This document shows, piece by piece, positions 1 to 64,000 of a DNA stretch of 64,000 nt. The DNA lies in the IMG/VR virus record IMGVR_UViG_3300031371_000001, positions 36,652 to 100,651 of that record; one strand, 5' to 3'. Positions within the stretch are counted from its first letter, which is position 1. Each line of letters begins with the position of its first letter. The notes beneath the pieces are model-generated. The model saw nothing but the letters and a program-made list of their open reading frames with translations. It did no database searches and had not been told where the DNA came from. Source of the stretch: a virus. The translations under genes were made by a program, and so were the position numbers.

Positions 1-1272
1 CCGGAGCTTTTGAATCGTGCTTCCCCGGGACGCGCCGCCGCTTGCGTTGATCACGATTTCAGCCGGGGGAAGGTCGACCGTTTCGTTGAAGACGGTTCCG
101 ACAAGCACGCAAAGATCGGAGTCGGGATCGCAAAAGCTGTCGTAAGCTTTTCGGCGTTCCCACAATTCGACGGGTCCTGTCAGGACGGCGTGCTTGACCT
201 TGCGCGCCTTCAAGAGTTCCCCGATCGCCTTCGCTTGTTCAATTCGACTTGTGACGACGATCACTTTCTTCCTCGCGGCGGAACAGACTTCAGCGGCGTC
301 AACGATCTTGCGATTGCGGAAGGGATGATTCAAGAGTTCCTTGAACGCCTCTTGATAGTTTGGAGCTTCGATCCTCCCTTTGAATGGAAGGAAGAAAACC
401 GTTGGCTCAACAAGGTAGCCGAGTTCGATCAATCGTCGCATTGAAATCGAGTAGACGATCGGACCCGCGATCGCCCGCAACCAAATATCCTCCTCGTTTA
501 CTTCGCGTTCGTCAAGGTAAATCGTGCCGCTGAATCCCACTTTGTACGGAACGTCAAGCCCCTCGACAAACGAACGCCAGCCCTTGCCCTTCTTTCCTTT
601 CGTGTAGTGGTGGAATTCATCTATCAACAGGAGGGAAACGTCCTTGAAAAGTGCCTCCGCTTCACGCTTATCGAACGACGACGATTGAACGGACGCGATA
701 GTGATCGGGCGTGCCGATCGCTTCCCGTCACCGAAGACTCCGACCTCCCCGCGGCCGAATACCTTTCGGAATACCTTGTATGTTTGCTGAAGCGCGCTTT
801 TCGATCCGACAAGGACGACGCAACGGCGCCCGTGCTTGTGAGCTATTCGAGCTTGAATGATCGTCTTCCCGCTTCGGATCGGGGACCGGACGATTCCGTG
901 AAGATTCCCGATCCCTCCCCTGAAGACGGATTCGACGGCGGCCGTTTGAAAGTCGCGCGCCTCGAATTCCGCCGGCCACTCCGGACACTCGATCGCCTTG
1001 TCCGGGAAGTCCCTCCCTTCGATAATCTTGAAATCGCCAAGCGCCTCCAAGCTTTCGATCGCTTCGTCCCACAATCCGAAAGGCAAGTGTGCGCCCTTGC
1101 TGTTGACACGAAGAAGGCGGACCCTTCCATCCCAACGCCCCTCCCGGAACGCCGGCGTGAACTGGAAGCCTTTGACCCTGTAGCTTGTGCGCCTGTCAAG
1201 TCGTCGGAGCGCCGCCCGTGAAATGGCCCCCCGAATTAGAAGCCTTTGAGAAGTGATCCCTAGCCTGTTCAC
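1..1272 (-). CDS. uvsW: UvsW-like SF2 DNA helicase, truncated by the window edge (missing from the ORF track)
   Basis: Manual translation from GTG at 1272: SYRVKGFQFTPAFREGRWDGRVRLL (T4 UvsW-like N-terminus), ARDFQ Q-motif, PIRSGKT motif I, LLLIDEFHH motif II, GFSGT motif III, VLVGTVFNETVDLP motif V. The frame stays open to base 1. Confidence 0.9.
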   Translation of the reverse strand, partial: MNRLGITSQRLLIRGAISRAALRRLDRRTSYRVKGFQFTPAFREGRWDGRVRLLRVNSKGAHLPFGLWDEAIESLEALGDFKIIEGRDFPDKAIECPEWPAEFEARDFQTAAVESVFRGGIGNLHGIVRSPIRSGKTIIQARIAHKHGRRCVVLVGSKSALQQTYKVFRKVFGRGEVGVFGDGKRSARPITIASVQSSSFDKREAEALFKDVSLLLIDEFHHYTKGKKGKGWRSFVEGLDVPYKVGFSGTIYLDEREVNEEDIWLRAIAGPIVYSISMRRLIELGYLVEPTVFFLPFKGRIEAPNYQEAFKELLNHPFRNRKIVDAAEVCSAARKKVIVVTSRIEQAKAIGELLKARKVKHAVLTGPVELWERRKAYDSFCDPDSDLCVLVGTVFNETVDLPPAEIVINASGGASRGSTIQKLR

Positions 1273-1283
1273 TCAATCGACCC

Positions 1284-1333
1284 AAAAAGAAAATTTCGCC
1301 CTTCCCTTTCGGCCGAAGCCTCCAGGGAAGGGC
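1284..1333 (-). terminator. Intrinsic terminator
   Basis: Minus strand GCCCTTCCCT...GGC-TTCG-GCC...AGGGAAGGGC hairpin followed by GAAATTTTCTTTTT, at the end of the lysis block. Confidence 0.7.
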
Positions 1334-1360
1334 TAGGTTTGGGAACAACGGAGGTGTTCG

Positions 1361-1404
1361 GCCTCCTACTTGATCACTATGGCAAACGAACGACGGAGAT
1401 TCAA
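1361..1404 (-). promoter_or_regulatory. Class II promoter-like element
   Basis: TTGAAT-17bp-CATAGT followed by GATCAAGTAGGAGGC; near-identical copy at 54655-54700 on the plus strand. Confidence 0.55.
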
Positions 1405-1775
1405 GGAATGTCCTTACAAGATGCCGTCTTCTTCGAATGGCACTCGATCCGATGTTTGAGTAACTTTCGATCGGTATCGCCGTCAACGGCTTCGAGGATT
1501 TCTTCTTTCATCACCTTCTGTTCGTCAGAAAGATCGGACACGTCGTCGGACACGTCTTCGATCGCATCGGTGTTCTTGTTCACCTGTTCGATCACTTCGT
1601 ATTTAGTATCCTTGATGTCCGCTCGAAGCGTGTTCGTCATTTGGAAATAGAAAGTGATCCCTCCACCGATGATCACAATGATCTGAATTGCAAGAGGGAT
1701 CGCGATCTTTGCGTGTCCATTGATGACGAATTTCCGGGGGGGTATGCTCGGTTTGACTTCGCTACTAGATGACAT
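1401..1775 (-). CDS. Single-TM plus coiled-coil membrane protein (lysis module; i-spanin- or holin-like)
   Basis: IAIPLAIQIIVIIGGGITFYF hydrophobic segment followed by an acidic coiled coil; position downstream of the endolysin. Confidence 0.5.
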   Translation of the reverse strand: MSSSSEVKPSIPPRKFVINGHAKIAIPLAIQIIVIIGGGITFYFQMTNTLRADIKDTKYEVIEQVNKNTDAIEDVSDDVSDLSDEQKVMKEEILEAVDGDTDRKLLKHRIECHSKKTASCKDIP

Positions 1776-1808
1776 TTACCGACTCCGAACGAAATAGGTT
1801 TTCTGCCG

Positions 1809-2033
1809 TTATATCGGAAGCCCCAAGGCTTCGCGTTGCGCCGTCTTGATCTTGTCGTTGAATTCGGTTCGGTATTCGTCAGGGATCAGTTTGCGGACCT
1901 CATGATCCGTCACGTCGTCGCCAGCCATCGCCTTGACAACGAAATCTCGAATCTTCGGAGCAATGTACTTGACGACTTCGAACACGAGACTTGCGATAGC
2001 CGCGGCTTGCGCGGGATCGATCTTCTTCGTCAT
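1809..2033 (-). CDS. Small hypothetical protein (lysis module)
   Basis: MTKKIDPAQ...; ATGA overlap with the upstream gene and GGAGG SD. Confidence 0.6.
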   Translation of the reverse strand: MTKKIDPAQAAAIASLVFEVVKYIAPKIRDFVVKAMAGDDVTDHEVRKLIPDEYRTEFNDKIKTAQREALGLPI

Positions 2034-2608
2034 GATCCACCTCCGGAAAGGTATTCGTAACAGACCGAATCTTTCAACGCCTCGAAGGTGAATGCGAATT
2101 CGATCTTCGGCCGCCCGATCAATCCCGACAGGAACCCCCAAACCTTATCGAGCATTTCCGGAAGCTCGATCCCCCATAGCTTCAGCATATTGATCACCCC
2201 GTCGATCGCGGCGATCACTGAAACGGAAAGGTCAAGCCATTTCGACTTACTGGATAGAACGTCACTCCAATCGGCGTCGGTTGAAGTTCCGAGTTCCTTC
2301 CGAGTCTCGTATGTATCGAGCGCCTTTTCCCAAAGGAGGATCGCGTCGAGTGCCTCCGTCAGAAGGACCCTCGTTTGAGCCAGCATGAAGGCCGCGATCT
2401 TGTTCCGGCAATACGCAACGGTATCCTCCGGGGGAGCATTCCCGTAAAGACCGTCGATCGTCTTGTCGGTTGTGTCGGCCGCGATTGCGGACGCTTCGAC
2501 GGCTAGTCTCGCATCCTTGATCCCGTTGTGCTGTTTGCGGACAGCACAAGCGACAGACGTTAGAGAAAAGGCGAGAAGGACAACAAGGAAAAGGCTTCGC
2601 CGCTTCAT
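2030..2608 (-). CDS. Lipoprotein (candidate spanin component)
   Basis: MKRRSLFLVVLLAFSLTSVA-C lipobox; ATGA overlap with the upstream gene; lysis context. Confidence 0.65.
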   Translation of the reverse strand: MKRRSLFLVVLLAFSLTSVACAVRKQHNGIKDARLAVEASAIAADTTDKTIDGLYGNAPPEDTVAYCRNKIAAFMLAQTRVLLTEALDAILLWEKALDTYETRKELGTSTDADWSDVLSSKSKWLDLSVSVIAAIDGVINMLKLWGIELPEMLDKVWGFLSGLIGRPKIEFAFTFEALKDSVCYEYLSGGGS

Positions 2609-3183
2609 GATCTCTTTTCCCTTTCGTTCTTCGACGTGACAACGGAAATGAATTCGTGGAATCCGCTCGATCCGAGTCCAGCAAGGACGCCAGCAAGGAT
2701 CGTCGCAAAGACGCTTTGCCCCGTGTAGAAAGCGGACACGGCGCCTCCGAATCCACCGAAGATCGCGGCGAGAACAGGGCGAAGCCATTTGATCCCATTC
2801 GCCTTCAGGAACCGATCGAGGGGTCCGAACTTCGATGCAAGAACGAGCAAGTAAGCGATCATCATGACGCCAACAAGCCAGCCGAATTGTTGCCAGTTGT
2901 CGATCGTCTTCATGACGGTGCCGCCGATTTCTTCGATCTCCGTCTCGCCTTCAGGAACGACGGGAACGACGGGCGCCTCCTTGATCTCGGCTTTCGCAAC
3001 GGGCGCCGCAACGATTGGAGCCGCAACGGGCGCCGGCGTCTCGACGGGCGCCGGGACGGCAACGGGATTGTCGGGAGTGACAGCCGCGGGCGCCGAAGCG
3101 TCCGGGGCTTGCGCCACGGTTGCCGGCGCAACCGAAAGGAAGCACGCGGCGAGAAGAACGAACAACAGACTTCGAGGCTTCAT
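2605..3183 (-). CDS. Holin-like membrane protein with N-terminal signal peptide
   Basis: Signal peptide, Pro/Ala/Val linker, then about 3 TM helices ending AGVLAGLGSSGFHE with a basic tail; directly after the endolysin. Confidence 0.6.
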   Translation of the reverse strand: MKPRSLLFVLLAACFLSVAPATVAQAPDASAPAAVTPDNPVAVPAPVETPAPVAAPIVAAPVAKAEIKEAPVVPVVPEGETEIEEIGGTVMKTIDNWQQFGWLVGVMMIAYLLVLASKFGPLDRFLKANGIKWLRPVLAAIFGGFGGAVSAFYTGQSVFATILAGVLAGLGSSGFHEFISVVTSKNEREKRS

Positions 3184-3219
3184 GAGTTCCCTCCTTGTTC
3201 TTAGGTTGACGATAGAAGC

Positions 3220-4125
3220 TTATTCGCCCGTCGTCAAGATTGCACGGGCGGCGTTGACATCGAATGGCGGTTGTGGATCTACCTTCTTCGGTGTGTAATC
3301 GTTATGTCTTCCGATCAACTCGACAGGGATCGAATAGGCTTCAACGACAGCCCGCAAGACTTCGATCCACGTCTGAACCTGAAGTTCAGAAGGTTTCTGA
3401 TAGACACGCTTCCCAACCGTGACGGTTGGGAGGTTCTTCCAGGACGGGTGAGCCTTCAGACGTTTCGCTCCGATCTGTCCGACGTTCATAATCTCGATCC
3501 CAAAGCCTACAGCATTCGGGGACCACACGATCCGATCCTTTCCGTGCGCGTCCGTGACGTGCGGCCATTGCACGTTTTTTCCGTCGAACCGAATGTCTCC
3601 GTCGAGAGTCTTGATCACCTGCCCCTTGTATTTCTTGCGCCACTCCCAAAGCTTGCCGGGACCGGCATTCCAGCTTCCGACAGTTTCGAAGTTCGGCGTG
3701 TATTGGCAGACGAAAACGCGGCCGTCCTTTTCCATCCCGATGCAAATTTCCCAACTTGCCTTTCGAGGCTTCCCCGCGTTTTGCAAGCAAAGCGAAACGG
3801 CGTCAGGGATGAATCCGATCGCTTCGAGATCCGATCGCAGTTCGTCAACGCAAGACGGAACGATCTTCGCCTTTGCAAGTAGCTTGTCGAGATCCTTGAT
3901 CGTGCGATGCGAAGCGATAACCGCCGTGTAATGATTCTGGACGACAAGAGGCTTGCCCCCGGTCCACTCCGGGCGATCGTAATACTTCCAGCTTGTCGGA
4001 GCATAGATCACGTCCGGGCCGATCAAGCGCCCGTCTTCGATCCGATACCTTCCGGGAGATTCCATCGAACCCGCGTTTGGAATCGGCTTCGGTCCTCCTG
4101 GAATCAAATCAAGCCTGTCGTCCAT
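3220..4125 (-). CDS. Endolysin, N-acetylmuramoyl-L-alanine amidase (Amidase_2-like)
   Basis: VVQNHYTA, FGIEIMN, IGRHNDYTPKKVDPQPPFD motifs. Confidence 0.8.
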   Translation of the reverse strand: MDDRLDLIPGGPKPIPNAGSMESPGRYRIEDGRLIGPDVIYAPTSWKYYDRPEWTGGKPLVVQNHYTAVIASHRTIKDLDKLLAKAKIVPSCVDELRSDLEAIGFIPDAVSLCLQNAGKPRKASWEICIGMEKDGRVFVCQYTPNFETVGSWNAGPGKLWEWRKKYKGQVIKTLDGDIRFDGKNVQWPHVTDAHGKDRIVWSPNAVGFGIEIMNVGQIGAKRLKAHPSWKNLPTVTVGKRVYQKPSELQVQTWIEVLRAVVEAYSIPVELIGRHNDYTPKKVDPQPPFDVNAARAILTTGE

Positions 4126-4188
4126 CTTTCAGCCTTCCTCGGCTCTCGGATCCGGCTCCGGTTCGTCGCCGTCAGAATTGCGAGTTTC

Positions 4189-4677
4189 TTACGATTTTTC
4201 GTCCGTTTCAGGAGGCGCCCCGCCGTCCGCATCCGCGCCGTCAGGACCGGAGCCTTCAGCGTCCACGGAGGCGCCCGCACTTGCCACCTGAAGCCCGTTT
4301 CCGCCTTCCCCCTTGTCCTTGTCCGTGTCGGGGACTGAAGCGCCTGAAGGGGACAATTTGCCCCCTGGCAAGGAAGCCAGCGCGTCCGCCCGGATCGCGG
4401 CCTCCTCCTTCTTCATTTGCTGAAGCATTTCGAGCGCCCCAAGCCCCTTCAGAAGTTGCTGTTTCACTTCCTCCCGCTTCGCGTCCAGTTGCTTCAAAGC
4501 CGCGTCGAGGGATTGGACTTGCTGTTGCGTTTGCTTGATCTTCTGATCCAGGTAGCTCGATTGTCCCTTCGACTTGCGCGGATCGGACAAGTCGGGACGC
4601 GGCTTGCGGGGTCCGACTTGTGACAATTCGGCAACGGGCGGCGGTTGACGGTGTTCCTTACGACGATCTTTCGACAT
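4189..4677 (-). CDS. Hypothetical coiled-coil protein with acidic disordered tail
   Basis: AGGAGG SD; central Q/K-rich coiled coil. Confidence 0.7.
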   Translation of the reverse strand: MSKDRRKEHRQPPPVAELSQVGPRKPRPDLSDPRKSKGQSSYLDQKIKQTQQQVQSLDAALKQLDAKREEVKQQLLKGLGALEMLQQMKKEEAAIRADALASLPGGKLSPSGASVPDTDKDKGEGGNGLQVASAGASVDAEGSGPDGADADGGAPPETDEKS

Positions 4678-4703
4678 GATTCCTCCTGCCCTTCTTCTAT
4701 GGA

Positions 4704-7700
4704 TTAGGGGGGAGTTATGTTATGCGCGAGATCGTTTCCGGTTCCTGCGTCAGCCGTTGAAGCCTGATTCGCGATCACCTCGTTATTGTCCGCACCGGCA
4801 ACAAGGTTGATCCCGATAGTCCCCGGCGTCTTCACGACGTTTCCGTAAATCGTGCAATTGTCCGCACCGCTTGTCGTATTGATCCCGTAGGAACCAGGGA
4901 GATAAATCACGTTGTTGCCAACCGAGTTCAAGGCACCGTCGAGAAGGATTCCTTCGACGGCTTGATCCTGAAGATAGTTGTTCGAGATAACGCAACGTTC
5001 GGAAGTCGGGTAGCCGCTGATCCCCGTCTCGCCTCCTTCGATCGAGTTCCCGATCACAACGATCCCGTCTTCGCCTCCAAGGTCGATCCCGATCGATGTC
5101 GAAGCGGCGTTCTCGTAAACGGAAATGATATTCCCTTCAACGATCGTGCCTGCGGCTCCCGACAGGGTTATTCCGTCAACCCCGTCGTCGTAGCAATAGA
5201 CGTGATTCCCGACAATGAGGTAATCCGTACCAGGGCCGGCCGTTATCCCTGACTCGATCGCGCTATCTACGCCAGCGCCTCCAACATAGTTCCCGACGAT
5301 CGCAACCCCGTCCTTCGTCGGACAAATGATCCCGGTTGCTCCAATGGTGAAGACTTGATTTGCTTCAACCCTTGCGCCGTCAGTCTGAAAAGCTCCGGAA
5401 ACTTGAACCCCAAAGGCGTTCGATCCTCGATAGCCCTGAACTTGATTCCCGACAACGGTTGTGAACGTGCCTCCAATCGTCGCCGTCGAAGCAACCTCGA
5501 TCGCCGTTCTCGAACTCGCATCCCCGGAATCCCCTCCGTTTGCAACAGCGTTATAACAGACGAACGATTGACTGTCGCAAAGGATAGCATTCACCATGAA
5601 TGCCGACGTTGCTCCAAGCTTGTTCAGACAACCGTTATAGATGATCTGGCAATTCTCGGTTCCGCCGAGATCGATCCCATGATCGTAAGGGGCGGGATCG
5701 CCAATGATGACATTGTGAGCAACAAGCACTTCTTCGGAATTGATGCACTTGATCCCCTCCAAGTGCTGTCCAATCCCCATATCGTTCTGAAGGTAGTTGT
5801 CGCGAATAAAGACCCTCGAAGAACCGTCCCCAACGTCAATAGTGATCACCGTTGTTGAAGGCGTCCCGCCTGTCGATCCTTTGCTAACCGCGTTTTGCTC
5901 GATATAGACGTAATCGAAAGAGCCTCCCGCACCGTCGAACAACGCGAGATCGCCATAGACGAAACAGCCTTTGATGATCAAGAACGCGAACGTTGCGCCT
6001 GTTGCTTCAACAAGCCCTGTCGTCCCTCCGTAGCAAAGGCCAGCGGACGGAATCAAGTAGACCCCATCCATTTCGAGAAATTGCCCTGTCGTCGTTACGG
6101 CGTTCGCATTCACGACATAGGCGTTGTCGATAGCCGGCGTCCCCGTGTTCGTATAATAGAAGATCGCTTGTCGGATCGAGAACCCGGAGAATCCATCCGA
6201 TAGGTAGAAGTAAGGGCCGTCACCGTCCCATTCAAGCCGATACTCGAAGCTCCCGATGATCTCCAGCCCTTCGATCGTTGCAGGGACGGTGATCCCGTTT
6301 CCGCTGTAAGTCGGAACATCCCCGATCACCCGAAGGCGATAACGCCGGCGACGTGTCGAGGCGGACGACGTTTGCGAAAGCATATCGAGATAATCGATCG
6401 CGGTTTGAAAGTCCGGGAAGTGTCCGCTATCTCCGACCGTGTATTCAAGCACGTCGTCGGCACCGTGCGCCGTCATGCGGCGCGCGTCCCTCCAAAGTGT
6501 GACGCTCGAACCGTCAGTCTCGACATAGGCGAGAACGGCACCTCCATCGTAAGCTGTATTTGCAACGGTCGTGAACACGAGTCCGCCATTGCTGGCAACG
6601 TAAACCCATCCTTGCGAAGAAGCCGGAAGGGTGACAAGTTGCGGGGAAGCCCATTCAACCCGCTTGCCATAGACGATCGCTTCGCCGGCGGCAAAGACGA
6701 TCCGGATCGGAGCCGTCAACGTTACCGTCACGTTCATTCCGGAAATGATCGTGTTTCCAAGCGCCGCAGCGAATTCGTCAAGGTGATCGTCTATCCCGCC
6801 AAGAATGCTTTGATGATAGGTGTTAAGTGAAGCGTAACCGACCTCCGACAGTGCGACGGGCGATCCCATCAAAGAATCCTGGAATTGCATTGATGTGAAG
6901 TTCGCGACGAAAAGCCCTTTGTCGGATCGGATCTCTCCTTCGACGTTCAGTTTCAGTTCATACGTCGCGTCGAGATTTTGCATGAAGATCGAGAAGTCAG
7001 CCGCCGCATAGTTCGCGTTCATAAAAAGGCTAGGACCGTTCAGGTATTGATCCAGACTTCCAAACGAATTCGTCAAAACGAAATTCGGTGAAATCACCGC
7101 CGAACCGTCCCCGATTTCGACATCATGAGTGAACAGCGCGCCAACGCCGCCGCCCGCTCCGAGGTTCTCGAAGCGAACCGTTCGAGTCGCCGCTTGCGCG
7201 TCGTTCCTTCCGAAGTAGAACGCCGGCACCGTTTCGTCTGCGAAGATTTCCCAATCGACATTAGATCCGCCGGCAGGATCGAATTTGATCGCCGGCGTCT
7301 TCGTCGTGCTATTGTCGAATTCAGCGTCCTTCGAAAACCAAGCTCGAAGATCCGTGATCGTCAAGACGTTCCCAAGCGAGTTATCCCAAACGCTGATTTG
7401 CGGTTCGTCAACGTCCAATGCGTCCGCCGTGACGCGGATCTTGACCTTCCCGTGCGCGTCCTTGTAGAGAACCTCCGCAACGTCGGCAACAACGTCGAAG
7501 ACGGTTTGTTGTGTAGTGTCGAACGTCGAAGGCGCAAATCCAGCGCCGGCGCCTTGAACGGCTCCGATATAGCAAAGCCCCGGAGTTCCCTTCAGCGTCC
7601 CCGGAGCGCCAACCGCCCGAACGCTTGGACCGTCAACAAGGACTTCGTAATCGGCGGCGACAAGTGAAGGCGTCGATTGTCCAAGCGTCCCCGTGATCGT

Positions 7701-8270
7701 GACAATGTTTTGCGTCCCACTCCAAGTGATATTCACAGTCTCGAATGCAGTTGCGGGAACATTCGTCGCCGCCTTGCCAGTCAACCAAACCGTCGCACTT
7801 CTTCCAGCGTGCGAAGTTCCAGGGCCTCCGAGCAACGTGTCAACGACGAATTGAAGTCCAGGTCCGGGAAAAGTTACGGAATCAGGGTTGCCAAGATCCC
7901 CGATCGCTTCTTCCGTGTTCTCATATTCAAATTCACCCGTGCGCGGGTTCGTTTCGATGTTTTGATCCGGGACTTCCTGATAAAAGAAGCCGACGTCATA
8001 CCATTGAAGATTCGTGTTCTCGAAAGACCAGTTGCCGGCAACTGCGGCAAGGTGTCTTCCCTGATCGTCCATTCCGTCAAGTGCCGAAAGGTCGAACATA
8101 TCGGGAGCGGATCCAGTGATCGCCACGGCTGAAAATACGCCTTCACCGAAGACAAGGGAAATCAGATCCGCGCTTTTGTCCTTCAAGTAATCGAAAAACT
8201 TGGTTTGAAGCGCAACGTCACCAATGATCTTTTTTCCGTATAGGTGAACGAAGCTATCGCCCGTTGCCAT
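4704..8270 (-). CDS. Tail fibre/tailspike with C-terminal parallel beta-helix
   Basis: 1188 aa after the baseplate genes; many (I/V)xGN/xNN beta-helix repeats in the C-terminal ~450 aa; YTVGDSGHFPDFQTAID cap motif. Confidence 0.85.
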   Translation of the reverse strand: MATGDSFVHLYGKKIIGDVALQTKFFDYLKDKSADLISLVFGEGVFSAVAITGSAPDMFDLSALDGMDDQGRHLAAVAGNWSFENTNLQWYDVGFFYQEVPDQNIETNPRTGEFEYENTEEAIGDLGNPDSVTFPGPGLQFVVDTLLGGPGTSHAGRSATVWLTGKAATNVPATAFETVNITWSGTQNIVTITGTLGQSTPSLVAADYEVLVDGPSVRAVGAPGTLKGTPGLCYIGAVQGAGAGFAPSTFDTTQQTVFDVVADVAEVLYKDAHGKVKIRVTADALDVDEPQISVWDNSLGNVLTITDLRAWFSKDAEFDNSTTKTPAIKFDPAGGSNVDWEIFADETVPAFYFGRNDAQAATRTVRFENLGAGGGVGALFTHDVEIGDGSAVISPNFVLTNSFGSLDQYLNGPSLFMNANYAAADFSIFMQNLDATYELKLNVEGEIRSDKGLFVANFTSMQFQDSLMGSPVALSEVGYASLNTYHQSILGGIDDHLDEFAAALGNTIISGMNVTVTLTAPIRIVFAAGEAIVYGKRVEWASPQLVTLPASSQGWVYVASNGGLVFTTVANTAYDGGAVLAYVETDGSSVTLWRDARRMTAHGADDVLEYTVGDSGHFPDFQTAIDYLDMLSQTSSASTRRRRYRLRVIGDVPTYSGNGITVPATIEGLEIIGSFEYRLEWDGDGPYFYLSDGFSGFSIRQAIFYYTNTGTPAIDNAYVVNANAVTTTGQFLEMDGVYLIPSAGLCYGGTTGLVEATGATFAFLIIKGCFVYGDLALFDGAGGSFDYVYIEQNAVSKGSTGGTPSTTVITIDVGDGSSRVFIRDNYLQNDMGIGQHLEGIKCINSEEVLVAHNVIIGDPAPYDHGIDLGGTENCQIIYNGCLNKLGATSAFMVNAILCDSQSFVCYNAVANGGDSGDASSRTAIEVASTATIGGTFTTVVGNQVQGYRGSNAFGVQVSGAFQTDGARVEANQVFTIGATGIICPTKDGVAIVGNYVGGAGVDSAIESGITAGPGTDYLIVGNHVYCYDDGVDGITLSGAAGTIVEGNIISVYENAASTSIGIDLGGEDGIVVIGNSIEGGETGISGYPTSERCVISNNYLQDQAVEGILLDGALNSVGNNVIYLPGSYGINTTSGADNCTIYGNVVKTPGTIGINLVAGADNNEVIANQASTADAGTGNDLAHNITPP

Positions 8271-8283
8271 TTAAAGCCTCCGG

Positions 8284-9396
8284 TTATGGTCCTATCAGGA
8301 CATATTCAAGCGGCGTTTCAAACACTTCGACATTATCGGTTTCAACGTCGTTTGCCGCATTCTGGTTTTCGATCTCGATTCCGCCGCTAGTCCAAAGCGG
8401 AGGGTTTATATAATCTTCAGCTTCAAGGTTCACGTCAATAAAGACGCGAATATGGATCCCTGTCGTCTTCCATTCCCGAACTTCAACCCGAAGCTTGTAT
8501 TGCTCCGCAAGGAACACCTTCGTCGTTGTCACAAGGACGGTTTCAACACCACCATTTCTTTCGATGATCCGAACGCCGTTCGGCCGCAGTTCGGCAATAT
8601 AGCAGTTGTCCAAGTCTTGAACATAGAACCGCATTCGGAAAACGTCCGTTGTCGGATCAGTGATCCGCCGCGCAGACGCAACGGCTACAAAGTAATTCCA
8701 TCCAGTGATCCACGAAACGTCAATCCGCTCCCGCCCCGTCGCCGGAATGACCATTCGATGATTCACCGCGTCGAGGTATCCTTCAGCGCCTCCGACCTCG
8801 TGTGACCAGTAACGAAGGTCTTCGTTGAACCAGTCAAGAAAGTCGAGATAGACAAGCTCGATCCTTTCGTTGAAAGGACGCTCGATTTCAACGACACGTT
8901 CGAGCAACGTGTGATCGAGATCCGGGGAATCCATGACTCGAAGGTTCGAGTAATATTCCCCGTAATCGCTGATCTCGCCTCCAAGGATCCAAGGGTCCGA
9001 TCCGGCTTGTTCTTCCCAAAGCCCGGTTTCCCCAAGGATCCAGCGGAACCAAAACCAGTTGGCATAGATCACGTTTTTGCCCGTCAGCAAACGAGCGAGA
9101 TTGACAAGCCCTAGCTCCGTTCCTTTCTGTTTCCAGATAGGGATCGCAAGCGTGATCAGTTTGCGAAGTTCGCGCGCCGTCAACGAAGACGTGATCCCCG
9201 TGTCGTCCGTCCAGCCGACAAGATCCTTCGCGTATTGCAAAAGGTCGTCAGGGATCAAACGCGGATCGACGTAGGTTGGAACCTCCACGATCTTGCTATT
9301 GAGTTCCCCACGCCAGTATTCCATGCGTTCGAGGTATCGAAGAAGAAGATCGTTCCGGAGCGGTTCGATCACCATTTTGTAAAGCGTCGGCTTCAT
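8284..9396 (-). CDS. Baseplate wedge protein (P2 gpI-like)
   Basis: DPRLIPDDLLQYAKDLVGW...LRKLITLAIPIWKQKGTELG motif; follows gpJ. Confidence 0.85.
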   Translation of the reverse strand: MKPTLYKMVIEPLRNDLLLRYLERMEYWRGELNSKIVEVPTYVDPRLIPDDLLQYAKDLVGWTDDTGITSSLTARELRKLITLAIPIWKQKGTELGLVNLARLLTGKNVIYANWFWFRWILGETGLWEEQAGSDPWILGGEISDYGEYYSNLRVMDSPDLDHTLLERVVEIERPFNERIELVYLDFLDWFNEDLRYWSHEVGGAEGYLDAVNHRMVIPATGRERIDVSWITGWNYFVAVASARRITDPTTDVFRMRFYVQDLDNCYIAELRPNGVRIIERNGGVETVLVTTTKVFLAEQYKLRVEVREWKTTGIHIRVFIDVNLEAEDYINPPLWTSGGIEIENQNAANDVETDNVEVFETPLEYVLIGP

Positions 9397-11571
9397 CTAG
9401 ATCACCGTGATCGAAATCGTCCCCGCCTTCGGCAATTCGCGCGCGCCTAGCACAACGTCCGCCGCCGGCGTCGTTATCGTTACATTCGTCACCCCGCTAA
9501 TCCCGAAGAATAGCGCGATCAAAGCCGACAGGTAAACGGTATCCCCGAATTCCCAACGATAGTTTGGAGGCGTTTCGTCGTCCAATGCTTCGGGATCAAG
9601 CCAACCGACGATCGCCGTTTCGATCGCCGTCTTGTTCCCCCCTTGAACCGTTGCCGTCACGTCGATCACCTTCGGAACGTAATTCGTCGCGTGAAGTTCG
9701 GAATTCAATTGAACGACTCCGCGCCGCGTCGGATCCCCCGTGACTCCGTTGAAGTGTTCTTCGATATCCGAAAGCACGCCCGGGGAAAGGGGCGCCCCTC
9801 CAGTTGCAACGCAAACGGCTTCGATCGTCTTCGGGCCTAAGCCTTCTTCGATAGCGAGGCAACGGGCGATCGGGCGCGCGCCGCTTGTCACGTCTTCCCA
9901 ATCTAGAACCAGGGCTTCGACATCTTGCGAAGTAACCGCCCGTTCTTGCGCCCTGAGTTGCGCCGGGTGGGTTCGCTTTGCCTTCGCGAGATCGGCGGCT
10001 GTCGAACCTTCGCGCGCCGCGTAGCCGCTAGCGGCTTGCGGGTTCGTGACGCTTTCAATCCATCCGACACCGGAGCGGTTGATCTTGATCATACCTGCCC
10101 CGACGTTTCCGTTTTGCCCTTCGACGAGCGTTCGATAGATAGCGGATATCGCGTCGGCGGCCGGGGGAATCTTTCCGTTCTCGCCGTCACCGAAGATCCC
10201 GGACGCTTCGCCGTCGTCCCCGAAGTCAACTTCGTAATGCTCCGAAAGTTGATCGCTCGAAAGTAGGTTTTCCTGGCGTTCCCACTCGACGGCGGCGACG
10301 TAATATTTCAACGTCGCGTCGTCGATCACCGGGTATCGTGAAGCCGTGAAAGACTGATCCGCCGTTCCGTCAGAAACTCCGAGCGGATCATCCTCTCGCG
10401 TGCGACCCTGATAGATCGTCGGAAGTTGATAAAGTCTATCCTCCTCGATCGAAACCGCGTTCAGAGTCGGGGAAGAAGGGGCGCCCCCGATCTCGACAAT
10501 TCGATACCGAAGCCAACAAGCTTCATAATCGCCAAGCACCGAATCCGAGACGATCCCTTTTTGCCAAAGGCGGCTTTGCGTCCAGGGCGGATCGAATTTG
10601 ATATGTTTCGTCCCCGTTGCGGAGAAGTCGAGGATCGTGTCCTCCGTGACTTCAAGTTCGTGCCAAAGCGTCCCGACCGTGTAATCGGAGGCGTCCGTCG
10701 AAGGGCTTGTCTGTCCAAGGAAACCCGTCGTCGTCGCGAGATTTTGTCCACCTGAAAACGTCGAGGTGACGTCTTCGTATGCTCCGGTTTGATTGTAGGT
10801 GATCCGGACTGTCAGACCTTCGCGAGTCGCGCCCGGATTCCCAAGCATCCCGTCGATCGCGAATTCAAGAGCCGTCCCAAGGTTCGTCACGCTATCGGGG
10901 ATGTCATCATACCAATTGTCGTCATAGAATTCCCAAACTCCGGTGATATCGGCCCCGATACTGTTGACAAGAATTTCGAGCATATCCCAAAAGAGATCGT
11001 CATGTCCGAAATAGATCGAATCCCCAACCGCCGGGGCGCCGGCCCACGGATTCCAGTTCGCCGGCGTGTTTACTTGTGTCGTGAAGTCGGTTGCGGACCC
11101 GGACTCGAAAGCCCAAACCTTCGACATCGTATCGGAGGGATCCGTCGTCACGTCTTCGAGGTTTTCGTATTCGATCGCTTCTTCGCTTGCCGTCGCTTCA
11201 GTTGCGAAGACGCTTCGCGCCGGGATCGTCGTCAATGCCGTCGAGAACTTCCGGGAGAACTTCACGAGGAGGGGCACCGTCGCCGGGGAAGCTTGCGCCA
11301 ACGAATCAGCGATCAAGTGGAGGTGTGCGTCAACGCTTGCCCGAAGTTCGGCTGTCGTGAAGAAGGTTTCCTTCGCCCAAAGATCGATGTCAACCGCGTT
11401 CAGGTGAGACGATAAAGAGAACGCCCGCATAAGCTGAATCGTCGGTTCGTGCGGGTCTTCATCGGAAAGTTCAGGAAGATAGATCCGCTTCCACCGGATC
11501 AGATCCTCCAGGATTTCGTAGTAATAAAACCCTGTGGTCTTGAAGTCGGGGAAAGTGATCGTCGTCGTCAT
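9397..11571 (-). CDS. Baseplate J-like wedge protein
   Basis: FGDGENGKIP, GNVGAG, RAVTSQDVE motifs. Confidence 0.9.
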   Translation of the reverse strand: MTTTITFPDFKTTGFYYYEILEDLIRWKRIYLPELSDEDPHEPTIQLMRAFSLSSHLNAVDIDLWAKETFFTTAELRASVDAHLHLIADSLAQASPATVPLLVKFSRKFSTALTTIPARSVFATEATASEEAIEYENLEDVTTDPSDTMSKVWAFESGSATDFTTQVNTPANWNPWAGAPAVGDSIYFGHDDLFWDMLEILVNSIGADITGVWEFYDDNWYDDIPDSVTNLGTALEFAIDGMLGNPGATREGLTVRITYNQTGAYEDVTSTFSGGQNLATTTGFLGQTSPSTDASDYTVGTLWHELEVTEDTILDFSATGTKHIKFDPPWTQSRLWQKGIVSDSVLGDYEACWLRYRIVEIGGAPSSPTLNAVSIEEDRLYQLPTIYQGRTREDDPLGVSDGTADQSFTASRYPVIDDATLKYYVAAVEWERQENLLSSDQLSEHYEVDFGDDGEASGIFGDGENGKIPPAADAISAIYRTLVEGQNGNVGAGMIKINRSGVGWIESVTNPQAASGYAAREGSTAADLAKAKRTHPAQLRAQERAVTSQDVEALVLDWEDVTSGARPIARCLAIEEGLGPKTIEAVCVATGGAPLSPGVLSDIEEHFNGVTGDPTRRGVVQLNSELHATNYVPKVIDVTATVQGGNKTAIETAIVGWLDPEALDDETPPNYRWEFGDTVYLSALIALFFGISGVTNVTITTPAADVVLGARELPKAGTISITVI

Positions 11572-11573
11572 AT

Positions 11574-11945
11574 CTAAGCCCCTCCCCCGCTTGGGGTGTA
11601 TTGTAAGTTTTCGCTTCGATCGGTCAGCATATCGAGATATTGAATATCGACTATAATTTCTTCATTCTTCGACGTGAAGGTGTACTGCGAAAGCTTCGCG
11701 CGGTTTTCGTCTTCGAGGCGATTGAAGACTTTCTTGATCCTTCTGGCAAGCCTCGATTGTGTCGACACGTCGTTGATATCGAAAACCGGATAGTCGATCC
11801 CCACGTCGTCGTTGAACGGGTTTTCAGAAGGACAGAAGTTCAAGGCAAGCATTATGATCTTCTTCGTCTGATCCGAATCGATCTCCGTCGCAAGTCCCCC
11901 GTTCTTGTTCGCTTGCAACGGTGCCTTCAGTCCCTTGTATTCCAT
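11574..11945 (-). CDS. gp25/gpW-like baseplate protein (sheath initiator)
   Basis: 123 aa, PSENPFNDDVG motif, between spike and gpJ. Confidence 0.8.
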   Translation of the reverse strand: MEYKGLKAPLQANKNGGLATEIDSDQTKKIIMLALNFCPSENPFNDDVGIDYPVFDINDVSTQSRLARRIKKVFNRLEDENRAKLSQYTFTSKNEEIIVDIQYLDMLTDRSENLQYTPSGGGA

Positions 11946-11949
11946 TCGC

Positions 11950-12681
11950 CTATTCTACCTTTTGATTCGTTGAATTCAAATCGGTTGGGACAGACGGAGG
12001 AGGCGCCGAAGGAGGCGAAGGTGCGCCCGGTGCCGCTGTCGGGTGCATATGCGCCAACTTCCAAGCGTAATCTTGATTTAGATACGTCAAAAGCTTGTCG
12101 CCTCGAACGATGAAATAGGTTGCGGCCGCTCCAAGCTTCGAGTCGCCGTCCAAGGTTATATTCGTCCCGTCGAGGGTCAGCTTGTCGCCTCCCTTGTGTT
12201 CAAGTTCGATCTTGTCCCCGTCAAGAGTCGCCTTGTTGCCGTCCTTCTGTTCGAGAGTGATCACGGCTTCCGTCACGTCGATCCGGCTTCCGTCCTTGAA
12301 GACGACAGCAAGATCCCCGGTCGACTTGTTGATCGTGATATAGCTTCCATCCGGCGCCCAAACCGCCATGACGTCCGGATATCCGTCAAGGATTTCATCC
12401 GGGATCACGTCTTCGTCAACGAATGCCGGTTGCCAACGGATCGACCTTTCGTTGATCCTGGCGGCATCTTGGTTATCCGCCTTCCCTGCGATGATCAGAA
12501 GTTCGACACGATCGCCTATCGCCGGGACGTCCCAAAGGCGGGCGGCGGAAGCCGGCCGGATCCAGAATGGAAGCTCTGCGTCTTCACGAACGATAGCAGG
12601 ACAACGGACCTTAACTCGACGTTGCTTATCCGGATCGCCGTTGTCCGTGACTTCTCCGAACACCTTTTCAAACAAAGCCAT
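11950..12681 (-). CDS. Baseplate central spike (gpV/gp5-like)
   Basis: GEVTDNGDPDKQRRVKV OB-fold, VPAIGDRV, beta repeats, C-terminal HMH metal tip; start placed after AGGAGG SD. Confidence 0.88.
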   Translation of the reverse strand: MALFEKVFGEVTDNGDPDKQRRVKVRCPAIVREDAELPFWIRPASAARLWDVPAIGDRVELLIIAGKADNQDAARINERSIRWQPAFVDEDVIPDEILDGYPDVMAVWAPDGSYITINKSTGDLAVVFKDGSRIDVTEAVITLEQKDGNKATLDGDKIELEHKGGDKLTLDGTNITLDGDSKLGAAATYFIVRGDKLLTYLNQDYAWKLAHMHPTAAPGAPSPPSAPPPSVPTDLNSTNQKVE

Positions 12682-12692
12682 TCGTCCACCTC

Positions 12693-13871
12693 CTACGGAA
12701 CCGCATCGGTCGGAATCATTTCCTTGTTTGCGACGAAGCGGCATTTGTAACCGCCGCCGGCGAATTCGTGCTTTACCGAAGTGAAGTAATACCCTCCGGA
12801 AAACCTGTTTCCCAATCCGTCAAGCTTGTGAACCTGTCGGGGCTTCAAGCTTTCAAGTCCAATCACCGATCCGCGTCCGACAAGGAAGCCGTCCTTGCGC
12901 GCGCGGAACCATGCTTCAGCGAACGTCGTTGCTTCTTCCGCCGTGTGCAAGATGCGATCGGGAACAACGTCTATCGAGTGACCGGCCGCCACGATCCGAA
13001 TCGAGGCGGCGTTATCGAGTTCTTCTGTCACGTCGTCACCGCTACCTTGAAAAAGCCGCGGGTCCGCAACGTCGCCGCCCTTCTCGACAAGATCGACCGA
13101 ACGCCATTCCTTATCGTTCAAGTCGTAATACATAACTTTCAGTTCGGTTATGTCCTGTCGCATCCCGTATTGCGGCTCGAAGTTCAACAAGGTCCCGACA
13201 TCAGATCGATAGGTGAATGTGTAAACCTTCGATTGATTCCGTGAAGGACGCTTCCAGTGAAGGGTCCACGCCTTCATGTCCTTGTCCCAATCGATCCAGA
13301 AATCTCGATCGTTCAGGTTCGCAAGCCCTTTGATGAATTTGAAATCAGAAGTCCCCTTCTTCTGAACAAGCGTTTCTTTCTTCGTCGTCGCGTCGATCTC
13401 GACTTCTAGTCCCCACTTACCGGCGATTTCTTCGACCATTGACGAATGGGACATATCAACGAACGATCGCCCTTCTTCGTCCGTCGCAAGCCCTAGTTTC
13501 TTGTGCGCGGTCTGCGAAGCTTTGATCTCCGATTCTTCGTCCATTAGCTTGAAGCTGTAATCGTAAGCGCGAATCGTCATAACCGGAGTTCCAGATTGCG
13601 GGAACTTCGGGAGGTGCTTCGCAACGATCGTCCTCCCCATGAATTCAAGTTCGGTTCCGTATCCGGCGTAAAGATCGATCGCGTTCCCCGGTTGAAGCGC
13701 CCGATGATCTGTAAGCCGCAAGTTCTCGTTCGTAAGATCAAGTTGCAATGCGTCCATAAGCCCGATCGTCTGTTCGAACGTGAGCTTTTGAACGTGTGCC
13801 GGGAAGTCTATCGGGGCGCCTTCAATGTAAAGCTGGAAGTTCGGCGCAAGGTCTTTGTACCCATTCGTCAT
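12693..13871 (-). CDS. Baseplate hub (gpD/late control D-like)
   Basis: QKKGTSDFKFIKGLA, GLGNRFSGGYYFTSVKHEF motifs. Confidence 0.88.
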   Translation of the reverse strand: MTNGYKDLAPNFQLYIEGAPIDFPAHVQKLTFEQTIGLMDALQLDLTNENLRLTDHRALQPGNAIDLYAGYGTELEFMGRTIVAKHLPKFPQSGTPVMTIRAYDYSFKLMDEESEIKASQTAHKKLGLATDEEGRSFVDMSHSSMVEEIAGKWGLEVEIDATTKKETLVQKKGTSDFKFIKGLANLNDRDFWIDWDKDMKAWTLHWKRPSRNQSKVYTFTYRSDVGTLLNFEPQYGMRQDITELKVMYYDLNDKEWRSVDLVEKGGDVADPRLFQGSGDDVTEELDNAASIRIVAAGHSIDVVPDRILHTAEEATTFAEAWFRARKDGFLVGRGSVIGLESLKPRQVHKLDGLGNRFSGGYYFTSVKHEFAGGGYKCRFVANKEMIPTDAVP

Positions 13872-14620
13872 TATAGGATATGCGAGACGTAGGTATAATT
13901 TCGCGCGTCGAACATCGCCTTCCGATAATCAATCCGTTCCGCCGTTCTCTCGAACGGGATCGACTGCGGCGTGACTTGTTCAGTTCGCAAAACCCACGCT
14001 TCCGGGATCTCGACTTTATCACCCGGGGAAAGGTTGACGAATTGAGGATTGCGCCTCCTGATCAGATCGCCCCACGAAGGTTGCTCGAAATAATAGGCGG
14101 CGATCGATTCGAAAGTGTCGCCGTCCTTCGCGAAATGAATGAAGCTTTCACCGTTCGTCAGTTCTTCAACGGCGACTTCGTATTCTTCATATCGAACAAG
14201 TTGAATCTGAAGGACGCAACCCCGGATCGTTCCGTCGATCTTGATATCGTCGTATCGAATGCCACCGATCGAAGGGCAAACGCATTGCATCGAAATTTCC
14301 CTTCCCCACGTAAAGAGGAGGGGAGGCGGCGAACGACGATCGGGATCCTTCCTTGTAAACGACTTCAGAGTTTCGAGCTTCGACGTGATCGATTCAGCGA
14401 TCGACGCGGCGTAAAGCCGCGCCGTGAAAGCGATAGTGTCAAGCTTCCCGTTCGTCCATTGCGTGACAGGGTATTCGGCGCCGAAACCGGACGTGAAGGC
14501 GAACTCCGTTGCGATCCCTTCTTCAAGTTCGGTCGGTATGAATTGTCCTTCGACATATTGAGTCGGATCGTCAAGGACTTCGAGCTTCCAAGGTTGCTTG
14601 AACATGGATGCAAGACTCAT
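13871..14620 (-). CDS. Tail tube initiator with LysM domain (gpU/gpX-like)
   Basis: PPPLLFTWG; C-terminal KDGDTFESIAAYYF...IRRRNP...PGDKVEIP LysM. Confidence 0.85.
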   Translation of the reverse strand: MSLASMFKQPWKLEVLDDPTQYVEGQFIPTELEEGIATEFAFTSGFGAEYPVTQWTNGKLDTIAFTARLYAASIAESITSKLETLKSFTRKDPDRRSPPPLLFTWGREISMQCVCPSIGGIRYDDIKIDGTIRGCVLQIQLVRYEEYEVAVEELTNGESFIHFAKDGDTFESIAAYYFEQPSWGDLIRRRNPQFVNLSPGDKVEIPEAWVLRTEQVTPQSIPFERTAERIDYRKAMFDARNYTYVSHIL

Positions 14621-17574
14621 GTTGGAACGCCTCCAGTTGCCGGGATCGCTCCGACTTCGAGGATCTTTCGCTGTTGCCAGGGCGTCGTTTCGCCGCCGGA
14701 ACGTTCGGAAATCTCGGCTTGATGCTTCGCTGAAGCAACAGACATTTCTGAACCGTCAACGCTAAGATCAGACTTCACATCAACGCCAACCTTGTTATCG
14801 ACCGTCACGCAAGGTTGTTGCGCCCCGACTGTTTGCCCTTGCTGTTGTGCCTTTGCCTTCATTGCCTTCGTTGCCGGGGATTTCTCCGCTGCTTCGATGG
14901 AACCTTCTTCAACGGCTTTCGCCAACGGTTCGCCCTTGATCGCTTTGATCCCGGTCGTCGCAACCGTCGTTTGAAATTTCTTCACTGCTTCAAGAGAAAC
15001 GCCAGCAAGCTGAAGCGCCGCCTTCCCGATCTCCGTCCCTGCGATCTTCTTTATGATCCCTGCGATGAAATCGAGGACGGTTTGAAATGGGGCGGCAAGG
15101 ATCGTCGTGAGCTTTCCGAAGATCGAAGCCGCGACGTTTCGAATCGACGTCAACGCACTAACGAAGGCGTCTCGTATCTTGGAGGCGATTCCCTTAATCC
15201 AATTCCAAGCCGGCAAGATCACCTTGTCAGTGATCCAACTCCAAGCCTTCTTTGCAACGTTGGCGACCCATTGCCAAACACCGGCGATGAACTCCCCGGC
15301 TTTCTTTACGACAGGCATTATCACTTCAGCGATAGCGCCCCAAATCGTCGTCGCCATATCCCAATAGGCTTTTGCAATGATCTTTGCAGCTTCCCAAAGG
15401 TTCGCAAGATACGCGATCACGTTCTTGACTCCATTGACGACAAGATCCCAAACCGGGGCGAACTTATCACCGATCCAACCTGCGACCTTCACGACAAGCC
15501 CGAAAATCCAAGCGACACCTTCGATCACTTTTCCGAGCAACGGGAGGAGGACTTTGTAAGTCAAGATGAAGCCGCCGATCACCGGGGCGAAGTTGACAAG
15601 CAAGATCGGCTTCAAGATCGTCCAGATACCTTTCAATGCAGGAAGAAGCGAAGTTGCAACCGTGCTTCCGGCCTTGATCAACGAAGTCAAGAACGATTCC
15701 ATTGAGGGGCCGAAGAACTTATAGAACGACGAAGCGAACCCTGCGATTGTTTTCCCGATCGCCTTCCAGTCGGTTTCAAGAACGCCAGAAGATTTCACGA
15801 TGTCTTGGATCTTCTTTTGCGCCCCTGCTACTTCCTTCCTCAAATTCGACAGCATATCAACAGCGACCTTGAAGGCCGGTTGTATTCCTTCCTTGTATCC
15901 TTGCGCGAATTGCTTGATCGCATTCCAAGCATAGGAAACGCCAGCCTTGACGTTATCGAAGATCCTTTTGAAAGTGTCCATGACGCTTTCGCCGTCCTTC
16001 TGGATCAATACGAAAGCTCCAACGACAGCGGCGACAAGGCCGGCGATCGCAAGGCCGCCAAAACTGAAGACGGCACCGAAAATGGTTCCCAACCCCGTAA
16101 CGATGGATGCAAGCCCGGAGAATGCGATCCCCAAGGTGAAAGCGATAGCACCTATCGGAGCAAGGGCCGCAAGGATTGCAACAATGATCGTCCCAACCTT
16201 CGCAATTTGTGTGATCATGTCGCCGCCAAAGGCGAACCCGAATTGCTCGCCTATCTTGCGAACCCAATTGATCGAAGTTTTGATCGCATTCGATATGAAG
16301 TCGATACCTTGCTTCAACCCCTTCGCCACACGACCAGCGGTTGTCGTCGCAAGTTCATACTTCACCATTTCCCCGTTGACGTCCTTGACTCGTTCCTTCT
16401 CGCCTTGAAGGGTCAACACGAGATCGGCAATGAAAGCCGTTAGACCCTGGACCCCTTCCTTCAACGCAGTCTGTTTCGTAATATACCCGCCAACCTCGAT
16501 CGACAGACCTTCCCATGCCGATTTCAAAATTGTGACAGCGCCGGCGATGTTATCGAGTCGGGTTCGTGCCATTTTTTCAGCGGCTCCGACACCTTCGCTT
16601 GATTGTTCGAGCATCTTTGTCAGATCGGAAATCGCCTCCGGACCCGCCGCGGCAAGTGCACTAAACGCTTTCTGTCCACGAATACCGAAAAGTTCAGTCA
16701 TGGCGGCGGCGCGTTGAACAGCGCCGGGGATTGCATCTATATTCGTCTTGAATTGTCCGACGATTTCGGACAGCGGTTTGATTGACCCGTCCGCGTTTTC
16801 AAGTTCAATGCCCCATTGTTTCATATAAGCTGTCGCCTTCGCAGAAGGACGGCCCAACTTGACAAGCATATTCGTGAATGAAGTTCCGGCCAAAGTTCCT
16901 TTGATACCAGAGTCGGAAATCTTTCCGAGTGCCGCAACTGTTTCTTCAAGACTGAATCCAAGTGTCCTAGCTTGCGGAGCTGCGAATTTCATCCCTTCGC
17001 CAAGAGAAACCATGTTTGTATTCGCTGAAGCGGACGCTAGAGCTAGAACGTCAGAGACGTGGGCGGCATCCGTTGCTTGGAGGCCCATTCCACGAATCGA
17101 GTTCGCGACAATATCCGCGGCTGTCGCAAGCTCCATCCCTTCTGCCGCCGCGGCTGAAAGAATCGCGGGGGTTGCCGAAAGAACTTCGTTAACACTGAAG
17201 CCGGCGCGCGACAAGAGTTCTTGTGCTTCACCTGCTTGAACAGCCGTGAAAGCCGTTGTCGCTCCAAGCTTCTTTGCTTGCGAAGTCAAAAGCTTCATGT
17301 CTTCGGCGCTTGCCCTGGACACGGCTTGCACTCCGGACATTTGCTGTTCGAAATCAACGAACTTCTTCGTCATGCTTCCGACGACAAGACCGGCGCCCGC
17401 TCCGACGATCGATAGCTGGCCTAGACCCATCCCCATTTGACGAACGCCGGCGCCCATTCTCTTTGCCGACGTTCCTAGGGATTTGAAAGCCGCCTTCGCC
17501 CGATTCATCCCACCGATCGCGCGCGTCGGATCAAATGAGAGGATCCCGCCAAGCCCTATCTTTTCGAGCGCCAT
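14617..17574 (-). CDS. Tape measure protein (TP901 family)
   Basis: FEQQMSGVQAVS, LGATTAFTA, GIKGTLAGT core, Trp-spaced helical repeats. Confidence 0.95.
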   Translation of the reverse strand: MALEKIGLGGILSFDPTRAIGGMNRAKAAFKSLGTSAKRMGAGVRQMGMGLGQLSIVGAGAGLVVGSMTKKFVDFEQQMSGVQAVSRASAEDMKLLTSQAKKLGATTAFTAVQAGEAQELLSRAGFSVNEVLSATPAILSAAAAEGMELATAADIVANSIRGMGLQATDAAHVSDVLALASASANTNMVSLGEGMKFAAPQARTLGFSLEETVAALGKISDSGIKGTLAGTSFTNMLVKLGRPSAKATAYMKQWGIELENADGSIKPLSEIVGQFKTNIDAIPGAVQRAAAMTELFGIRGQKAFSALAAAGPEAISDLTKMLEQSSEGVGAAEKMARTRLDNIAGAVTILKSAWEGLSIEVGGYITKQTALKEGVQGLTAFIADLVLTLQGEKERVKDVNGEMVKYELATTTAGRVAKGLKQGIDFISNAIKTSINWVRKIGEQFGFAFGGDMITQIAKVGTIIVAILAALAPIGAIAFTLGIAFSGLASIVTGLGTIFGAVFSFGGLAIAGLVAAVVGAFVLIQKDGESVMDTFKRIFDNVKAGVSYAWNAIKQFAQGYKEGIQPAFKVAVDMLSNLRKEVAGAQKKIQDIVKSSGVLETDWKAIGKTIAGFASSFYKFFGPSMESFLTSLIKAGSTVATSLLPALKGIWTILKPILLVNFAPVIGGFILTYKVLLPLLGKVIEGVAWIFGLVVKVAGWIGDKFAPVWDLVVNGVKNVIAYLANLWEAAKIIAKAYWDMATTIWGAIAEVIMPVVKKAGEFIAGVWQWVANVAKKAWSWITDKVILPAWNWIKGIASKIRDAFVSALTSIRNVAASIFGKLTTILAAPFQTVLDFIAGIIKKIAGTEIGKAALQLAGVSLEAVKKFQTTVATTGIKAIKGEPLAKAVEEGSIEAAEKSPATKAMKAKAQQQGQTVGAQQPCVTVDNKVGVDVKSDLSVDGSEMSVASAKHQAEISERSGGETTPWQQRKILEVGAIPATGGVPT

Positions 17575-17792
17575 TAGCGCCTCCCTTTCGGGCGCCGCCC
17601 CCTTCCGGCCGCTTTCTTGATTTCCTTTTCTTCGTCCTTCAGTTGTTTCGCGTACCTTTCAAGATACCACGAAATTTCCTCCGGCGTCTTCCGTTCGGCT
17701 TCGCTTGGTTGCATCTTGCATCCGTACAAAAGCGCGAATTCTATTTCTAGGACTTCCTCCCATCGCCGGATCTGGAGGAAGTCGCGAAAAAA
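17574..17792 (-). CDS. -1 frameshift extension of the tail assembly chaperone (gpGT-type)
   Basis: Slippery T TTT TTC at 17786-17792; the -1 frame reads FFRDFLQIRRWEEVLEIEFALLYG...KGRR* and its TAA overlaps the tape measure ATG. Confidence 0.8.
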   Translation of the reverse strand, partial: FFRDFLQIRRWEEVLEIEFALLYGCKMQPSEAERKTPEEISWYLERYAKQLKDEEKEIKKAAGRGRRPKGRR

Positions 17793-18586
17793 GCGTCATA
17801 GTTCCAATCTAACATTTGGCTAAACGAAGAACGGCAACGCTTACAGCGCGTATCGATCACCATTTCCAGACCCGGCGCCTTTTCGTTGATGAACTCCGAA
17901 AGATCATCAACGTCCAGCTTCGAAAGATCGTCCAGGAATCCAGTTGCAAGAACCGCCTTCGTCGTCGCTTCGTCAAGCTCCCCAAGAGTCTTGATCGCGC
18001 CCTTCAAGATCCCTTCGAGGATCAAGGCGTCGTTCGAGAATTCCTCCGGGGTGATCATTTCGATTTCACTCCACCGGGGCGGCTGAAGAACGGCCTTCGA
18101 GATCGAAGAATCCGTTTCCCCGACCTTCGCCGTATAGGTTTCGGTGAAGTCGAACTCAGTTTCAAGATCGGCAGGATCATCGATCACGCGAACCATTGTC
18201 GTTTCGAGATCGACGATATCGCGAAAGCGATTCTGACAGAAAGGACAAGTGATCATCGGTTTGAAGATCCGCCCCTTCGCCTTGATCCGGATCGCGAAAT
18301 AGAGCGCCATTGCGTCAGCCATCCAAAGACGATTGACGAACAACGTTCGTTCGTGCGGTTTCATTTCATCGAAGGTCTTTCCTCCGATGTGTTCAACGAA
18401 ACGCGAAATCACCTCCGAGGCGAAGCGCCCCGCCGTGATCGAATCTTCACGTCGCTTCGCAAGTTTCTTGTCGTCCTTGAAGGTGTAACGCTTGATCGCG
18501 TATTCCTTGACGAAGCCGCTTCCAGTCGGATCGAGGATCCCGACAGGAAGATTGAAACCTAGTTCCTTGAAAGACTGTTTCTTCAT
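17747..18586 (-). CDS. Tail assembly chaperone with two CxxC motifs
   Basis: Between tube and tape measure; CPFC and CKRC; GGAGG SD before MKKQ. Confidence 0.8.
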   Translation of the reverse strand: MKKQSFKELGFNLPVGILDPTGSGFVKEYAIKRYTFKDDKKLAKRREDSITAGRFASEVISRFVEHIGGKTFDEMKPHERTLFVNRLWMADAMALYFAIRIKAKGRIFKPMITCPFCQNRFRDIVDLETTMVRVIDDPADLETEFDFTETYTAKVGETDSSISKAVLQPPRWSEIEMITPEEFSNDALILEGILKGAIKTLGELDEATTKAVLATGFLDDLSKLDVDDLSEFINEKAPGLEMVIDTRCKRCRSSFSQMLDWNYDAFFATSSRSGDGRKS

Positions 18587-18646
18587 GCGTCCCTCCAAAC
18601 GCCCATTCCGGGCTTGTGAAGAACCTTAAAGGTTGGAGCCGCCTCC

Positions 18647-19087
18647 CTACGTGGGGAGGAGGCGATCGATCGAAAGCGTATAGGTGTAATTCAGCATTTC
18701 ACCTTCGTTGTTGCGATCGAGGTCGGCCGTCATTCGCTTCGTGATGAAGACTCCGAGCATTGTGAAGGTCCGGGGAACCTGTCCGGTGACGTTCGACTCT
18801 TGAAGAAGGGTTGCAACCTTCTTATAAGTTGGCGTCACGGGATCCTGGCATTCCGCGTACCATGCCTCCATTGCGGCGATCTCGACATGATGGTGTGCGG
18901 GGATCGCAACGTCGGTTTCAACGGATCGGGTTTCCCCTCCGCTTGCCTTCGTTCGATCCGGCAGTTCAACAACGTCGAGTTCCTCCTCCAGCGCGCCGAT
19001 CGTGATCGGTGTCAGCGGCGGAAGGCCGGCGACAAGCAATTGGAACTTGTTGACGGGGATATGGGCTTCCTGGATATCACCTTTCAC
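18647..19087 (-). CDS. Tail tube protein
   Basis: 146 aa directly after the sheath; T4 gp19-like pattern. Confidence 0.85.
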   Translation of the reverse strand: MKGDIQEAHIPVNKFQLLVAGLPPLTPITIGALEEELDVVELPDRTKASGGETRSVETDVAIPAHHHVEIAAMEAWYAECQDPVTPTYKKVATLLQESNVTGQVPRTFTMLGVFITKRMTADLDRNNEGEMLNYTYTLSIDRLLPT

Positions 19088-19120
19088 GGCTTCCTCCTAT
19101 CGGGTTTCTTGCCCGTCCGA

Positions 19121-21409
19121 CTATGCCAACGACTCGAAGACGCCAGCCTTGCCGATCGTGATAATGAACCTTTCCACGGTGTCGGAAAGACGCAACGTGA
19201 TCTCAGCGTTCAAGTCGCCAGCGGCGCGCGTCAAGTCGGTGTTGATTTCGTTGTCCACCTTGATCGAAGCGGCCTCCTCGAACGTGTCGCCGCGGATCGC
19301 ACGCTTGACCCATTCGGGAATGAAAAACGATTTGAGTGCGGACAACGCCTCTTGTTGCGTCACGGGATCGTTGATCGCGAACACAATCCAATCGAAGTTT
19401 TCGAGGAGGACGTGTTCATAGTGCGACATGAGTTCCCTTTGATGCTTCCACTTCCAGGAAGGATCGGAAGCAACGGTTCGATCGCCCCAAATGACGAAGT
19501 TGCCCTTGACCTTTTTGATCACCCCGATGCCGCGCGGGTTGAGCTTTTCTTCATTCAGGACCGTATCGCCGGTCGGCAGTTCAACGATTCGCGGAAGCGT
19601 CACGTCGATACCGGCGGCCGCCTTGTGGAATCCGTTGTAATTCTTCGCAACCAGCGCCTCCCTCCCGTGGATCGCTCCAGTCGAAGAAATGGTCTTCAAG
19701 GCGGTCAGTTCCTCCACTTGCACCTTGCCGAACGACGGGAACGAAACAACGGCGAAGTCATTTCGTCCAAGCGTGTCGTCAATGTGAGAAATCGCGGAAT
19801 CTTCGTCCGTCGTCCCGGAGGGGATCTCGTATCGCCATTCATAGCCGAAGGCTTCGGCCAACGCGGCGCCCGCCTTCTGAACGGCTGTAGCCGTGACACC
19901 AGGGGAGGCCAGCTTGATCAAGCCCTTGTTCTTCCCCTGGAATTGCTTGATCAACGTCGTCGCCGGATTCATGGCGGACGTGTAATCGGCGTCCGCAAGG
20001 TCCGCGATCCCGTCGTACCCTCCCTCCAGTTCGGAAGGGAAGGACGCCATGAAATCCTTTCCGGCGGCGGTAACTGCCGTCAGGTCAATGGAAGCGTCCA
20101 CCGTGATCGTGTCGTGATCGTTGTCCGTCACTCGATAGGACAACTTCGGCGTGTCCGTGTAGTTCGGGAACAGTTCATGTCCGATCAATGCGTCCGGTTC
20201 GAGGGGCATATAATCGAGCGTGATCACGTCACCGGCGGCGAGGATGGTTCCGCCATTCACGACGGAGATCGGGGGAACATACGGGCAATCAGGTGCCCAC
20301 GCGCCGCCGATCGTGTGCGTCGGGCCGATCGCGCCGAACTTGTCGGATACCCAATCGATCCCGGTTGCCAGCGCGTCCACCGTTCCGACAAGGCGATCGG
20401 GAACCATGTCGTCAGTCGTCGCGCCAAGCGTGACGGTCGGATCGGCGCCCGTGACGGAAGCGACGACGTGTTGGAAAAGCTCCCGCGTCAGGATATTCGC
20501 GGACACGACGTCGACAACCCCAAAGGCGTTGGCGGGTCGAATCTCCGGGGTGTAACCTCCGGTCCAGAGGTTTTCAACCAAGATTTCGTAATTCGCCCCG
20601 TCTTCATTGACGACGGCTTCAACGTTGTTCTTCTTCGTGGGATCTTGGTTACAGTTCGGGAACGGCTTGATAAGCGCGCCGTCAACGTAACATTCGATCC
20701 CGTATTCGTTCGTCGGATCGTCTTCCCCGCCTTCGAGGAACTTGACGGAAAGCGCCTTGCCTTCGTTGTCCAGCTTCAAGAGATATCCGAGATCGCCTCC
20801 ACCTCCAGCCGTCCAGTCGGTTTTCATGGTTGCGTCGGCTTCGACCGTGACAACGCCGGCAGTCGTGTTCCCGATGATCTTGTATGACTTGGTTGGCACT
20901 TCGTCCAGGACGATATACCCGCCGACCCATTCGTCGGTCAGCATGGTAAGGCCGGTCGTGAGAGTCGTTTCCGTGATATCGCCGGCGCCGGAAACTTCGT
21001 TCCAAAGGCGATTTTTCTTCCCACCCCAACGGCCTCCGTTGTGAGCCGTCACCTTCAGGATCTTCGTCAGGGTTGCCCCCTCCTTGCGATTCCAGAAGGT
21101 AAGTTCCGACTTCCTTTCGTTGCCGTCCGTGACACGAATCAACCAGAGTTCCCCGGCGCCTTGTGAGTGTTGCCAGAAATCTTCGCAAGCGTCCGGGCCG
21201 ACAAGCGAGAGATCGTCAAGGCGAGTCCCGCACTTGCGGAACAGATCGCGGGATCCGTTCGTGGGGATCAACTTGTCCATGTCCCCCTTTTCGAGAACGG
21301 CAAAGTAGCAAGTCACGCCAAGCGGCGCTTGCTCGATCGGCTTGGAAGCTTCCTTTTCTACAACCACGACACCTGCCGCAAGCGTGGGTCCAAAGCGCCT
21401 TTGAGCCAT
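19121..21409 (-). CDS. Tail sheath protein
   Basis: GVVVVEK, GFHKAAAG, LNPRGIGVI, IWGDRT, WIVFAIND motifs. Confidence 0.95.
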   Translation of the reverse strand: MAQRRFGPTLAAGVVVVEKEASKPIEQAPLGVTCYFAVLEKGDMDKLIPTNGSRDLFRKCGTRLDDLSLVGPDACEDFWQHSQGAGELWLIRVTDGNERKSELTFWNRKEGATLTKILKVTAHNGGRWGGKKNRLWNEVSGAGDITETTLTTGLTMLTDEWVGGYIVLDEVPTKSYKIIGNTTAGVVTVEADATMKTDWTAGGGGDLGYLLKLDNEGKALSVKFLEGGEDDPTNEYGIECYVDGALIKPFPNCNQDPTKKNNVEAVVNEDGANYEILVENLWTGGYTPEIRPANAFGVVDVVSANILTRELFQHVVASVTGADPTVTLGATTDDMVPDRLVGTVDALATGIDWVSDKFGAIGPTHTIGGAWAPDCPYVPPISVVNGGTILAAGDVITLDYMPLEPDALIGHELFPNYTDTPKLSYRVTDNDHDTITVDASIDLTAVTAAGKDFMASFPSELEGGYDGIADLADADYTSAMNPATTLIKQFQGKNKGLIKLASPGVTATAVQKAGAALAEAFGYEWRYEIPSGTTDEDSAISHIDDTLGRNDFAVVSFPSFGKVQVEELTALKTISSTGAIHGREALVAKNYNGFHKAAAGIDVTLPRIVELPTGDTVLNEEKLNPRGIGVIKKVKGNFVIWGDRTVASDPSWKWKHQRELMSHYEHVLLENFDWIVFAINDPVTQQEALSALKSFFIPEWVKRAIRGDTFEEAASIKVDNEINTDLTRAAGDLNAEITLRLSDTVERFIITIGKAGVFESLA

Positions 21410-21411
21410 GA

Positions 21412-22263
21412 CTAAACCTCCGTTTGCCTTTCAGCAATTAAAGCGCGAAAGTATTGTGTCCAATACTCCCGATCGTGCAAGTTAGTTTTCGAATGGCAAG
21501 AATGGCAAAGCGTGATCAAGTTCTTTGGATCAAGATTCGCCTTGTCGTAATCTATGTGATGGACACTCAAGGACTTGCCTTCTTCGTCCTGTTGCTTACC
21601 GCATTCGACGCAACGATAGCCGTCCCTTTCCCTTATAAGTTCTTTAAACTTATTCGTCCATCCTATCGGATACGGCGCAAACGAAGAACCGCCCTTCCAT
21701 GCCGAAGAATCAGGGCCGGATTGAACCGGCTTCCTTCCAATTGCGTAGGCTTCAAGTACAGCATTTGAAATGCGCTTCTTTGTTTCTTCTGAATGCTTAC
21801 AACCAATGCGCGGATCCGGCTGTTGCATCCTAGAAGCGCGAAGCTTTTTCTTCGTTCCTTCTGAATGCGATTTGCCGAAGAATGGGTTTGCTTCGCCCCG
21901 AACCATTGCGCTAGTTGTCTCGCTCATTTTGCGCTTGGACGCTTCAGAGTGTTTCTTGCCTTGCATTGGATGGACAATCGAACCTTCGGTATAACGCCGC
22001 TTCAAGGTTTCCGAAATCTTCCTCCGTTGTTCTTCAGAAATCGAAATTCCATTGTTGTGCGGCACGTTGCCTTTTTTGAACCTTCCGCTTCCTGGATTCG
22101 CGCGCACACCTTCAGATATCTTCCTCTTGTGTTCTTCGGAGTGCTTCTTCCCAAGTCTTGCGTTGACTTGCCGCGTGCGGTGTTCGGGATCTTGCCAACT
22201 CTTTTTGTGCGAAGCGGACATTTTTGCCCGTGCTTCTTCGCTATGTCGGCTTCCCTTTTTCAC
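21412..22263 (-). CDS. Free-standing NUMOD3-HNH homing endonuclease
   Basis: Repeated (K)HSEExKxK(I/M)S NUMOD3 motifs; C-terminal RDGYRCVECG...VHHIDYDKANLDPKNLITLCHSCH; start placed at GTG 22263 after the upstream stop. Confidence 0.9.
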   Translation of the reverse strand: MKKGSRHSEEARAKMSASHKKSWQDPEHRTRQVNARLGKKHSEEHKRKISEGVRANPGSGRFKKGNVPHNNGISISEEQRRKISETLKRRYTEGSIVHPMQGKKHSEASKRKMSETTSAMVRGEANPFFGKSHSEGTKKKLRASRMQQPDPRIGCKHSEETKKRISNAVLEAYAIGRKPVQSGPDSSAWKGGSSFAPYPIGWTNKFKELIRERDGYRCVECGKQQDEEGKSLSVHHIDYDKANLDPKNLITLCHSCHSKTNLHDREYWTQYFRALIAERQTEV

Positions 22264-22267
22264 GATC

Positions 22268-23506
22268 CTACGCTTCTTTTTGAAGGTCAAGGTTAAACGT
22301 CTTGACCCCGTGCGTTTGCTCCGCGGCGCCTTCAATCATCGCATTCTTCACAGTCACGCGATAGCGGGAAGAAAGACGACCCTTGTTATCGGGTCCACTT
22401 CGCCCGCCGTATGATTCGTCAATGACGACATCAAAGCGTTCATCCAGCGCCAGTGATCTAATTTGGTTCAATGTAGCAAAGAACTGTTCCGCTTGTCCAG
22501 TGACCCGGAGGTGATCCGACGGATCCGACGTCTCGATCGCCATATAGATCAGCACGTCCCCAACGCGCGTGTTCTTCCATTGATAGGCTTCATTAGTATC
22601 GCGCCTCAAAACGTGATTGCGATACTTACCGCGAACCGTCTTAACCGAAGCGTCCTCGATCCAAATCGCCGGGACTTTCGATGTTTCGAGATAATCAACG
22701 TCCGTCGCAAACGCCACTTGCGGCGAGTATTCGAGATCGATCCATAGGACGTGCCCGGTTGAAACAACGGACGTCAATGTCAGGACCGGATCCGCCCAAC
22801 TCGAAAATAGGTTGTTGTTGTGATTCGGGTCAACGTCGTGATCGTAGACCGCAAGGATCGAGACGATCGACAAGTCGAGTTCCGGAGGGTATTCGGTCGA
22901 AAGGTTGAAGGTGTCGGAATCGGCTGTCACTTCTAGGACGTGTTGACGCCAAGCGACGAAGTTTTCTTTCAGTTCTTCCGTGAAGGACGTTATCAAGTCC
23001 TTCAGGAAATCGATCCGCCCGCTGTATGCAAACCGCAGTTCGAGGACTTCCGGCGTGATCGTCTTATCGCTTGTTCGAGGATTGACGATAACCCCGATCG
23101 TGTTCCCGCTCCAAGACGAAAGCCCTTCGTTGATCTCTTGTTCGGTGTTCCAAAGGGTTGTCGAAACGGTCCACGCGGCGCCTGTCCAATAGAATTCGTC
23201 CGTCCCATCCGTCAGCCTGAAATAGTAACTCGTGACAACCGTTCCGGTGTCGTCCTTCTTCTCCGTCGTGATCGCCTCGAATGCCAACCATTGAAGGCAA
23301 GCTTCCGGGGAGGTCGTCCAGGTCGTAACGTAGGCGTCCGAATCATTCTCCGGATAGTAGCCGTCCGAATCCTTCTTCAAGAGGACTCGCAACAATTCAG
23401 GCGAAAGGCGAATCTTCGTCGTGTCGGAGAACGTCAGGAGGGATCGGTTCTTCTCGATCAACTCGAAAAGCTTGATTAGGTTCCTTGCCGCATAGGTAGA
23501 GGTCAC
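22268..23506 (-). CDS. Probable tail terminator/neck protein with extra domains
   Basis: Lies between neck genes and sheath; 412 aa; KVPAIWI motif. Confidence 0.55.
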   Translation of the reverse strand: MTSTYAARNLIKLFELIEKNRSLLTFSDTTKIRLSPELLRVLLKKDSDGYYPENDSDAYVTTWTTSPEACLQWLAFEAITTEKKDDTGTVVTSYYFRLTDGTDEFYWTGAAWTVSTTLWNTEQEINEGLSSWSGNTIGVIVNPRTSDKTITPEVLELRFAYSGRIDFLKDLITSFTEELKENFVAWRQHVLEVTADSDTFNLSTEYPPELDLSIVSILAVYDHDVDPNHNNNLFSSWADPVLTLTSVVSTGHVLWIDLEYSPQVAFATDVDYLETSKVPAIWIEDASVKTVRGKYRNHVLRRDTNEAYQWKNTRVGDVLIYMAIETSDPSDHLRVTGQAEQFFATLNQIRSLALDERFDVVIDESYGGRSGPDNKGRLSSRYRVTVKNAMIEGAAEQTHGVKTFNLDLQKEA

Positions 23507-24147
23507 GACTTGATCGCCTTCTTCAACGCGCGCTTCACGGCGTTTTGCATTTCCACTTGAAACTTAGCACGGAACGTTTCATCAGCAAAGGAAAGCCTGA
23601 TCCAAGGACGCGACGGGATCACGATATGTGTCGTTGTCCTGCGAAGGGGCTTCCAATGCTGGTATCGCTCGAACAATACCTTCGCACGTCCGGTCAACTC
23701 GCCCGGATCGATATGACCTTCCGAAGCAAGCGACAGATACCAAAACATCCGCCGCATTTTTGCAGTCACTTCGATCCGCATTCCCTCGTGTAGACCTTCA
23801 CCGATGTTCACAAGCGACTTCCCGTCGCGCGCCTTCGCCGTCGCAAGAACTCCGATGAAACATTCCATCCCGTCAGACGACAACCTATGTGTTTGAGCGG
23901 CGAAAAGATCCCCGTAATCCGCAAGAGGTGTCGTTGATCCCTTGATCGCAATCGTCAAGGCGGCGTTCTTCACTCCAACCTTGCCCGTGATATGACTTCG
24001 CATTGTCTTTCGCATCGCAAAGCCGGCGACGTCGAGTGACTTTTTGATCTCAGGTTTCAGGAACTTCATGAAACGAGGGTGGGATAACGCCTTCTCGTAA
24101 ACCTCCCATCCCTTGTCAAACTTGAAATGTACGGGAGTGACGGGCAT
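23503..24147 (-). CDS. Neck/tail completion protein
   Basis: NAALTIAIKGSTTPLADYGDL and IVIPSRPWI motifs. Confidence 0.75.
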   Translation of the reverse strand: MPVTPVHFKFDKGWEVYEKALSHPRFMKFLKPEIKKSLDVAGFAMRKTMRSHITGKVGVKNAALTIAIKGSTTPLADYGDLFAAQTHRLSSDGMECFIGVLATAKARDGKSLVNIGEGLHEGMRIEVTAKMRRMFWYLSLASEGHIDPGELTGRAKVLFERYQHWKPLRRTTTHIVIPSRPWIRLSFADETFRAKFQVEMQNAVKRALKKAIKS

Positions 24148-24539
24148 TACTTCACGGGCGATCGATCGTGATAGAAGATCCGGACAAGGGTTTGACCGTC
24201 TTGATCCGTATATCCGGCCTTGTATTCAAGGCGAGTGACATAATAGACGACGGTTCGCTTCCCGACCTTCACGATCTTGTCCCCGATGTTGATCGTGATC
24301 CCCGCCTTGTCTAGATCATGCGTCCTCGCAAGAACGTAGCCCTCCGCAAGTTCCTCCCGTCCGCCGGGATTCATTGCAAGTTGATCATGTCGCTTGTTCG
24401 ACAGTTGCGCGCGGATCGTCACGGTCGATCGAACCGGGGATCCGACAACGGTTCGGGTTCGCGGATCCGTGATCGTCTTCGTGTCGTCCTTCTGTTCAAT
24501 GACGACGTTGACAGGATGGATCAGATTGGGGAGGACCAT
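24147..24539 (-). CDS. Head closure protein
   Basis: 130 aa beta protein, INIGDKIV; follows the adaptor. Confidence 0.7.
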   Translation of the reverse strand: MVLPNLIHPVNVVIEQKDDTKTITDPRTRTVVGSPVRSTVTIRAQLSNKRHDQLAMNPGGREELAEGYVLARTHDLDKAGITINIGDKIVKVGKRTVVYYVTRLEYKAGYTDQDGQTLVRIFYHDRSPVK

Positions 24540-25282
24540 TACGGCGACTCCATGAAATCGCCGGGTTCGGAGTAGACGACGGCGACGATTCGCGGCGCCA
24601 TGAACATTTTCAATATCCCATTGATGACAGGATCTTGCACAACGTCAATCCAATCCGTCTTTTTCGCACCCGACGAACCCCACAAGGAAGCGTATTCGAT
24701 CGAATGTCCATCCGTGACTTCTCGACGCTTCAAGGCGGCAAGAGGATCGACGCCCGGGCCGGAACCTGGATCGCCAAGCTTTCCAAGATGATTGATCACG
24801 AGCTTTTTCAAAGCATAGATGATCCGCGCCGGCGTTGCGCCGTTTTCGAGATAGCCGAAGTGGCCCTTCACTTTCTGATTAAGGTGGCCCTTCTCGAAAA
24901 CGCGATTCAGGAAGGCTTGATCGTAGATCGTCCCGTCAACGTCGCGGCTTCGCTTGATCGATATCCGGGGATTCTTCCTGTCGTCCTTCAGCGCGTCCGA
25001 AGGCGTCCTGTTGTAAACAGCGATCGCATCCAGGTCAACGGCGTTCGTGAAGTCGCCGTTGATATAGAGTTCGTCCAAGCTGATCACGGGGACTTGGAAC
25101 CAAAGCGATTCCATCCCTGTTCCGTCAATGTAGAATTCGACAAGCCGATCTTCGAACCATTGCTTCGTCGCAGCTTCGATGAACTCTTGCCAAAGATCGA
25201 TCTGGATCTGAACGTCGGGAGCCGGGTAATCCGCCGGATCGATCCCTTCGTCGTAAATGTCGGTGGGGGTTATGTAACTCAT
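24539..25282 (-). CDS. Head-tail adaptor
   Basis: MSYITPTDI start, GY...TPARIIYALKKL, EVTDGHSIEY. Confidence 0.75.
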   Translation of the reverse strand: MSYITPTDIYDEGIDPADYPAPDVQIQIDLWQEFIEAATKQWFEDRLVEFYIDGTGMESLWFQVPVISLDELYINGDFTNAVDLDAIAVYNRTPSDALKDDRKNPRISIKRSRDVDGTIYDQAFLNRVFEKGHLNQKVKGHFGYLENGATPARIIYALKKLVINHLGKLGDPGSGPGVDPLAALKRREVTDGHSIEYASLWGSSGAKKTDWIDVVQDPVINGILKMFMAPRIVAVVYSEPGDFMESP

Positions 25283-25599
25283 GGCCCGACGCGCCTCCCT
25301 AGTCTTTCAATACCCGAAACCGCGATCCCCGACAAGTATAGCGTGATCGTGTAGACGACGGAACCGGCGAAGTATCGAACCCGGACGCCCTTGAATTCGT
25401 CGCCCTTCTTCATGGGTTCTACCTTGACGTTGCAATGTCGGAACTTCCGGGGCGGCAGGAAGCGCGAAGCCGTCGCGCCGTTTTGCAAGGTGAAGCCGCG
25501 CGCTTCACTCGACTCGATAATGGAAGCCCATTCTTCCCATTGCTCGAACGGGAAGGTTAGTGTCTGGCCGCTTGAAAGGTTTACGAGGAGGGACGGCAC
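25279..25599 (-). CDS. Hypothetical protein
   Basis: Fills the gap in the late operon; ATGA overlap. Confidence 0.6.
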   Translation of the reverse strand: MPSLLVNLSSGQTLTFPFEQWEEWASIIESSEARGFTLQNGATASRFLPPRKFRHCNVKVEPMKKGDEFKGVRVRYFAGSVVYTITLYLSGIAVSGIERLGRRVGP

Positions 25600-25614
25600 G
25601 GCGGCGCCGCGCGA

Positions 25615-26103
25615 CTAGCCGGCGGTGATCTTCGCAAGCTGAATCAGATCATCCTTGCGGGCGTTCGACGGATAGTCAACGCCGGCGCCGTCAAGGTAGG
25701 ACTTCAGTTCCGAAACCGTCATTCCGTCGAAGTCTTCTGGTTCGTCGTCGCCGTCGTCTTCGTCGTCAAACGGGTCCGCTTCGTCGCCGTCGTCGTCGGG
25801 ATCTTCGGGTTCACCGTCAGAATCGCCGGAATCGGCCCCTGAAGCTCCGGAGTCGTCGCCCCCGTCCTCCGGGTCGTCTCCGTCTTCGGGGACGATAGGA
25901 GGCGGTTCAGGCGCCTTCCTCGGCTTTTCCGTGACAGGGGAAAGCCTGAACTTCTGGCCGCCTTCCATTTGACGCAATGCGTCGGCTTCGGCGTCCGTCA
26001 GTTCGAGGTTCGCTGGACGATTCTGGTAGAAAGTCCGTCCCGTCGAATCCGTGTAAGAAAACCCTTGCACGAGAACGACGTTGTAAAGCTTGCGTTCGGG
26101 CAT
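25615..26103 (-). CDS. HeH/LEM (Rho-N-like) domain protein
   Basis: C-terminal MTVSELKSYLDGAGVDYPSNARKDDLIQL after an acidic linker; typical position after the capsid gene. Confidence 0.8.
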   Translation of the reverse strand: MPERKLYNVVLVQGFSYTDSTGRTFYQNRPANLELTDAEADALRQMEGGQKFRLSPVTEKPRKAPEPPPIVPEDGDDPEDGGDDSGASGADSGDSDGEPEDPDDDGDEADPFDDEDDGDDEPEDFDGMTVSELKSYLDGAGVDYPSNARKDDLIQLAKITAG

Positions 26104-26122
26104 TGTTTCCTCCGATTCCCGG

Positions 26123-26157
26123 AAGCGAAAGCGCGGGGCGCCTCGACGCCCGCGCGC
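26123..26157 (-). terminator. Probable terminator after the capsid gene
   Basis: GCGCGGGCGTC-GA-GGCGCCCCGCGC hairpin then TTTCGCTT. Confidence 0.5.
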
Positions 26158-26175
26158 TATCGTCCGAAGGAATGG

Positions 26176-27375
26176 TTAGATCGTGTCCCCGACGTTGTAG
26201 CCCTTGACCAGCGCGGACAGTTCCTCCACCTGGACCGCGACCTTCGCCGTGATCGCGTATTGGTTCACCCGCTTGAAGATATCCCGGTCCTTCTCGATCC
26301 GGATGTCGCGGCCGATCCCAATGATGAAGTTGTCCATGTGGGTCAAGATAACCTGCGGCATCGCCTGATACGTCACCTTGACGGCGGCGCCGAACAGCGA
26401 AGCGGCAGGGGTGATCGTCCCGTTCGTGGCATCGAACGTGTAGTCCGTCCCGGCGCCCGTGTACGGAGTCACCGGAACCTCCGCAAGGGTCTGATCCGTC
26501 ACGATGTCGCTTCCCACCACAAGAGGCTTGTAACGAAGCGTGTAAGGGGTCGCACCACCGGGGAGGGTGATATGCTCGACCACCGTGGGGTTGAACGGCA
26601 TGAGTGCAACCGGGACGATCGGGATCCCGAAGGCTCCCGGCGGCTTGTCCATTCCGAGCGCCGCATCGCCAAGACCCGTCGCACGGGTCGAAAGCTTTTC
26701 GGCGTACAGTTGTGCGAGGTCCGCCGGGACGAAGTAGCGGAGATTCGCGAGGTTCTTTCGGAACTTCGTAGGCATCGCCCGCTTCAGCTTCGCGAAGACT
26801 CCCGCGCCGATCGAAGCGTCGGAAATGTCGACGGTGTTCCCGCCGTCCGCCAGCCGTGCCCACCCGTTGAACATCGCAAGGTAGCTGTCCTTGATCACCT
26901 GCGAAGTCGATCCAGGAGGATAGATGTTATCCTCCAGGTCCGCGATTCCAAGCACGTCAGCATTCAGGTACAACTCCTCCAAGTTGTTCCCAAGTTGACG
27001 GGCCATCATGCGGATAATGTGGTCTTCCGCACCATCGCCTTCGATGTTCACTTCCTTGAAGTTGTCGGAAATCTCGAACGGCACGATGATTTCCTTGGGG
27101 GTGAGCGTGATCTTGCTTGTCGTCACGCCGCGACGGTGCGATGGAGCAACCGCCTCCGCGGCCGGCATTGCCACGCGGCCGCCGACACCGATCTTGTCGA
27201 TGTCGAGGTCTTCGTTGCGGAAGCGAACAACGCGGGCGTTGTTCTTCAGAAAAGTTTCATCGATCACGTAATCGATGAACTTGTCGGATTGCTTCGCGTT
27301 CAGCTTGCCGGCAGTTGCGATCGTGTCAGTCGTGATCGCCGCCTTCTCACGATCAAGGATTTCTTCGGGCTTCAT
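26176..27375 (-). CDS. Major capsid protein (HK97 fold, PBSX XkdG-like)
   Basis: GKLNAKQSDKFID, NIEG, IGIGRDIRIEKDRDI motifs; strong SD. Confidence 0.93.
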   Translation of the reverse strand: MKPEEILDREKAAITTDTIATAGKLNAKQSDKFIDYVIDETFLKNNARVVRFRNEDLDIDKIGVGGRVAMPAAEAVAPSHRRGVTTSKITLTPKEIIVPFEISDNFKEVNIEGDGAEDHIIRMMARQLGNNLEELYLNADVLGIADLEDNIYPPGSTSQVIKDSYLAMFNGWARLADGGNTVDISDASIGAGVFAKLKRAMPTKFRKNLANLRYFVPADLAQLYAEKLSTRATGLGDAALGMDKPPGAFGIPIVPVALMPFNPTVVEHITLPGGATPYTLRYKPLVVGSDIVTDQTLAEVPVTPYTGAGTDYTFDATNGTITPAASLFGAAVKVTYQAMPQVILTHMDNFIIGIGRDIRIEKDRDIFKRVNQYAITAKVAVQVEELSALVKGYNVGDTI

Positions 27376-27394
27376 TTCGAGCCTCCTCCGTTTT

Positions 27395-27424
27395 GTTATA
27401 GCCTCGACAAAAGCAAGGCGTCAA
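27395..27424 (-). promoter_or_regulatory. Sigma70-like promoter in front of the capsid gene
   Basis: TTGACG-18bp-TATAAC then GGAGGAGG SD. Confidence 0.7.
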
Positions 27425-27442
27425 GTGCCTGTCCTTGTCCCC

Positions 27443-28801
27443 CTACAGAACGCCCTTCCAAAGACCATCGGCCTCCTTGGAGCGTTCCTCCTCCTTCACG
27501 TCGGGTTCGTCCGCCCCCTTGCTTGCGCCGCGGACCTTGGAGATCCCCTCGATCGTCTTTTGCATTTCCGAGATCGTCTTGCCCTGCGCGGCGATCTTCT
27601 CGTTCATTTGCTTCATGGCGTCCGTCTCGGTTCCCCCGTCGCCTTCGTCTTCGCCCTTCAGCAACTTGATCGCATCGTTGATCGTGGACCGCTGGCCTTC
27701 CAGCTTTTCGATCATGGCGTCAACCTTGGACTTGCGCGCCTTCTCCGTGTCCTTGTCGTCGCCTTCGTCGGACTTCTTCTCGGCGTCCTTGTCTTCGGCG
27801 TCGTCGTCGGACTTCTTCTCGGCGTCCTTGTCCTTCTCGTCGTCCTTCTTCGCGTCGTCGGACTTCTTCTCGGCGTCCTTGTCCTTGCCTTCTTCGTCGC
27901 CCTTCTTCGCGCCTTCGTCCTTTTCCTTGTCCTTGTCGATCATTTCCAAAAGCCTCCCTGCCGCTTCGGCAACCGCCACATCACCTTCAGCGGCGGCCCG
28001 TTGCTTGATTGCTATTACGGCGCTCCGGAAAACCTTTCCGTCCTTGCCGAACGGATAGCGAAAGCGCGCCTTCGTTTCTTCGTTCTCTTGTCGATTGACG
28101 CCAAGAAACCACTTGGCATAGTTGGACCAGTCCGGGGGATCTCCAAGGATCTTGTTCCCGTCGTCGCCGCTGAAAGCCCAAGACGATTCACGATCGACCT
28201 TGCCACCTTCGACAAGGGATCGCGCGTGGGAATTCCCGGGGGTGTTCAACTCGGCGGCCTTCTCCGTGTCCGCCTCCTTTGCGAACAGGGTTTCAAGTTC
28301 GAAAAGAACGCCCTTCAGTTCTTCGTTGTCCCCCGCTAGTTCGGACGCCTTCTTCAGACGTTCAACGATAGGGCTTCCCGCCTTCGTCGCGTTCTCCGTC
28401 AGAATGGCGGCGACCGGATAGTCTTCAGCCTTTGCGACTTCGCCGGCCATTGCCGTTGACACGATCCAGCCGTTGCGATTCAACTTGAAGATCACGTCGT
28501 AAAGCGCATCGCGATCGCGTTCTTCGGCTTCACCGCCGATAACCCTTTCGAGAAGGATTCTGGCAAGCGCGCCTTCTTCCTGAAGAAGCTTTTTGTGAAG
28601 GTCCATTGCCTTTTCAACTTCAACGTCCGTCGCCGGTGTCGTCGTTGCTTCGGGATTCATGGCGCCTCCTGCCGCGTTCTTGACCGCTAAAAGTTCTTCT
28701 TCGTTTGCAGCGCGATCGACAATCGAAACCTCCTTCACGAACGCACGGAGGATCCGTGCGCGTGTTTCGTTCTTCTCGCGTTGTTCGATTGTCGTTGGCA
28801 T
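27443..28801 (-). CDS. Capsid scaffold protein with N-terminal protease-like fragment
   Basis: EVSIVDRAAN motif, K/D/E-rich repeats, C-terminal coiled coil ending LWKGVL; directly upstream of the capsid gene. Confidence 0.75.
   Translation of the reverse strand: MPTTIEQREKNETRARILRAFVKEVSIVDRAANEEELLAVKNAAGGAMNPEATTTPATDVEVEKAMDLHKKLLQEEGALARILLERVIGGEAEERDRDALYDVIFKLNRNGWIVSTAMAGEVAKAEDYPVAAILTENATKAGSPIVERLKKASELAGDNEELKGVLFELETLFAKEADTEKAAELNTPGNSHARSLVEGGKVDRESSWAFSGDDGNKILGDPPDWSNYAKWFLGVNRQENEETKARFRYPFGKDGKVFRSAVIAIKQRAAAEGDVAVAEAAGRLLEMIDKDKEKDEGAKKGDEEGKDKDAEKKSDDAKKDDEKDKDAEKKSDDDAEDKDAEKKSDEGDDKDTEKARKSKVDAMIEKLEGQRSTINDAIKLLKGEDEGDGGTETDAMKQMNEKIAAQGKTISEMQKTIEGISKVRGASKGADEPDVKEEERSKEADGLWKGVL
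27765..27883. repeat. Three coding copies of a 29-bp unit (DKDAEKKSD)
   Basis: TCGTCGGACTTCTTCTCGGCGTCCTTGTC at about 27765, 27804 and 27855. Confidence 0.9.
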
Positions 28802-28804
28802 TAA

Positions 28805-30106
28805 CTACCCTTGCGAAATCACCCTAACCTTACCTTTGATGGATAGCCCTGTCAACTTGCCAGTCTTCACGGCTTCCCAAACTTGATCGTCATTCACACG
28901 GATCGTCATAAGCCAAGTTCCGGCTTTGATGTTCTTTCCGTTTACGATCATGTCTGCAAGCGCAACGTAGCTTTCGACAAGTTCGAGGTCCCGCGAATAG
29001 TCCTTGTGTTGAACCCCAAGCTTGACGGTGCCTTCATAATATCCCTCCATGAAGGCGTGCGCGGCTTCCTCTATCGCTTCTTCCGAAATGATGTCGCCTT
29101 GTGAATCCGTCGTTTCAGGCTTCAGGACGATCCCCGTTATCAATCGCTTTTCAGCCTTTGCGATCGAAAGCGTCAAAGCCTTTTCGGTTTCTTCCGAACC
29201 CGATTCGGCCTCCCCCTTCATTTCTTGATCTTCCGGACGCGAGATAAGCCATTCACGGCGCCCGTCCGGGAGTTCGGCGTATTGGAAGATCCAACGACCT
29301 TTCAGAATCTTCCCGTCGAACATGAATTCCTTGAAGTGTTCGTCTTGCTTTCCAGCCGTCCAATCGAAAGCGTCAACGCGACTGATCCGCGTGTAAGCCT
29401 TCGAGGTGCCTCCCGGAGATCCGGGAGGGAATATCCTTGGACCGCTACTGCCGATCTCCATCCAAGGAAGCGCCCCTCGAATCACTCCGGGAGGCTTGCC
29501 TTCATTCTCGCCTGTTGCGACCTTGAAGTTTCCAAGGATCTTCGCGTCCGACTTCCCTTCCGCGATCTCGCGAAATGCGTTCGGCTGAAATTGGTTCCCC
29601 GGCGTGAAGCCCTCGCCGCCTTCCCAATACTTCGCGCCTTGCGGCTGAAGCCGAAAGTCCGTGTGGATCGAGATCGGATCATAGAAAGCGAGGAGGCGTC
29701 TGTCGCTTTCGTCCATTGTTTCGGGATCGATCTTCTCAATGGCACTTGCCAACGGAGCGGAATTCCCTGTTGCCGCCTTCTCAAACAGTCCCTTCCAATC
29801 CGCTTCGAGCAATTCGCCAAGCCGGGAAAGGTGGACTTCCGACACCTCGACAGGTTGCCAGCCGAAGAACCCCGACAGCTTCGTTTGTTCCTTCGACAAG
29901 CCGCGTTCGTGGACTTGAAGAACACCCTTCCCCTTGTCGCCTTCCTTGAAGTCGAGGATCCCTTCCATCGCTTTGACAACGTGCGATTCGTTCATTTCTG
30001 TTCCGCACGTCTCGCAATAGATCGCCTTGATACGTTCGTCGTGTGGCGTGCATGAAGCGCACTTCGGACAAGTGAAGAACTTTTCGACTGTCGCTTCTTC
30101 GTTCAT
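28805..30106 (-). CDS. XkdF-like prohead protease with N-terminal Zn ribbon and LigD phosphoesterase-like domain
   Basis: C-terminal GIVLKPETTDSQGD, GVQH, LVESY, GTWL, GKLTGLSIKG; N-terminal CPKC/CETC, VLQVH...HTDFRL...FDGKILKGRWIF. Confidence 0.8.
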   Translation of the reverse strand: MNEEATVEKFFTCPKCASCTPHDERIKAIYCETCGTEMNESHVVKAMEGILDFKEGDKGKGVLQVHERGLSKEQTKLSGFFGWQPVEVSEVHLSRLGELLEADWKGLFEKAATGNSAPLASAIEKIDPETMDESDRRLLAFYDPISIHTDFRLQPQGAKYWEGGEGFTPGNQFQPNAFREIAEGKSDAKILGNFKVATGENEGKPPGVIRGALPWMEIGSSGPRIFPPGSPGGTSKAYTRISRVDAFDWTAGKQDEHFKEFMFDGKILKGRWIFQYAELPDGRREWLISRPEDQEMKGEAESGSEETEKALTLSIAKAEKRLITGIVLKPETTDSQGDIISEEAIEEAAHAFMEGYYEGTVKLGVQHKDYSRDLELVESYVALADMIVNGKNIKAGTWLMTIRVNDDQVWEAVKTGKLTGLSIKGKVRVISQG

Positions 30107-30110
30107 CGCC

Positions 30111-30431
30111 TTACCTCGCCGCAAATTCGTCACTTTCGAGAACAGCACGCCCGATCGCTTCTTCGTTAGGTCCGCTTCGACTTTCGGGTTTGCTCCAAGC
30201 CGACACATAACCCATATCACGATCCGTTTGCGCGTTGAAGATTTCCTCCAGAGTCCACCCCGTTTCGTCCGTCTTCGCCGCCGCTTCTTCGATGATCTTC
30301 CCGTAGCGTTGCCAATTCAGATCATCGATCGCGACGAACACAAGCCGACGTTTGCTGAGGACGAGAACCCCGACAGTCTGAAAGACGTTATCGCTTACAC
30401 GCCGCGCGAAGCGGCTAACCCTAGCTTCCAT
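30111..30431 (-). CDS. Hypothetical protein (candidate immunity/partner of the MuF effector)
   Basis: Coupled small ORF between MuF and the protease. Confidence 0.6.
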   Translation of the reverse strand: MEARVSRFARRVSDNVFQTVGVLVLSKRRLVFVAIDDLNWQRYGKIIEEAAAKTDETGWTLEEIFNAQTDRDMGYVSAWSKPESRSGPNEEAIGRAVLESDEFAAR

Positions 30432-30804
30432 TTGCGAGTTCCCCCAAATCGATCATGAGACTTGCAATGGCGTTCGGATGCTTCTTCTTCCAAGCCTCAA
30501 CGAACGACACGAGTTCTTCCAATCGAAGCGGCTGGATTTCTAGCGTGAAGGCGTCAGAAACAATCATCATGGATTCCCAAAAGCTATCGAACCCGATCTT
30601 TTCAATCTTCGCAACGTGCGGGTTGTTCGCTTCCGGTTGATACCATGCAAACCCTTTCTTCCCCATTCCGAAGGCAACAACCGGGAAACGAACGGGGTTC
30701 CCCGTTCTTCCGGTTTCTGGTTCCTTCGAGGTGAATGTCACCTCCAACCCTCCCGTCGTCCCGAACCAATTTCCAAGAACCTTCTTCGCTTCGTCTTGCG
30801 TCAT
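30421..30804 (-). CDS. Hypothetical protein (candidate immunity/partner of the MuF effector)
   Basis: ATGA overlap with the MuF stop. Confidence 0.65.
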   Translation of the reverse strand: MTQDEAKKVLGNWFGTTGGLEVTFTSKEPETGRTGNPVRFPVVAFGMGKKGFAWYQPEANNPHVAKIEKIGFDSFWESMMIVSDAFTLEIQPLRLEELVSFVEAWKKKHPNAIASLMIDLGELANGS

Positions 30805-33800
30805 TCCGAAGAACCTATCCCCGATCCGATCTTGACTATGGATTCCGGTTTGTTCTTGAACTTGAAGAGGCTTTCGTCTTCTAGTTGCTTCAGAATCTTG
30901 ATAGCTTCTTCCTTCTCGTATTCATCGGACACATAGACACGGGACAGCTTGCCAAGATCGATCCCGTTCTCAAAGATCGTTTCGTCGCCGCCCTTAGATT
31001 CAGAAAGAGCCTTCCAAACGTTTTCAAGATCATCGGGCAACGTCTGGTTCCTCCTGATTCCTCCGTATCCTTCCGTCCAATGCTGAGTTCCGTATTTGTC
31101 GCCTTTATAGGTGTATACGTTCGAGTTGAAGGCGTCGTCAGGCTCAAACCAAATATTCCTGAAATTCTGATTCGAGTTTTGATAAGCCGGGGTCCGAACG
31201 CGACTAAAACCCATCCTTGCGCCGCCATATTGCATATCGGTTCCGGGACTCCAACCCCGTGGGATGATCCCGACGCGGAACTTTTCTTCAGTCGATAAGA
31301 ATCCTGATTTGTTCGACGCAACGTTTCGAAGGAATTCGATCCCGGTATCCCCACTATAGAAATGGTGCAAAAGCTTATGATTCTTCTTCAGCTTCTTCAC
31401 TACTGCCGGATCGATGTCGAACCGTGCCCAAACCGTTTTTCCATAACCGCCGTACCATTGCGCGATCGGCTTCGCCTTGATCGGACCCTTCGCGATCGTT
31501 TCCGCCCAATCGCGAAGCTTCTTCAACTTCGCGTTGTAATTTTCAGTAGCCCAATCGATCGAATCATAGATCGTGTCGCGATAGTATCGCTCCGCGATCG
31601 TCTTCAGCATGATATATTCAAGCTCTTTCTTTGATGCCAACGGGATCGACAAGCCGCGCTTGTCGAGTTCGGCCAAAGCGCCGGCCATGTCTTCCGGCGT
31701 GAATTGCTTAATCGATTTCGAGAACTCGATTTGAAAAAGCCTTTCGGCTGAAAAATGTTCGGCGTTCTCGCCGCCGGCGACGTATCGAATTTTAACGCCG
31801 CCCTTCAATTCGATTTCGTACCCGTTCATTACACGAGCAAGATCGCCAGTGTCTTCAATCTCCCCAAGCGGGTTCAAGTTGTATCGCTTCCAGCCGACAG
31901 GTTTAAAGGCGTTGCTTCCTTGCTGTTCGAACTTCGACAAGCCGAACTTCTTTTTCATGTTCTTGATATTGAATCGGTTCGCCCCCGTATCATACCAAGC
32001 TTTGACTTGGATCTTGTAATCCTGAAGCGCGCCATATCCCCATTTCGATTCGATCTGACGAATAAGATTCAAAGCTTGTTGAACCTGATCATATGAAAAG
32101 TTCCGACTTGCTTCCGGCACAACGGCGTCACCGAAACGATTCCGGATCTTCTTCGAGATTTCTTCGAGTTGCGACCGGAGGGAAGTAAGCTCCGGGAGTT
32201 CCGATATCGGTTGCGCGCCGGCAGTCTCGAAAAGTTTTCTTGCGATTGCGTCACCTTCAGCGGTCAAACGCATTTCAACCATGACGCCGCCTTGCTTCGG
32301 ATAAACAAGCACGGTTCCATCCCGAACGTTATCGCCGCCGACAAGCAAGCTTTTTCCCCTCCACTTCGATTCTTCGACTTGGCTTATAAATTTACTGTCG
32401 CAAGGTGTCGCAAGCCCTTTCTTCTTCAAGGCGTTCGTTTGACCCTTGATCCCCTTCGGCTTTTTGCCGATCACCTTGTCGCGTTCCTTTTGTGCCTTCT
32501 TCCAGATCCCGGACATATCGTCTCGAAGCGAGTTCTTCCGCTTCAACGCTTCCTTCAAGAACGCGGCTTCGTCAAAGTCCGGGAAGGCTTGTGCGCGTTT
32601 GGAGGAATAGGTCTTCAGAATGCTTGTAAAAGTCGCGTCGTCAAGATCGTCAACAGCCTTGAAGAATGAACGGAGTTCCTTGTTGCGAAGGTCAAGCAAC
32701 TTCAGATCACCGAATGCGCCCTTCGCGTATCCTTCAAGAACTTCATTGTATATCGGAGGGGGGAATCCGCCTCCCGCGTTCGGGCTGTAAGTCCAAGACA
32801 ATTTGTCCCGTGGAAAGAACTTGTAGAGTTGCCCTTTGTCGATCCCAAGGATCGAATCGTCCGCGAGAGTGATCAGGTTTTGCGAATGCCCGTCATGGTT
32901 CGAGATCAGCCAGTCGAAGGCGTGTTCTTTCTGGATCCCGATCATTTGATTCTTCGTCAGGTCCGCATAGTTCACGCCCTTGAAATCGCCCTTTACTCCG
33001 TTGATCCACTTGTGGACGGATCCAACCCGTCCATTGTATTCGGTAACGTAGACTTCGGCTGTCGGATGTCCCAAAGCTTCCGCCATTCGAGCGGCGGCGA
33101 CGTCACCATAAGCGCGGAATTCCTCCCCCGCATGGTATGGCTTGAACATCCATTCCGTTCCGTCATTTTCCCTGAAGAACAACTTTTGATGAACGCCGCC
33201 GGCTTCCTTGTGGAAGCTTTGCATTTTCGCAAGATCCTTGTCGAAATGGATCGGCGTCAGCTTGCCTCCCTGCGGCAATTCAAATTCCGGAGTCGGCAAC
33301 GGGACTCCGAACTCCGTTTCGGAATTGATATCGAGAGTGCAACGACAACGAAAATGAAACGGGGGAATCCCATATCCGTTTTTTGCAAGCGCCGAAGCCT
33401 CCGTCTTTGACGTCGAGGAACCGGAAGGGGTGACGCCCGTTCGTTTCTCGATCCCCTTCAAAGAATCCCAACGAATGATCCGCTTGACTTCCTCCGGGTT
33501 CTTCGTCGCAAGCGCACGATTCATGAGATCGGCGCCTTCACTTACTTGAAAGACCGTCCCCTCCAGGTTCGAGCAAACCGGGCAAGTCCGTTCGTCCATT
33601 GGGTTCGATATCGTGTAGCTTTGCGCCCCGACACGTTGAAGTCCGTTCAATGTGCCGAACGTTCTTGCAACAGTCATCGTGTTCGCCGCCAGCCCTTCGT
33701 AATATTGGGCGATCGATCCGCTCCAACCGTGCGGCACTATCGACGCCGCCGTGAAAGCGCCGGGAGCTTTGCTAAACAGGTTTTCGAGTTCGGATTGAAC

Positions 33801-34427
33801 TTTCTTCGCGCCTTCTGCCCTATCGAACCCCTCCTTGATCATTGCATCCGTCGCCGTGTTCGCGATCGTATCAGAAAGCGCCTTGTCGTAATGAACACCG
33901 ATCCAAAAGACTTGATGATCTGACAAGGTTGCAATCGCGTCTTCGTCAATGACAGAAAACGTCGGGGTTAGTGTCGCGATAGGATCCGACGCCTTTTCAC
34001 GTTCAGTCCATTCATCGGAAACCGATTCGAACTTGTGCGGCGATGGATAGGTGATATCGCGATTCCTTGGATACGTTCCAACCGCCTTCTTCAATATCGC
34101 CTCGAATCCGGCTTTGTAGGCTTCCTCCGTCGCCTTTGTATAGAAAGGTCCAAGAGTCTTCGGGAGCGTCTTGAAATGCGAATCGAAGCGATCTAGAAGC
34201 CTTGAAAGCGAAGCTTCGTCCTTCGCTTTCCCGGACGCGATCGATTTCGTCAGTTCGGAAAGCGCAACCTTCGCACGCTTGCGGAATTCACCGATCGACA
34301 CTTCGTAAAGGCGGCGCTCAATCTCGGAAAGCCGCTTCGCTTCTTCAATGACGGCCGCCTTTTGAACGATCGCGTCAAGATGGATCAGCGCCTCGAAGGT
34401 CGAAAGCGCGTGTCCGTCGCAACACAA
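30801..34427 (-). CDS. Long MuF (SPP1 gp7-like) head protein with HipA/PI3K-like kinase and putative ART-like C-terminal domain
   Basis: DERTCPVC...PPFHFRCRC MuF motif; GGVHQK, WMFKP, FDWLISNHDGHSQN, GIDKG kinase motifs; C-terminal LLHH...GFLS...FSRV...ETIF. Confidence 0.85.
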   Translation of the reverse strand: MCCDGHALSTFEALIHLDAIVQKAAVIEEAKRLSEIERRLYEVSIGEFRKRAKVALSELTKSIASGKAKDEASLSRLLDRFDSHFKTLPKTLGPFYTKATEEAYKAGFEAILKKAVGTYPRNRDITYPSPHKFESVSDEWTEREKASDPIATLTPTFSVIDEDAIATLSDHQVFWIGVHYDKALSDTIANTATDAMIKEGFDRAEGAKKVQSELENLFSKAPGAFTAASIVPHGWSGSIAQYYEGLAANTMTVARTFGTLNGLQRVGAQSYTISNPMDERTCPVCSNLEGTVFQVSEGADLMNRALATKNPEEVKRIIRWDSLKGIEKRTGVTPSGSSTSKTEASALAKNGYGIPPFHFRCRCTLDINSETEFGVPLPTPEFELPQGGKLTPIHFDKDLAKMQSFHKEAGGVHQKLFFRENDGTEWMFKPYHAGEEFRAYGDVAAARMAEALGHPTAEVYVTEYNGRVGSVHKWINGVKGDFKGVNYADLTKNQMIGIQKEHAFDWLISNHDGHSQNLITLADDSILGIDKGQLYKFFPRDKLSWTYSPNAGGGFPPPIYNEVLEGYAKGAFGDLKLLDLRNKELRSFFKAVDDLDDATFTSILKTYSSKRAQAFPDFDEAAFLKEALKRKNSLRDDMSGIWKKAQKERDKVIGKKPKGIKGQTNALKKKGLATPCDSKFISQVEESKWRGKSLLVGGDNVRDGTVLVYPKQGGVMVEMRLTAEGDAIARKLFETAGAQPISELPELTSLRSQLEEISKKIRNRFGDAVVPEASRNFSYDQVQQALNLIRQIESKWGYGALQDYKIQVKAWYDTGANRFNIKNMKKKFGLSKFEQQGSNAFKPVGWKRYNLNPLGEIEDTGDLARVMNGYEIELKGGVKIRYVAGGENAEHFSAERLFQIEFSKSIKQFTPEDMAGALAELDKRGLSIPLASKKELEYIMLKTIAERYYRDTIYDSIDWATENYNAKLKKLRDWAETIAKGPIKAKPIAQWYGGYGKTVWARFDIDPAVVKKLKKNHKLLHHFYSGDTGIEFLRNVASNKSGFLSTEEKFRVGIIPRGWSPGTDMQYGGARMGFSRVRTPAYQNSNQNFRNIWFEPDDAFNSNVYTYKGDKYGTQHWTEGYGGIRRNQTLPDDLENVWKALSESKGGDETIFENGIDLGKLSRVYVSDEYEKEEAIKILKQLEDESLFKFKNKPESIVKIGSGIGSSE

Positions 34428-34439
34428 CGGCGCCCCCTA

Positions 34440-36152
34440 TCAAGACACGTCTGAAGGATACCCGCTCGAAAGCTCCGTTTCGAGTTTCCGACGTATCCCA
34501 AGGAGGGTTTCGACCGTCGTTTGAACAACGCCGCCCTTCGATTTGACGGCTTCAACGGACTCCGGGGCAACTTGTGTCGGAACAGACATCGCCGCCTTGT
34601 TCTTGACCTTTTCGGCCATCGTGAGAGTGAAGGGGATGTCCAGAGGGAAACCCGGTTCCGGCGGCAGATCGCCAAGCGATTGATTCATAATATCTTCGAT
34701 GATCCTTCGCGCGATCCGCGGCGTCATGGCGCCGGTTTTTTCAGCCATTTGCATAACCCGGATCAAGTCTTCGTCGTTCGTGACGTTCGGACTATTCGAC
34801 TTGAAGACGTGATAAACAACTTCGAGTTGAGGCATGATCACCCGATTGATGAAACGATCGAATTCCTCCCGTTCGGGTCCGAAGACTTGTTCCTCCGCAA
34901 GCTTCCTCGAAACGTGCGCCGTCGCGCGGTTGTACTGTTCCCCTGATCCGATGAACAGCGGCGGAAGCCTCCAAGCCTGTCGGATCTTCCTTTCGTTGTT
35001 CTTCGAATAGTCTTGGAAAAGTTCATCGCTCGTTTGAACATCTTTCAACGGAACGGCGTTGATCTTTACGTTCGTGTTCTCACCTTCGATATCGCCTTCC
35101 GCTTCGACAACGACGAACCGGGAAAAGTCCTTCTTCCCTGAACGCGCCTCCGTCGTGAACTGGTTGAGACGATCGATAGTGCCTTCCGTCAGCATTCCGT
35201 TTGCGACAAGCAACAGCATTGAAGGGATATTGTTCCCCTTCAATGTCGTGTAGTTGACCTCCTCCGCGGCCCGTTCACCGAACACCGTTAGAAGTTGCGA
35301 GACGTAACGGGGCATTCCATAGGGCGATCGCGGCGAGTACAGGCGAAGGTGGATGATCTCGTTTGCGCGCTTGCTTTCGGGGAGTTCTTCCGCCGCCCTT
35401 CCGAACACGGGTTCTCCGCTGTCAAGATCGAAGACGCGCGGATCTCCGAATTCCTTGAACCAAACGCCAGTAACGCCGCCGTCCTTGCTTTGGAACTTCG
35501 GGCGAAAGCGCCTCGTGATCTTTGCCGTTCTCAATTCGTGTGAACCGTCAGGCTTCAACACGAGTCGCTTTTCCTCGACTCGAATCCGTGCCTTCGAGAG
35601 AATCCCAAGCCAAACGTCACGGGAAGCGATATGTTCGAACCCGACGATTTCCCCGCTTTCAGGATCGCGGATCACTTCAATGTAAGCGTTGCCGGTGAAT
35701 TCGAGATCACGACGAAGGCGCCGCCTGAAATCAACGAAGCTTCCTTCAAGATAAGCGTATCTATAGAAATTCACGAGACGCGCGTATTCGTCTTTTACAG
35801 GTTGCGCTTCGTCCTTCGGATTGATGGGGATGATTTGATGCCCGAACCCGTCGATATTCACTTCCATTGCTTGCACGCATTCGGAAAGCGTTCCGGAGTA
35901 TTCGCCAAGCTCCGACAAGAATTCGAAATCGAGCGGACGACGAATCAACCTCCCGTCTCGAAGGTACGTTTCAAGCGCCGAATCTTCGTCTGCGATCTTT
36001 TTACTCGAAGCGCCGCCTTCGCCCGTCACGTCTTCACCTTCAATCGTGAAAACCTTTAGCCGGGGAACTACCTTCGCAAGCTTCGCGCGCCGTTCTTCTT
36101 CGAGACGATCCGCGCGCCCGCTATCGACAACGCCTTTTTCCGTGTCCGTCAT
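34440..36152 (-). CDS. Portal protein (PBSX family)
   Basis: DLEFTGNAYIEVIRD, ANEIIH, YGMPRY, RLPPLFIG...YNRATA motifs. Confidence 0.93.
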   Translation of the reverse strand: MTDTEKGVVDSGRADRLEEERRAKLAKVVPRLKVFTIEGEDVTGEGGASSKKIADEDSALETYLRDGRLIRRPLDFEFLSELGEYSGTLSECVQAMEVNIDGFGHQIIPINPKDEAQPVKDEYARLVNFYRYAYLEGSFVDFRRRLRRDLEFTGNAYIEVIRDPESGEIVGFEHIASRDVWLGILSKARIRVEEKRLVLKPDGSHELRTAKITRRFRPKFQSKDGGVTGVWFKEFGDPRVFDLDSGEPVFGRAAEELPESKRANEIIHLRLYSPRSPYGMPRYVSQLLTVFGERAAEEVNYTTLKGNNIPSMLLLVANGMLTEGTIDRLNQFTTEARSGKKDFSRFVVVEAEGDIEGENTNVKINAVPLKDVQTSDELFQDYSKNNERKIRQAWRLPPLFIGSGEQYNRATAHVSRKLAEEQVFGPEREEFDRFINRVIMPQLEVVYHVFKSNSPNVTNDEDLIRVMQMAEKTGAMTPRIARRIIEDIMNQSLGDLPPEPGFPLDIPFTLTMAEKVKNKAAMSVPTQVAPESVEAVKSKGGVVQTTVETLLGIRRKLETELSSGYPSDVS

Positions 36153-37636
36153 ATCAACCCGATCTCCCGACGCTTCTTCCTCTTGCGAACTGTCGAGGCA
36201 CGATAAGCAAGATCGAAGGCGTCAAACCAATCCTTCGTTGAAGTATTGGGGAACTTGACGAATTTTTCAATCAGGTCTTGAAAGTGATCGAGGAACACGA
36301 CACGCCCCGACTCGAAAAGTGGGGTCAACCTCCAAGCACGCGACACCTTGTCCGTTCCGGTGTGCAAGCCAAAGACGGGGACTGAACGATCGGCATCTTG
36401 GAGGTTTTGCAGTTGCGCCTCCTGATAACTGTTCGTCTCGATCCCGATCCGGCTTGCGTCCCATTCCTTCCAAGCATCTATGATTCGCTTCGTTTGAGCG
36501 GAGAAACGAAGCTTCCCTTCAAAGTAATCGACAACGTAATAAGTCGAGGCTTTCCTATCAAACCCTAGAACGATGATCGAGAAGTTGTCCGATTCTTCCT
36601 TTTGCTTGATCGCGAGATCGACCCCAACGAAGTATTCGAGGTCCCGGGGCAGTTCGTCCCGTCGACAGGTTCGGCAATCGTCATAACTGAAGATTTCGCC
36701 CTTCATCGCTTCAACGTCATTCAACATTTGGGCGGCAAAGATAATGTTTCCCATCTTTGCGCGGCGCTTCAATAGTTCTTCAGTCGAGAACTTTTCCTCC
36801 CAAGCCGAGCGGCCCTTCACGTCCGCCTTCCCTTCTTCATTTATCAACGCCGGCAAGTGATAGACGGCGCCCTTCATTTCGCCGTCGATCAAGTGACCAT
36901 ATAGATCCGCGAAGTGGTATCGAGTCCCGATAACGGCCATTTCTCCCCTATGTTCGAAATCACCGGACGGGGGTTCGAGGCAAGGAAGAAGGACTTTGTA
37001 ATACCAAGTCTCGACGTTCTTTCGCTGTCGCTCCGTCTTGGCGTTCTTTTCGTCAACCAAGTCGTCCCCGATTATCAAATCAAAGTGTCGTGAAACGATC
37101 GTTCCTTCGACTCCAACGGTTTCGATCGTGGATTCCTTCAACGCCTTCGTCCGCTGTCGAACAGTGATCGAAGCCGAACCCCATTCGTCATTTCCAACGA
37201 AGTTCCCGAAGAAGTATCGGAACCGCTCGTTTTGTTCAAGGTGCATCTTGATAGCGTTTAACATCCCCTTTGCGTTTTCTGCCGTCTTGCTCGAAAGGAG
37301 GATCCGGATGTCTTCCGGCCGCTTGATCAAAAGGTGAATCGTCTTGACGATCGTTGCAATGATCGTCTTGCCGAATCCGCGCGGCGCAAGGATCAGGTAT
37401 TCGCCTCCAACGTGCTTGAATTGAAATTGCGCGATCTGCAAATGATGCGGCGCAACGTCGTATCCAAGAATCCGCGCCAAGATGTCAACACGGTTCTTCT
37501 CAATCACGAGCTTTCGGATCCACGCGCGGCGCATCCCACGCGCGACGTCGAGACGTTCGACAAGTTCATCCCTGTTCAACTTGTCGAAGTTGCGCGGTAT
37601 CAGTTCAGGAAGGACTAGTTCCGGCGCCGAAGACAC
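36149..37636 (-). CDS. terL: Terminase large subunit
   Basis: APRGFGKT Walker A, LIIGDDL Walker B, GTRYH, GVDLA and DWFDA nuclease motifs. Confidence 0.95.
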   Translation of the reverse strand: MSSAPELVLPELIPRNFDKLNRDELVERLDVARGMRRAWIRKLVIEKNRVDILARILGYDVAPHHLQIAQFQFKHVGGEYLILAPRGFGKTIIATIVKTIHLLIKRPEDIRILLSSKTAENAKGMLNAIKMHLEQNERFRYFFGNFVGNDEWGSASITVRQRTKALKESTIETVGVEGTIVSRHFDLIIGDDLVDEKNAKTERQRKNVETWYYKVLLPCLEPPSGDFEHRGEMAVIGTRYHFADLYGHLIDGEMKGAVYHLPALINEEGKADVKGRSAWEEKFSTEELLKRRAKMGNIIFAAQMLNDVEAMKGEIFSYDDCRTCRRDELPRDLEYFVGVDLAIKQKEESDNFSIIVLGFDRKASTYYVVDYFEGKLRFSAQTKRIIDAWKEWDASRIGIETNSYQEAQLQNLQDADRSVPVFGLHTGTDKVSRAWRLTPLFESGRVVFLDHFQDLIEKFVKFPNTSTKDWFDAFDLAYRASTVRKRKKRREIGLI

Positions 37637-37650
37637 GGCGACCTCCGGTC

Positions 37651-38013
37651 CTAGTTACCGAAGGCCCGTTCCGGAACGGCTCCCGCGGCGAAGACGGAAA
37701 CCTTCGTCACTCCACCGGAGAAGTTGCGGACGGCAACCACGACATCGCCGCCGTAAACGTTCACTTCGTAAAGCGTCGTTTCGGTAGCCCCCGCTTGTGT
37801 CCAAACGGAATAGCTGTTCCCGTCAGCGTCAACTTGATACAGTTCGAGGTCCGCAGTTCCAGCCCCCGGCGTTGCATGATCCGTGTCGATCTTCAGGAGG
37901 ATCTTCTCGTAACCGCGGCAACGGAGCTTGTTGACGGTAGCAGGGAAACCGGCGGGGTCCGCCGCTACTTCGTTCCGGTGATTGACGAATCCCGGAAGGT
38001 GTCCAAGGGACAT
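37651..38013 (-). CDS. Small beta-rich protein, probably virion-associated
   Basis: 120 aa, Gly/Ala/Thr/Val-rich. Confidence 0.55.
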   Translation of the reverse strand: MSLGHLPGFVNHRNEVAADPAGFPATVNKLRCRGYEKILLKIDTDHATPGAGTADLELYQVDADGNSYSVWTQAGATETTLYEVNVYGGDVVVAVRNFSGGVTKVSVFAAGAVPERAFGN

Positions 38014-38025
38014 CGAACGCGCCCC

Positions 38026-38349
38026 TTATTCAGTCGCGATCCAGCGAATCTGAACACCCGAAATGTTCATGTCGGTATCCGCGCCGATCGTGAACTTGCC
38101 GGCGGGGTCTGTTCCGAAGGTGATCCCGTTCGACGTGACCATTCTGGCAGTCACGACGCCGGCGCCGTCGTCCGTGATCTTGTAGCCCGAAGCGGCCAGC
38201 ATGGAAGCGAAGGCTTCCATTGAACAATGCGAGGTCCCGGAAACGTCCCGGACAAGCTTGACGTGCTTGGGGGTGAACCCAACTTCCACTTCGATCGCGG
38301 CCCCGGTTCCTGCAACGGCTCCCGCCTTGGTTCTTGCGGCTCCCGACAT
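38026..38349 (-). CDS. Small beta-rich protein, probably virion-associated
   Basis: GTGAAIEVEVGFTPKHVKL pattern; GGAGG SD. Confidence 0.55.
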   Translation of the reverse strand: MSGAARTKAGAVAGTGAAIEVEVGFTPKHVKLVRDVSGTSHCSMEAFASMLAASGYKITDDGAGVVTARMVTSNGITFGTDPAGKFTIGADTDMNISGVQIRWIATE

Positions 38350-38426
38350 GGTTTACCTCCGTGAAAGGACTTTCGTTCAATAAGCTAATAGGTAGCAGAT
38401 AAGGTCCGCCCTGTCCAGCCCCGCGG

Positions 38427-39176
38427 CTATCCGTCAAGCAACGCCTCAATGTCATCACGCTCCGGGCGTTTCGACTCCCGGCGTTTCTTCCTGACGGCTT
38501 TCCCGCCGGCGGCCTTTGCGGCGCCGCCCTTCGCAAATCCGGGGCGCCCTTTCCCTTCGACGCTCCGGGCACCTACGCCTTCGGGTTTCGTCGTCGGCTC
38601 CGGAGCCTCGAACGAATCGACTTCGATCAAGTCAGCTTCGATCACGGACTCCGCTTCAACGTCGAGAATATCACCGTCCCCCGTGCTTCCGACAAGGCGG
38701 CGCATTGCGTCGACTTCATGAATGATAGAAGCGCGGAGGGAAGGGCTATCGAGTTGCGCGACAACGTGCGCGTGAAGGTGCTTCACCGTCTTTGTCGGAG
38801 AAACAATCACTCCCATTTCCTGACCTCTTGCGATCGACTTGTCCAGCATTTCGCCGGCAGTCTTCAAAGCGGTTACAGCCGCTCCGAAGCTTCGCGCCCG
38901 GACAGCCATCCTTCGAACCCTGATCAGGTCCGAAATGATCCGCCTCATTTGGATCAGGTATTCGGCGTAAACCTCCTCCACTTTCAGGGTAGAGATCCTC
39001 CGTCCTTCTTCGGAGATCGCTTCTTCTTTCAAGGCGAGATATCGATCGAGTCGCAAGCCTAGAAACTCGGCGGCGGCTTCGTCGCCGGTCCCTTCATAGA
39101 TCATCCGGAGAACGCGCGCCCGATTCAAGCGCGCTTCGATCTCGGCTTCGGTCGTCTTCTCGATCGCTTTCGTCAT
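38427..39176 (-). CDS. Probable terminase small subunit
   Basis: N-terminal HTH-like region, helical core, charged tail; upstream of TerL. Confidence 0.65.
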   Translation of the reverse strand: MTKAIEKTTEAEIEARLNRARVLRMIYEGTGDEAAAEFLGLRLDRYLALKEEAISEEGRRISTLKVEEVYAEYLIQMRRIISDLIRVRRMAVRARSFGAAVTALKTAGEMLDKSIARGQEMGVIVSPTKTVKHLHAHVVAQLDSPSLRASIIHEVDAMRRLVGSTGDGDILDVEAESVIEADLIEVDSFEAPEPTTKPEGVGARSVEGKGRPGFAKGGAAKAAGGKAVRKKRRESKRPERDDIEALLDG

Positions 39177-39204
39177 TGCTTCATCTTACCATGCGAAAAT
39201 TCAG

Positions 39205-39276
39205 AAGGGGAATCGGGACTCGAACCCGAAACATCCGGCTCCAAAGGCCGGCGTTCTGCCATTGAACTATTCCCCT
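39205..39276 (-). tRNA. tRNA-Gln(UUG)
   Basis: AGGGGAA-TA-GTTC AATGGCA GAAC-G-CCGGC CTTTGGA GCCGG-ATGTT-TCGGG TTCGAGT CCCGA-TTCCCCT-T; no encoded CCA. Confidence 0.92.
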
Positions 39277-39277
39277 A

Positions 39278-39487
39278 TCATCCGATCTGCGTTGCCGGGA
39301 TCTTCTCCCCGTTCTTGACGATCCAGTTAGAAAGATCCGCAAGCTTGTTCGGCGCAATGTCCTTCCCAAGCCGCGAGTTGATCTTATCGGCCGCCTTGCG
39401 TTCGACAAGATACAACGTGCCTCCAATGATGAACGGGACCTTCGACGGATCGCGGATTGCTTCTTCACGAGTCCTTCGCTTCTTCAT
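39278..39487 (-). CDS. Hypothetical protein between the tRNAs
   Basis: 69-aa ORF filling the gap. Confidence 0.5.
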   Translation of the reverse strand: MKKRRTREEAIRDPSKVPFIIGGTLYLVERKAADKINSRLGKDIAPNKLADLSNWIVKNGEKIPATQIG

Positions 39488-39511
39488 TCACGCCGCCTTT
39501 GAAATTGCAGG

Positions 39512-39577
39512 GACGCCCAACCTTCACCTTCCCGCTTGCGTATTTGAAGACGCCCAACCTTCACCTTCCCGCTTGCG
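39512..39577. repeat. 29-bp direct repeat
   Basis: GACGCCCAACCTTCACCTTCCCGCTTGCG at 39512-39540 and 39549-39577. Confidence 0.95.
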
Positions 39578-39585
39578 CCCCCTAG

Positions 39586-39657
39586 TGACCCTGACGGAAT
39601 TTGAATCCGTATTGCCGGCTTGAAAGGCCAGTGTCCTAACCGTTAGACGACAGGGCC
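39586..39657 (-). tRNA. tRNA-Glu(UUC)
   Basis: GGCCCTG-TC-GTCTAACGGTTAGGAC-A-CTGGC CTTTCAA GCCGG-CAAT-ACGGA TTCAAAT TCCGT-CAGGGTC-A. Confidence 0.92.
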
Positions 39658-39662
39658 ATTGA

Positions 39663-40178
39663 TTACAACCTCGACAGCTTCGCCTCCCTGTCCAAATCAC
39701 CCTCCGGAACGATCGTCAATGCAACGTCGATCTCCGGGGGAGGAAGTGGATTGAACGAAAGCGCCGCCTCGAACAATGCCAGCCCACGGCCCAACCCACG
39801 CGACAGCTTGAAGATCCCGAACCCCTCGATCTTCAGATCAGCCCCGATCAATGTCGCCTCCTTCCGCGTCACGGTCAAGGGAATGTCCTCGATTCCGCAA
39901 GCGTGTTGAAGGCGATCGATGGCCCTTCGAGCATTGGCCAGGGACGCCGGCACGGAGGAAACTCGAAATTCGCCTTCTAAGCGCCTGAAGCGTCCGGGCA
40001 TATGAGGGTCCGTCCCGGGTGGAAAAATGGCCCTGACGCCCGCGTGAAGCGTTTTCAGGGACGCCTCCAACGCCTCCCTTGCTCCGGGGGTCAACGGGAC
40101 GGCGTTTACGGGGACGACGCGCGCCCGCCACGGATCCTCCTTCAGGTCAAACGGGCGCCTTTTTCGTCTTGCTGGCAT
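39663..40178 (-). CDS. Hypothetical protein
   Basis: ORF from MPARRK, downstream of a terminator. Confidence 0.55.
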   Translation of the reverse strand: MPARRKRRPFDLKEDPWRARVVPVNAVPLTPGAREALEASLKTLHAGVRAIFPPGTDPHMPGRFRRLEGEFRVSSVPASLANARRAIDRLQHACGIEDIPLTVTRKEATLIGADLKIEGFGIFKLSRGLGRGLALFEAALSFNPLPPPEIDVALTIVPEGDLDREAKLSRL

Positions 40179-40212
40179 CTTACTTGATATTATGGAAAAC
40201 GCCCCCGTCCCA

Positions 40213-40254
40213 TAAACGAACGCCCCGGGCGGGGTGGCAGGACCGCCCGGGGCG
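40213..40254 (-). terminator. Intrinsic terminator closing the 42.3-40.3 kb operon
   Basis: 12-bp stem CGCCCCGGGCGG/CCGCCCGGGGCG followed by TTCGTTTAT. Confidence 0.7.
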
Positions 40255-40278
40255 CCGCAACGGGGGAACAACGGGGAA

Positions 40279-41715
40279 TCAGTCGAGGATCGTGATCTTC
40301 TTCCGCCCCTTCAGGACGACGAAGATCCGTCCGTTTATCTTCGTCCAACCGACCGTTCCGGACACCTTCACGCGAAGCCCGATCGGGGACCTCTTGAGAG
40401 TCGCCTCCGAATAGTCGAATCCGTAATCCTTCACGACAACCCTCCAGCCGTTATCGGCCTCGATCTTCACCTTCTGGAAAGAGTTGTAACGGGGCCGCTC
40501 CACGAACTCGGTTGCGTCGATCGTCCCCTCGAACTCGATCTTGTCGTCCACGGCCGGCGCCGGCGCCGTGTCCACCTTCGGCGCCTCCTTCTTCGCAGTC
40601 TCGCGATCAAGCGCCGTCTTGATCGACTCGATCCACCGGGCCGACATATGCCAGCCCTTGACGATCGCGTTCTTCGAGTTCTTCCAGAAAGTCCGACCGT
40701 CCTCCTCCGCGTTCGCCATGATCTGAAGCATCGCCCAACGCTCCGGGGTTCCGCAAACCTCCAACGCCCGCACGTCGGCCGCCGTGTCCCTGGCGATCTT
40801 CCTGGCGACTCGCCTCCAAGTGGCATCGAAGCCAACCCGCTTGATCGCCGTGAAGATACCGTCAACAACCTTGTCCGTGTAGGCGGCGCCCGAACGAATC
40901 GCCGGGATTCCCCGCTTCGCGTCCTCGATCATTTTCGAGGTCACGCAAGGGGGGATCGCATCCGTGTCCGAAGCGTCCTCGATAAGCGCGCGGAAGGTGT
41001 ATCCCCAACCGGACCCGGAATCGAGCAAGTCGTCAAGTTTCTTGTTCACTGAAACGATCTTGCGCGTGACGTAGGCCGCCCGCTTCATCGCCTTCGCCAC
41101 GGCCGCCGCGTCCTCCGGATCCGGGTAAACGGCGTCAACGTAATTCACGATGCACTCGCAACCCACAAGGAGGGTTAATTTCTTCGAGTCGCAAACGAGC
41201 GGGTAGAAGTAGCGCACGGGCCGGTGTCCGCAAAGCCGGCAGATCCCGGGGTCGCCGCCGTCCCCGAACTTCACCTCCGCGTCCGGGCCGGCAACCTCCT
41301 TGAACCCTGCGATCATGATCGATGTGTACTCCTCCGGGGTGGGGCCGTAGCCGCCAAGAACGACGTAACCGCCGCGCTTCCCACGAAGGGGGCGCCAATC
41401 GTCCGCCGTCGTTCCGAGGTGGAGGAAGGTGCGCCCGATTCTGATCAGGTAGGAAAGCTTTTCGCGCGTGACGGCGATCGCCTCCTCCGTCTTCGCTCCC
41501 CTGACTTCCTCCTCCAGGGAATTGATATCGACCTTCACGCAACCCGTGTCGTTCAGGTTCTTCAGTTCCCCAAGCAATACCTCCAGAGTCACCTCCGGGA
41601 GGTCTGTTGCCTTCGGCTTGCTGAAAAGGCTTCGCGTTGTCTCGATTGCAGTTCCCATGATTTCCTCCGTTGTTCCGTTTCCGTTGTTCCCGTTGTTGTT
41701 GTTCCCGTTGTTCAT
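40279..41715 (-). CDS. Hypothetical protein with Zn finger and probable C-terminal OB fold
   Basis: CRLCGH...VGCEC; beta-rich C-terminus; Asn/Gly low-complexity N-terminus. Confidence 0.75.
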   Translation of the reverse strand: MNNGNNNNGNNGNGTTEEIMGTAIETTRSLFSKPKATDLPEVTLEVLLGELKNLNDTGCVKVDINSLEEEVRGAKTEEAIAVTREKLSYLIRIGRTFLHLGTTADDWRPLRGKRGGYVVLGGYGPTPEEYTSIMIAGFKEVAGPDAEVKFGDGGDPGICRLCGHRPVRYFYPLVCDSKKLTLLVGCECIVNYVDAVYPDPEDAAAVAKAMKRAAYVTRKIVSVNKKLDDLLDSGSGWGYTFRALIEDASDTDAIPPCVTSKMIEDAKRGIPAIRSGAAYTDKVVDGIFTAIKRVGFDATWRRVARKIARDTAADVRALEVCGTPERWAMLQIMANAEEDGRTFWKNSKNAIVKGWHMSARWIESIKTALDRETAKKEAPKVDTAPAPAVDDKIEFEGTIDATEFVERPRYNSFQKVKIEADNGWRVVVKDYGFDYSEATLKRSPIGLRVKVSGTVGWTKINGRIFVVLKGRKKITILD

Positions 41716-41716
41716 C

Positions 41717-42103
41717 TTAGTTGCCCCGAACCTCTGAAAGCTTGCACGGCTTGAAGAAGCGGTCCCGCTCGATCGAGGGGACGCCGTAGCCCGTGAAGGT
41801 GAGAAGGCCCAACTCGTAAAGGTCGAAGTAGCCGGCCTCCAGCCCGAAGCCGGTTCCGAGGTCCACGTAACCGAAGAAGGTACGATCGCCGTCGAATTCG
41901 GTTGCGTACCAAGTGGCGGCGGACTGGATGGAAAATAGTTTGACGAAGACGGTTGGATCCGCCGTGTCCTGCGAACGAAGGGCCGGAAGCTTCTTCGCGG
42001 AAGCCTTGTCGAGTAGCTTGTGGCGGCGCTTGCCGTCGATCCGCTTCATGAGATAGGCCAGCTTATCCGCGTCCAGATTGGCGATCATTTCGGAGTAAGT
42101 CAT
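41717..42103 (-). CDS. DUF2958 family protein
   Basis: VKLF...ATWYATEFDGD..FFGYVDLG...EAGYFDL.EL...IERDRFF. Confidence 0.85.
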   Translation of the reverse strand: MTYSEMIANLDADKLAYLMKRIDGKRRHKLLDKASAKKLPALRSQDTADPTVFVKLFSIQSAATWYATEFDGDRTFFGYVDLGTGFGLEAGYFDLYELGLLTFTGYGVPSIERDRFFKPCKLSEVRGN

Positions 42104-42104
42104 T

Positions 42105-42311
42105 TCACGCCTCCACGGTGGAAAGGATCCGGACCCTCCAGCCCTTGCCCTTTTCGATGATCATCGGAAACCCGTCGTTGTCGAACACGTCGAACCGGAC
42201 GACTTCGCCGGCGCTCCGGAAAACTTCTCCGATCCAACCCTCAAAGGTTTCGATCCTGTCGTGCGAAACCCTAACCTTGTCTCCGACCGTGATTGCGTTG
42301 ATCCTTTTCAT
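42105..42311 (-). CDS. Small SH3-like hypothetical protein
   Basis: ITVGDKVRV; GGAGG SD; an in-frame upstream ATG at 42353 is also possible. Confidence 0.6.
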   Translation of the reverse strand: MKRINAITVGDKVRVSHDRIETFEGWIGEVFRSAGEVVRFDVFDNDGFPMIIEKGKGWRVRILSTVEA

Positions 42312-42338
42312 CGTTCCCTCCGTCGTTGCCGTGTTGCT

Positions 42339-42446
42339 GTTTCCCGTTGCCATGATTAAGTTATAGCCCGATAGGTATCGGATGTCAAGCCTTAGAGTCG
42401 ATTATTTTCGGGTCCTATGTCGTTTTTTCTCTAAGTGTGCTGAAAT
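42339..42446 (-). promoter_or_regulatory. Class I (early-type) promoter cassette, copy 1
   Basis: TTGACA(42388-42383)-17bp-TATAAC(42365-42360); ~105-bp homology to 58312-58418. Confidence 0.85.
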
Positions 42447-42511
42447 ACGGCGATTTCTCCCCATATTTCCCCTGAATTTGGTAGCTTTCGAGGCTTTCAG
42501 GAAGGAAGGAT

Positions 42512-43417
42512 CTAGACCCCGGACAGCTTGGAAAGGACGAATCGCCGGCGTTCCGGAAGGAGGGAGGCGAACCCCGGGGACGTGTCGAAGCCAAGCCCCC
42601 GACGATCCAGCGCGTCCGCAACCGCGATCGTCGTCCCGGATCCGGCGAAGGGATCAAGCACAACGTCCCCCGGCTCCGTGGCGTGTCGGATCGCGCGTTC
42701 GGGAAGCGCGACAGGGAACAACGCCGGGTGTTTCCCCCACGGTTCGAGGTTCACTTCCCACACGTCGCGCGACTCGCCTTTGATCTTCGTCCACTTGTAA
42801 CGCTTCGACTTCGAGCAAAGGAAGATCGGTTCGTGTGCATTCGCAAGGCGATCCTTCGCAGTCGTCGGCATGGGGTTTTGCTTCGTCCATTGGATCACAT
42901 TGCGGACAAGGAAGCCGGCCTTGCGAAGCGCGAAGAAGATCAGGAAGGGGATTCCAACAAGCGTCTTGCCGCCATTCGGATCATACGAATCCGCAACGTT
43001 CCAAAACAAAGTTCCGTCGTCCCGGAGGACGCGGCGAAGTTCAACGAAGATTTCGAGACAATGCCGCACGTAATCGCCGGTCTTCTTCTCCGTTCCAAGC
43101 GCGCCGTTCCAAGCGCCGCACTTCTGACACGTCGCCTCCGAAATGAACCCGCGTTGAATTCCCGCCTTCGTTGCTCCGACCTTCGCGTTCCCAATCGACA
43201 ACCCCCCGCTTGTCGTCAACCGCTTGTTCCAAATCCAGTTGTGATCACAATCCGGATCGTCGTCCCAAATCGTCAGTTGCGTTTTGTCGTAAGTGCGTTT
43301 TCGGAAGTAAGGCGGCGATGTGAAGATCGTCTGAATGCAACCGTCCGGAATCCGGGACAGACAATCCCGAACTTCTCCGACGTGATAACCGGGAACCTCG
43401 AACGGACCTAGTTTCAC
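42512..43417 (-). CDS. DNA methyltransferase, N6_N4_Mtase beta class (SPPY, probably m4C)
   Basis: FTSPPY, HPALFP, VLDPFAGSGTT; GTGA overlap with ParB. Confidence 0.92.
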   Translation of the reverse strand: MKLGPFEVPGYHVGEVRDCLSRIPDGCIQTIFTSPPYFRKRTYDKTQLTIWDDDPDCDHNWIWNKRLTTSGGLSIGNAKVGATKAGIQRGFISEATCQKCGAWNGALGTEKKTGDYVRHCLEIFVELRRVLRDDGTLFWNVADSYDPNGGKTLVGIPFLIFFALRKAGFLVRNVIQWTKQNPMPTTAKDRLANAHEPIFLCSKSKRYKWTKIKGESRDVWEVNLEPWGKHPALFPVALPERAIRHATEPGDVVLDPFAGSGTTIAVADALDRRGLGFDTSPGFASLLPERRRFVLSKLSGV

Positions 43418-44271
43418 TCGCCTTCGGTCCAATCGGGGATATCGTCGATCGCAAGCGCGACTTTCAGCGCGTCAACGAATCCGTCGATATAGGATCCCTT
43501 CGGCGGCGAGATCGACTTGTCGCCTTCCTCGATCCCTTCGAGGATCTCGTGAAGGACATTCCATTTGCGCGTGCGGCGCCGCGGCTTCGGATCTCCACCT
43601 GACTTCTTCGACGCGGCCTTCCGAACGTCCTTGCCCTTCGCCTTCTTCCCGCCGCTCGAAGCCAGCGCGTCCGCAAGGGCGGACTCTTGCTTTCTCTTGT
43701 CGTCGGGGAAGCGGCGGACAAGCTCCGACACGACGGACGGTGCAACCAGTCCGTCGATCAACGCCTTGCGAACCTTCGGTGCCGCCTGAAGAAGTCGGAG
43801 AGATCGCGTGACGTGTTCGCCGTCACGTCCCAACTTTTCGGCAACGTCCTTCGCCTCCATTCCGAAATCGAGGAGGCGCTTGTATCCTTCGGCCCGCTCG
43901 ATAGGGGACAGATCCTCCCGAAGCTCGTTCGCAAGAACGGTCGTGAACAGCGCGTCCGATTCGTTCGAGTAACGGGATTCGAACTCGACAGGGACCGTCT
44001 TGATCGGTGCCTTCAACGCCTTCTTCGCGTACAGGATCGCGCGGAGGCGCCGCTCCCCGTCCACGAGAACGATCCGATCCCCATCTCGACGGACAAGGAG
44101 GGGTGTCTTCAGACCGGAGTTCACGATCGACTTCGCGAGACGCTGCAAGCCGTCCTTGTTGAAATCCTTTCGTGGGTTCCAACCCTTTTCGATCTCGATC
44201 GCTTCGGGCGGCACCTGATAGGCGTTCCTTTTCTGGATCCCCTCGTGAAGTGCGGTTATCGGCTTCGCCAT
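43414..44271 (-). CDS. ParB-like protein
   Basis: WNPRKDF, LVDGERRLRA, NELREDLSPIE, followed by an HTH. Confidence 0.9.
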   Translation of the reverse strand: MAKPITALHEGIQKRNAYQVPPEAIEIEKGWNPRKDFNKDGLQRLAKSIVNSGLKTPLLVRRDGDRIVLVDGERRLRAILYAKKALKAPIKTVPVEFESRYSNESDALFTTVLANELREDLSPIERAEGYKRLLDFGMEAKDVAEKLGRDGEHVTRSLRLLQAAPKVRKALIDGLVAPSVVSELVRRFPDDKRKQESALADALASSGGKKAKGKDVRKAASKKSGGDPKPRRRTRKWNVLHEILEGIEEGDKSISPPKGSYIDGFVDALKVALAIDDIPDWTEGE

Positions 44272-44304
44272 GATTCAACCCTTTCCAGGGACTATCGCCC
44301 CGTG

Positions 44305-44628
44305 TTATTTGCTCCAAACGTCAAGCTTGGATTCAAGCTCGATTTCGATCTTCACAAGCGAACGCATCGAAGACGCCGGAATCAAAGCGTCCCCGCTGGA
44401 CACCTTGTTGATTGCCTCCTTCACGCGCCGCGTGATCTCGACAAGTTCCTCCATTCGATCGCGCGCCTGTCGCTCGAATTCCTTTGCGCGGCGCTTGTTG
44501 GACTCGAAGGCTTCGCGAAGCGTCTTGTTCTCGGCTTCAAGCCTTGTCGCCTCGACCTTCCAATCCTTCTTTCCTTCGTCCGATCCGTTCGTTGAAGGCT
44601 TCGCGTCGTTTCCTTTGTTCTTCGGCAT
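44305..44628 (-). CDS. Hypothetical coiled-coil protein
   Basis: AGGAGG SD before MPKNKG. Confidence 0.6.
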   Translation of the reverse strand: MPKNKGNDAKPSTNGSDEGKKDWKVEATRLEAENKTLREAFESNKRRAKEFERQARDRMEELVEITRRVKEAINKVSSGDALIPASSMRSLVKIEIELESKLDVWSK

Positions 44629-44836
44629 CCCTTGGTTCCTCCTGATAGACAATGTAGAGATCGACAACGTGACCCCACGTCAACCCGGGGATCACTTTTG
44701 CAGCTTCGTTCAATTCACGCGCGATCAATGTTCGGAGCTTCGCTCCGTATCCTTTCGGACTGCCGGGAAGGAAGCCTGAACACAAGCCAAGCAACTTCAA
44801 CGCGCGAATGTATCTTTTCCTCCAATCGACTTTCAC
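44537..44836 (-). CDS. Hypothetical protein
   Basis: GTGA overlap with the upstream gene. Confidence 0.5.
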   Translation of the reverse strand: MKVDWRKRYIRALKLLGLCSGFLPGSPKGYGAKLRTLIARELNEAAKVIPGLTWGHVVDLYIVYQEEPRDAEEQRKRREAFNERIGRRKEGLEGRGDKA

Positions 44837-45597
44837 AACCCCAACCCGATCTTTCCTATCGCCGTCCCGTTCTTACGAACCCACGCCTGAAACTTCTTCA
44901 GCTTCGCGGCCGTGATTTCACCTTTCGCAAGATGCTTGCGAATCTTATCGACTGTGGCGGCGTCGAGAAGGTACAGACCTTCCCCTTCAAGACAAACGAT
45001 CACGCGGCCCGAAGTCTCGATCGTCTTTGCGATCATTTCTCCGCTGTCGCGTTCGAGCATTTCCTTTGATCGGACAAGGACGAAATCGACGTATAGATTC
45101 CCCTTCTCGGATCTGACTTCGGCGGCTTGGACGAACCATTCATCCGGCGGGGCATCCTCCAAGGTGAAGACGAATCCGTTTCGCGGCGCGGCTTGCGGCT
45201 TCAACGTCAACGTCGTCCCTTCGAGGAACGCTTCAACGGCTTTCTGTCCCCGGAGGCTTCGCGCCTTGTTGCCGTAAACAAGGGGGGCGTCCTTGATCGG
45301 AGTCTTGCGATCGAGCGTTGCGAAGAATTGGGAAACGCTCGAAGACGACGGCCAACCGCGTTCTTCGAACGCCTCCTTGATCGCCTTGTAGAGTTTCGAT
45401 CGCTGTCGTCCTTCTTCCCTTGAATACCATTCGCGCCCTTCGATGTCCTTCGCGATCATCTTGTCGGCAAGGCCGCGCGTTTGCAGGATCAACGCAAACA
45501 CGTCCGCCTCCGTAGCCGGTTCAGAAACCCTCTTCACTCGTGTTGTGAAGAAGCGCCGAAAGCGTTGAAGGCGGCGCGGCGGTTTGGCGAAAGGCAT
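44833..45597 (-). CDS. Hypothetical protein
   Basis: 254-aa ORF in a coupled operon. Confidence 0.7.
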   Translation of the reverse strand: MPFAKPPRRLQRFRRFFTTRVKRVSEPATEADVFALILQTRGLADKMIAKDIEGREWYSREEGRQRSKLYKAIKEAFEERGWPSSSSVSQFFATLDRKTPIKDAPLVYGNKARSLRGQKAVEAFLEGTTLTLKPQAAPRNGFVFTLEDAPPDEWFVQAAEVRSEKGNLYVDFVLVRSKEMLERDSGEMIAKTIETSGRVIVCLEGEGLYLLDAATVDKIRKHLAKGEITAAKLKKFQAWVRKNGTAIGKIGLGL

Positions 45598-45601
45598 TCT
45601 T

Positions 45602-45745
45602 TCAGTCCTTGATCAACAGCAATCCGAATCCGATCATGACAAGCCCTTCGATGCGATCGATTGACGTCCCATAATCGAACATATGGTAAAAGACCCGGAT
45701 CCCTACGCCGGCAACGATAAAAACCCAACCTGCGAAGCGGATCAT
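45602..45745 (-). CDS. Small two-TM membrane protein
   Basis: MIRFAGWVFIVAGVG...; ATGA overlap. Confidence 0.5.
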   Translation of the reverse strand: MIRFAGWVFIVAGVGIRVFYHMFDYGTSIDRIEGLVMIGFGLLLIKD

Positions 45746-45951
45746 CGATCGTCCCGCCTGAAAAGAGCGGCTTCGCATTGCCAACAAAGCTTTCCCGACT
45801 CCGGAAGCCGGGGCGCCTCCTGGACCCTAACGCCGCCCATATCGAACGGAAGCGATTTGCCGCAAAGACAATTTCGAATTCGAAGATCGTTCTTCGAATG
45901 CCACTTCGTCCAGGGGCGCCCGGGTTTCTTCCATCGAATGAAAACGATCAT
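45742..45951 (-). CDS. Small Cys/His Zn-finger protein
   Basis: WH...CLCG...CWQC. Confidence 0.55.
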   Translation of the reverse strand: MIVFIRWKKPGRPWTKWHSKNDLRIRNCLCGKSLPFDMGGVRVQEAPRLPESGKLCWQCEAALFRRDDR

Positions 45952-46658
45952 CGATCGGAACCGTTGCCAGGTACAAAAGCCGGAAGCTTCACTCCTTCCT
46001 TCGCCGCAACCTTTTCGATTTCTTCGAGCATTCGTTGAAGCGCGAAGGCTTCGCCAATAAGCGCCTTCGGTTCAACCCCATTGCGGGCGGCTCTTGCCGC
46101 GGCATCCGTCACCTTGCGGCGTCCAGCTTCGGCAAGATCCCGACAGATCGAAAAAGCCTTTTGCATCCCGGCGCCGAAGTATTCGCCCGGGTCTATCTGC
46201 GGCGCCTTCACGTCAACGGGACGTGATTTCTCCCGGCAGTCTTCGACCTGTTCGCATTCGTCGCAAACAAAGTGTTCCGGTTCGAAGAAACCGAAGCAAG
46301 ACTTCACAGGGTTCTTGCGGCATTCCTCGACGTGTCCGCAGTCTTCACAGTCCTTCGTTCCTTTACGGTGCCAGAGTCCGAAGCAATCGGGACGACAGGC
46401 GGCGTCCGTCGCGTCGTAATCGATCCCGTTCCGCTCCCGCCTTTCGGCTTCGCGTTCCTCGCGGCGCCGGCGGTTGCGATCCGCCTGCTGCTTCTTCGCG
46501 CGAACCTTCGCTCCCGCCGCTTGCGCGTTTCTGCAAGAGGCTTCCCAACCGCACCTTTCGCACTCCCGCGCGCGGTTATGCCAACGCGAAAAACAATCCG
46601 GGGAGGCTGTCGTCCCGTAGGCATTTGCCTTGCGCGGCTGCAACTTCTTCGCTTCCAT
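45948..46658 (-). CDS. Protein with three C-x10/11-C-x2-C-x5-C repeats
   Basis: See finding on the four-Cys module. Confidence 0.75.
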   Translation of the reverse strand: MEAKKLQPRKANAYGTTASPDCFSRWHNRARECERCGWEASCRNAQAAGAKVRAKKQQADRNRRRREEREAERRERNGIDYDATDAACRPDCFGLWHRKGTKDCEDCGHVEECRKNPVKSCFGFFEPEHFVCDECEQVEDCREKSRPVDVKAPQIDPGEYFGAGMQKAFSICRDLAEAGRRKVTDAAARAARNGVEPKALIGEAFALQRMLEEIEKVAAKEGVKLPAFVPGNGSDR

Positions 46659-46660
46659 GA

Positions 46661-46954
46661 TTAATCATTCCTCCGTTCGAGCCAAAGGCCGCGTTTGCGA
46701 TACGTCCCCTTCTCGACAATGCGATCCATGCGAACGCCGGTCGTCCTTCCGGAAGGCCAGCGGACATGAAGGAAGCACGTTCCGACACTGACGACGATCC
46801 CGACACGCCGGGGGTATTCCTTCCCTCGATAGAACTTGCGTTCGATGTCGTGAAGCCGATCGCCCGGGTGGATTTCGTCCGGTTGGCGCCGCGGCTGTTG
46901 CGGCCCGGAGTATCCAAGGATCATTCGCGGCGGACGCGGCGGGCGCCATTCCAT
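46661..46954 (-). CDS. Hypothetical SH3-like protein
   Basis: IHPGDRL...GIVVSV...VRW. Confidence 0.55.
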   Translation of the reverse strand: MEWRPPRPPRMILGYSGPQQPRRQPDEIHPGDRLHDIERKFYRGKEYPRRVGIVVSVGTCFLHVRWPSGRTTGVRMDRIVEKGTYRKRGLWLERRND

Positions 46955-47733
46955 TATTCGATCTCCGGAGTCACGAGCGAAACGTTGATCCGCCCGGGAT
47001 CGTCTTCGTCTCGATCAATCTTGACTCGCACGCCTTCGAGCGCCTTGGACAAGTGCGAGTCTTCGTCTGCGATCTCCCGAAGCCCCGTTTCCAAGCGGCT
47101 TCGGATCGAGGCGATCGCCCCTGGCGTCAATGGCTTCCCCTTGAACTCCGAAAGCAAGCTTCCGAACTTGCGATCGACAACCTCCTTGACGGTCGGACGT
47201 GTCAGGATCGAGCGCCTGATTTCTTCGTCCTTGTCCATCTTGGACGCGAAGACTTCGAGGCGTTCCTTGTCTCGATAGAGAACGATACACGATCCCTTGT
47301 GCTTGCACTTCGCACAACCGGCGTCCGTCGCGTCATAGTCGATCCCGTGACACTCCGGGATGACCCCGACAGGATCCGCCGGGGGATCGAGCGTTGCTCC
47401 GGACAAGCCGGATAGCTTCGAGCATTCGGGCTTGTGGGAACACGCCTTGCAGTAATTGTCGGAAGCCTCGAAGTCGATCGCGAAGCAACGCGGCTTGCCG
47501 TGACGGTTGATCTTCACGGGGACACCTTCGGCCGCCGCTGTCGCCTTCGCCGGATCCTTGCGGAACTTCGCGCGGAGGTCTTCGAGCGATCCGACTTTGG
47601 GCTTCGGCTTGTCGTCTTCCTTCTTCATGAGTCTAGCCATTCCCTTGCTTGCCTTGCGTTCCTCGATTTCTTCCATGATCGACGCAAGCTTCACGAACGG
47701 GGCAACGGGATGATATGAATTCAACTCGAACAC
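46954..47733 (-). CDS. Modular protein: GSL-motif, two four-Cys modules, sheath-C-terminus-like domain
   Basis: VGSLEDLRAKFRKDP; two Cys modules; FKGKPLTP...DRDEDDPGRINV. Confidence 0.7.
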   Translation of the reverse strand: MFELNSYHPVAPFVKLASIMEEIEERKASKGMARLMKKEDDKPKPKVGSLEDLRAKFRKDPAKATAAAEGVPVKINRHGKPRCFAIDFEASDNYCKACSHKPECSKLSGLSGATLDPPADPVGVIPECHGIDYDATDAGCAKCKHKGSCIVLYRDKERLEVFASKMDKDEEIRRSILTRPTVKEVVDRKFGSLLSEFKGKPLTPGAIASIRSRLETGLREIADEDSHLSKALEGVRVKIDRDEDDPGRINVSLVTPEIE

Positions 47734-48041
47734 GCCGCGTGTCCAGCGTCGTCCCCGTCTTCGTCGTCTTTGTCGTCAAGGACTTCTGCAATTTCTTGCA
47801 GTTGCTCCGACATTATAAACAAACAAACGATCGTGAAGATCCAAAATCCTGCAACAAGAAATACCAGCCCCGCGATCATCGGTGAAATCGAAGCGGCGTG
47901 TTCGTTGAAATCGACCCATTGAACCCACGCGACAGCGAAGGAACCGATCGCGCCGCTAATACAAAACATGATCGCTATCGCAACGATCACGCCAACGACG
48001 GCGATTGCGATCCCCGATGAACTCGAATTCCTTTTCGTCAC
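47721..48041 (-). CDS. Membrane protein
   Basis: Two long hydrophobic segments. Confidence 0.65.
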   Translation of the reverse strand: MTKRNSSSSGIAIAVVGVIVAIAIMFCISGAIGSFAVAWVQWVDFNEHAASISPMIAGLVFLVAGFWIFTIVCLFIMSEQLQEIAEVLDDKDDEDGDDAGHAACSS

Positions 48042-48394
48042 GATCCTCCTCCTTCTTCTTCGTCACCGTCCCCGTCGTCGTCTTTCAGCTTGTCGCGGAC
48101 CCACTGTCGGAAGGCGTCCGCCTCGAATGACTCGATAAGCAGGAACGCCAGCGCCAACGAAGCGAGCAACGAAAGCCCAACAAGCCGCGGGGAATCCATG
48201 CCAGATTTATCGAAGTCAATTCCGAAGATCCACGTCCAGAGGTTCATCAAACCAATTCCAATCCAGACAACCGCATCGAAGAAGGCTTGAACGAACAACA
48301 ACAAGATCGCGATCGCCTTCACGACGTTGAAGACGATCATTGCCTTGCAACCGAAAGCTTCGGAGTCTTTCCCCGTCTTGTCGTCAGTCGTCAC
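48038..48394 (-). CDS. Membrane protein
   Basis: Two hydrophobic segments; GGAGG SD before GTG. Confidence 0.6.
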   Translation of the reverse strand: MTTDDKTGKDSEAFGCKAMIVFNVVKAIAILLLFVQAFFDAVVWIGIGLMNLWTWIFGIDFDKSGMDSPRLVGLSLLASLALAFLLIESFEADAFRQWVRDKLKDDDGDGDEEEGGGS

Positions 48395-48644
48395 GAGTCG
48401 CCTCCGTGATCTTCGCCAAAAGGTTCGATCGGAATGTCGCGACCCGTCCAAGCTTCTTCATGAAGCCGTCGAAGATCCGACGTTCCCGCTTCCTCGCTTC
48501 GCGTCTCGGAAGATCGAGCTTGCGGAGGTTTTCGAGTGCCCGGGAGTAATCGCGGTCGTGTTTCTGCGCGGCGTGGAGGAGGAACCCTCGCAGCTTTCGC
48601 GCTTCGTTCACCGTCAACGAAATCCTACCGTCAACGACTTTCAT
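48384..48644 (-). CDS. Hypothetical basic protein
   Basis: MKVVDGR; TGATG overlap. Confidence 0.55.
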   Translation of the reverse strand: MKVVDGRISLTVNEARKLRGFLLHAAQKHDRDYSRALENLRKLDLPRREARKRERRIFDGFMKKLGRVATFRSNLLAKITEATRDD

Positions 48645-48877
48645 CAATCCCCCTCCTTGCGCCAACGCTCGAACGCCTTGTCCAAGTCCCTCCACATATT
48701 CGAGAACGCGATCCCGGCGAAGGCGCCGAAGACGTAGGGCGAGACGTCGCCCCACGCCAACGAACCGTAAAAGACTTTCAGGGCGACGACGATCACGACG
48801 GCGAAGTAGAACGCGACTCCGACGATCGAGGTGATCGTTCTGATCTTGCCCATCACCTTCGGAACCGGAGGACTCAT
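48644..48877 (-). CDS. Small two-TM membrane protein
   Basis: Hydrophobic; ATGA overlap. Confidence 0.65.
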   Translation of the reverse strand: MSPPVPKVMGKIRTITSIVGVAFYFAVVIVVALKVFYGSLAWGDVSPYVFGAFAGIAFSNMWRDLDKAFERWRKEGD

Positions 48878-49269
48878 GACTCGCCTCCATGATTCTTCTT
48901 CGCGGCGTCTTCCGGGAATATGCGGCGGTAAAGTTCGATTGAGTGGATCCTTTGCCCCTCCACAACGTCGAAAACGTGTTGCGCCGGGAGATCGGGATCC
49001 ATTTCCAGATCCAAGATATATCTACCCTTGTGTTCCTCCGGGATCCGGAATCCATACAGTGTTTCGATCGCCTTGCCTTGAAGGTGAATTCGCGACTCGA
49101 TAAAACCAAGTCGCGCATCCTCTTTCAGCGTCTTGAATGAATCCTCGAAGGTCGGACGGCGCCGCACCTTCGACACGATCGCAATCCCGACAGTGATCCC
49201 GACTGCGAAGAAGAAAACCGCCGCGAAGATCACGAACGGAGCGGAGATCCAAAGGTCTTGAAGCGTCAC
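48874..49269 (-). CDS. N-terminally anchored membrane protein
   Basis: VTLQDLWISAPFVIFAAVFFF...; GTGA overlap. Confidence 0.6.
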   Translation of the reverse strand: MTLQDLWISAPFVIFAAVFFFAVGITVGIAIVSKVRRRPTFEDSFKTLKEDARLGFIESRIHLQGKAIETLYGFRIPEEHKGRYILDLEMDPDLPAQHVFDVVEGQRIHSIELYRRIFPEDAAKKNHGGES

Positions 49270-49661
49270 GACTCGCCTCCCTGATCCTTCAGGATCCCGA
49301 TCGCCGCCTCCGCAGTCTTCAAGCCTCCCTGTATCGCACGTCGGAGGGTCAGCCTCTTCCCGGAATCCGGGACGTGTTCCTCGACAATGTAGACGGCAAC
49401 ACGCTTCCATCGCATCGCCCGTGTCGGATCGTTCGGGTCCGCGTCCGCGTCCGCCTCCCATTTGAAGGGAGGATCGTTCGGATCGCACTTCGTCCAGGTG
49501 TCGGACAGTCCAGCGGCGGCTTCGAGGATCTTGATCCGATCTTCGAGATACTTGTTTCGAGCAAGCCCCGCCTTCCAGCCGCCATGACCAGAAAGGATCA
49601 TGATGACCGTCACGAGAACCAGAAGGGCAGCGAGGTCCGCAACGAAAAGCCAAGTGTCCAT
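49266..49661 (-). CDS. N-terminally anchored membrane protein
   Basis: MDTWLFVADLAALLVLV... Confidence 0.6.
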   Translation of the reverse strand: MDTWLFVADLAALLVLVTVIMILSGHGGWKAGLARNKYLEDRIKILEAAAGLSDTWTKCDPNDPPFKWEADADADPNDPTRAMRWKRVAVYIVEEHVPDSGKRLTLRRAIQGGLKTAEAAIGILKDQGGES

Positions 49662-49788
49662 GTCTCCCAAACCTTTCCCGGGCGTTCGCCCGCTACTGTG
49701 ATCCTATGGAAACCGTGCGCGCGGCGTTCGCACTGAATCGCGGAACCTATCGAGCAACGGCGCGCGGCGCGGCGGGTAAACTCGCCTA

Positions 49789-50303
49789 CCTATTATATAT
49801 AATAGGATTTTCCCCTAGCCCCCATTACAAGGCATTTAAAAGGGAAATTTATCCCTGCCGGCGCCGCGAGGACCTGATCGATCGTCCCTCAATCGCCCCG
49901 AACGTCCCCAATCCTCCCCGCCGTCGCATCGATCGAACGCCGGGGAATCGCGTCGTTCGCTTGCGCCCCCGTGTCGATCGAGGCGTTCGCACCCTCTATT
50001 ATATATTATACCGGAACCCTTATTATATATAATAGCCTCCCTCCAAACACCCGATCGCCTCGCATCCTCCCGGGAGCATCCCCCGAACCCTCCCTCCCGA
50101 TCGCCCCTCGCCGCAATCACCGGAGCATCCCCCGATCCCCCGAACCCCAAAGCCTATTATATATTATACCGGGGATTCCCTTCTTTCGAACTAGATCGCC
50201 CGCGCGCGCGAAGCCAGAAAAGGCGCCCCCCCTCTACGCCCCTATATTGTACCAAATATTTATAATAGGGGCTAGATGAGGGGGGGCGTATAATATATAA
50301 TAG
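49789..50303. repeat. Cluster of AT-rich (quasi-)palindromes CTATTATATA(T/A)(A/T)ATA
   Basis: Perfect 18-bp CCTATTATATATAATAGG at 49789-49806; related copies at 49996, 50020, 50153, about 50241-50268 and 50288 (inverted). Confidence 0.9.
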
Positions 50304-50602
50304 CGGACGGGCGCCTCCCTTCCTCAAACCTTTTCCCTCGACACGGCACTTCAGGGGAATCGCATCAAACGCTAATGGTGTCAGCCTGTATTCAGGGGGA
50401 AAAGAAGAAGGCTTGTTGCAAACTTTTCCCCCATATACAGACACCATAGCGCAAAGCCGGAAGGGGCTTGTCCGCCTGAAAGGATAAGAAGCCGTCACGC
50501 CGTCGAGGCGTCGAGGGCAGGGGATGAAGGAAATGGACCTTGCTTGGCGGGGTAGGCTCCCGGACACAACAAACAACGGCCGGCGCTCGATAAGCGGCGT
50601 CG

Positions 50603-50808
50603 GGTCGAGAGGCGAGAGGCGCGGCGCCGTGGCGGCGAACGATAACCGAAGCCCGTTTCCCGGCGGTCGATTGTCGAGAGGCGGTGCGTCTTGGCGGCGA
50701 ACGATACCGAACGTCGATTGTCGAGAGGTCGATTGTCGAGAGGCGGTGCGTCTTGGCGGCGAACGATACCGAACGTCGATTGTCGAGAGGCGGTGCGTCT
50801 TGGCGGCG
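50603..50808. repeat. 47-bp tandem repeat
   Basis: GTCGATTGTCGAGAGGCGGTGCGTCTTGGCGGCGAACGATACCGAAC at 50666 and 50728; partial copies at 50713 and 50775; degenerate copy near 50603. Confidence 0.95.
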
Positions 50809-51282
50809 GGTCAGACATTTAGATCCAGCCTCCCCGCCGCCCGCCGAATGATCCGGAGTGGGGGGGCCGCGCTTGGTAGCTACTAGGTTCCCGGTGCAAG
50901 ATCCGAAGCCTAACAAGCCCCGTTCGTGATCCCCGTTTGTATACAGGCTCCCGGTTGTGACGCCGGGATAGACGCCGGATAAGTATACAGGGCAGGTGGA
51001 GGATAGGTGCGGAGGTAAGATGTTAGCGGCCACTGCGGCAGGGCGGCGGGAGGGCGGGGAGGCGCGTGGGACGCCCCCGCCGTCCCGCCGCAGCGCCTCT
51101 AAGCCGAGCCAGCCTCCCAAGCCTATGTGAATTGGTTCGACCATTCGACATTTCGATACACTTGTCCAAAGGTCCAACCATTCACCCAATCCCCGCACCC
51201 ATCCCCAACCCACCGAATACAATACAGTTTCCACGATTCACCTATCGATCGCCACTTCTACCGTTCCACTCGCACCCCTCGC

Positions 51283-51321
51283 ACACTGGAACAAATTGGA
51301 ACACATTGTTCCAGTGTTCCA
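51283..51321. promoter_or_regulatory. Nested inverted repeat (operator-like)
   Basis: ACACTGGAACAA-11nt-TTGTTCCAGTGT; TGGAACA x2 and TGTTCCA x2. Confidence 0.55.
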
Positions 51322-51544
51322 CACGTCGCAGCGTTCCGCCCCTTTGGGGTTTCCCGGCGATCTGTCCTATCGCTTCCCCGGCATTGCTCGTGTAGCGCCG
51401 TGATTCGCCAGTCAGGGCTTCCTTTGGGCTTGGGGCTATGCTCGTATGGATCGTGGTCCTTCTCGGCTTGACGGGCCAATCAGGGGCTTTCGTGGGATCG
51501 TGGGAATGTTGGATTCCATAGGAGGAGGATACAGGAGGTTTGGG

Positions 51545-52735
51545 ATGACCGAAGCAAAGGTGAAAGAGAGACTCGACCGTGAAGGCCGCGCCGTGAAGGA
51601 GGAACCGATGAACGATCGAGGCATGGATATCCGGCAATGGCTGGAAGTGGAAAAGGACAAGGCGACGGAGGCGATCGGGTTTTCGCTTGGGGATCAAAGG
51701 GCGATCGCCGTTGGGAAGAAGAAGCTTGCGATCGACGCTATCGCCTTCCTCGATAGGGAGGGTTGCGGTTGTACGATCGACGCCCTGGAGGCGGGACGCA
51801 ACGCCGCGATCCTGTTGCGGTTGCTTTCATGGACTCGACGGCGTGACGGGACGCCCTGCCGTGGAGGAATGGACGACACGTTCCGCGCTGGCGTGACGGC
51901 GTGCAAGGACTTCCTCCAGGACATGATCGGCGCCGGGGACGCGGAGGCGCACGACACGCAGGTTGCGCGGCGGCGCATGAAGGGGGAGAAGATCGCGTTG
52001 TCGAGATTGGAGGAAGTGACGGACGCTATCCGGGACGGATCGGGCGAATGGGGCGCCGTGCGGGAGATTCTAGACGCAACGCCGCCCGCCGCCAAGACGA
52101 AGGAGGCGCGCATCTTCTGTCCGTATTGGCCCGGAGCTATCGAGCGGACAAGGTGCAAGGCGAAGTGTCCGCCGGGTTATGAGTTCCCTCCTCCCGGTTC
52201 GGATCTTCCTTGCACCGTCCCCGCGACGGTCGCCGGGGGCGACAAGTTCATCCAGTACAACCCCGATACTGGATTCGTAGAGGAATGCTCGCCCGACGGG
52301 GAAGGGGAGGCGATGGCGCCGCCCCTCGACTTCTCGAAGCGCGGGGACGGCTTCACGGGTGAGCCGTGTTCCCACCTGTCCGCCGTTCCGGGAAGCGATC
52401 GCGCCTGCAAGATGCTCGAAGGCGAACACGACTGCCCCCCGGGAGCCGACGATCGTTGCATGGTTCACGGGGATGATTGGCCCGCTGAAGGTTGGATCGA
52501 GGAAGCCGAATCGATCGAGGAGGCGGCAGTTCGCATTGCTGGCAATGACGAACAATATTCCAACGCAACCCACGGGATCCCCGTGGCGATCGTCCGGGCG
52601 ATCGAGATCCGATGTGTCGAGAAGATCGTTGACTTGCTTCCGACCGTTGGAGCGGAGGCGTTGCGACGATACGGCGCCTCGCACAAGGACGGGTTCGCCG
52701 TGACGTGCGGCCGACACGAGGAGGAGGGATCATGA
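51545..52735 (+). CDS. Modular Cys-rich hypothetical protein
   Basis: AGGAGG SD; internal SD+ATG sites at about 51608 and 52313. Confidence 0.65.
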   Translation: MTEAKVKERLDREGRAVKEEPMNDRGMDIRQWLEVEKDKATEAIGFSLGDQRAIAVGKKKLAIDAIAFLDREGCGCTIDALEAGRNAAILLRLLSWTRRRDGTPCRGGMDDTFRAGVTACKDFLQDMIGAGDAEAHDTQVARRRMKGEKIALSRLEEVTDAIRDGSGEWGAVREILDATPPAAKTKEARIFCPYWPGAIERTRCKAKCPPGYEFPPPGSDLPCTVPATVAGGDKFIQYNPDTGFVEECSPDGEGEAMAPPLDFSKRGDGFTGEPCSHLSAVPGSDRACKMLEGEHDCPPGADDRCMVHGDDWPAEGWIEEAESIEEAAVRIAGNDEQYSNATHGIPVAIVRAIEIRCVEKIVDLLPTVGAEALRRYGASHKDGFAVTCGRHEEEGS

Positions 52736-53316
52736 CGCTTGGAGAATTGATCGACGTTCTTTCTTCGTATGCTCCCGGAACCGTCGTCTTGCATGGATTC
52801 AGCGATCCTCACAGTTACCGGGGATATTATGATCGTCTCGCCTTCGAACCGTGCGGCGAAACGACGGTTGGCGCAATGCTCGAATGCGCGAAGGAGGCGG
52901 ACGGTTCGACCTATACCGGATACAAAGGCGGCGATTTCCGAATGGACAAGGAAACCGAATGTTACCTTGCCGAACACGGAAACACGGGCGAAGAACTTTC
53001 CGAAACAATGGTCCGACTCATGATCAACGAAGCCGTCGTTGTGTCGAAAAAGGGTGAAGTCGCCAACCTGAAGAAGAAGCTTGCGAAGACGGAGGCGGCG
53101 CTCGAAGCCGCCAACCGCGCGATTGAATGCGCCGGGATCGATTCGTCGTTGTGTTCCCCGGCTGATATCGTTCGACGCGCAAAGGAAGTCGCGTTGAAGG
53201 AGGCGATCGTCAAAGTCGCTTGCACATATCGACTCGAAGGCGGATCGGACAATGAACTTCTCGAAGCCGTCGATAAATTGCTTGACCTTAGAGCGGGGGA
53301 GGATTGGAAACCGTGA
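52732..53316 (+). CDS. Hypothetical phage protein
   Basis: MTLGELI...PHSYRGYYDRLAFEP...YTGYKGGDFRM; ATGA overlap. Confidence 0.75.
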   Translation: MTLGELIDVLSSYAPGTVVLHGFSDPHSYRGYYDRLAFEPCGETTVGAMLECAKEADGSTYTGYKGGDFRMDKETECYLAEHGNTGEELSETMVRLMINEAVVVSKKGEVANLKKKLAKTEAALEAANRAIECAGIDSSLCSPADIVRRAKEVALKEAIVKVACTYRLEGGSDNELLEAVDKLLDLRAGEDWKP

Positions 53317-53546
53317 AGTGTAATCGATGCGGCCTTCCGGTGATCCCTTGGATGCCACGCGAAGATAACGAGATCGAACGTGTCGCCGCCTCGCTTGGGA
53401 CGATCTGCCGATTGTGTTTCGAGAAGTCGCTTGACGAATTCGCTTGCATCAAAGCATATGCGAGCGACCTTCGCCGCACGGGACGCACGGACGAAGAAGT
53501 TGATCGCCTTGTCCGACTGAAGTTCGATATCCCTGGAGGTCCATGA
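53313..53546 (+). CDS. Small Zn-finger protein
   Basis: CNRC...CRLC; GTGA overlap. Confidence 0.55.
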   Translation: MKCNRCGLPVIPWMPREDNEIERVAASLGTICRLCFEKSLDEFACIKAYASDLRRTGRTDEEVDRLVRLKFDIPGGP

Positions 53547-53638
53547 TGCCCGGGGCGAACAACGGAACCGGACAGCCGTTGACGCTTCGTTGATCCCCCT
53601 CGATAACGCCGCCCGCCGCCTTGCCATATAGATCGGGC

Positions 53639-54304
53639 ATGGACAAAAGAAAGATTCACGGATTGACGATCAACGCTGGCCGCGCGCTTGCCGGCCCGAA
53701 CCTTGATTTCTTCTTCGATCCCGACGTTGACTTATTCGCAACACGCCGCCCCGTCCTTGCTTGTGAACATTGGATGATCTTCGGCGTCGATTGCTTCGGT
53801 CCCGGGGCGCCCTGTCAATGCGTCCTAGACGTTGTGACGAAGAAGGCGCGCGCCGCCGGGTTGCAAGGACACTGGAGGTTTCAAGCGGGAGTCGCGCAAA
53901 TCGAACGTTCCCTAGATACCGTGACGGACTCGCCGCCGTTCGAAGGCGTGATTCCGCGATCCGGTCGATACGTCGAAGTCAGCTTGTCACAAGTCGAGTT
54001 CGACTTCGAAGCCTTCAAGCCGAACGCGACGGTTCGACCCGTGAAGGGCGGACGGATCTATTTGTGGAATAGCGGAAGCGGGATCCTCGAAGCCGTCGAT
54101 CACGTCAAGGCGGAAACGCCGGTTAGCGATCTTCCTTTCGTTCACTTGACGCTTTCGTATTTCTTGGGGCTTTACAAGATCGGCGCGCGCCTTGCGATCC
54201 CATCATGGCCGATAGAAGAAGATCCTCCTCCGGTATTGGGAAACCTTGTCTTGCATCCGGTACGGGAGGAAGCGATCGGCGTGTTAATGCCCGTTCGGAA
54301 GTGA
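53639..54304 (+). CDS. Hypothetical protein
   Basis: About 221 aa; C-terminal GVLMPVR resembles the C-terminus of clamp-like folds (weak). Confidence 0.6.
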   Translation: MDKRKIHGLTINAGRALAGPNLDFFFDPDVDLFATRRPVLACEHWMIFGVDCFGPGAPCQCVLDVVTKKARAAGLQGHWRFQAGVAQIERSLDTVTDSPPFEGVIPRSGRYVEVSLSQVEFDFEAFKPNATVRPVKGGRIYLWNSGSGILEAVDHVKAETPVSDLPFVHLTLSYFLGLYKIGARLAIPSWPIEEDPPPVLGNLVLHPVREEAIGVLMPVRK

Positions 54305-54310
54305 TCCAGC

Positions 54311-54658
54311 ATGACGCGCCTTTGGATGCTTCCCCCGGGGCTTCTATGCCGTCAGCACTTGCTAGGCGAGCATAACGAAATTCACAAAGTCGTTGGATCG
54401 ATCCGACGCGGCCGATCGCTTGGCGATCATCTTGTCTTCGGACAGATCGCGATCCCACTTCTTCGAGAGCGACACGATCGGCTTGCCGAAGAAATGCTTT
54501 CGCGCGGCTATCGACACGCAAGCCCGTTGTTGGAGTTCGATCCGCCTTTCGGTTATCAAGGCTTCGTTGATCCGAAAGACAATTACTTCGAGCTATGGCG
54601 GCGCTGCCCGGAATGTCGAAAGCGAATGCAACGATCGCCGCTCCCGGCGTTTTGCTGA
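54311..54658 (+). CDS. denV: Pyrimidine-dimer DNA glycosylase (T4 endonuclease V family)
   Basis: MTR N-terminus, LCRQHLLGEHNE, RHDRLAEEMLSRGY. Confidence 0.8.
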   Translation: MTRLWMLPPGLLCRQHLLGEHNEIHKVVGSIRRGRSLGDHLVFGQIAIPLLRERHDRLAEEMLSRGYRHASPLLEFDPPFGYQGFVDPKDNYFELWRRCPECRKRMQRSPLPAFC

Positions 54659-54700
54659 ATCGATCGCTTCCCGTTGCCATAGTGATCTAGCAGGAGGCGA
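54655..54700 (+). promoter_or_regulatory. Class II promoter-like element, copy 2
   Basis: CTGAAT-17bp-CATAGT-GATCTAGCAGGAGGC. Confidence 0.55.
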
Positions 54701-54702
54701 TC

Positions 54703-54912
54703 GTGCTACACCTAACCACTGAATTGAAGGTTCGCATTCGTCAACTCGAAGAAGGGACGGAAGCGGAGTTCAAGATCCGTGAAGACAACAAGCGGACCCG
54801 ACATCGAATCAAGAACCTGTTGAATCGACTTGGTGCCGACACATTGATCGCCAGCATGGACAACCGACAGTTGATCGAACACGTCCGGAAAGTCTTGGAG
54901 GATCGGGAATGA
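54703..54912 (+). CDS. Hypothetical protein
   Basis: AGGAGG SD; ATGA overlap with the next gene. Confidence 0.6.
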   Translation: MLHLTTELKVRIRQLEEGTEAEFKIREDNKRTRHRIKNLLNRLGADTLIASMDNRQLIEHVRKVLEDRE

Positions 54913-55232
54913 AAGCGTCCGAAGAAGCGGCATTGTATAAAGCGATCCGGGCGGCTCGTGTTGTTCAGACGTTCTTATGGGGAGAATCAAACGGGAAATG
55001 GGGTTTCGAGGAATGGAAGCGAATGTTTCGCAAACGAATTGCGAAACTGGACACGATCAAAGCGGATAATCCCCATGCCGTAGTTGAAGTGAAGAAAAGA
55101 CTTCTTCAAACGGCGGCGCTTTCGATCGCCTTGATTGCGATCCTGGACGAAACCAAAAAGCTACCGGAGAAGGACGTGGACGCCCCTCCAAGCAATCTAC
55201 CGGATTTCGATGAAATCGTGAAGGAGGGTTGA
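54909..55232 (+). CDS. MazG-like all-alpha protein, acidic catalytic residues absent
   Basis: Q...WG...EEW...KKRLLQTAALSIALI resembles the ELIQVAAVAVA C-terminal helix. Confidence 0.5.
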   Translation: MKASEEAALYKAIRAARVVQTFLWGESNGKWGFEEWKRMFRKRIAKLDTIKADNPHAVVEVKKRLLQTAALSIALIAILDETKKLPEKDVDAPPSNLPDFDEIVKEG

Positions 55233-55233
55233 T

Positions 55234-55830
55234 ATGACGAATAAAAAACATCCTGGCAAACCTCCTTGTTTCGACGTGGACTATCGAGGCGACGATTCGG
55301 AATGCGCGAAGTGTGAAGACGCGGCCGAATGTCAAGTGTTGTGTGAAGGGAGGGGAGGTATGAAAGACTACAAGGACGCCCTGAAGAAGTCACAAGAGGC
55401 GTTGACGTTTGCGGAGAAGGCGGTCTTGAAGCTGATCCGGAACCGAAATTATCTTCACGCGCGGATCGCTTCGCTCGAAGCGGCGCTTCGAGGGATGCTT
55501 GAAGAAGCCGGCGTTGCCGCCGGATACGTCACGGACGGAGGGATTCCGGAGGAGGCGTGGGACAAACTGTCGGATGCGACGACTGCCGCCCGCGCCGCCC
55601 TAGACGCCCCGCCGCCCGCCGAAGGGGACGACGTGATCGATCCAGCCGTTCAAACGCTTTGGGATCAGATCCGGGAGTTCAGGAAGATCAACGCCTTGAC
55701 AACCGAAATGGACAAAGAGCTTGGAGTCTATGACGAAGGATCGCGCGGCACTTCGGATCTGACTCTCGAAGCCGTCCAAACCTACATGATCGAGCGTTGG
55801 CCGGCGCTCGAACCGGAAGCGAAGCCGTGA
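55234..55830 (+). CDS. Modular protein with N-terminal four-Cys module
   Basis: PPCFDVDYRGDDSECAKCEDAAEC; internal strong SD+ATG near 55360. Confidence 0.65.
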   Translation: MTNKKHPGKPPCFDVDYRGDDSECAKCEDAAECQVLCEGRGGMKDYKDALKKSQEALTFAEKAVLKLIRNRNYLHARIASLEAALRGMLEEAGVAAGYVTDGGIPEEAWDKLSDATTAARAALDAPPPAEGDDVIDPAVQTLWDQIREFRKINALTTEMDKELGVYDEGSRGTSDLTLEAVQTYMIERWPALEPEAKP

Positions 55831-56414
55831 CGTATCGGCCCTATAAAGCGAAGTATCGCAAGGCTCACAAATGCGCCGGTTGCGGCGAAGACGTTTGGAA
55901 TCCCCCGGACCTTTGCCATGATTGCCGGCGCCTCCTTGCCTATGCGAAGGAACGGATCCGGATCGATGAAAGCGAACCGGCTTGGAAGCGATACGTCGTC
56001 GGACTTGGGCACTTCAGCATGAAGACGCCCGTTTATTCCTCGACGGAGGAGGAAGTCCTAGCTCCGATCCGTGACACGTTGCGAAAGTGGCTTGAAACCA
56101 AAGCAACGGCGTTCACTTGGTTCTTTCAAGACGGGATGCGAGGCGAGACGTATGGAGGCAAAGGAACGTCACGGATCAATTGCGACGGTCGAACGAACGA
56201 TTTCGTTGGCGCCCGGGTGACGTGCCTCCTGTCGGACGAAGAAGCCGATTTCATCCAGACCTTGATCAAGGACTTGCGAGGTGTTGCCGACTTCTATTAC
56301 CGGGAAGGCTTCGAGCAAGGCCGCAAGCTTCTTCAAGGGATCGCGGAAGGATCGTTGACCGTCGATCAAGTCAATAACTACTGCGAACGATACGGACAGA
56401 AAGACAAGTCGTGA
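55827..56414 (+). CDS. Hypothetical protein with Zn finger
   Basis: CAGC...CHDC; GTGA overlaps. Confidence 0.65.
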   Translation: MTYRPYKAKYRKAHKCAGCGEDVWNPPDLCHDCRRLLAYAKERIRIDESEPAWKRYVVGLGHFSMKTPVYSSTEEEVLAPIRDTLRKWLETKATAFTWFFQDGMRGETYGGKGTSRINCDGRTNDFVGARVTCLLSDEEADFIQTLIKDLRGVADFYYREGFEQGRKLLQGIAEGSLTVDQVNNYCERYGQKDKS

Positions 56415-56689
56415 AACAACCTGGAAAGATCGAATCGTTGGATCTGCCGCTGTCCGAAGACGGTTGCCGGTTGTATGGTGAAACCGGACGCGCGTTCGGG
56501 ACAGACAACTTCGCCGCAAAGGCGTTTTGTCCTTTCCTAGCGTATAGGAAGGACGGGTTCCTTTGCGTCCGATTCAACAAGCGTCTTCGCGTCGAACGAT
56601 ACGAATCGCACCAAATAAAAGACTTCAAGCGTTGCGCCGCGTGCCGCAAGGCCGCAACGCATATCAAGATCGGAGTCGGGACGCTATGA
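56411..56689 (+). CDS. Small Cys-containing protein
   Basis: CPFL...C..F...RCAAC. Confidence 0.6.
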   Translation: MKQPGKIESLDLPLSEDGCRLYGETGRAFGTDNFAAKAFCPFLAYRKDGFLCVRFNKRLRVERYESHQIKDFKRCAACRKAATHIKIGVGTL

Positions 56690-56892
56690 TCTGGACGGTT
56701 GGCGATCCGCCTGATAAGGCGATCGTCGTCGCCGGCGGAAAAGTCTGGTTGCTTGACGCCGCGAAAGCGGAGAAGATAGCGGACAGGCTTGAAGTAAAGG
56801 ACGGACCAGAAGAACGCAAGGAACTTCTGAAGAAGCTTCGACGTTACGTGAAGAAGAACGGCGACGAAATCCAGATCGCTTTCAAGCTTTGA
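56686..56892 (+). CDS. Hypothetical protein
   Basis: ATGA overlap; ends QIAFKL. Confidence 0.55.
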   Translation: MIWTVGDPPDKAIVVAGGKVWLLDAAKAEKIADRLEVKDGPEERKELLKKLRRYVKKNGDEIQIAFKL

Positions 56893-56903
56893 AGGAGGAC
56901 GCG

Positions 56904-57119
56904 ATGATCGATGCAAAGCAATTCGTGGGAATGACCGGCCGCGCGCCCGAAGGCGATGAACTCGAACGGGCGAATTGCGATGTCGCCGGGACGCCCGGAC
57001 ATCTTGCTTGCGGGATCTGTCCGGAGTGCAACAAGCCTCGATTCGTGTGCGGCCACTTCTCGAACGTGGACACGATCAAGGTTCCTCGCAAGATTCTTGA
57101 CGAACCGCACCGCGCTTGA
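56904..57119 (+). CDS. Small Cys-rich phage protein
   Basis: TGRAPEGDELERANC..AG..GH..CGIC..C.KPRF.CGH; AGGAGG SD. Confidence 0.65.
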   Translation: MIDAKQFVGMTGRAPEGDELERANCDVAGTPGHLACGICPECNKPRFVCGHFSNVDTIKVPRKILDEPHRA

Positions 57120-57209
57120 CACGCCCCGGAGTCGACGCTAACTTCTATCGCGTTCGGGTGTCTTCTTCCGCCCGGATCCATGACCAGACCCGCACGGAGG
57201 GGATCGGCG

Positions 57210-57386
57210 TCAGCCATCGCGCCGGATCCCCTTTCGTGTCTTCGAAACTATCCACGTTTCCTCCCGCTCCGACTCGAACACCCTTTCGTGCTGTTCGTCT
57301 TCTGTCGGACGGCGCTTGCCTCGATTGATTGCCAGCTTGTGAAGATCCTGGATTTCGTCTCGCATGAATCGTGCGATCTTGTTCAT
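57210..57386 (-). CDS. Small hypothetical protein (58 aa, not in track)
   Basis: AGGAGG SD then MNKIARFMRDEIQDLHK... Confidence 0.45.
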   Translation of the reverse strand: MNKIARFMRDEIQDLHKLAINRGKRRPTEDEQHERVFESEREETWIVSKTRKGIRRDG

Positions 57387-57474
57387 CGTGTCCTCCTAAT
57401 AGTCAGTTCCCGGCGTCTCACCCTGTAGACTGAAGGCGTTGCGAGTTGGCTACTTCGAGAAATCGGAGGGAGGC

Positions 57475-57678
57475 TTACCAGCGGCGGCCGTAAATCTTGC
57501 GGTTGGGGTCAAGTCCAAGATCGAAGTCGTCTTCCGTGATATCGTCCTTCCCGTACATTTCGAAGATCGAAAGAGGCTGTCCGCTTTCGATATCGCCGGC
57601 GCAACGCTTCGAGCAATCGCCCTTGTCGTCAAGGGGAGCATCACAGTAAAAACAGGTTTCGTCCTTCGTCGTTGTCAT
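57475..57678 (-). CDS. Small Cys-containing protein
   Basis: AGGAGG SD; MTTTKDETCFYC. Confidence 0.55.
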   Translation of the reverse strand: MTTTKDETCFYCDAPLDDKGDCSKRCAGDIESGQPLSIFEMYGKDDITEDDFDLGLDPNRKIYGRRW

Positions 57679-57680
57679 GA

Positions 57681-57923
57681 TCAAGCCTCCTTCTTCATTT
57701 GATGACGAATCCCTTTGCGCGTCGGACGGACAAGCGGCCTTAGATCGCCGTTGTGTCCCACGGTATAAACAAGCCCACGATCGAAGGCGCTTTTGAGGGT
57801 TGTTTCCGAAGCACACTGTCCGAAATACGTTTCATGATTCACGAGATCATTAAGTAGCCGGCGCTCCGCGTCGGTTAGTTCAACGTTCTTCCTCTTGTCC
57901 GTCGTTCCATTCGTCGTCGTCAT
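57681..57923 (-). CDS. Small winged-helix-like protein
   Basis: LTDAERRLL...RGLV...PTRKG. Confidence 0.55.
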   Translation of the reverse strand: MTTTNGTTDKRKNVELTDAERRLLNDLVNHETYFGQCASETTLKSAFDRGLVYTVGHNGDLRPLVRPTRKGIRHQMKKEA

Positions 57924-57925
57924 GA

Positions 57926-58297
57926 TCAACCCTCCTTCGAAAGATTCGCCGCGGTTTCGATCGCCGCGCGCTTTGCATCGCCGCTGCGCTTCGTCCCGAA
58001 CTCGAAAGAAGCGACGGGATAGAACTTTTCGCCGCTGTCACCGGACGGATAGACTTCGGAAACAATGCGTCCGACGATAAAGCGCGCGTATCTATGCGCC
58101 TTGATATCGTCCCGGGCGAATTCCTTTCCTGAAGCAACCTGGAGGATCGCAACGTCGCCGCTCCGCTCGATAACCTTGACCGCCGCCCCGGCGTATCCAA
58201 CAAGACGAAGATCGCCGTCCGCCGAAGACTGAATCCAAGCGGCCCTGTTCTCGACATTGGACTTGAAGTGATCCCGGTTTGCCTTTTCGATCATCAT
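57926..58297 (-). CDS. Hypothetical protein, first gene after promoter cassette 2
   Basis: GGAGG SD. Confidence 0.65.
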   Translation of the reverse strand: MMIEKANRDHFKSNVENRAAWIQSSADGDLRLVGYAGAAVKVIERSGDVAILQVASGKEFARDDIKAHRYARFIVGRIVSEVYPSGDSGEKFYPVASFEFGTKRSGDAKRAAIETAANLSKEG

Positions 58298-58311
58298 GAT
58301 GCCGCCTCCGT

Positions 58312-58418
58312 GTTTCCCGTTGCCATATCTAACTTATAGCCCGATACCCTTCGGGAGTCAAGCCTTTGTGTCGATTATTTTCGGGTCCAATGTCGTTTTT
58401 CCGCTAAGTCGTTGAAAT
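58312..58418 (-). promoter_or_regulatory. Class I (early-type) promoter cassette, copy 2
   Basis: TTGACT(58361-58356)-17bp-TATAAG(58338-58333); homologous to 42339-42446. Confidence 0.85.
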
Positions 58419-58583
58419 GATAGGCGGAAAAGAACGCCCGAAGACGCGGTTTCGGCCCATTCCGGCGCCTTTACCGGAGGCGCCCGTATCCGCCCCTTGA
58501 AGCCCCGAAGCCCCGGGGGGATACGGATACAGCCCCTCCCCCTATCGGACGCCATGGCGCCCGCCTCCGGGCTTCCTGGAGGG

Positions 58584-59483
58584 TCATTCGTCAGCCGGTG
58601 GAATGGGCGGCCCGTCGAATAGCTTGACAGTGAAGACGTGCCCGCAATCCTCGCAACGATACGACGCCCCGACGCCCGGTGATTCTGGCGACAAGACGCG
58701 AAGTCCCTTTCCCGTCTTGCAATGCGGACAGCCGTGTGTTTCAGAAAGGCGATCGCGTTTCTTCTTCGCCGCGCGAACCTTCTTTTTCCATCTATGGCCG
58801 CACACCTTGCAAAACAGACTTTTAACTCGAAAGTCTTCATAGCTCGTTTCGATATCACTTCCCTGGTTCCCACACTCCGGACAAATAACGACGTGTTCCG
58901 GCAAGTCGTCTTCGGCGCCCGCCGGCCGGCGCAAGATCCAATGCGCCCCGCAATCGCAAGCGAATTCAGCGCGCGCCCCATTCGCCTTCGAGTCGAAGAA
59001 CCAGCTTCCCTCCGTGTTCTCGCCGCACACCGGACAGATCGATTCATCGGGTTTCGTTCCGACGAAAGGCGCGCACCTGAAGTAACTTGGAGGTCCGTAC
59101 CAAGAATGCCCGCAACCGTCGCACTCGAAATCGATTCGTGAAGGCGTCCATTCGTTTTCTTCTTCGCGCGGCTTCCCGAAGACAAGCGCGCCGCAGACTT
59201 TGCACGTCATGAAGAACGATTCGTTGACGGGTTTCCTGGCGTGATCGACGCCTAGATAGAAGTCTGATTCGGGATCGCCTCCCGGAGTCACCTTCCATTT
59301 GAAGTCACATTCGTCACACTTGAACGGAAACCGGACGTGTCTTTCCGTCACGCGCGCGAATACCTTGGAGCGACAGCGCCGGCCGCATCGTGGACAGTTG
59401 CGAAACAACGTCCGTGCTTCCGGTTCCTTCGAGAACGAATCCCGGAAGTCTTCGAGCGATCCGGTGATCGGCTTGTCACTCAT
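58584..59483 (-). CDS. Poly-zinc-ribbon protein (about 5 ribbons) with N-terminal GSL-motif
   Basis: Ten CxxC/CxC knuckles; ITGSLEDFRDSFSKEP. Confidence 0.8.
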   Translation of the reverse strand: MSDKPITGSLEDFRDSFSKEPEARTLFRNCPRCGRRCRSKVFARVTERHVRFPFKCDECDFKWKVTPGGDPESDFYLGVDHARKPVNESFFMTCKVCGALVFGKPREEENEWTPSRIDFECDGCGHSWYGPPSYFRCAPFVGTKPDESICPVCGENTEGSWFFDSKANGARAEFACDCGAHWILRRPAGAEDDLPEHVVICPECGNQGSDIETSYEDFRVKSLFCKVCGHRWKKKVRAAKKKRDRLSETHGCPHCKTGKGLRVLSPESPGVGASYRCEDCGHVFTVKLFDGPPIPPADE

Positions 59484-60823
59484 GATCTTCGTGTCGTCCA
59501 TATCGAAGCGGGTTCGCTGAAGTCCGCGTCTTGTTGTCGCGTCCAGATCGCGGCGCACATTTTACACTCGAAGTGATAGGCGCTTGTCGAATCATCAATC
59601 GAGCCAACTTCAAGCTTGCCTTCGATTCCCGGGGATTCACATTTCGGGCAAACGTCGATCGCCTTCTCCGACATCGGGATCGGTCCAACGTCCGGGACGA
59701 CTTCGGGAGCAACCTTCGCGCGTCCGCCGATTGAAACTCTGAAATGTTTTCCGTCTTCCTTCAGTTTCCCGGCTTCCTTCAACTTCTCGATTTCTTCTTC
59801 CGTCCAGGAGGTAATATGGATGCCTTCTTCGATTGCGTATTTCTCGCCGCACTCGCAAGTGTAAGCTTTCATCGGACGCTTCCCGGTTCCCTTTGCAGTT
59901 ACCCGCATGGGATCGAAAGCCCGTCCACACTTGCACCTTGCGATCGTCCCTTCTTCAAGTCTTCGAGGATATTTGATCCGCGTCTTGGCGCCGCAGTCGC
60001 AATGGAAGATTGAGAATTCTTCTACGTCTTTGATATGGATGCCTTCGATCTTCTTTCGACACGCTGGACAATCGCCCGTGTCTTTCGGGAAGTCAGGATC
60101 GACGGTTAGACTTCCTTCAAAATGTCCGGTTGGGACTGCCCAAGTTTCGCCGCACTTGCAACGGAACGAAGCGCCGGTTATCCGAAAACTTCTATCGTCT
60201 TCGAGTTTTTTGATCGGCATTCCTTTGACCGTCCGGGCGCAAGATGGGCAGGTGTCAAAGTAGCTTGTCTCGATCGGCAATCCGTCTTCGGCGCTTGTCT
60301 TGTAATCGACCTTGACTATCGAATGCGCGCCGCAAGGACAGTTCGATACATAGACCGTGTGTCCATTTTCCTTCAATATCGCAAAGACGTTCAACGTTCT
60401 TCCGCATTCCAGACAAAGATGCTTCATATCGGGAACGGGATCCGGGAGTCCGATCGGAAGCTCGAAGACGCTACTGAAGTAATAGAAGCCGTCGTCGCAG
60501 TCGTGACACTTGAAGCCGATCGTCGGTTCGCCGGCTTCCTTGATGGGTTCTCCCGGGATCAATGTGTGACAATGTGGACATGATGCAAACCACCGGGCCA
60601 CGTATGATCGCGACTTGCGTTCGTGTCCAATGTCCGCGTACCACTTGTGATCGCAGTCCGGGCAAGTAAAGCCTTTCTTCATGTCGCCAAGCGTCAGGAC
60701 CGGAAAGCATTGGATCGCCCCGCAATGCGGACACGAGATCATGATCTCGCCGCTCGGAAGCTTGTCGGGTTTCGCCCTGAACAGGCTTCGCATTCTTTCA
60801 AGCGATTTGCTTTTGCCCCTCAC
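59480..60823 (-). CDS. Poly-zinc-ribbon protein (about 7 ribbons) with N-terminal GSL-like motif
   Basis: Fourteen CxxC/CxC knuckles; KSLERMRSLFRAKP. Confidence 0.8.
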   Translation of the reverse strand: MRGKSKSLERMRSLFRAKPDKLPSGEIMISCPHCGAIQCFPVLTLGDMKKGFTCPDCDHKWYADIGHERKSRSYVARWFASCPHCHTLIPGEPIKEAGEPTIGFKCHDCDDGFYYFSSVFELPIGLPDPVPDMKHLCLECGRTLNVFAILKENGHTVYVSNCPCGAHSIVKVDYKTSAEDGLPIETSYFDTCPSCARTVKGMPIKKLEDDRSFRITGASFRCKCGETWAVPTGHFEGSLTVDPDFPKDTGDCPACRKKIEGIHIKDVEEFSIFHCDCGAKTRIKYPRRLEEGTIARCKCGRAFDPMRVTAKGTGKRPMKAYTCECGEKYAIEEGIHITSWTEEEIEKLKEAGKLKEDGKHFRVSIGGRAKVAPEVVPDVGPIPMSEKAIDVCPKCESPGIEGKLEVGSIDDSTSAYHFECKMCAAIWTRQQDADFSEPASIWTTRRS

Positions 60824-61623
60824 CTTCGCCTCCGTCGCCTGTCCCGGCTTCCGCGTCCCTCGAACCTGGACCGATAACGGGAATCGAGTTCGTCTTCCTC
60901 TTTCATCCTTTCGATCTCGCGTTCCTCCTCGATCGCCGCTTGCGCGTCAGCTTCGATCATCGCGTCGATCTCGGATTCCCGATCTTCTTCAGCACGCCAG
61001 ATATCTTCTTCGTATTCGTCCCATGCGCGATCGTGCATCGTGTATTCATCTGGATAGTGTGCTTCGTCCAATGAAGCCGTTGGATCTTCAGGGTCGTAAT
61101 ACTTCGACGGACGATCGTTCCAAGGGATATCGAGTGCGTTTCGCATCCATGCCGCGCCGCAATTCGGACACTCGAAATTGACCGTTGACGTTCCCTTCGG
61201 GGGTTCAGCCTCGACGGGTGCCATTCCGCATTTCGGGCAAGTGTCCGTGAAAGCCCCTGGTTTGCGTCCTGAAGGCTCCGGAGCCTCGACGGGCGCCTCC
61301 ATATCAGGCAAGGACTCCCGGGGCGTTCTCGGCTTGCTGAAGGCGTCACGGACGGCTTCCAGGGAACCGCCGATCGTCTCGACGGGATCGCTAGATTCGA
61401 TGTCGTCAGCAAACGGATCTTCCCCAAGCTTGAAATCGATCCCGATCCGGTCGATTGGCTTGTCCATTTTGACAGTTACAGCTTTCGAGATTTCTGTAAG
61501 CGAGTCGTCAAATTCCTTGATCTTGAAAGCGCGGCTGGCTTCGGCCATTGTTATCCCGGTTTTCGCAATCTCCTTGATTGCCCTTGTCAGGAAACGCGCG
61601 CAACTATCGCCGCTCTTCTTCAT
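60820..61623 (-). CDS. GSL-motif protein with Zn ribbon and acidic tail
   Basis: IGGSLEAVRDAFSKP; CPKC/CPNC. Confidence 0.75.
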   Translation of the reverse strand: MKKSGDSCARFLTRAIKEIAKTGITMAEASRAFKIKEFDDSLTEISKAVTVKMDKPIDRIGIDFKLGEDPFADDIESSDPVETIGGSLEAVRDAFSKPRTPRESLPDMEAPVEAPEPSGRKPGAFTDTCPKCGMAPVEAEPPKGTSTVNFECPNCGAAWMRNALDIPWNDRPSKYYDPEDPTASLDEAHYPDEYTMHDRAWDEYEEDIWRAEEDRESEIDAMIEADAQAAIEEEREIERMKEEDELDSRYRSRFEGRGSRDRRRRRR

Positions 61624-62612
61624 ACGATCTTCGACTTGTCGGAATCGACTTTGACCCCCGGTCCCGGGAACGATCCGGGATCGTGCGGGTCAAGGTCAAC
61701 GTAGGTTCGGCAACTTGGATGAACCGGCGGTTCGCCTTCGCGTGTTAGTTCTTTCATCTTGTCGTGAAGCATCACTTCGGGCATTTCGTAATCGTTGCCG
61801 CAAGAGTCGCAATGGACCTTGTATATTGGACCAGTGAATCCAAGCACTGTCCCTTCGCGTGAAGAATCAACGCCGCCTCCGACGTGTCCGCACTTCGGGC
61901 AAGCGCCGTCCGCCGCGACTGTCGAGAGTTCACGCGCCGGCGTCGGCTCCGCTTTCTTCTCCCGCGGCTTCGAGAATGCTTCCCGCACGTCGTCAAGTGA
62001 ACCGCTCACCTTCTCGACGGGAGGCGCCTTGCCGATAGCCTTGACCGCTTCTTCCCGGCCGCCGACGTGTCGCGCGTTTGCGATCATCCGGGAAAGAAGT
62101 CTCGTTTCATGCTGAAAATCTTTCTTGCGTTCGTCGCAGTCTTCACGATTGCAAAGCGCGTCTTCGACAAAGGCAAACTCGATCGTCTCGAAACTTGTTC
62201 CTTTCGCAAGGTGATAGAACACCTTTTCGAGTGAGAACAACGCCAACGCCGCTGGCCTCCTTTTAACGGCTTCGCCTCCAATGATCGCCTTCCAGAATTC
62301 GGAATCCCCGATGATCTTCGAAAACCGCATTGGCCTGATCATCTTGTCGGGTTCGAACAACGTTCCTCGATAGGCGCAATCGTGAAGGATCCCGCGCCAA
62401 CGTTGGATCGTGTCGTGTAGCTGAATGACCTTGCTTTCCTCGAATCCAAGATCACGCAAGGCAACGTTGATATGGTATTCGCAAGCTTCAACGTCCTTCA
62501 AATCCTCCCGACGTATCCCCCCGATCAGATAGAAGGCGTGAAGGACGATCCGCTCGATTGCCGGCGATGTTCGCACGGCTCCCGGAAAATCATCCTTCGT
62601 CGCGGAAGTCAT
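61620..62612 (-). CDS. GSL-motif protein with helical domain and Zn ribbon
   Basis: VSGSLDDVREAFSKP; CPKC/CDSC. Confidence 0.75.
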   Translation of the reverse strand: MTSATKDDFPGAVRTSPAIERIVLHAFYLIGGIRREDLKDVEACEYHINVALRDLGFEESKVIQLHDTIQRWRGILHDCAYRGTLFEPDKMIRPMRFSKIIGDSEFWKAIIGGEAVKRRPAALALFSLEKVFYHLAKGTSFETIEFAFVEDALCNREDCDERKKDFQHETRLLSRMIANARHVGGREEAVKAIGKAPPVEKVSGSLDDVREAFSKPREKKAEPTPARELSTVAADGACPKCGHVGGGVDSSREGTVLGFTGPIYKVHCDSCGNDYEMPEVMLHDKMKELTREGEPPVHPSCRTYVDLDPHDPGSFPGPGVKVDSDKSKIV

Positions 62613-63400
62613 GGTTTCCTCCGGAACCGCCTTCGCACTTCTTCGAGCGCCCCTCCGATTGTTTCGACGGGGGTTCGGATCTCCGTGTCGCGAAGCGGAA
62701 AGCGCGCCATTCGGATCGCTTGCTGAAGTTCGTTCGCCGCTTGGTACAATTGCATTTGGAATCCGTCGAGGTTTTCGCCTAGCAAATGCCCCTCCGCATA
62801 CTTCGCAAACTTCGAGAAGTCGGATAGCCCCAACGGCGTGTCGTCTGCAAGCTTACAGAAGACACCTTCCATTTCGAGCAACGTGCAAATGAAACGGATC
62901 TTCTCGTTCAGTTCTTCAACCCATCGCCCTTTAGTGTGCGTCCCTTCGAGGCGCCCCTCCCAAACTTCGAAATCATCCTTGAAGACGGTTTGAAATCCAT
63001 CCTGGAAATATTCGAGAATTTCACCTTCCGGCGGCGTGTAACCCTTCTCGACGCACGATCGAAGAAGCGGGATCCACTTTTGATAGAGCTTCCGCATTGA
63101 AGTATCGCGTTCAAAGACCGTGCAAGCTCCCGGAAATGCCCGGACGATATCGCCGGCGCCGTCAAGCCTCATGCCTTCATCGCAATTCGCAAGCCCGATG
63201 AACAACTTTGACATCCCGCACATTGCTTGAACGGCACGATCGGTAATCTCTGATTCTTTTTCCGCCTTCGAGACTTCAAGCCCGAACGCCGCCGGATCCA
63301 AATCGATCGAAGCGGTCAAGCGCCCTTTCTTCAGATCCTCCTCCGAAGGTTCTTCGACGGTCACCTTGAAAGGCACGTCCGCTGATTCTTTCGACGGCAT
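62609..63400 (-). CDS. GSL-motif protein with helical domain
   Basis: C-terminal IGGALEEVRRRFRRKP. Confidence 0.75.
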   Translation of the reverse strand: MPSKESADVPFKVTVEEPSEEDLKKGRLTASIDLDPAAFGLEVSKAEKESEITDRAVQAMCGMSKLFIGLANCDEGMRLDGAGDIVRAFPGACTVFERDTSMRKLYQKWIPLLRSCVEKGYTPPEGEILEYFQDGFQTVFKDDFEVWEGRLEGTHTKGRWVEELNEKIRFICTLLEMEGVFCKLADDTPLGLSDFSKFAKYAEGHLLGENLDGFQMQLYQAANELQQAIRMARFPLRDTEIRTPVETIGGALEEVRRRFRRKP

Positions 63401-63406
63401 GGGTTC

Positions 63407-63913
63407 CTATTTCTCTTTATGGGAATAGCCTTCGACGTCGTTTCCGAAATGATCAAGCCCTAGCTTTTCCTCGATACCATGCGGCAGGAAAGGGTTGTAA
63501 ACGCGGATATTCAAGCCGTGCTGAAGGCAAAACTTGATTTCGTCACGGATCGAAAGCGTCGGACGGCGCTTGATCAACTCGACATCGATCGGATCCTCGA
63601 CGGAAACGATCACGTCGAAAGCCCACGGTTTCGACTTGCCGTTGATATCCTCGAACCGCTTGACGACTTCGACGGGGATCTTGCACACCGAAGCCCGGAG
63701 CGCCATTCGATCCGCGCTTCCCTTCGCGTATGATTCGGCGCCCCAACCCTGCGTTCGATAGCTCCCGATCCAAACGCTGTCGAGAGTCGCAGTTGTATCC
63801 CCGGCGCGCGGCTTCAGCTTGGCGGCCATGTCGTCAAGCCTGTATTCGATCGCCTTCACTTCGTCGGCATAATCGTTATACGAAATCTCCGCTTCCTCCC
63901 GGCGATGCTTCAT
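63407..63913 (-). CDS. Hypothetical protein
   Basis: 168-aa ORF in the same operon. Confidence 0.7.
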   Translation of the reverse strand: MKHRREEAEISYNDYADEVKAIEYRLDDMAAKLKPRAGDTTATLDSVWIGSYRTQGWGAESYAKGSADRMALRASVCKIPVEVVKRFEDINGKSKPWAFDVIVSVEDPIDVELIKRRPTLSIRDEIKFCLQHGLNIRVYNPFLPHGIEEKLGLDHFGNDVEGYSHKEK

Positions 63914-64000
63914 GATCGAATCGCGTTCGTCTTTGTCGAGTAGTTTGGAAAGCTTGCTATAGGCGTCGATTCGCTTCCGGGGAAACTTCGCCTTCGCCGC

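Follow-up and report, generated by a model that had tools for sequence, protein, structure and literature searches.

A MuF-type head protein with a conserved kinase, middle domain and DarT-like ADP-ribosyltransferase block as a candidate injected effector of a myovirus

Directly downstream of the terminase and portal genes of a myovirus, we found an open reading frame of 1208 amino acids whose product continues a MuF-type minor head protein into a C-terminal enzyme module of ∼800 residues. The module comprises an atypical kinase-like domain of the PI4K/CtkA/HipA class, a conserved middle domain (MID) and a putative H-(Y)-E ADP-ribosyltransferase (ART) which, judged from structural models, is nearest to the DNA-modifying DarT toxins. 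We consider it fairly probable (roughly 60%) that this protein is injected with the phage DNA and modifies the host. All coordinates below are positions in the window, the whole stretch of 64,000 nt that was analysed (36,652-100,651 of IMGVR_UViG_3300031371_000001). The genome is 100.6 kb long and ∼98% complete, and no integrase is detectable in it. The features of the locus are:

36149..37636, minus strand: large terminase subunit (PHROG 38, E 2.6e-83)
34440..36152, minus strand: portal protein (PHROG 12, E 2e-30; Pfam Phage_portal, E 1e-11)
30801..34427, minus strand: P0001, the 1208-aa ORF (MuF, kinase, MID, ART)
33333..34133, minus strand: MuF (SPP1 gp7 / Mu F type) head-morphogenesis domain, ∼aa 99-365
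32463..33230, minus strand: atypical protein-kinase-like domain (PI3/4K, CtkA, HipA class), aa 400-655
31476..32462, minus strand: MID, aa 656-984 (∼330 residues)
30804..31475, minus strand: DarT-like ADP-ribosyltransferase-fold domain, aa 985-1208 (H1021 ... E1149)
30421..30804, minus strand: small coupled ORF A (P0002, 127 aa), candidate partner or inhibitor
30111..30431, minus strand: small ORF B (P0003, 106 aa), candidate partner or inhibitor
28805..30220, minus strand: next head gene, an XkdF-type prohead protease domain with a long N-terminal extension

The locus follows the order of a head module: terminase, portal, MuF ORF, two small ORFs, XkdF-type protease (Pfam Peptidase_S78_2, E 1.3e-28, aa 354-465; PHROG 3017, E 1.9e-34) and a capsid-like protein. 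P0001 starts at a TTG 12 nt past the portal stop, preceded by a Shine-Dalgarno-like GGGGG run, and has full-length homologues at 50%, 45% and 28% identity. Its MuF domain matches PHROG 9907, 'minor head protein and DNA pilot' (E 7.2e-10), and PHROG 595 (E 8.1e-10). Against Pfam PF04233 it scores E 1.1e-4 (23.4 bits), under the cut-off of 29.6, which the homologues P0014, P0110 and P0071 exceed. Together with the position directly after the portal gene, these matches bear out the MuF assignment of the initial annotation, which had described a long MuF-type ORF with kinase and ART domains and two small ORFs behind it. That observation is real, and the motifs it quoted, including DERTCPVC (aa 278-285) and PPFHFRCRC (aa 355-363) in the MuF part, all lie at the positions it gave.

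The kinase motifs comprise GGVHQK (aa 410-415), FKP (428-430), the catalytic loop (504-517, with D512) and IDKG (529-532). In the VIA fold comparison the domain matches PI4KIIalpha (4pla, Z 15.2, 225 aa aligned at 3.5 A), CtkA (Z 13.3) and HipA (Z 10.3), and the best Foldseek match is CtkA (E 2.8e-5). Residues G411, K415, K429, N510, H511, D512, H514 and D530 are invariant in a 48-sequence alignment. The kinase call made from the letters alone thus holds in both fold and catalytic residues. HipA and the H. pylori kinase CtkA share with this domain the fold class, the D-x-H catalytic loop and the D-x-G motif. Unlike HipA, however, the domain falls below the Pfam HipA_C threshold (E 1.6e-3; 18.6 bits against a cut-off of 30.5) and is nearer in structure to PI4KIIalpha, and no HipB-like partner is evident for it.

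The C-terminal domain, which had been proposed with less confidence as an ART, carries the motifs KLLHH (aa 1018-1022), GFLST (1042-1046), GGARMGFSRV (1068-1077) and DETIFENGIDL (1148-1158). Its AF2 model (pLDDT 80, pTM 0.80) supports this weaker call of an ART fold. The four top VIA matches are DarT structures (Z 9.5, 9.2, 9.1 and 9.0; 152-167 residues aligned), the 22 matches that reach Z 2 are without exception ADP-ribosyltransferases, and Foldseek likewise returns DarT, with DarT1 (8baq) best at E 2.8e-3. DarT was found again with an independent 809-aa model (Z 9.1, 9.0 and 8.1). Support at the sequence level is marginal: hhalign of the domain against a genuine DarT is collinear at E 0.005 with a probability of 7%, and the window protein has no matches to the Pfam ART and DarT models. 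In alignments to two genuine DarT proteins, E1149 falls on the DarT catalytic glutamate and the GxLSxxEKxRxGI motif is aligned. H1021, S1060, D1064, G1068, G1069, R1076, Y1107, D1110, G1113 and E1149 are invariant in the 48-sequence alignment; in a more divergent alignment of 26 ART domains, H1021 is near-invariant, with one Gln.

Compared with DarT of the DarTG systems (PF14487), the domain has in common the strand-1 His, the GxLSxxEKxRxGI motif and, where strand 5 begins, the catalytic Glu. An aromatic residue in strand 2 is also shared at the level of the family, whose consensus has the Tyr of H-Y-E, while the window protein itself has Met1072. A counterpart of the proton-abstracting Arg51/52 of DarT could not be identified in the window ART, so its substrate may differ from that of DarT. 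DarT stands alone, whereas this ART shares its polypeptide with a kinase and a head protein, and the DarG macrodomain or NADAR partner of DarT systems is absent here.

Between the two enzymes lies the MID, which the initial annotation had not picked out. It has no match in Pfam, PDB sequences or the ESM Atlas, and its high-pLDDT model shows mixed alpha/beta structure. A domain-HMM scan of 144 representatives among the matches listed places it directly N-terminal to the ART in nearly all members. The ART profile search recovered 2129 protein clusters at 50% identity, and loci of the module were collected from 229 and 263 viral contigs and from 145 bacterial-genome loci, including prophage copies in the chromosomes of, for example, Syntrophus buswellii and Desulfosarcina alkanivorans. 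The order kinase-MID-ART is kept in 106 of the 109 sufficiently long representatives among the matches listed, whereas variation is seen in the N-terminus and in optional inserts (NUDIX, Zeta toxin). Kinase, MID and ART are one fixed block, conserved across phyla and shared by thousands of proteins from phages and prophages.

The pairing of kinase and ART also recurs elsewhere. The mycobacteriophage proteins McProf gp54 and Onyinye gp16, 'minor capsid and ADP-ribosyltransferase fusion proteins', contain the same kinase family by hhalign (E 6e-38 and 8e-29), have a C-terminal ART and are followed by a conserved small ORF; McProf also shares the head-module position. Their ART, however, is an R-S-E enzyme (Pfam ADPrib_exo_Tox) unrelated to that of the window, and neither the region linking it to the kinase nor the small ORF is homologous to its counterpart here.

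The two small ORFs announced by the initial annotation both exist and are translationally coupled: the start of A overlaps the P0001 stop as ATGA, and B overlaps A by 11 nt, with a Shine-Dalgarno-like GGGGGA run upstream. Their synteny is conserved. Most related loci have a small ORF at the position of A, both are found downstream in 95 of 121 viral loci, and in the bacterial loci B is present in 71/71 and A in 56/71. The ORFs evolve fast: A has one close homologue (48% identity) and a weak likeness to the A' family (hhalign E 0.036, collinear over 90 columns), and the B' family aligns with the B family at E 1.4e-3. By BLAST, B clusters with the second downstream ORFs of three loci (L005-L007) and with the C-terminal half of a 253-aa ORF of locus L004, in which A and B are fused. 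We conclude that A and B are real partners of the large gene. Neither matched a known fold or an ADP-ribose hydrolase signature. The initial proposal of one partner per domain is argued against by analogy with the MuF toxins Bxa and Apk2, in which a single toxin domain is neutralised by two adjacent proteins (PMC11699363), and by the L004 fusion, which suggests that A and B act jointly.

The locus had been framed as a polymorphic toxin. In the classical form of this explanation, lysogens would use two independent, exchangeable toxin domains against other bacteria, each domain with its own immunity protein. The layout of a MuF domain, C-terminal enzymes and small ORFs is indeed that of the MuF toxins, which include the EFV toxin, Bxa and Apk2 (Jamet 2017, PMC5576092; PMC11699363); they too are encoded directly after the portal, their enzymes include ARTs, and Bxa and Apk2 have two neighbouring neutralising proteins. 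The prophage copies and the fast evolution of A and B, as expected of immunity proteins, also fit this explanation, which we nonetheless consider unlikely. MuF toxins carry a single exchangeable domain (R-S-E ARTs, nucleases, alarmone synthetases), whereas the C-terminal 800 residues here are inherited as a block in ∼2000 clusters and it is the N-terminus and the inserts that vary. One of the two immunity proteins of MuF toxins is a hydrolase, and no ADP-ribose hydrolase is detectable here; MuF toxins are described from temperate phages, and this myovirus has no detectable integrase. The joint action suggested by the A/B fusion speaks against separate immunity proteins as well. The lack of an integrase also counts against the injected-effector reading that we prefer, because such a phage has a less obvious need for immunity genes.

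We regard it as improbable that the module works in the producing cell or capsid, ADP-ribosylating or phosphorylating phage DNA ends or head proteins with A and B as assembly cofactors. Such activity would serve self-protection against nucleases and restriction, or control of assembly, and would fit the DNA target of DarT-type ARTs (PMC11543638), the place of MuF/gp7 at the portal beside the DNA end (PMC5576092, on SPP1 gp7), the structural-gene-like conservation of A and B within the head-assembly operon, and cargo-like neighbours such as the 799-aa DNA methyltransferase that follows A and B in locus L029. The capsid interior, however, has no supply of NAD+ or ATP, the MuF-fused enzymes that have been studied to date (EFV toxin, Bxa, Apk2) hit cellular targets, and nothing here ties the module to DNA ends. 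It is very improbable that one enzyme fold, or both, lacks catalytic activity and has a structural or binding role within a large head protein. The replaced strand-2 Tyr and the unmet Pfam HipA_C and DarT models would agree with it, but the phosphotransfer residues and the ART Glu are invariant and the ART His near-invariant across 25-30% identity, and DarT1 is active without the Tyr (PMC11543638).

In the injected-effector reading, the MuF part would bring a few copies of the protein into the prohead at the portal, and at infection the protein would leave the capsid alongside the DNA. Once in the new cell, it would use ATP and NAD+ to modify host targets early, before phage gene expression, as part of host takeover or counter-defence, much as T4 Alt does. 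The small coupled proteins most likely bind the enzyme and either silence or chaperone it in the producing cell. Injected or MuF-fused ARTs have precedents in T4 Alt and MuF-ART fusions (PMC5512222, PMC9503650). Alt, a head-packaged ART injected to modify host proteins at the start of infection, is the functional model, although it is an R-S-E enzyme without a MuF fusion or a kinase. The polyvalent proteins (Iyer et al. 2017, PMC5512222) are likewise virion-associated and unite several effector enzymes in a single chain, ARTs and kinases being two of the most frequent; fusions with MuF and Zeta-toxin kinases are described. Their ARTs, however, are H-Y-D enzymes (Tox-ART-HYD2 clade), their kinases C-terminally truncated Ser/Thr/Tyr kinases and their architectures highly variable, in contrast to the fixed order and PI4K/HipA-class kinase of the block described here. 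The finding extends a known theme, that of MuF effectors and polyvalent proteins, to a fixed kinase-MID-ART block; with its two partner genes, this block probably represents a so far unstudied set of enzymes which phages deliver into the cells they infect.

The IMG/VR virus record that holds the window is 100,651 bp long, with an estimated completeness of 98%. It encodes a 1208-aa ORF, P0001, on the minus strand within a head module of the following gene order:

36149-37636 (-), large terminase, first in the order of the head module
34440-36152 (-), portal, after the large terminase
30801-34427 (-), P0001, 1208-aa ORF, directly 3' of the portal gene
30421-30804 (-), P0002, the first of two small ORFs after P0001
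30111-30431 (-), P0003, the second small ORF
28805-30220 (-), protein with a C-terminal XkdF-type prohead protease, after the small ORFs

Beyond the protease gene, the minus strand carries more head genes and a tail sheath gene. P0001 begins with a TTG start codon 12 nt past the portal stop, with a G-rich, Shine-Dalgarno-like run upstream, and occupies the location of MuF-type genes, immediately downstream of the portal in the head module. In the 28805-30220 product, the XkdF-type serine protease domain is confined to aa 354-465 (Pfam Peptidase_S78_2, E 1.3e-28), and the N-terminal extension of ~340 aa has no Pfam assignment. Since the listed GTG start of this gene leads to a 110-nt overlap with P0003, its true start is probably later. 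Another ORF among the head genes, encoding 162 aa (25615-26103, minus strand), has a C-terminal segment that matches PHROG families described as Arc-like repressor or endonuclease VII (E 2e-8 to 1e-7).

Pfam Phage_Mu_F (PF04233) matches P0001 at aa 266-365 with an E-value of 1.1e-4 and 23.4 bits, under the cut-off of 29.6. PHROG minor-head and head-morphogenesis families match aa 99-365 (E ~7e-10), and homologues aligned to the same N-terminus exceed the PF04233 threshold, with 52 bits for P0014 and 83 bits for P0110. Together with the location of the gene directly after the portal gene, these matches make the MuF assignment of the N-terminus sound.

The remainder of the protein, aa 400-1208 (809 residues), was modelled with AlphaFold2 from 48 homologues, with a mean pLDDT of 85. 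The predicted structure of aa 400-655 has the bilobal fold of the PI3/4-kinase, HipA and CtkA class. The best Foldseek kinase matches are Helicobacter pylori CtkA, PI4KIIalpha and PI3Ks (E ~3e-5, with CtkA at the top at 2.8e-5), and VIA-align gives Z scores of 15.2 for PI4KIIalpha (225 residues, 3.5 A), 13.3 for CtkA, 12.3 for Fam20, 10.3 for HipA and 9.9 for HipT. Residues G411, K415, K429, N510-H511-D512, H514 and D530 are invariant in the 48 sequences at a sequence identity of only ~25%. The ATP-binding lysine (K429), the catalytic-loop aspartate (D512, in D-x-H-x-x-N/Q) and the metal-binding D-x-G (D530) are all present, and position N517 is Q or N across the kinase family. Judged by its model, the domain belongs to the PI3/4K/HipA/CtkA fold class but lies outside the HipA family: Pfam HipA_C scores 18.6 bits against a cut-off of 30.5 and covers aa 409-464 alone. 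The kinase N-lobe (aa 398-473, window ~33009-33236) also resembles the PADLOC candidate defence family PDC-M03A (E 2e-7), which means that kinases related to that of P0001 occur in candidate anti-phage systems as well.

A separate model of the C-terminal aa 985-1208 (pLDDT 80, pTM 0.80) shows a DarT-type topology. In an exhaustive structural search with VIA, the top four matches are all DarT structures (7omu, Z 9.5; 8baq, 9.2; 7yk3, 9.1; 7omv, 9.0), with 152-167 residues aligned at 3.5-4.1 A. Below them stand SopF (5.7), Tpt1 (5.0), CopC, OspC3, CteC, scabin, pierisin and pertussis toxin; all 22 matches at Z of at least 2 are ADP-ribosyltransferase (ART)-fold proteins. The DarT matches recur with the independent 809-residue model, and Foldseek finds DarT1 with E 2.8e-3 and a probability of 0.99. 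The nearest viral predicted structures are those of uncharacterised proteins from phages, baculoviruses (ORF30/32), iridoviruses and giant viruses.

The strand-1 histidine and strand-5 glutamate by which DarT is recognised have counterparts in the near-invariant H1021, at the end of strand 1, and the invariant E1149, which opens a late strand. The family consensus is H-Y-E; its strand-2 tyrosine is a methionine in P0001, and this tyrosine is also absent from active DarT1 (PMC11543638). Comparison of the ART profile with two genuine DarT proteins by hhalign, which was informative in local and relaxed modes alone and gave a meaningless alignment in global mode, produced weak, collinear alignments (E 0.005 and 0.032) that place E1149 on the A-E catalytic motif of DarT and align the GxLSxxEKxRxGI segment. 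The invariant R1051 aligns with the earlier arginine of EKxRRG, not clearly with the proton-abstracting R51 of DarT2 or R52 of DarT1. Pfam DarT (PF14487) matches nothing in P0001 or the whole phage genome; the same model does recover genuine DarT genes in two bacterial genomes. The ART domain has no significant Pfam match of any kind, sequence searches of solved structures with the whole protein, the family profile and the ART-only profile were empty, and the ESM Atlas yielded weak leads alone for this domain (DUF3626, DUF3841 and OspC, scores 0.87-0.89). Nor does the phage genome contain a Macro, NADAR or ADP-ribosylglycohydrolase match that would indicate a DarG-type antitoxin. On its modelled fold and the placement of its catalytic residues, the C-terminus is a DarT-like ART that falls outside the DarT family.

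The observation made in the initial annotation is thereby confirmed: the ORFs are present, the motifs it quoted all lie at the residues it gave, and it was right in calling a MuF domain, a kinase and an ART.

Between the kinase and the ART lies a conserved middle domain (aa 656-984), which has no significant Pfam match and no usable ESM Atlas match; in a VIA search with the whole module, the best 50 matches were all kinases and DarT. According to domain HMMs, the middle domain directly precedes the ART almost always among the 144 listed representatives. BLAST aligns aa 400-1181 of P0001 as a single block with the first 56 homologues. The module was found in 229 viral contigs in a first scan and in 263 in a second scan based on ART patterns, with the closer alignment A6 as query, as well as at 145 loci in bacterial genomes of many phyla. 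Its carriers include phages and prophages of Desulfobacterota, Armatimonadota, Acidobacteriota, Nitrospirota, Gammaproteobacteria and others. A search of 1.84 billion proteins with the ART-only profile retrieves 2129 clusters (50% identity), of which 445 reach E 1e-30 or better; in nearly all cases the ART forms the very C-terminus of a protein of 1000-3181 aa.

The initial annotation had interpreted P0001 as a MuF polymorphic toxin, a reading that is not supported as stated. The C-terminal domain of such toxins differs among close MuF homologues; here kinase, middle domain and ART follow one another in 106 of the 109 representatives with enough upstream sequence, counting the divergent homologous kinase KIN2, and are constant in all 80 + 80 viral loci examined. 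What varies is the length of the N-terminus, the SAP/Rho_N segments and the presence of inserted NUDIX or Zeta-toxin domains. With MuF, kinase, middle domain and ART in one head-module polypeptide, P0001 has the architecture of a polyvalent protein. A seemingly kinase-less subgroup was rejected as such when KIN2 was recognised in it (hhalign E 9e-10). One homologue, P0071, has MuF and NUDIX followed by the middle domain and ART, and its place in the kinase tally implies a divergent-type kinase before the middle domain; in P0105, MuF and Zeta_toxin are accompanied by a C-terminal ART, the first domain scan found no middle domain, and a divergent kinase is likewise implied. P0058 combines NUDIX and kinase with a C-terminus without an assigned domain. 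Two copies of the module lie ~88 kb apart on one 133-kb viral contig (L135 and L141, IMGVR_UViG_3300001567_000262), and several bacterial MAGs carry two or three (for example CAXXWT01, L157-L159).

The two small ORFs are translationally coupled. The start codon of P0002 overlaps the P0001 stop as ATGA; P0003, which shares 11 nt with P0002, is preceded by a GGGGGA site. Such a pair is found at almost all related loci, the first ORF coupled to the big gene and lying immediately behind it. BLAST groups them into family A (155-172 aa) and family B (110-135 aa); at loci more closely related to the window, their places are taken by the shorter families A' and B', and P0003 is a member of B'. Weak profile links connect A' with A (E 1e-3), B' with B (E 1.4e-3) and P0002 with A' (E 0.036, 90 collinear columns). 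HMMs detect A and B together in 95 of 121 viral loci; among the bacterial loci, B is found in 71/71 and A in 56/71. The 15 without an A match have a gap of 74 to ~500 nt before B; in 13 of them it measures at least 314 nt, leaving room for a divergent A-like ORF. P0002, P0003 and families A and B have no Pfam, PHROG or PDB-sequence match, and the databases hold one homologue of P0002 and none of P0003. Being conserved beside the module across loci, the small ORFs are dedicated partners of it.

MuF polymorphic toxins have their cognate immunity gene or genes directly downstream (Jamet 2017), where P0001 has its two conserved, coupled small ORFs, which are candidates for such a role. An assignment of one immunity gene to each domain, as initially proposed, is not supported as stated. 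A 253-aa protein at a related locus (L004:3659-4420, plus strand) is an A'-B' fusion, with N- and C-terminal halves that resemble A' and B' respectively (hhalign E 3.5e-4 and 1.5e-6), which argues that A and B act together and not as one partner for each domain. Attempts to assign the small ORFs to domains failed both through natural kinase deletions, the supposed kinase-less relatives carrying KIN2, and through mycobacteriophage kinase-ART loci, whose small ORFs are unrelated to A or B. A role as binding inhibitors would be in line with the MuF toxins Bxa and Apk2, each of them neutralised by a pair of neighbouring proteins (PMC11699363); the small proteins may also be chaperones or assembly cofactors. 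At many of the related viral loci, the two small ORFs are followed, still inside the head module, by a gene for an ~800-aa DNA methyltransferase (L029:10411-12810, plus strand; PHROG 27806, E 0), which could be further packaged cargo comparable to P1 DarB.

The kinase alone matches gp54 of mycobacteriophage McProf and gp16 of Onyinye (hhalign E 6e-38 and 8e-29). The N-terminus of McProf gp54 is a MuF-like VG15, and the C-termini of both proteins are Pfam ADPrib_exo_Tox domains, R-S-E ARTs unrelated to that of P0001. That one kinase family is fused to two distinct ART clades suggests that the activities are functionally linked. The small ORFs downstream, McProf gp55 (L001:7132-7500) and Onyinye gp17 (L002:7460-7858), are mutually homologous (hhalign E 1.2e-10), show no relation to families A or B, and may form a partner or immunity family of their own.

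Both the fusion of effectors to MuF and the proposal that such proteins are injected are established (PMC5576092, PMC5512222, PMC9503650). The ART of polyvalent proteins is described as H-Y-D (Iyer 2017, PMC5512222), and their reported kinases differ from that of P0001, being truncated Ser/Thr/Tyr kinases or Zeta toxins. We found no literature describing the obligatory fusion of a PI4K/HipA-class kinase with a DarT-like ART. MuF toxins have been reported almost exclusively from temperate phages (Jamet 2017, PMC5576092); no tyrosine integrase was found in the ~98% complete genome of the window phage, while relatives of the module are located in bacterial chromosomes as prophages.

The best explanation of these observations is that P0001 would be a virion-delivered, bifunctional and possibly coupled enzyme with putative kinase and DarT-like ART activities, accompanied by two dedicated small partner proteins. 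A further reading, in which the kinase and the ART are not independent weapons and instead contribute one step each to a single reaction on a shared target molecule, joined by the middle domain, seems to us rather unlikely. Such coupling would explain the joint inheritance of both activities in ~2000 protein clusters, the recurrence of the kinase family beside an unrelated ART clade in mycobacteriophage proteins, and the added NUDIX domain in some relatives. Phosphorylation might then prime a nucleic-acid or protein site for ADP-ribosylation; alternatively, the attached ADP-ribose might itself be phosphorylated, blocking its removal by host macrodomain or NADAR hydrolases.

With or without such coupling, a virion-delivered enzyme would belong to a sparsely described group. 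Proteins injected with phage DNA act prior to any phage gene expression, and the characterised examples are, to our knowledge, very few (T4 Alt, P1 Dar, N4 vRNAP). The 2129 clusters define a very large uncharacterised family, whose members anchor a permanent fusion of PI4K/HipA-class kinase and DarT-like ART to a head protein and are accompanied by two small partner genes of their own. Its prophage copies in cultured hosts, among them Syntrophus buswellii DM-2, Desulfosarcina alkanivorans PL12, Desulfatitalea alkaliphila M08but and Ectothiorhodospira shaposhnikovii DSM 243, make the module testable. If active, it would be a naturally occurring example of a kinase and an ART in obligatory partnership, and the first instance of a phage turning a DarT-like enzyme on its host, the reverse of a host using one against phage.

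Follow-up and report, generated by a model that had tools for sequence, protein, structure and literature searches.

A short motif shared by twelve proteins of one phage genome and its probable role as a docking peptide

Carrier genes and motif copies

The window considered in this study, namely the whole 64,000-nucleotide stretch of DNA that was analysed, constitutes the final 64 kb (G000:C1:36652-100651) of the 100,651-bp genome record of an uncultured phage. It contains an operon of five genes, referred to here as W1 to W5, each encoding a protein with one copy of a short motif, hereafter the tag (Table 1). The overlap of the five genes described previously was confirmed, the four junctions reading ATGA, ATGA, GTGA and ATGA; at the GTGA junction, the GTG start of W2 overlaps the stop codon of W3. 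A terminator-like hairpin with a T run lies at the end of the operon, and the sigma70-like promoter of the next operon lies beyond it. Two other carriers were found in the window, and all seven peptides quoted in the preliminary description were located at the named genes on the minus strand. The weakest copy, MGTAIETTRSLFSKP, is found in a 478-aa ORF whose true start is most likely an internal ATG at 41658, which is preceded by AACAACGGAGG, containing a GGAGG ribosome-binding site. With this start, the tag of this gene would be N-terminal.

Table 1. Tagged genes and neighbouring features. Coordinates are window positions unless marked as genome positions.
Feature	Coordinates	Strand	Tag or remark
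W1, 299 aa, about nine CxxC pairs	58584..59483	minus	N-terminal tag, residues 7-20, 59421-59462
W2, 447 aa, multi-zinc-ribbon, W1 paralog	59480..60823	minus	N-terminal tag, 60767-60808
W3, 267 aa, acidic, one zinc ribbon	60820..61623	minus	Internal tag, 61330-61368
W4, 330 aa, helical N-terminal domain, C-ward zinc ribbon	61620..62612	minus	Internal tag, 61965-62003
W5, 263 aa	62609..63400	minus	Tag at extreme C-terminus, 62612-62653
Cys-rich protein, 259 aa	46954..47733	minus	Tag near N-terminus, 47551-47592
478-aa ORF	40279..41715	minus	Weakest copy, 41614-41646
Terminator-like hairpin and T run	58434..58455	minus	End of the five-gene operon
Sigma70-like promoter	58361-58333		Next operon, beyond the hairpin
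Six extra copies outside the window	genome 9230, 8117, 9672, 9947, 10468, 16056	minus	

Across the whole genome, 13 copies were identified in 12 proteins, one of which holds two, and their consensus is [G/S]-[S/T]-[L/I]-[E/D]-x-h-R-x-x-F-[S/R]-K-x-P. The comparison with shuffled controls that had been proposed as a check confirmed the enrichment: the regular expression [LI][ED]..R..F[SRK] gave 13 observed matches, with a mean of 0.45 and a maximum of 4 expected from 2000 within-protein shuffles. Using a motif matrix derived from the same 13 copies that it scores, these copies reached 25-34 bits, and the next-best six-frame match 14 bits. A chance origin is ruled out by the shuffle enrichment and the score gap. 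One match to the regular expression, at window position 26257, was rejected as a tag; it corresponds to a conserved segment within the major capsid protein gene.

The carriers had been presented as seven unrelated proteins, whereas there are in fact 12, some of which are paralogous. W1 and W2 form the sole pair of clear paralogs (E 6e-12), a zinc ribbon is common to W2 and W3, and some residual similarity links two small carriers, one of 89 aa (genome 9447-9716) and one of 91 aa (genome 9713-9988). Among the remaining carriers, no similarity was found once the tag was masked. Nor do they form a family of Zn-ribbon proteins as had been suggested, CxxC pairs being present in only about half of them. 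None of the carriers belongs to a known family. With regard to databases, no significant match covering the motif was obtained with profiles from Pfam, PHROG or other described motif families, which gave weak zinc-ribbon matches only, off the motif. W5 had no relatives among 5.8 billion proteins, an exact-word search for relatives of the carriers found none, and an Atlas search with two carriers returned no usable feature match and structure matches all with TM <0.5.

Codon usage, flanks and predicted structure

The codons vary between copies, both for the Leu/Ile residue (CTC, ATC, CTT, TTG, ATA, CTG) and for the arginine (CGG, CGA, CGT, CGC), and in the 13 copies just 217 of the 424 identical-residue positions share a codon. 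As the codons differ, selection acts on the protein, in agreement with the preliminary description, and a DNA or RNA repeat is ruled out.

Seven of the copies are located at the N-terminus, four in linkers and two at the C-terminus, and their flanks contain 14.5% proline, compared with 5.9% in the carriers overall. In the AlphaFold2 model of W4, the tag core is predicted as a short isolated helix (residues 206-213) between coils, with low pLDDT; the zinc ribbon has a pLDDT of 74-85 and the rest of the model is poor. These positions, the proline-rich flanks and the predicted short helix fit the idea of a portable tag that can be placed in any flexible part of a protein. As for the hub, nothing specifically favours ClpX, the clamp, RNA polymerase or a sorting for packaging, and the gene context points to the replication module instead.

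The tag would form a helix some 10 residues long and amphipathic, one face of which exposes L/I (position 0), the hydrophobic +3 residue and F (+7); the arginine at +4 is invariant, and positions +1/+2 are acidic. A G/S cap would precede this helix and a K-x-P stop would follow it, while the proline-rich flexible flanks may keep it away from the protein body. The phage appears to have added it to no fewer than 12 of its proteins, which evolve fast and are mostly orphans.

Leaders in related phages and the DnaE-coupled family

None of the terminase relatives in IMG/VR exceeds 48% identity, and the strict DNA pattern of the motif had no match there. Terminase relatives of 65-69% identity exist elsewhere; scans of genome contigs and metagenome contigs did not find a close relative, and terminase identity is <27% throughout cultured phages. 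Xanthomonas phage JGB6 was left out, its record being too fragmented.

Phages with a 40-48% identical terminase have MKL[D/E][D/E]LR leaders on tandem zinc-ribbon genes. In one of them (G001), four overlapping genes start with MKL[DE][DE]LR, followed by a basic proline-rich linker and zinc ribbons, and similar leaders occur in four others (G003, G004, G005 and G006), at loci distant from the replication block. The relatives also have a small gene whose translation is coupled to that of the DnaE polymerase gene. The product of this gene carries an ExoX-like_C domain, and its best-conserved part is formed by the first 20 residues, MPTL[D/E]ELRRWxxGExVxGLP, with 2.84 bits per column in the N-terminal peptide, 1.05 in the linker and 2.09 in the domain. 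The family has 871 database relatives; it was not found in cultured phages, Foldseek gave no match for the small protein, and we found no published description of the peptide family. AlphaFold2 predicts the N-terminal peptide as a helix (residues 4-11, pLDDT 88), although this high pLDDT could reflect packing on the protein's own C-terminal domain.

The core of this leader, [S/T]-[L/I]-[D/E]-[D/E]-h-R, located where a flexible region begins, is matched by the tag (94 family N-termini compared with 13 copies); in both cases, an aromatic or hydrophobic residue and a flexible linker follow. In contrast, the W at +6, the G-E-x-V-x-G-L-P segment and an ExoX-like_C domain in the same protein are absent from the 13 copies, and hmmsearch detected no homolog of the ExoX-like_C/DnaE-coupled family in the studied genome. 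Family variants, among them MPTLDELRLAFRKGELDP and MPSLEEMRRRFAPG, form a bridge to the tag, those with F at +7 and K-x-x-P being nearly identical to it. Given that just 3 of the 13 copies rank among the 15 best matches of the family matrix, with scores of about 9-10 bits (copies ≤10 bits), the link between tag and leader rests on the six-residue core and these bridging variants. The core is retained across phages of 47-63% GC. As judged from these sequences, the leader type predates the studied phage, and its relatives use the same kind on zinc-ribbon and DnaE-coupled proteins. The leaders in phages of 40-48% terminase identity and the small DnaE-coupled family are new.

Candidate partners

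As 12 mostly unrelated proteins carry the tag and related phages bear versions of it, we consider it probable, if by no means certain, that the motif serves as a portable address or docking peptide which recruits its carriers to one common partner. This partner would be phage-encoded and belong to the replication-gene block. Common address peptides are among the few handles on orphan phage gene function: should one partner read the helix, a dozen orphan proteins and hundreds of leader proteins in the relatives would be placed in one pathway. The tag could also be of use in engineering as a portable recruitment peptide.

CobS/CobT pairs are encoded by many tailed phages, in which they are commonly read as cobalamin helpers. 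In the studied phage, CobS has AAA_5 and CbbQ_C domains, and CobT has a CobT_C match (1.8e-28) and an intact MIDAS motif, DESGS, so that the same genome encodes a MoxR ATPase together with a VWA partner; DxSxS is kept in all eight CobT homologs examined. Among the genomes examined, the leader type is restricted to clade members that also encode this pair. In records at least 90% complete, CobT and the DnaE-coupled family were both present in seven and both absent in four, with one further record cut at a contig end; the four belong to two separate terminase clades. The leader-less genomes lack the entire primase-to-DnaE block, in which CobS, CobT, ThyX, Tmk and the small protein are encoded; the co-occurrence could therefore stem from physical linkage. 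Moreover, the replication module of Vibrio phage ICP2 includes CobT-CobS, yet this phage has no such tag. For these two reasons CobT, acting with the CobS-like ATPase, is the leading candidate partner in a tentative sense only; the intact MIDAS metal site would grip the conserved acidic residue of the tag. Usual MIDAS ligands are loops or extended peptides rather than helices. It is conceivable, with somewhat less assurance, that CobS/CobT of this clade forms a replication-module MoxR-VWA remodelling machine with helix-marked clients, namely the polymerase-coupled factor and a changing zinc-ribbon set, represented here by 12 proteins. If CobT were the partner, a function would be available for the puzzling viral cobST genes.

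This arrangement would resemble other MoxR/VWA-MIDAS pairs (CobS-CobT, CbbQ-CbbO, NorQ-NorD, and Rea1 with its UBL ligands), in which the MIDAS site captures an acidic residue of the client and the ATPase pulls. A multi-client tag has not been described for any of them, and here the link is a co-occurrence explicable by gene linkage. The VWA MIDAS site has been described as a peptide-capturing site of MoxR-VWA machines (PMC7159879), and no MIDAS client is known for viral CobST (PMC8651126; bioRxiv 10.64898/2026.10.09.757910).

Docking of the carriers on a conserved host hub during early takeover, be it RNA polymerase, the beta clamp, SSB or a chaperone/protease adaptor, would suit small orphan genes in overlapping operons with sigma70-type promoters upstream, and retention of the core over such a range of GC content is what a conserved host target would lead one to expect. 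The phage has its own DnaE and no beta-clamp or SSB match was detected in its genome, so it must rely on host factors. We nonetheless regard this explanation as unlikely, since a host hub would not predict that the leader is missing from clade members without the CobS-CobT block. The replisome hub motifs (QL[S/D]LF, PIP box, SSB tail) are likewise portable, occur in flexible regions at any position and bring many clients to one hub, and the conserved carrier of the relatives is coupled to a polymerase gene; the tag, however, fits none of their consensus sequences. Bacterial clamp-binding motifs (Q-L-[S/D]-L-F or Q-x-x-L-x-x-F) are bound in an extended form, whereas the tag lacks the glutamine and the L-F end, has the invariant arginine at +4 and is predicted to be helical. 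The SSB C-terminal tail is an acidic run closing in I-P-F at the extreme C-terminus, and no such ending is present in the 13-copy alignment.

A capsid-targeting signal of the T4 CTS or encapsulin-cargo type, by which the carriers would enter the prohead and be ejected together with the DNA, is also improbable, slightly more so. The G-S-L start of the tag presumably resembles encapsulin cargo peptides, and the phage encodes head-borne effectors, namely a MuF protein of 1208 aa and a protease that bears additional fused domains. In T4, the diverse internal proteins IPI, IPII, IPIII and Alt provide a precedent, a short amphipathic address peptide being the sole common part of these fast-evolving proteins (PMC3012670). 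The CTS is strictly N-terminal, loads the scaffold core and is removed by the prohead protease, whereas six of the 13 tag copies are internal or C-terminal. The genome-wide scan found no copy in head-module genes; the carrier genes sit with replication and early genes, and the conserved carrier of the relatives is coupled to DnaE rather than to head genes. The carrier operon at genome 10509 shares a TTGAC-N17-TATAA promoter type with the CobS operon as well as an operator type, the CGAT..ATCG dyad, of which the CobS operon has a degenerate copy and which is missing from the capsid gene promoter. Carriers that reach 447 aa and have some nine zinc-ribbon CxxC pairs would be unlikely cargo for passage through the tail.

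That the tag is a peptidase recognition or cleavage site, at which carriers are trimmed or halved by the HExxH N-domain of CobT or by the prohead protease, seems very unlikely. The internal copies of W3 and W4 lie exactly between domains, but helices make poor substrates for proteases. HExxH is conserved without exception in eight phage CobT homologs, one of which gave a weak match to the putative metallopeptidase DUF2201_N, and MoxR-VWA systems whose zincin peptidases cleave small, variable proteins offer a precedent (PMC7159879). However, the N-domain is homologous to bona fide CobT (PDB 9uka, E 9e-51), which is not known as a peptidase, and the peptidase annotation of viral cobT has been judged a mistake (PMC8651126).

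We attach least weight, and very little of it, to an explanation without any common partner, according to which the helices bind each other in hetero-oligomers or the motif is a remnant of a diverging paralog family. The residual similarities between W1 and W2, between W2 and W3 and between the 89- and 91-aa carriers would fit such a family, as would the tandem zinc-ribbon paralogs that carry the leaders in the relatives. About ten residues are, however, too short for a stable coiled coil, and the tag also occurs on proteins without a zinc ribbon or detectable similarity, twice in one protein and in all three kinds of position. In addition, the motif is kept far better than the protein bodies.

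Anatomy of the tag and its carriers

The tag is a real, portable, protein-level element, present in 13 copies in 12 proteins, here termed carriers. All seven peptides quoted in the preliminary description were found, and the overlapping five-gene operon that it reported (W1-W5) has ATGA, ATGA, GTGA and ATGA junctions and ends in a terminator-like hairpin (window 58455-58434). Six extra copies, all on the minus strand, were revealed by a whole-genome scan. The motif is also enriched over background: the core regular expression was observed 13 times against 0.45 expected in shuffled proteins. A matrix built from the 13 copies scored these very copies, and thus self-referentially, at 25-34 bits, and all other six-frame matches at 14 bits or less. 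In agreement with the synonymous divergence noted earlier, codons at conserved residues vary freely between copies, so what is constrained is the peptide, rather than DNA or RNA.

With regard to the motif itself, the 13 copies share the consensus x-[G/S]-[S/T]-[L/I]-[E/D]-[E/D/x]-[F/V/L]-R-x-x-F-[S/R]-[K/R]-x(0,1)-P, in which R and F are invariant and the hydrophobic residues 0, +3 and +7 form a single helical face. Proline reaches 14.5% in the tag flanks versus 5.9% across the carriers overall. An AlphaFold2 model of W4 made without an alignment, which is poor overall, places residues 206-213 (LDDVREAF) in a short helix between long coils, followed by a confident zinc ribbon. The start of the carrier gene at window 40279-41715 was corrected to the ATG at 41658, behind AACAACGGAGG; with this correction, the copies divide into seven at N-termini, four internal and two at C-termini. 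In this 478-aa ORF, the opening poly-Asn stretch MNNGNNNNGNNG (window 41656-41715), made of AACAACGG repeats that end in GGAGG six bases before the internal ATG, is probably an untranslated leader. The carrier gene at genome 10509 has the same AACGGAGG leader ahead of its ATG.

The carriers had been described as unrelated. With the tag masked, only W1 and W2 are clearly related (E 6e-12), and W2 and W3 weakly so. Pfam and PHROG gave no family for carriers beyond weak zinc-ribbon matches, and W5 had no relatives among 5.8 billion proteins. The Cys-rich proteins at window 45948-46658 and 46954-47733 have a GIDYDATDA(A/G)C segment in common and resemble paralogs; only the second bears the tag.

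The phage is a myovirus, and IMG/VR rates its 100,651-bp record, of which the window spans bases 36652-100651, as 98% complete and linear. Should the genome be circularly permuted, the cluster at 7.6-16.6 kb would come close to the operon at 95-100 kb across the record ends. A 566-aa plus-strand ORF without a family match (window 25969-27669) overlies the minus-strand capsid gene and is spurious. The capsid segment GRDIRIEKDRDIFK, kept across the clade, mimics the loose tag expression.

Features of the tag-bearing phage genome
Feature	Position	Strand	Detail
W1-W5	window 58584-63400	minus	five carrier genes
546-aa carrier	genome 7643-9283	minus	two copies, one N-terminal, one at residue 379
Three small carrier genes	genome 9447-10509	minus	tag N-terminal in each
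184-aa carrier	genome 16041-16595	minus	tag C-terminal
Structural genes			terminase, portal, 1208-aa MuF protein, prohead protease, sheath, tape measure
Scaffold	window 27443-28801	minus	
Major capsid	window 26176-27375	minus	
Replication genes	directly before window		DnaB, primase, CobS-like MoxR ATPase, CobT-like VWA protein, split DnaE (PHP protein and core)
Further genes	same pre-window replication region		HU-like protein, fused Mre11-Rad50, methylase, RuvC, UDG
Near-identical promoters (five)	window 58333-58361, 42360-42388; genome 34101-34129, 10533-10561, 773-801	minus	TTGAC(A/T)-N17-TATAA(C/G)

Related leaders and the DnaE-coupled family

The phage has a large clade of relatives, with genomes of roughly 100 kb and terminases 40-48% identical to its own. 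The exact motif occurs in none of the 12 related records read whole; by contrast, a related leader, that is, a tag-like N-terminal peptide, is present in several. In G001, four overlapping genes start with MKL[D/E][D/E]LRxx[L/Y/F], followed by a basic, Pro-rich linker and zinc ribbons, and similar leaders occur at scattered loci in G003, G004, G005 and G006.

A further small-protein gene overlaps or abuts the DnaE start in G001, G003, G004, G005, G006, G008, G009 and G010. Its product comprises a leader peptide, a variable linker and a weak ExoX-like_C domain. The N-terminus reads MP[T/S][L/I]x[E/K][L/M/I]RxW (RRRF in G006), then xxGxx[V/I]xGLP, in all but G010, whose longer, diverged N-terminus (MASAEDIEETRMSPSREDWERWLAGEEVEGMP) has lost all but the W-L-x-G-E-x-V-E-G-M-P half. 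When 1.84 billion representatives were searched with a profile, 871 relatives were returned; among the best 150, about 100 are full-length proteins of 100-190 aa with the leader peptide at the start. Conservation per column is highest in the first 20 residues (2.84 bits, versus 1.05 in the linker and 2.09 in the domain), and residues 4-11 are helical in the AlphaFold2 model (pLDDT 88).

Natural variants such as MPTLDELRLAFRKGELDP, MPTLDEIRQKFANAQP and MPSLEEMRRRFAPG form bridges to the phage tag. The link between the two peptides is only moderate, and the Trp-dominated family matrix scores the tag copies at about 10 bits at most. No homolog of the family was found in the tag-bearing genome; the ORF preceding its PHP gene holds AIFLEEFRQLFPG near a plausible TTG start, which may be a degenerate 14th tag copy. 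DnaE of this phage is in two pieces, a 349-aa PHP protein and an 882-aa core (genome 26467-30125), and both are joined in a single 1250-1990 aa ORF in 12 of 12 relatives read. We found no description of the tag motif or of the DnaE-coupled leader in the literature.

Candidate partner in the replication block

The preliminary description had proposed a docking tag. With somewhat better than even confidence, the tag is most likely a docking helix for one common partner. In its logic, it comes closest to the capsid targeting sequence of T4; tag position, gene context and promoter type all disfavour a packaging role here. The tag does not match clamp-binding motifs or SSB tails, and profiles for SSB and the beta-clamp had no match in the genome.

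This partner would probably be a product of the replication block, where CobT/CobS, a VWA protein and MoxR ATPase pair, is the leading but tentative candidate. In the clade gene-content comparison, CobS and CobT were the only conserved genes of the tag-bearing phage to match the distribution of the leader. Of the records that are at least 90% complete, seven have both CobT and the DnaE-coupled family and four have neither; one more, G004, is truncated at the contig end in question. The four with neither fall in two separate, well-supported terminase clades, and no convincing leader was found in them. The phage CobT-like proteins are true CobT homologs (PDB 9uka, E 9e-51), and the DxSxS motif of the MIDAS, the VWA metal site, is kept in all eight examined. 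MoxR-VWA pairs capture a client peptide at this site (PMC7159879), the MIDAS face of cellular CobST is thought to engage CobN (bioRxiv 10.64898/2026.10.09.757910), and viral cobST is widespread without an established client (PMC8651126).

However, the entire primase-to-DnaE block is missing from the leaderless genomes, and most of the leader/CobT pattern can therefore be accounted for by linkage. The scattered zinc-ribbon leader genes, small in number, sit outside this block. Against CobT, leader-plus-zinc-ribbon arrays also occur without CobST: G002, which lacks the pair, has four Cys-rich paralogs with 4-18 CxxC pairs (81829-86526 of its own genome, minus strand) that share a different N-terminal leader, MEKTELLKLGRTGYL, (M)EKTELLKLGRTGYL. 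Conversely, Vibrio phage ICP2 carries cobT-cobS within its replication module and has no such tag. ICP2 is a cultured podovirus in which cobT and cobS (33357-36230) immediately precede the genes for primase, helicase and DNA polymerase, and the replication-module context of viral cobST thus extends past the tag-bearing clade.

Promoters of the form TTGAC-N17-TATAA precede both the CobS operon and the carrier operon at genome 10509; the spacer of the latter holds a CGAT..ATCG dyad, of which the former has a degenerate copy. A dyad of this CCGAT..ATCGG type is found in four of the five near-identical promoters and is degenerate at genome 34101-34129. The capsid promoter (window 27395-27424) has identical hexamers and lacks the dyad.

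The CobS-like ATPase (genome 32902-34089) has a Ros/MucR-type zinc finger at its N-terminus (Pfam E 3.5e-08). In the N-terminal domain of the CobT-like protein (genome 31050-32900, minus strand), H-E-x-x-H (H78, E79, H82) is invariant in all eight clade homologs, one of which weakly matches the putative metallopeptidase domain DUF2201_N.
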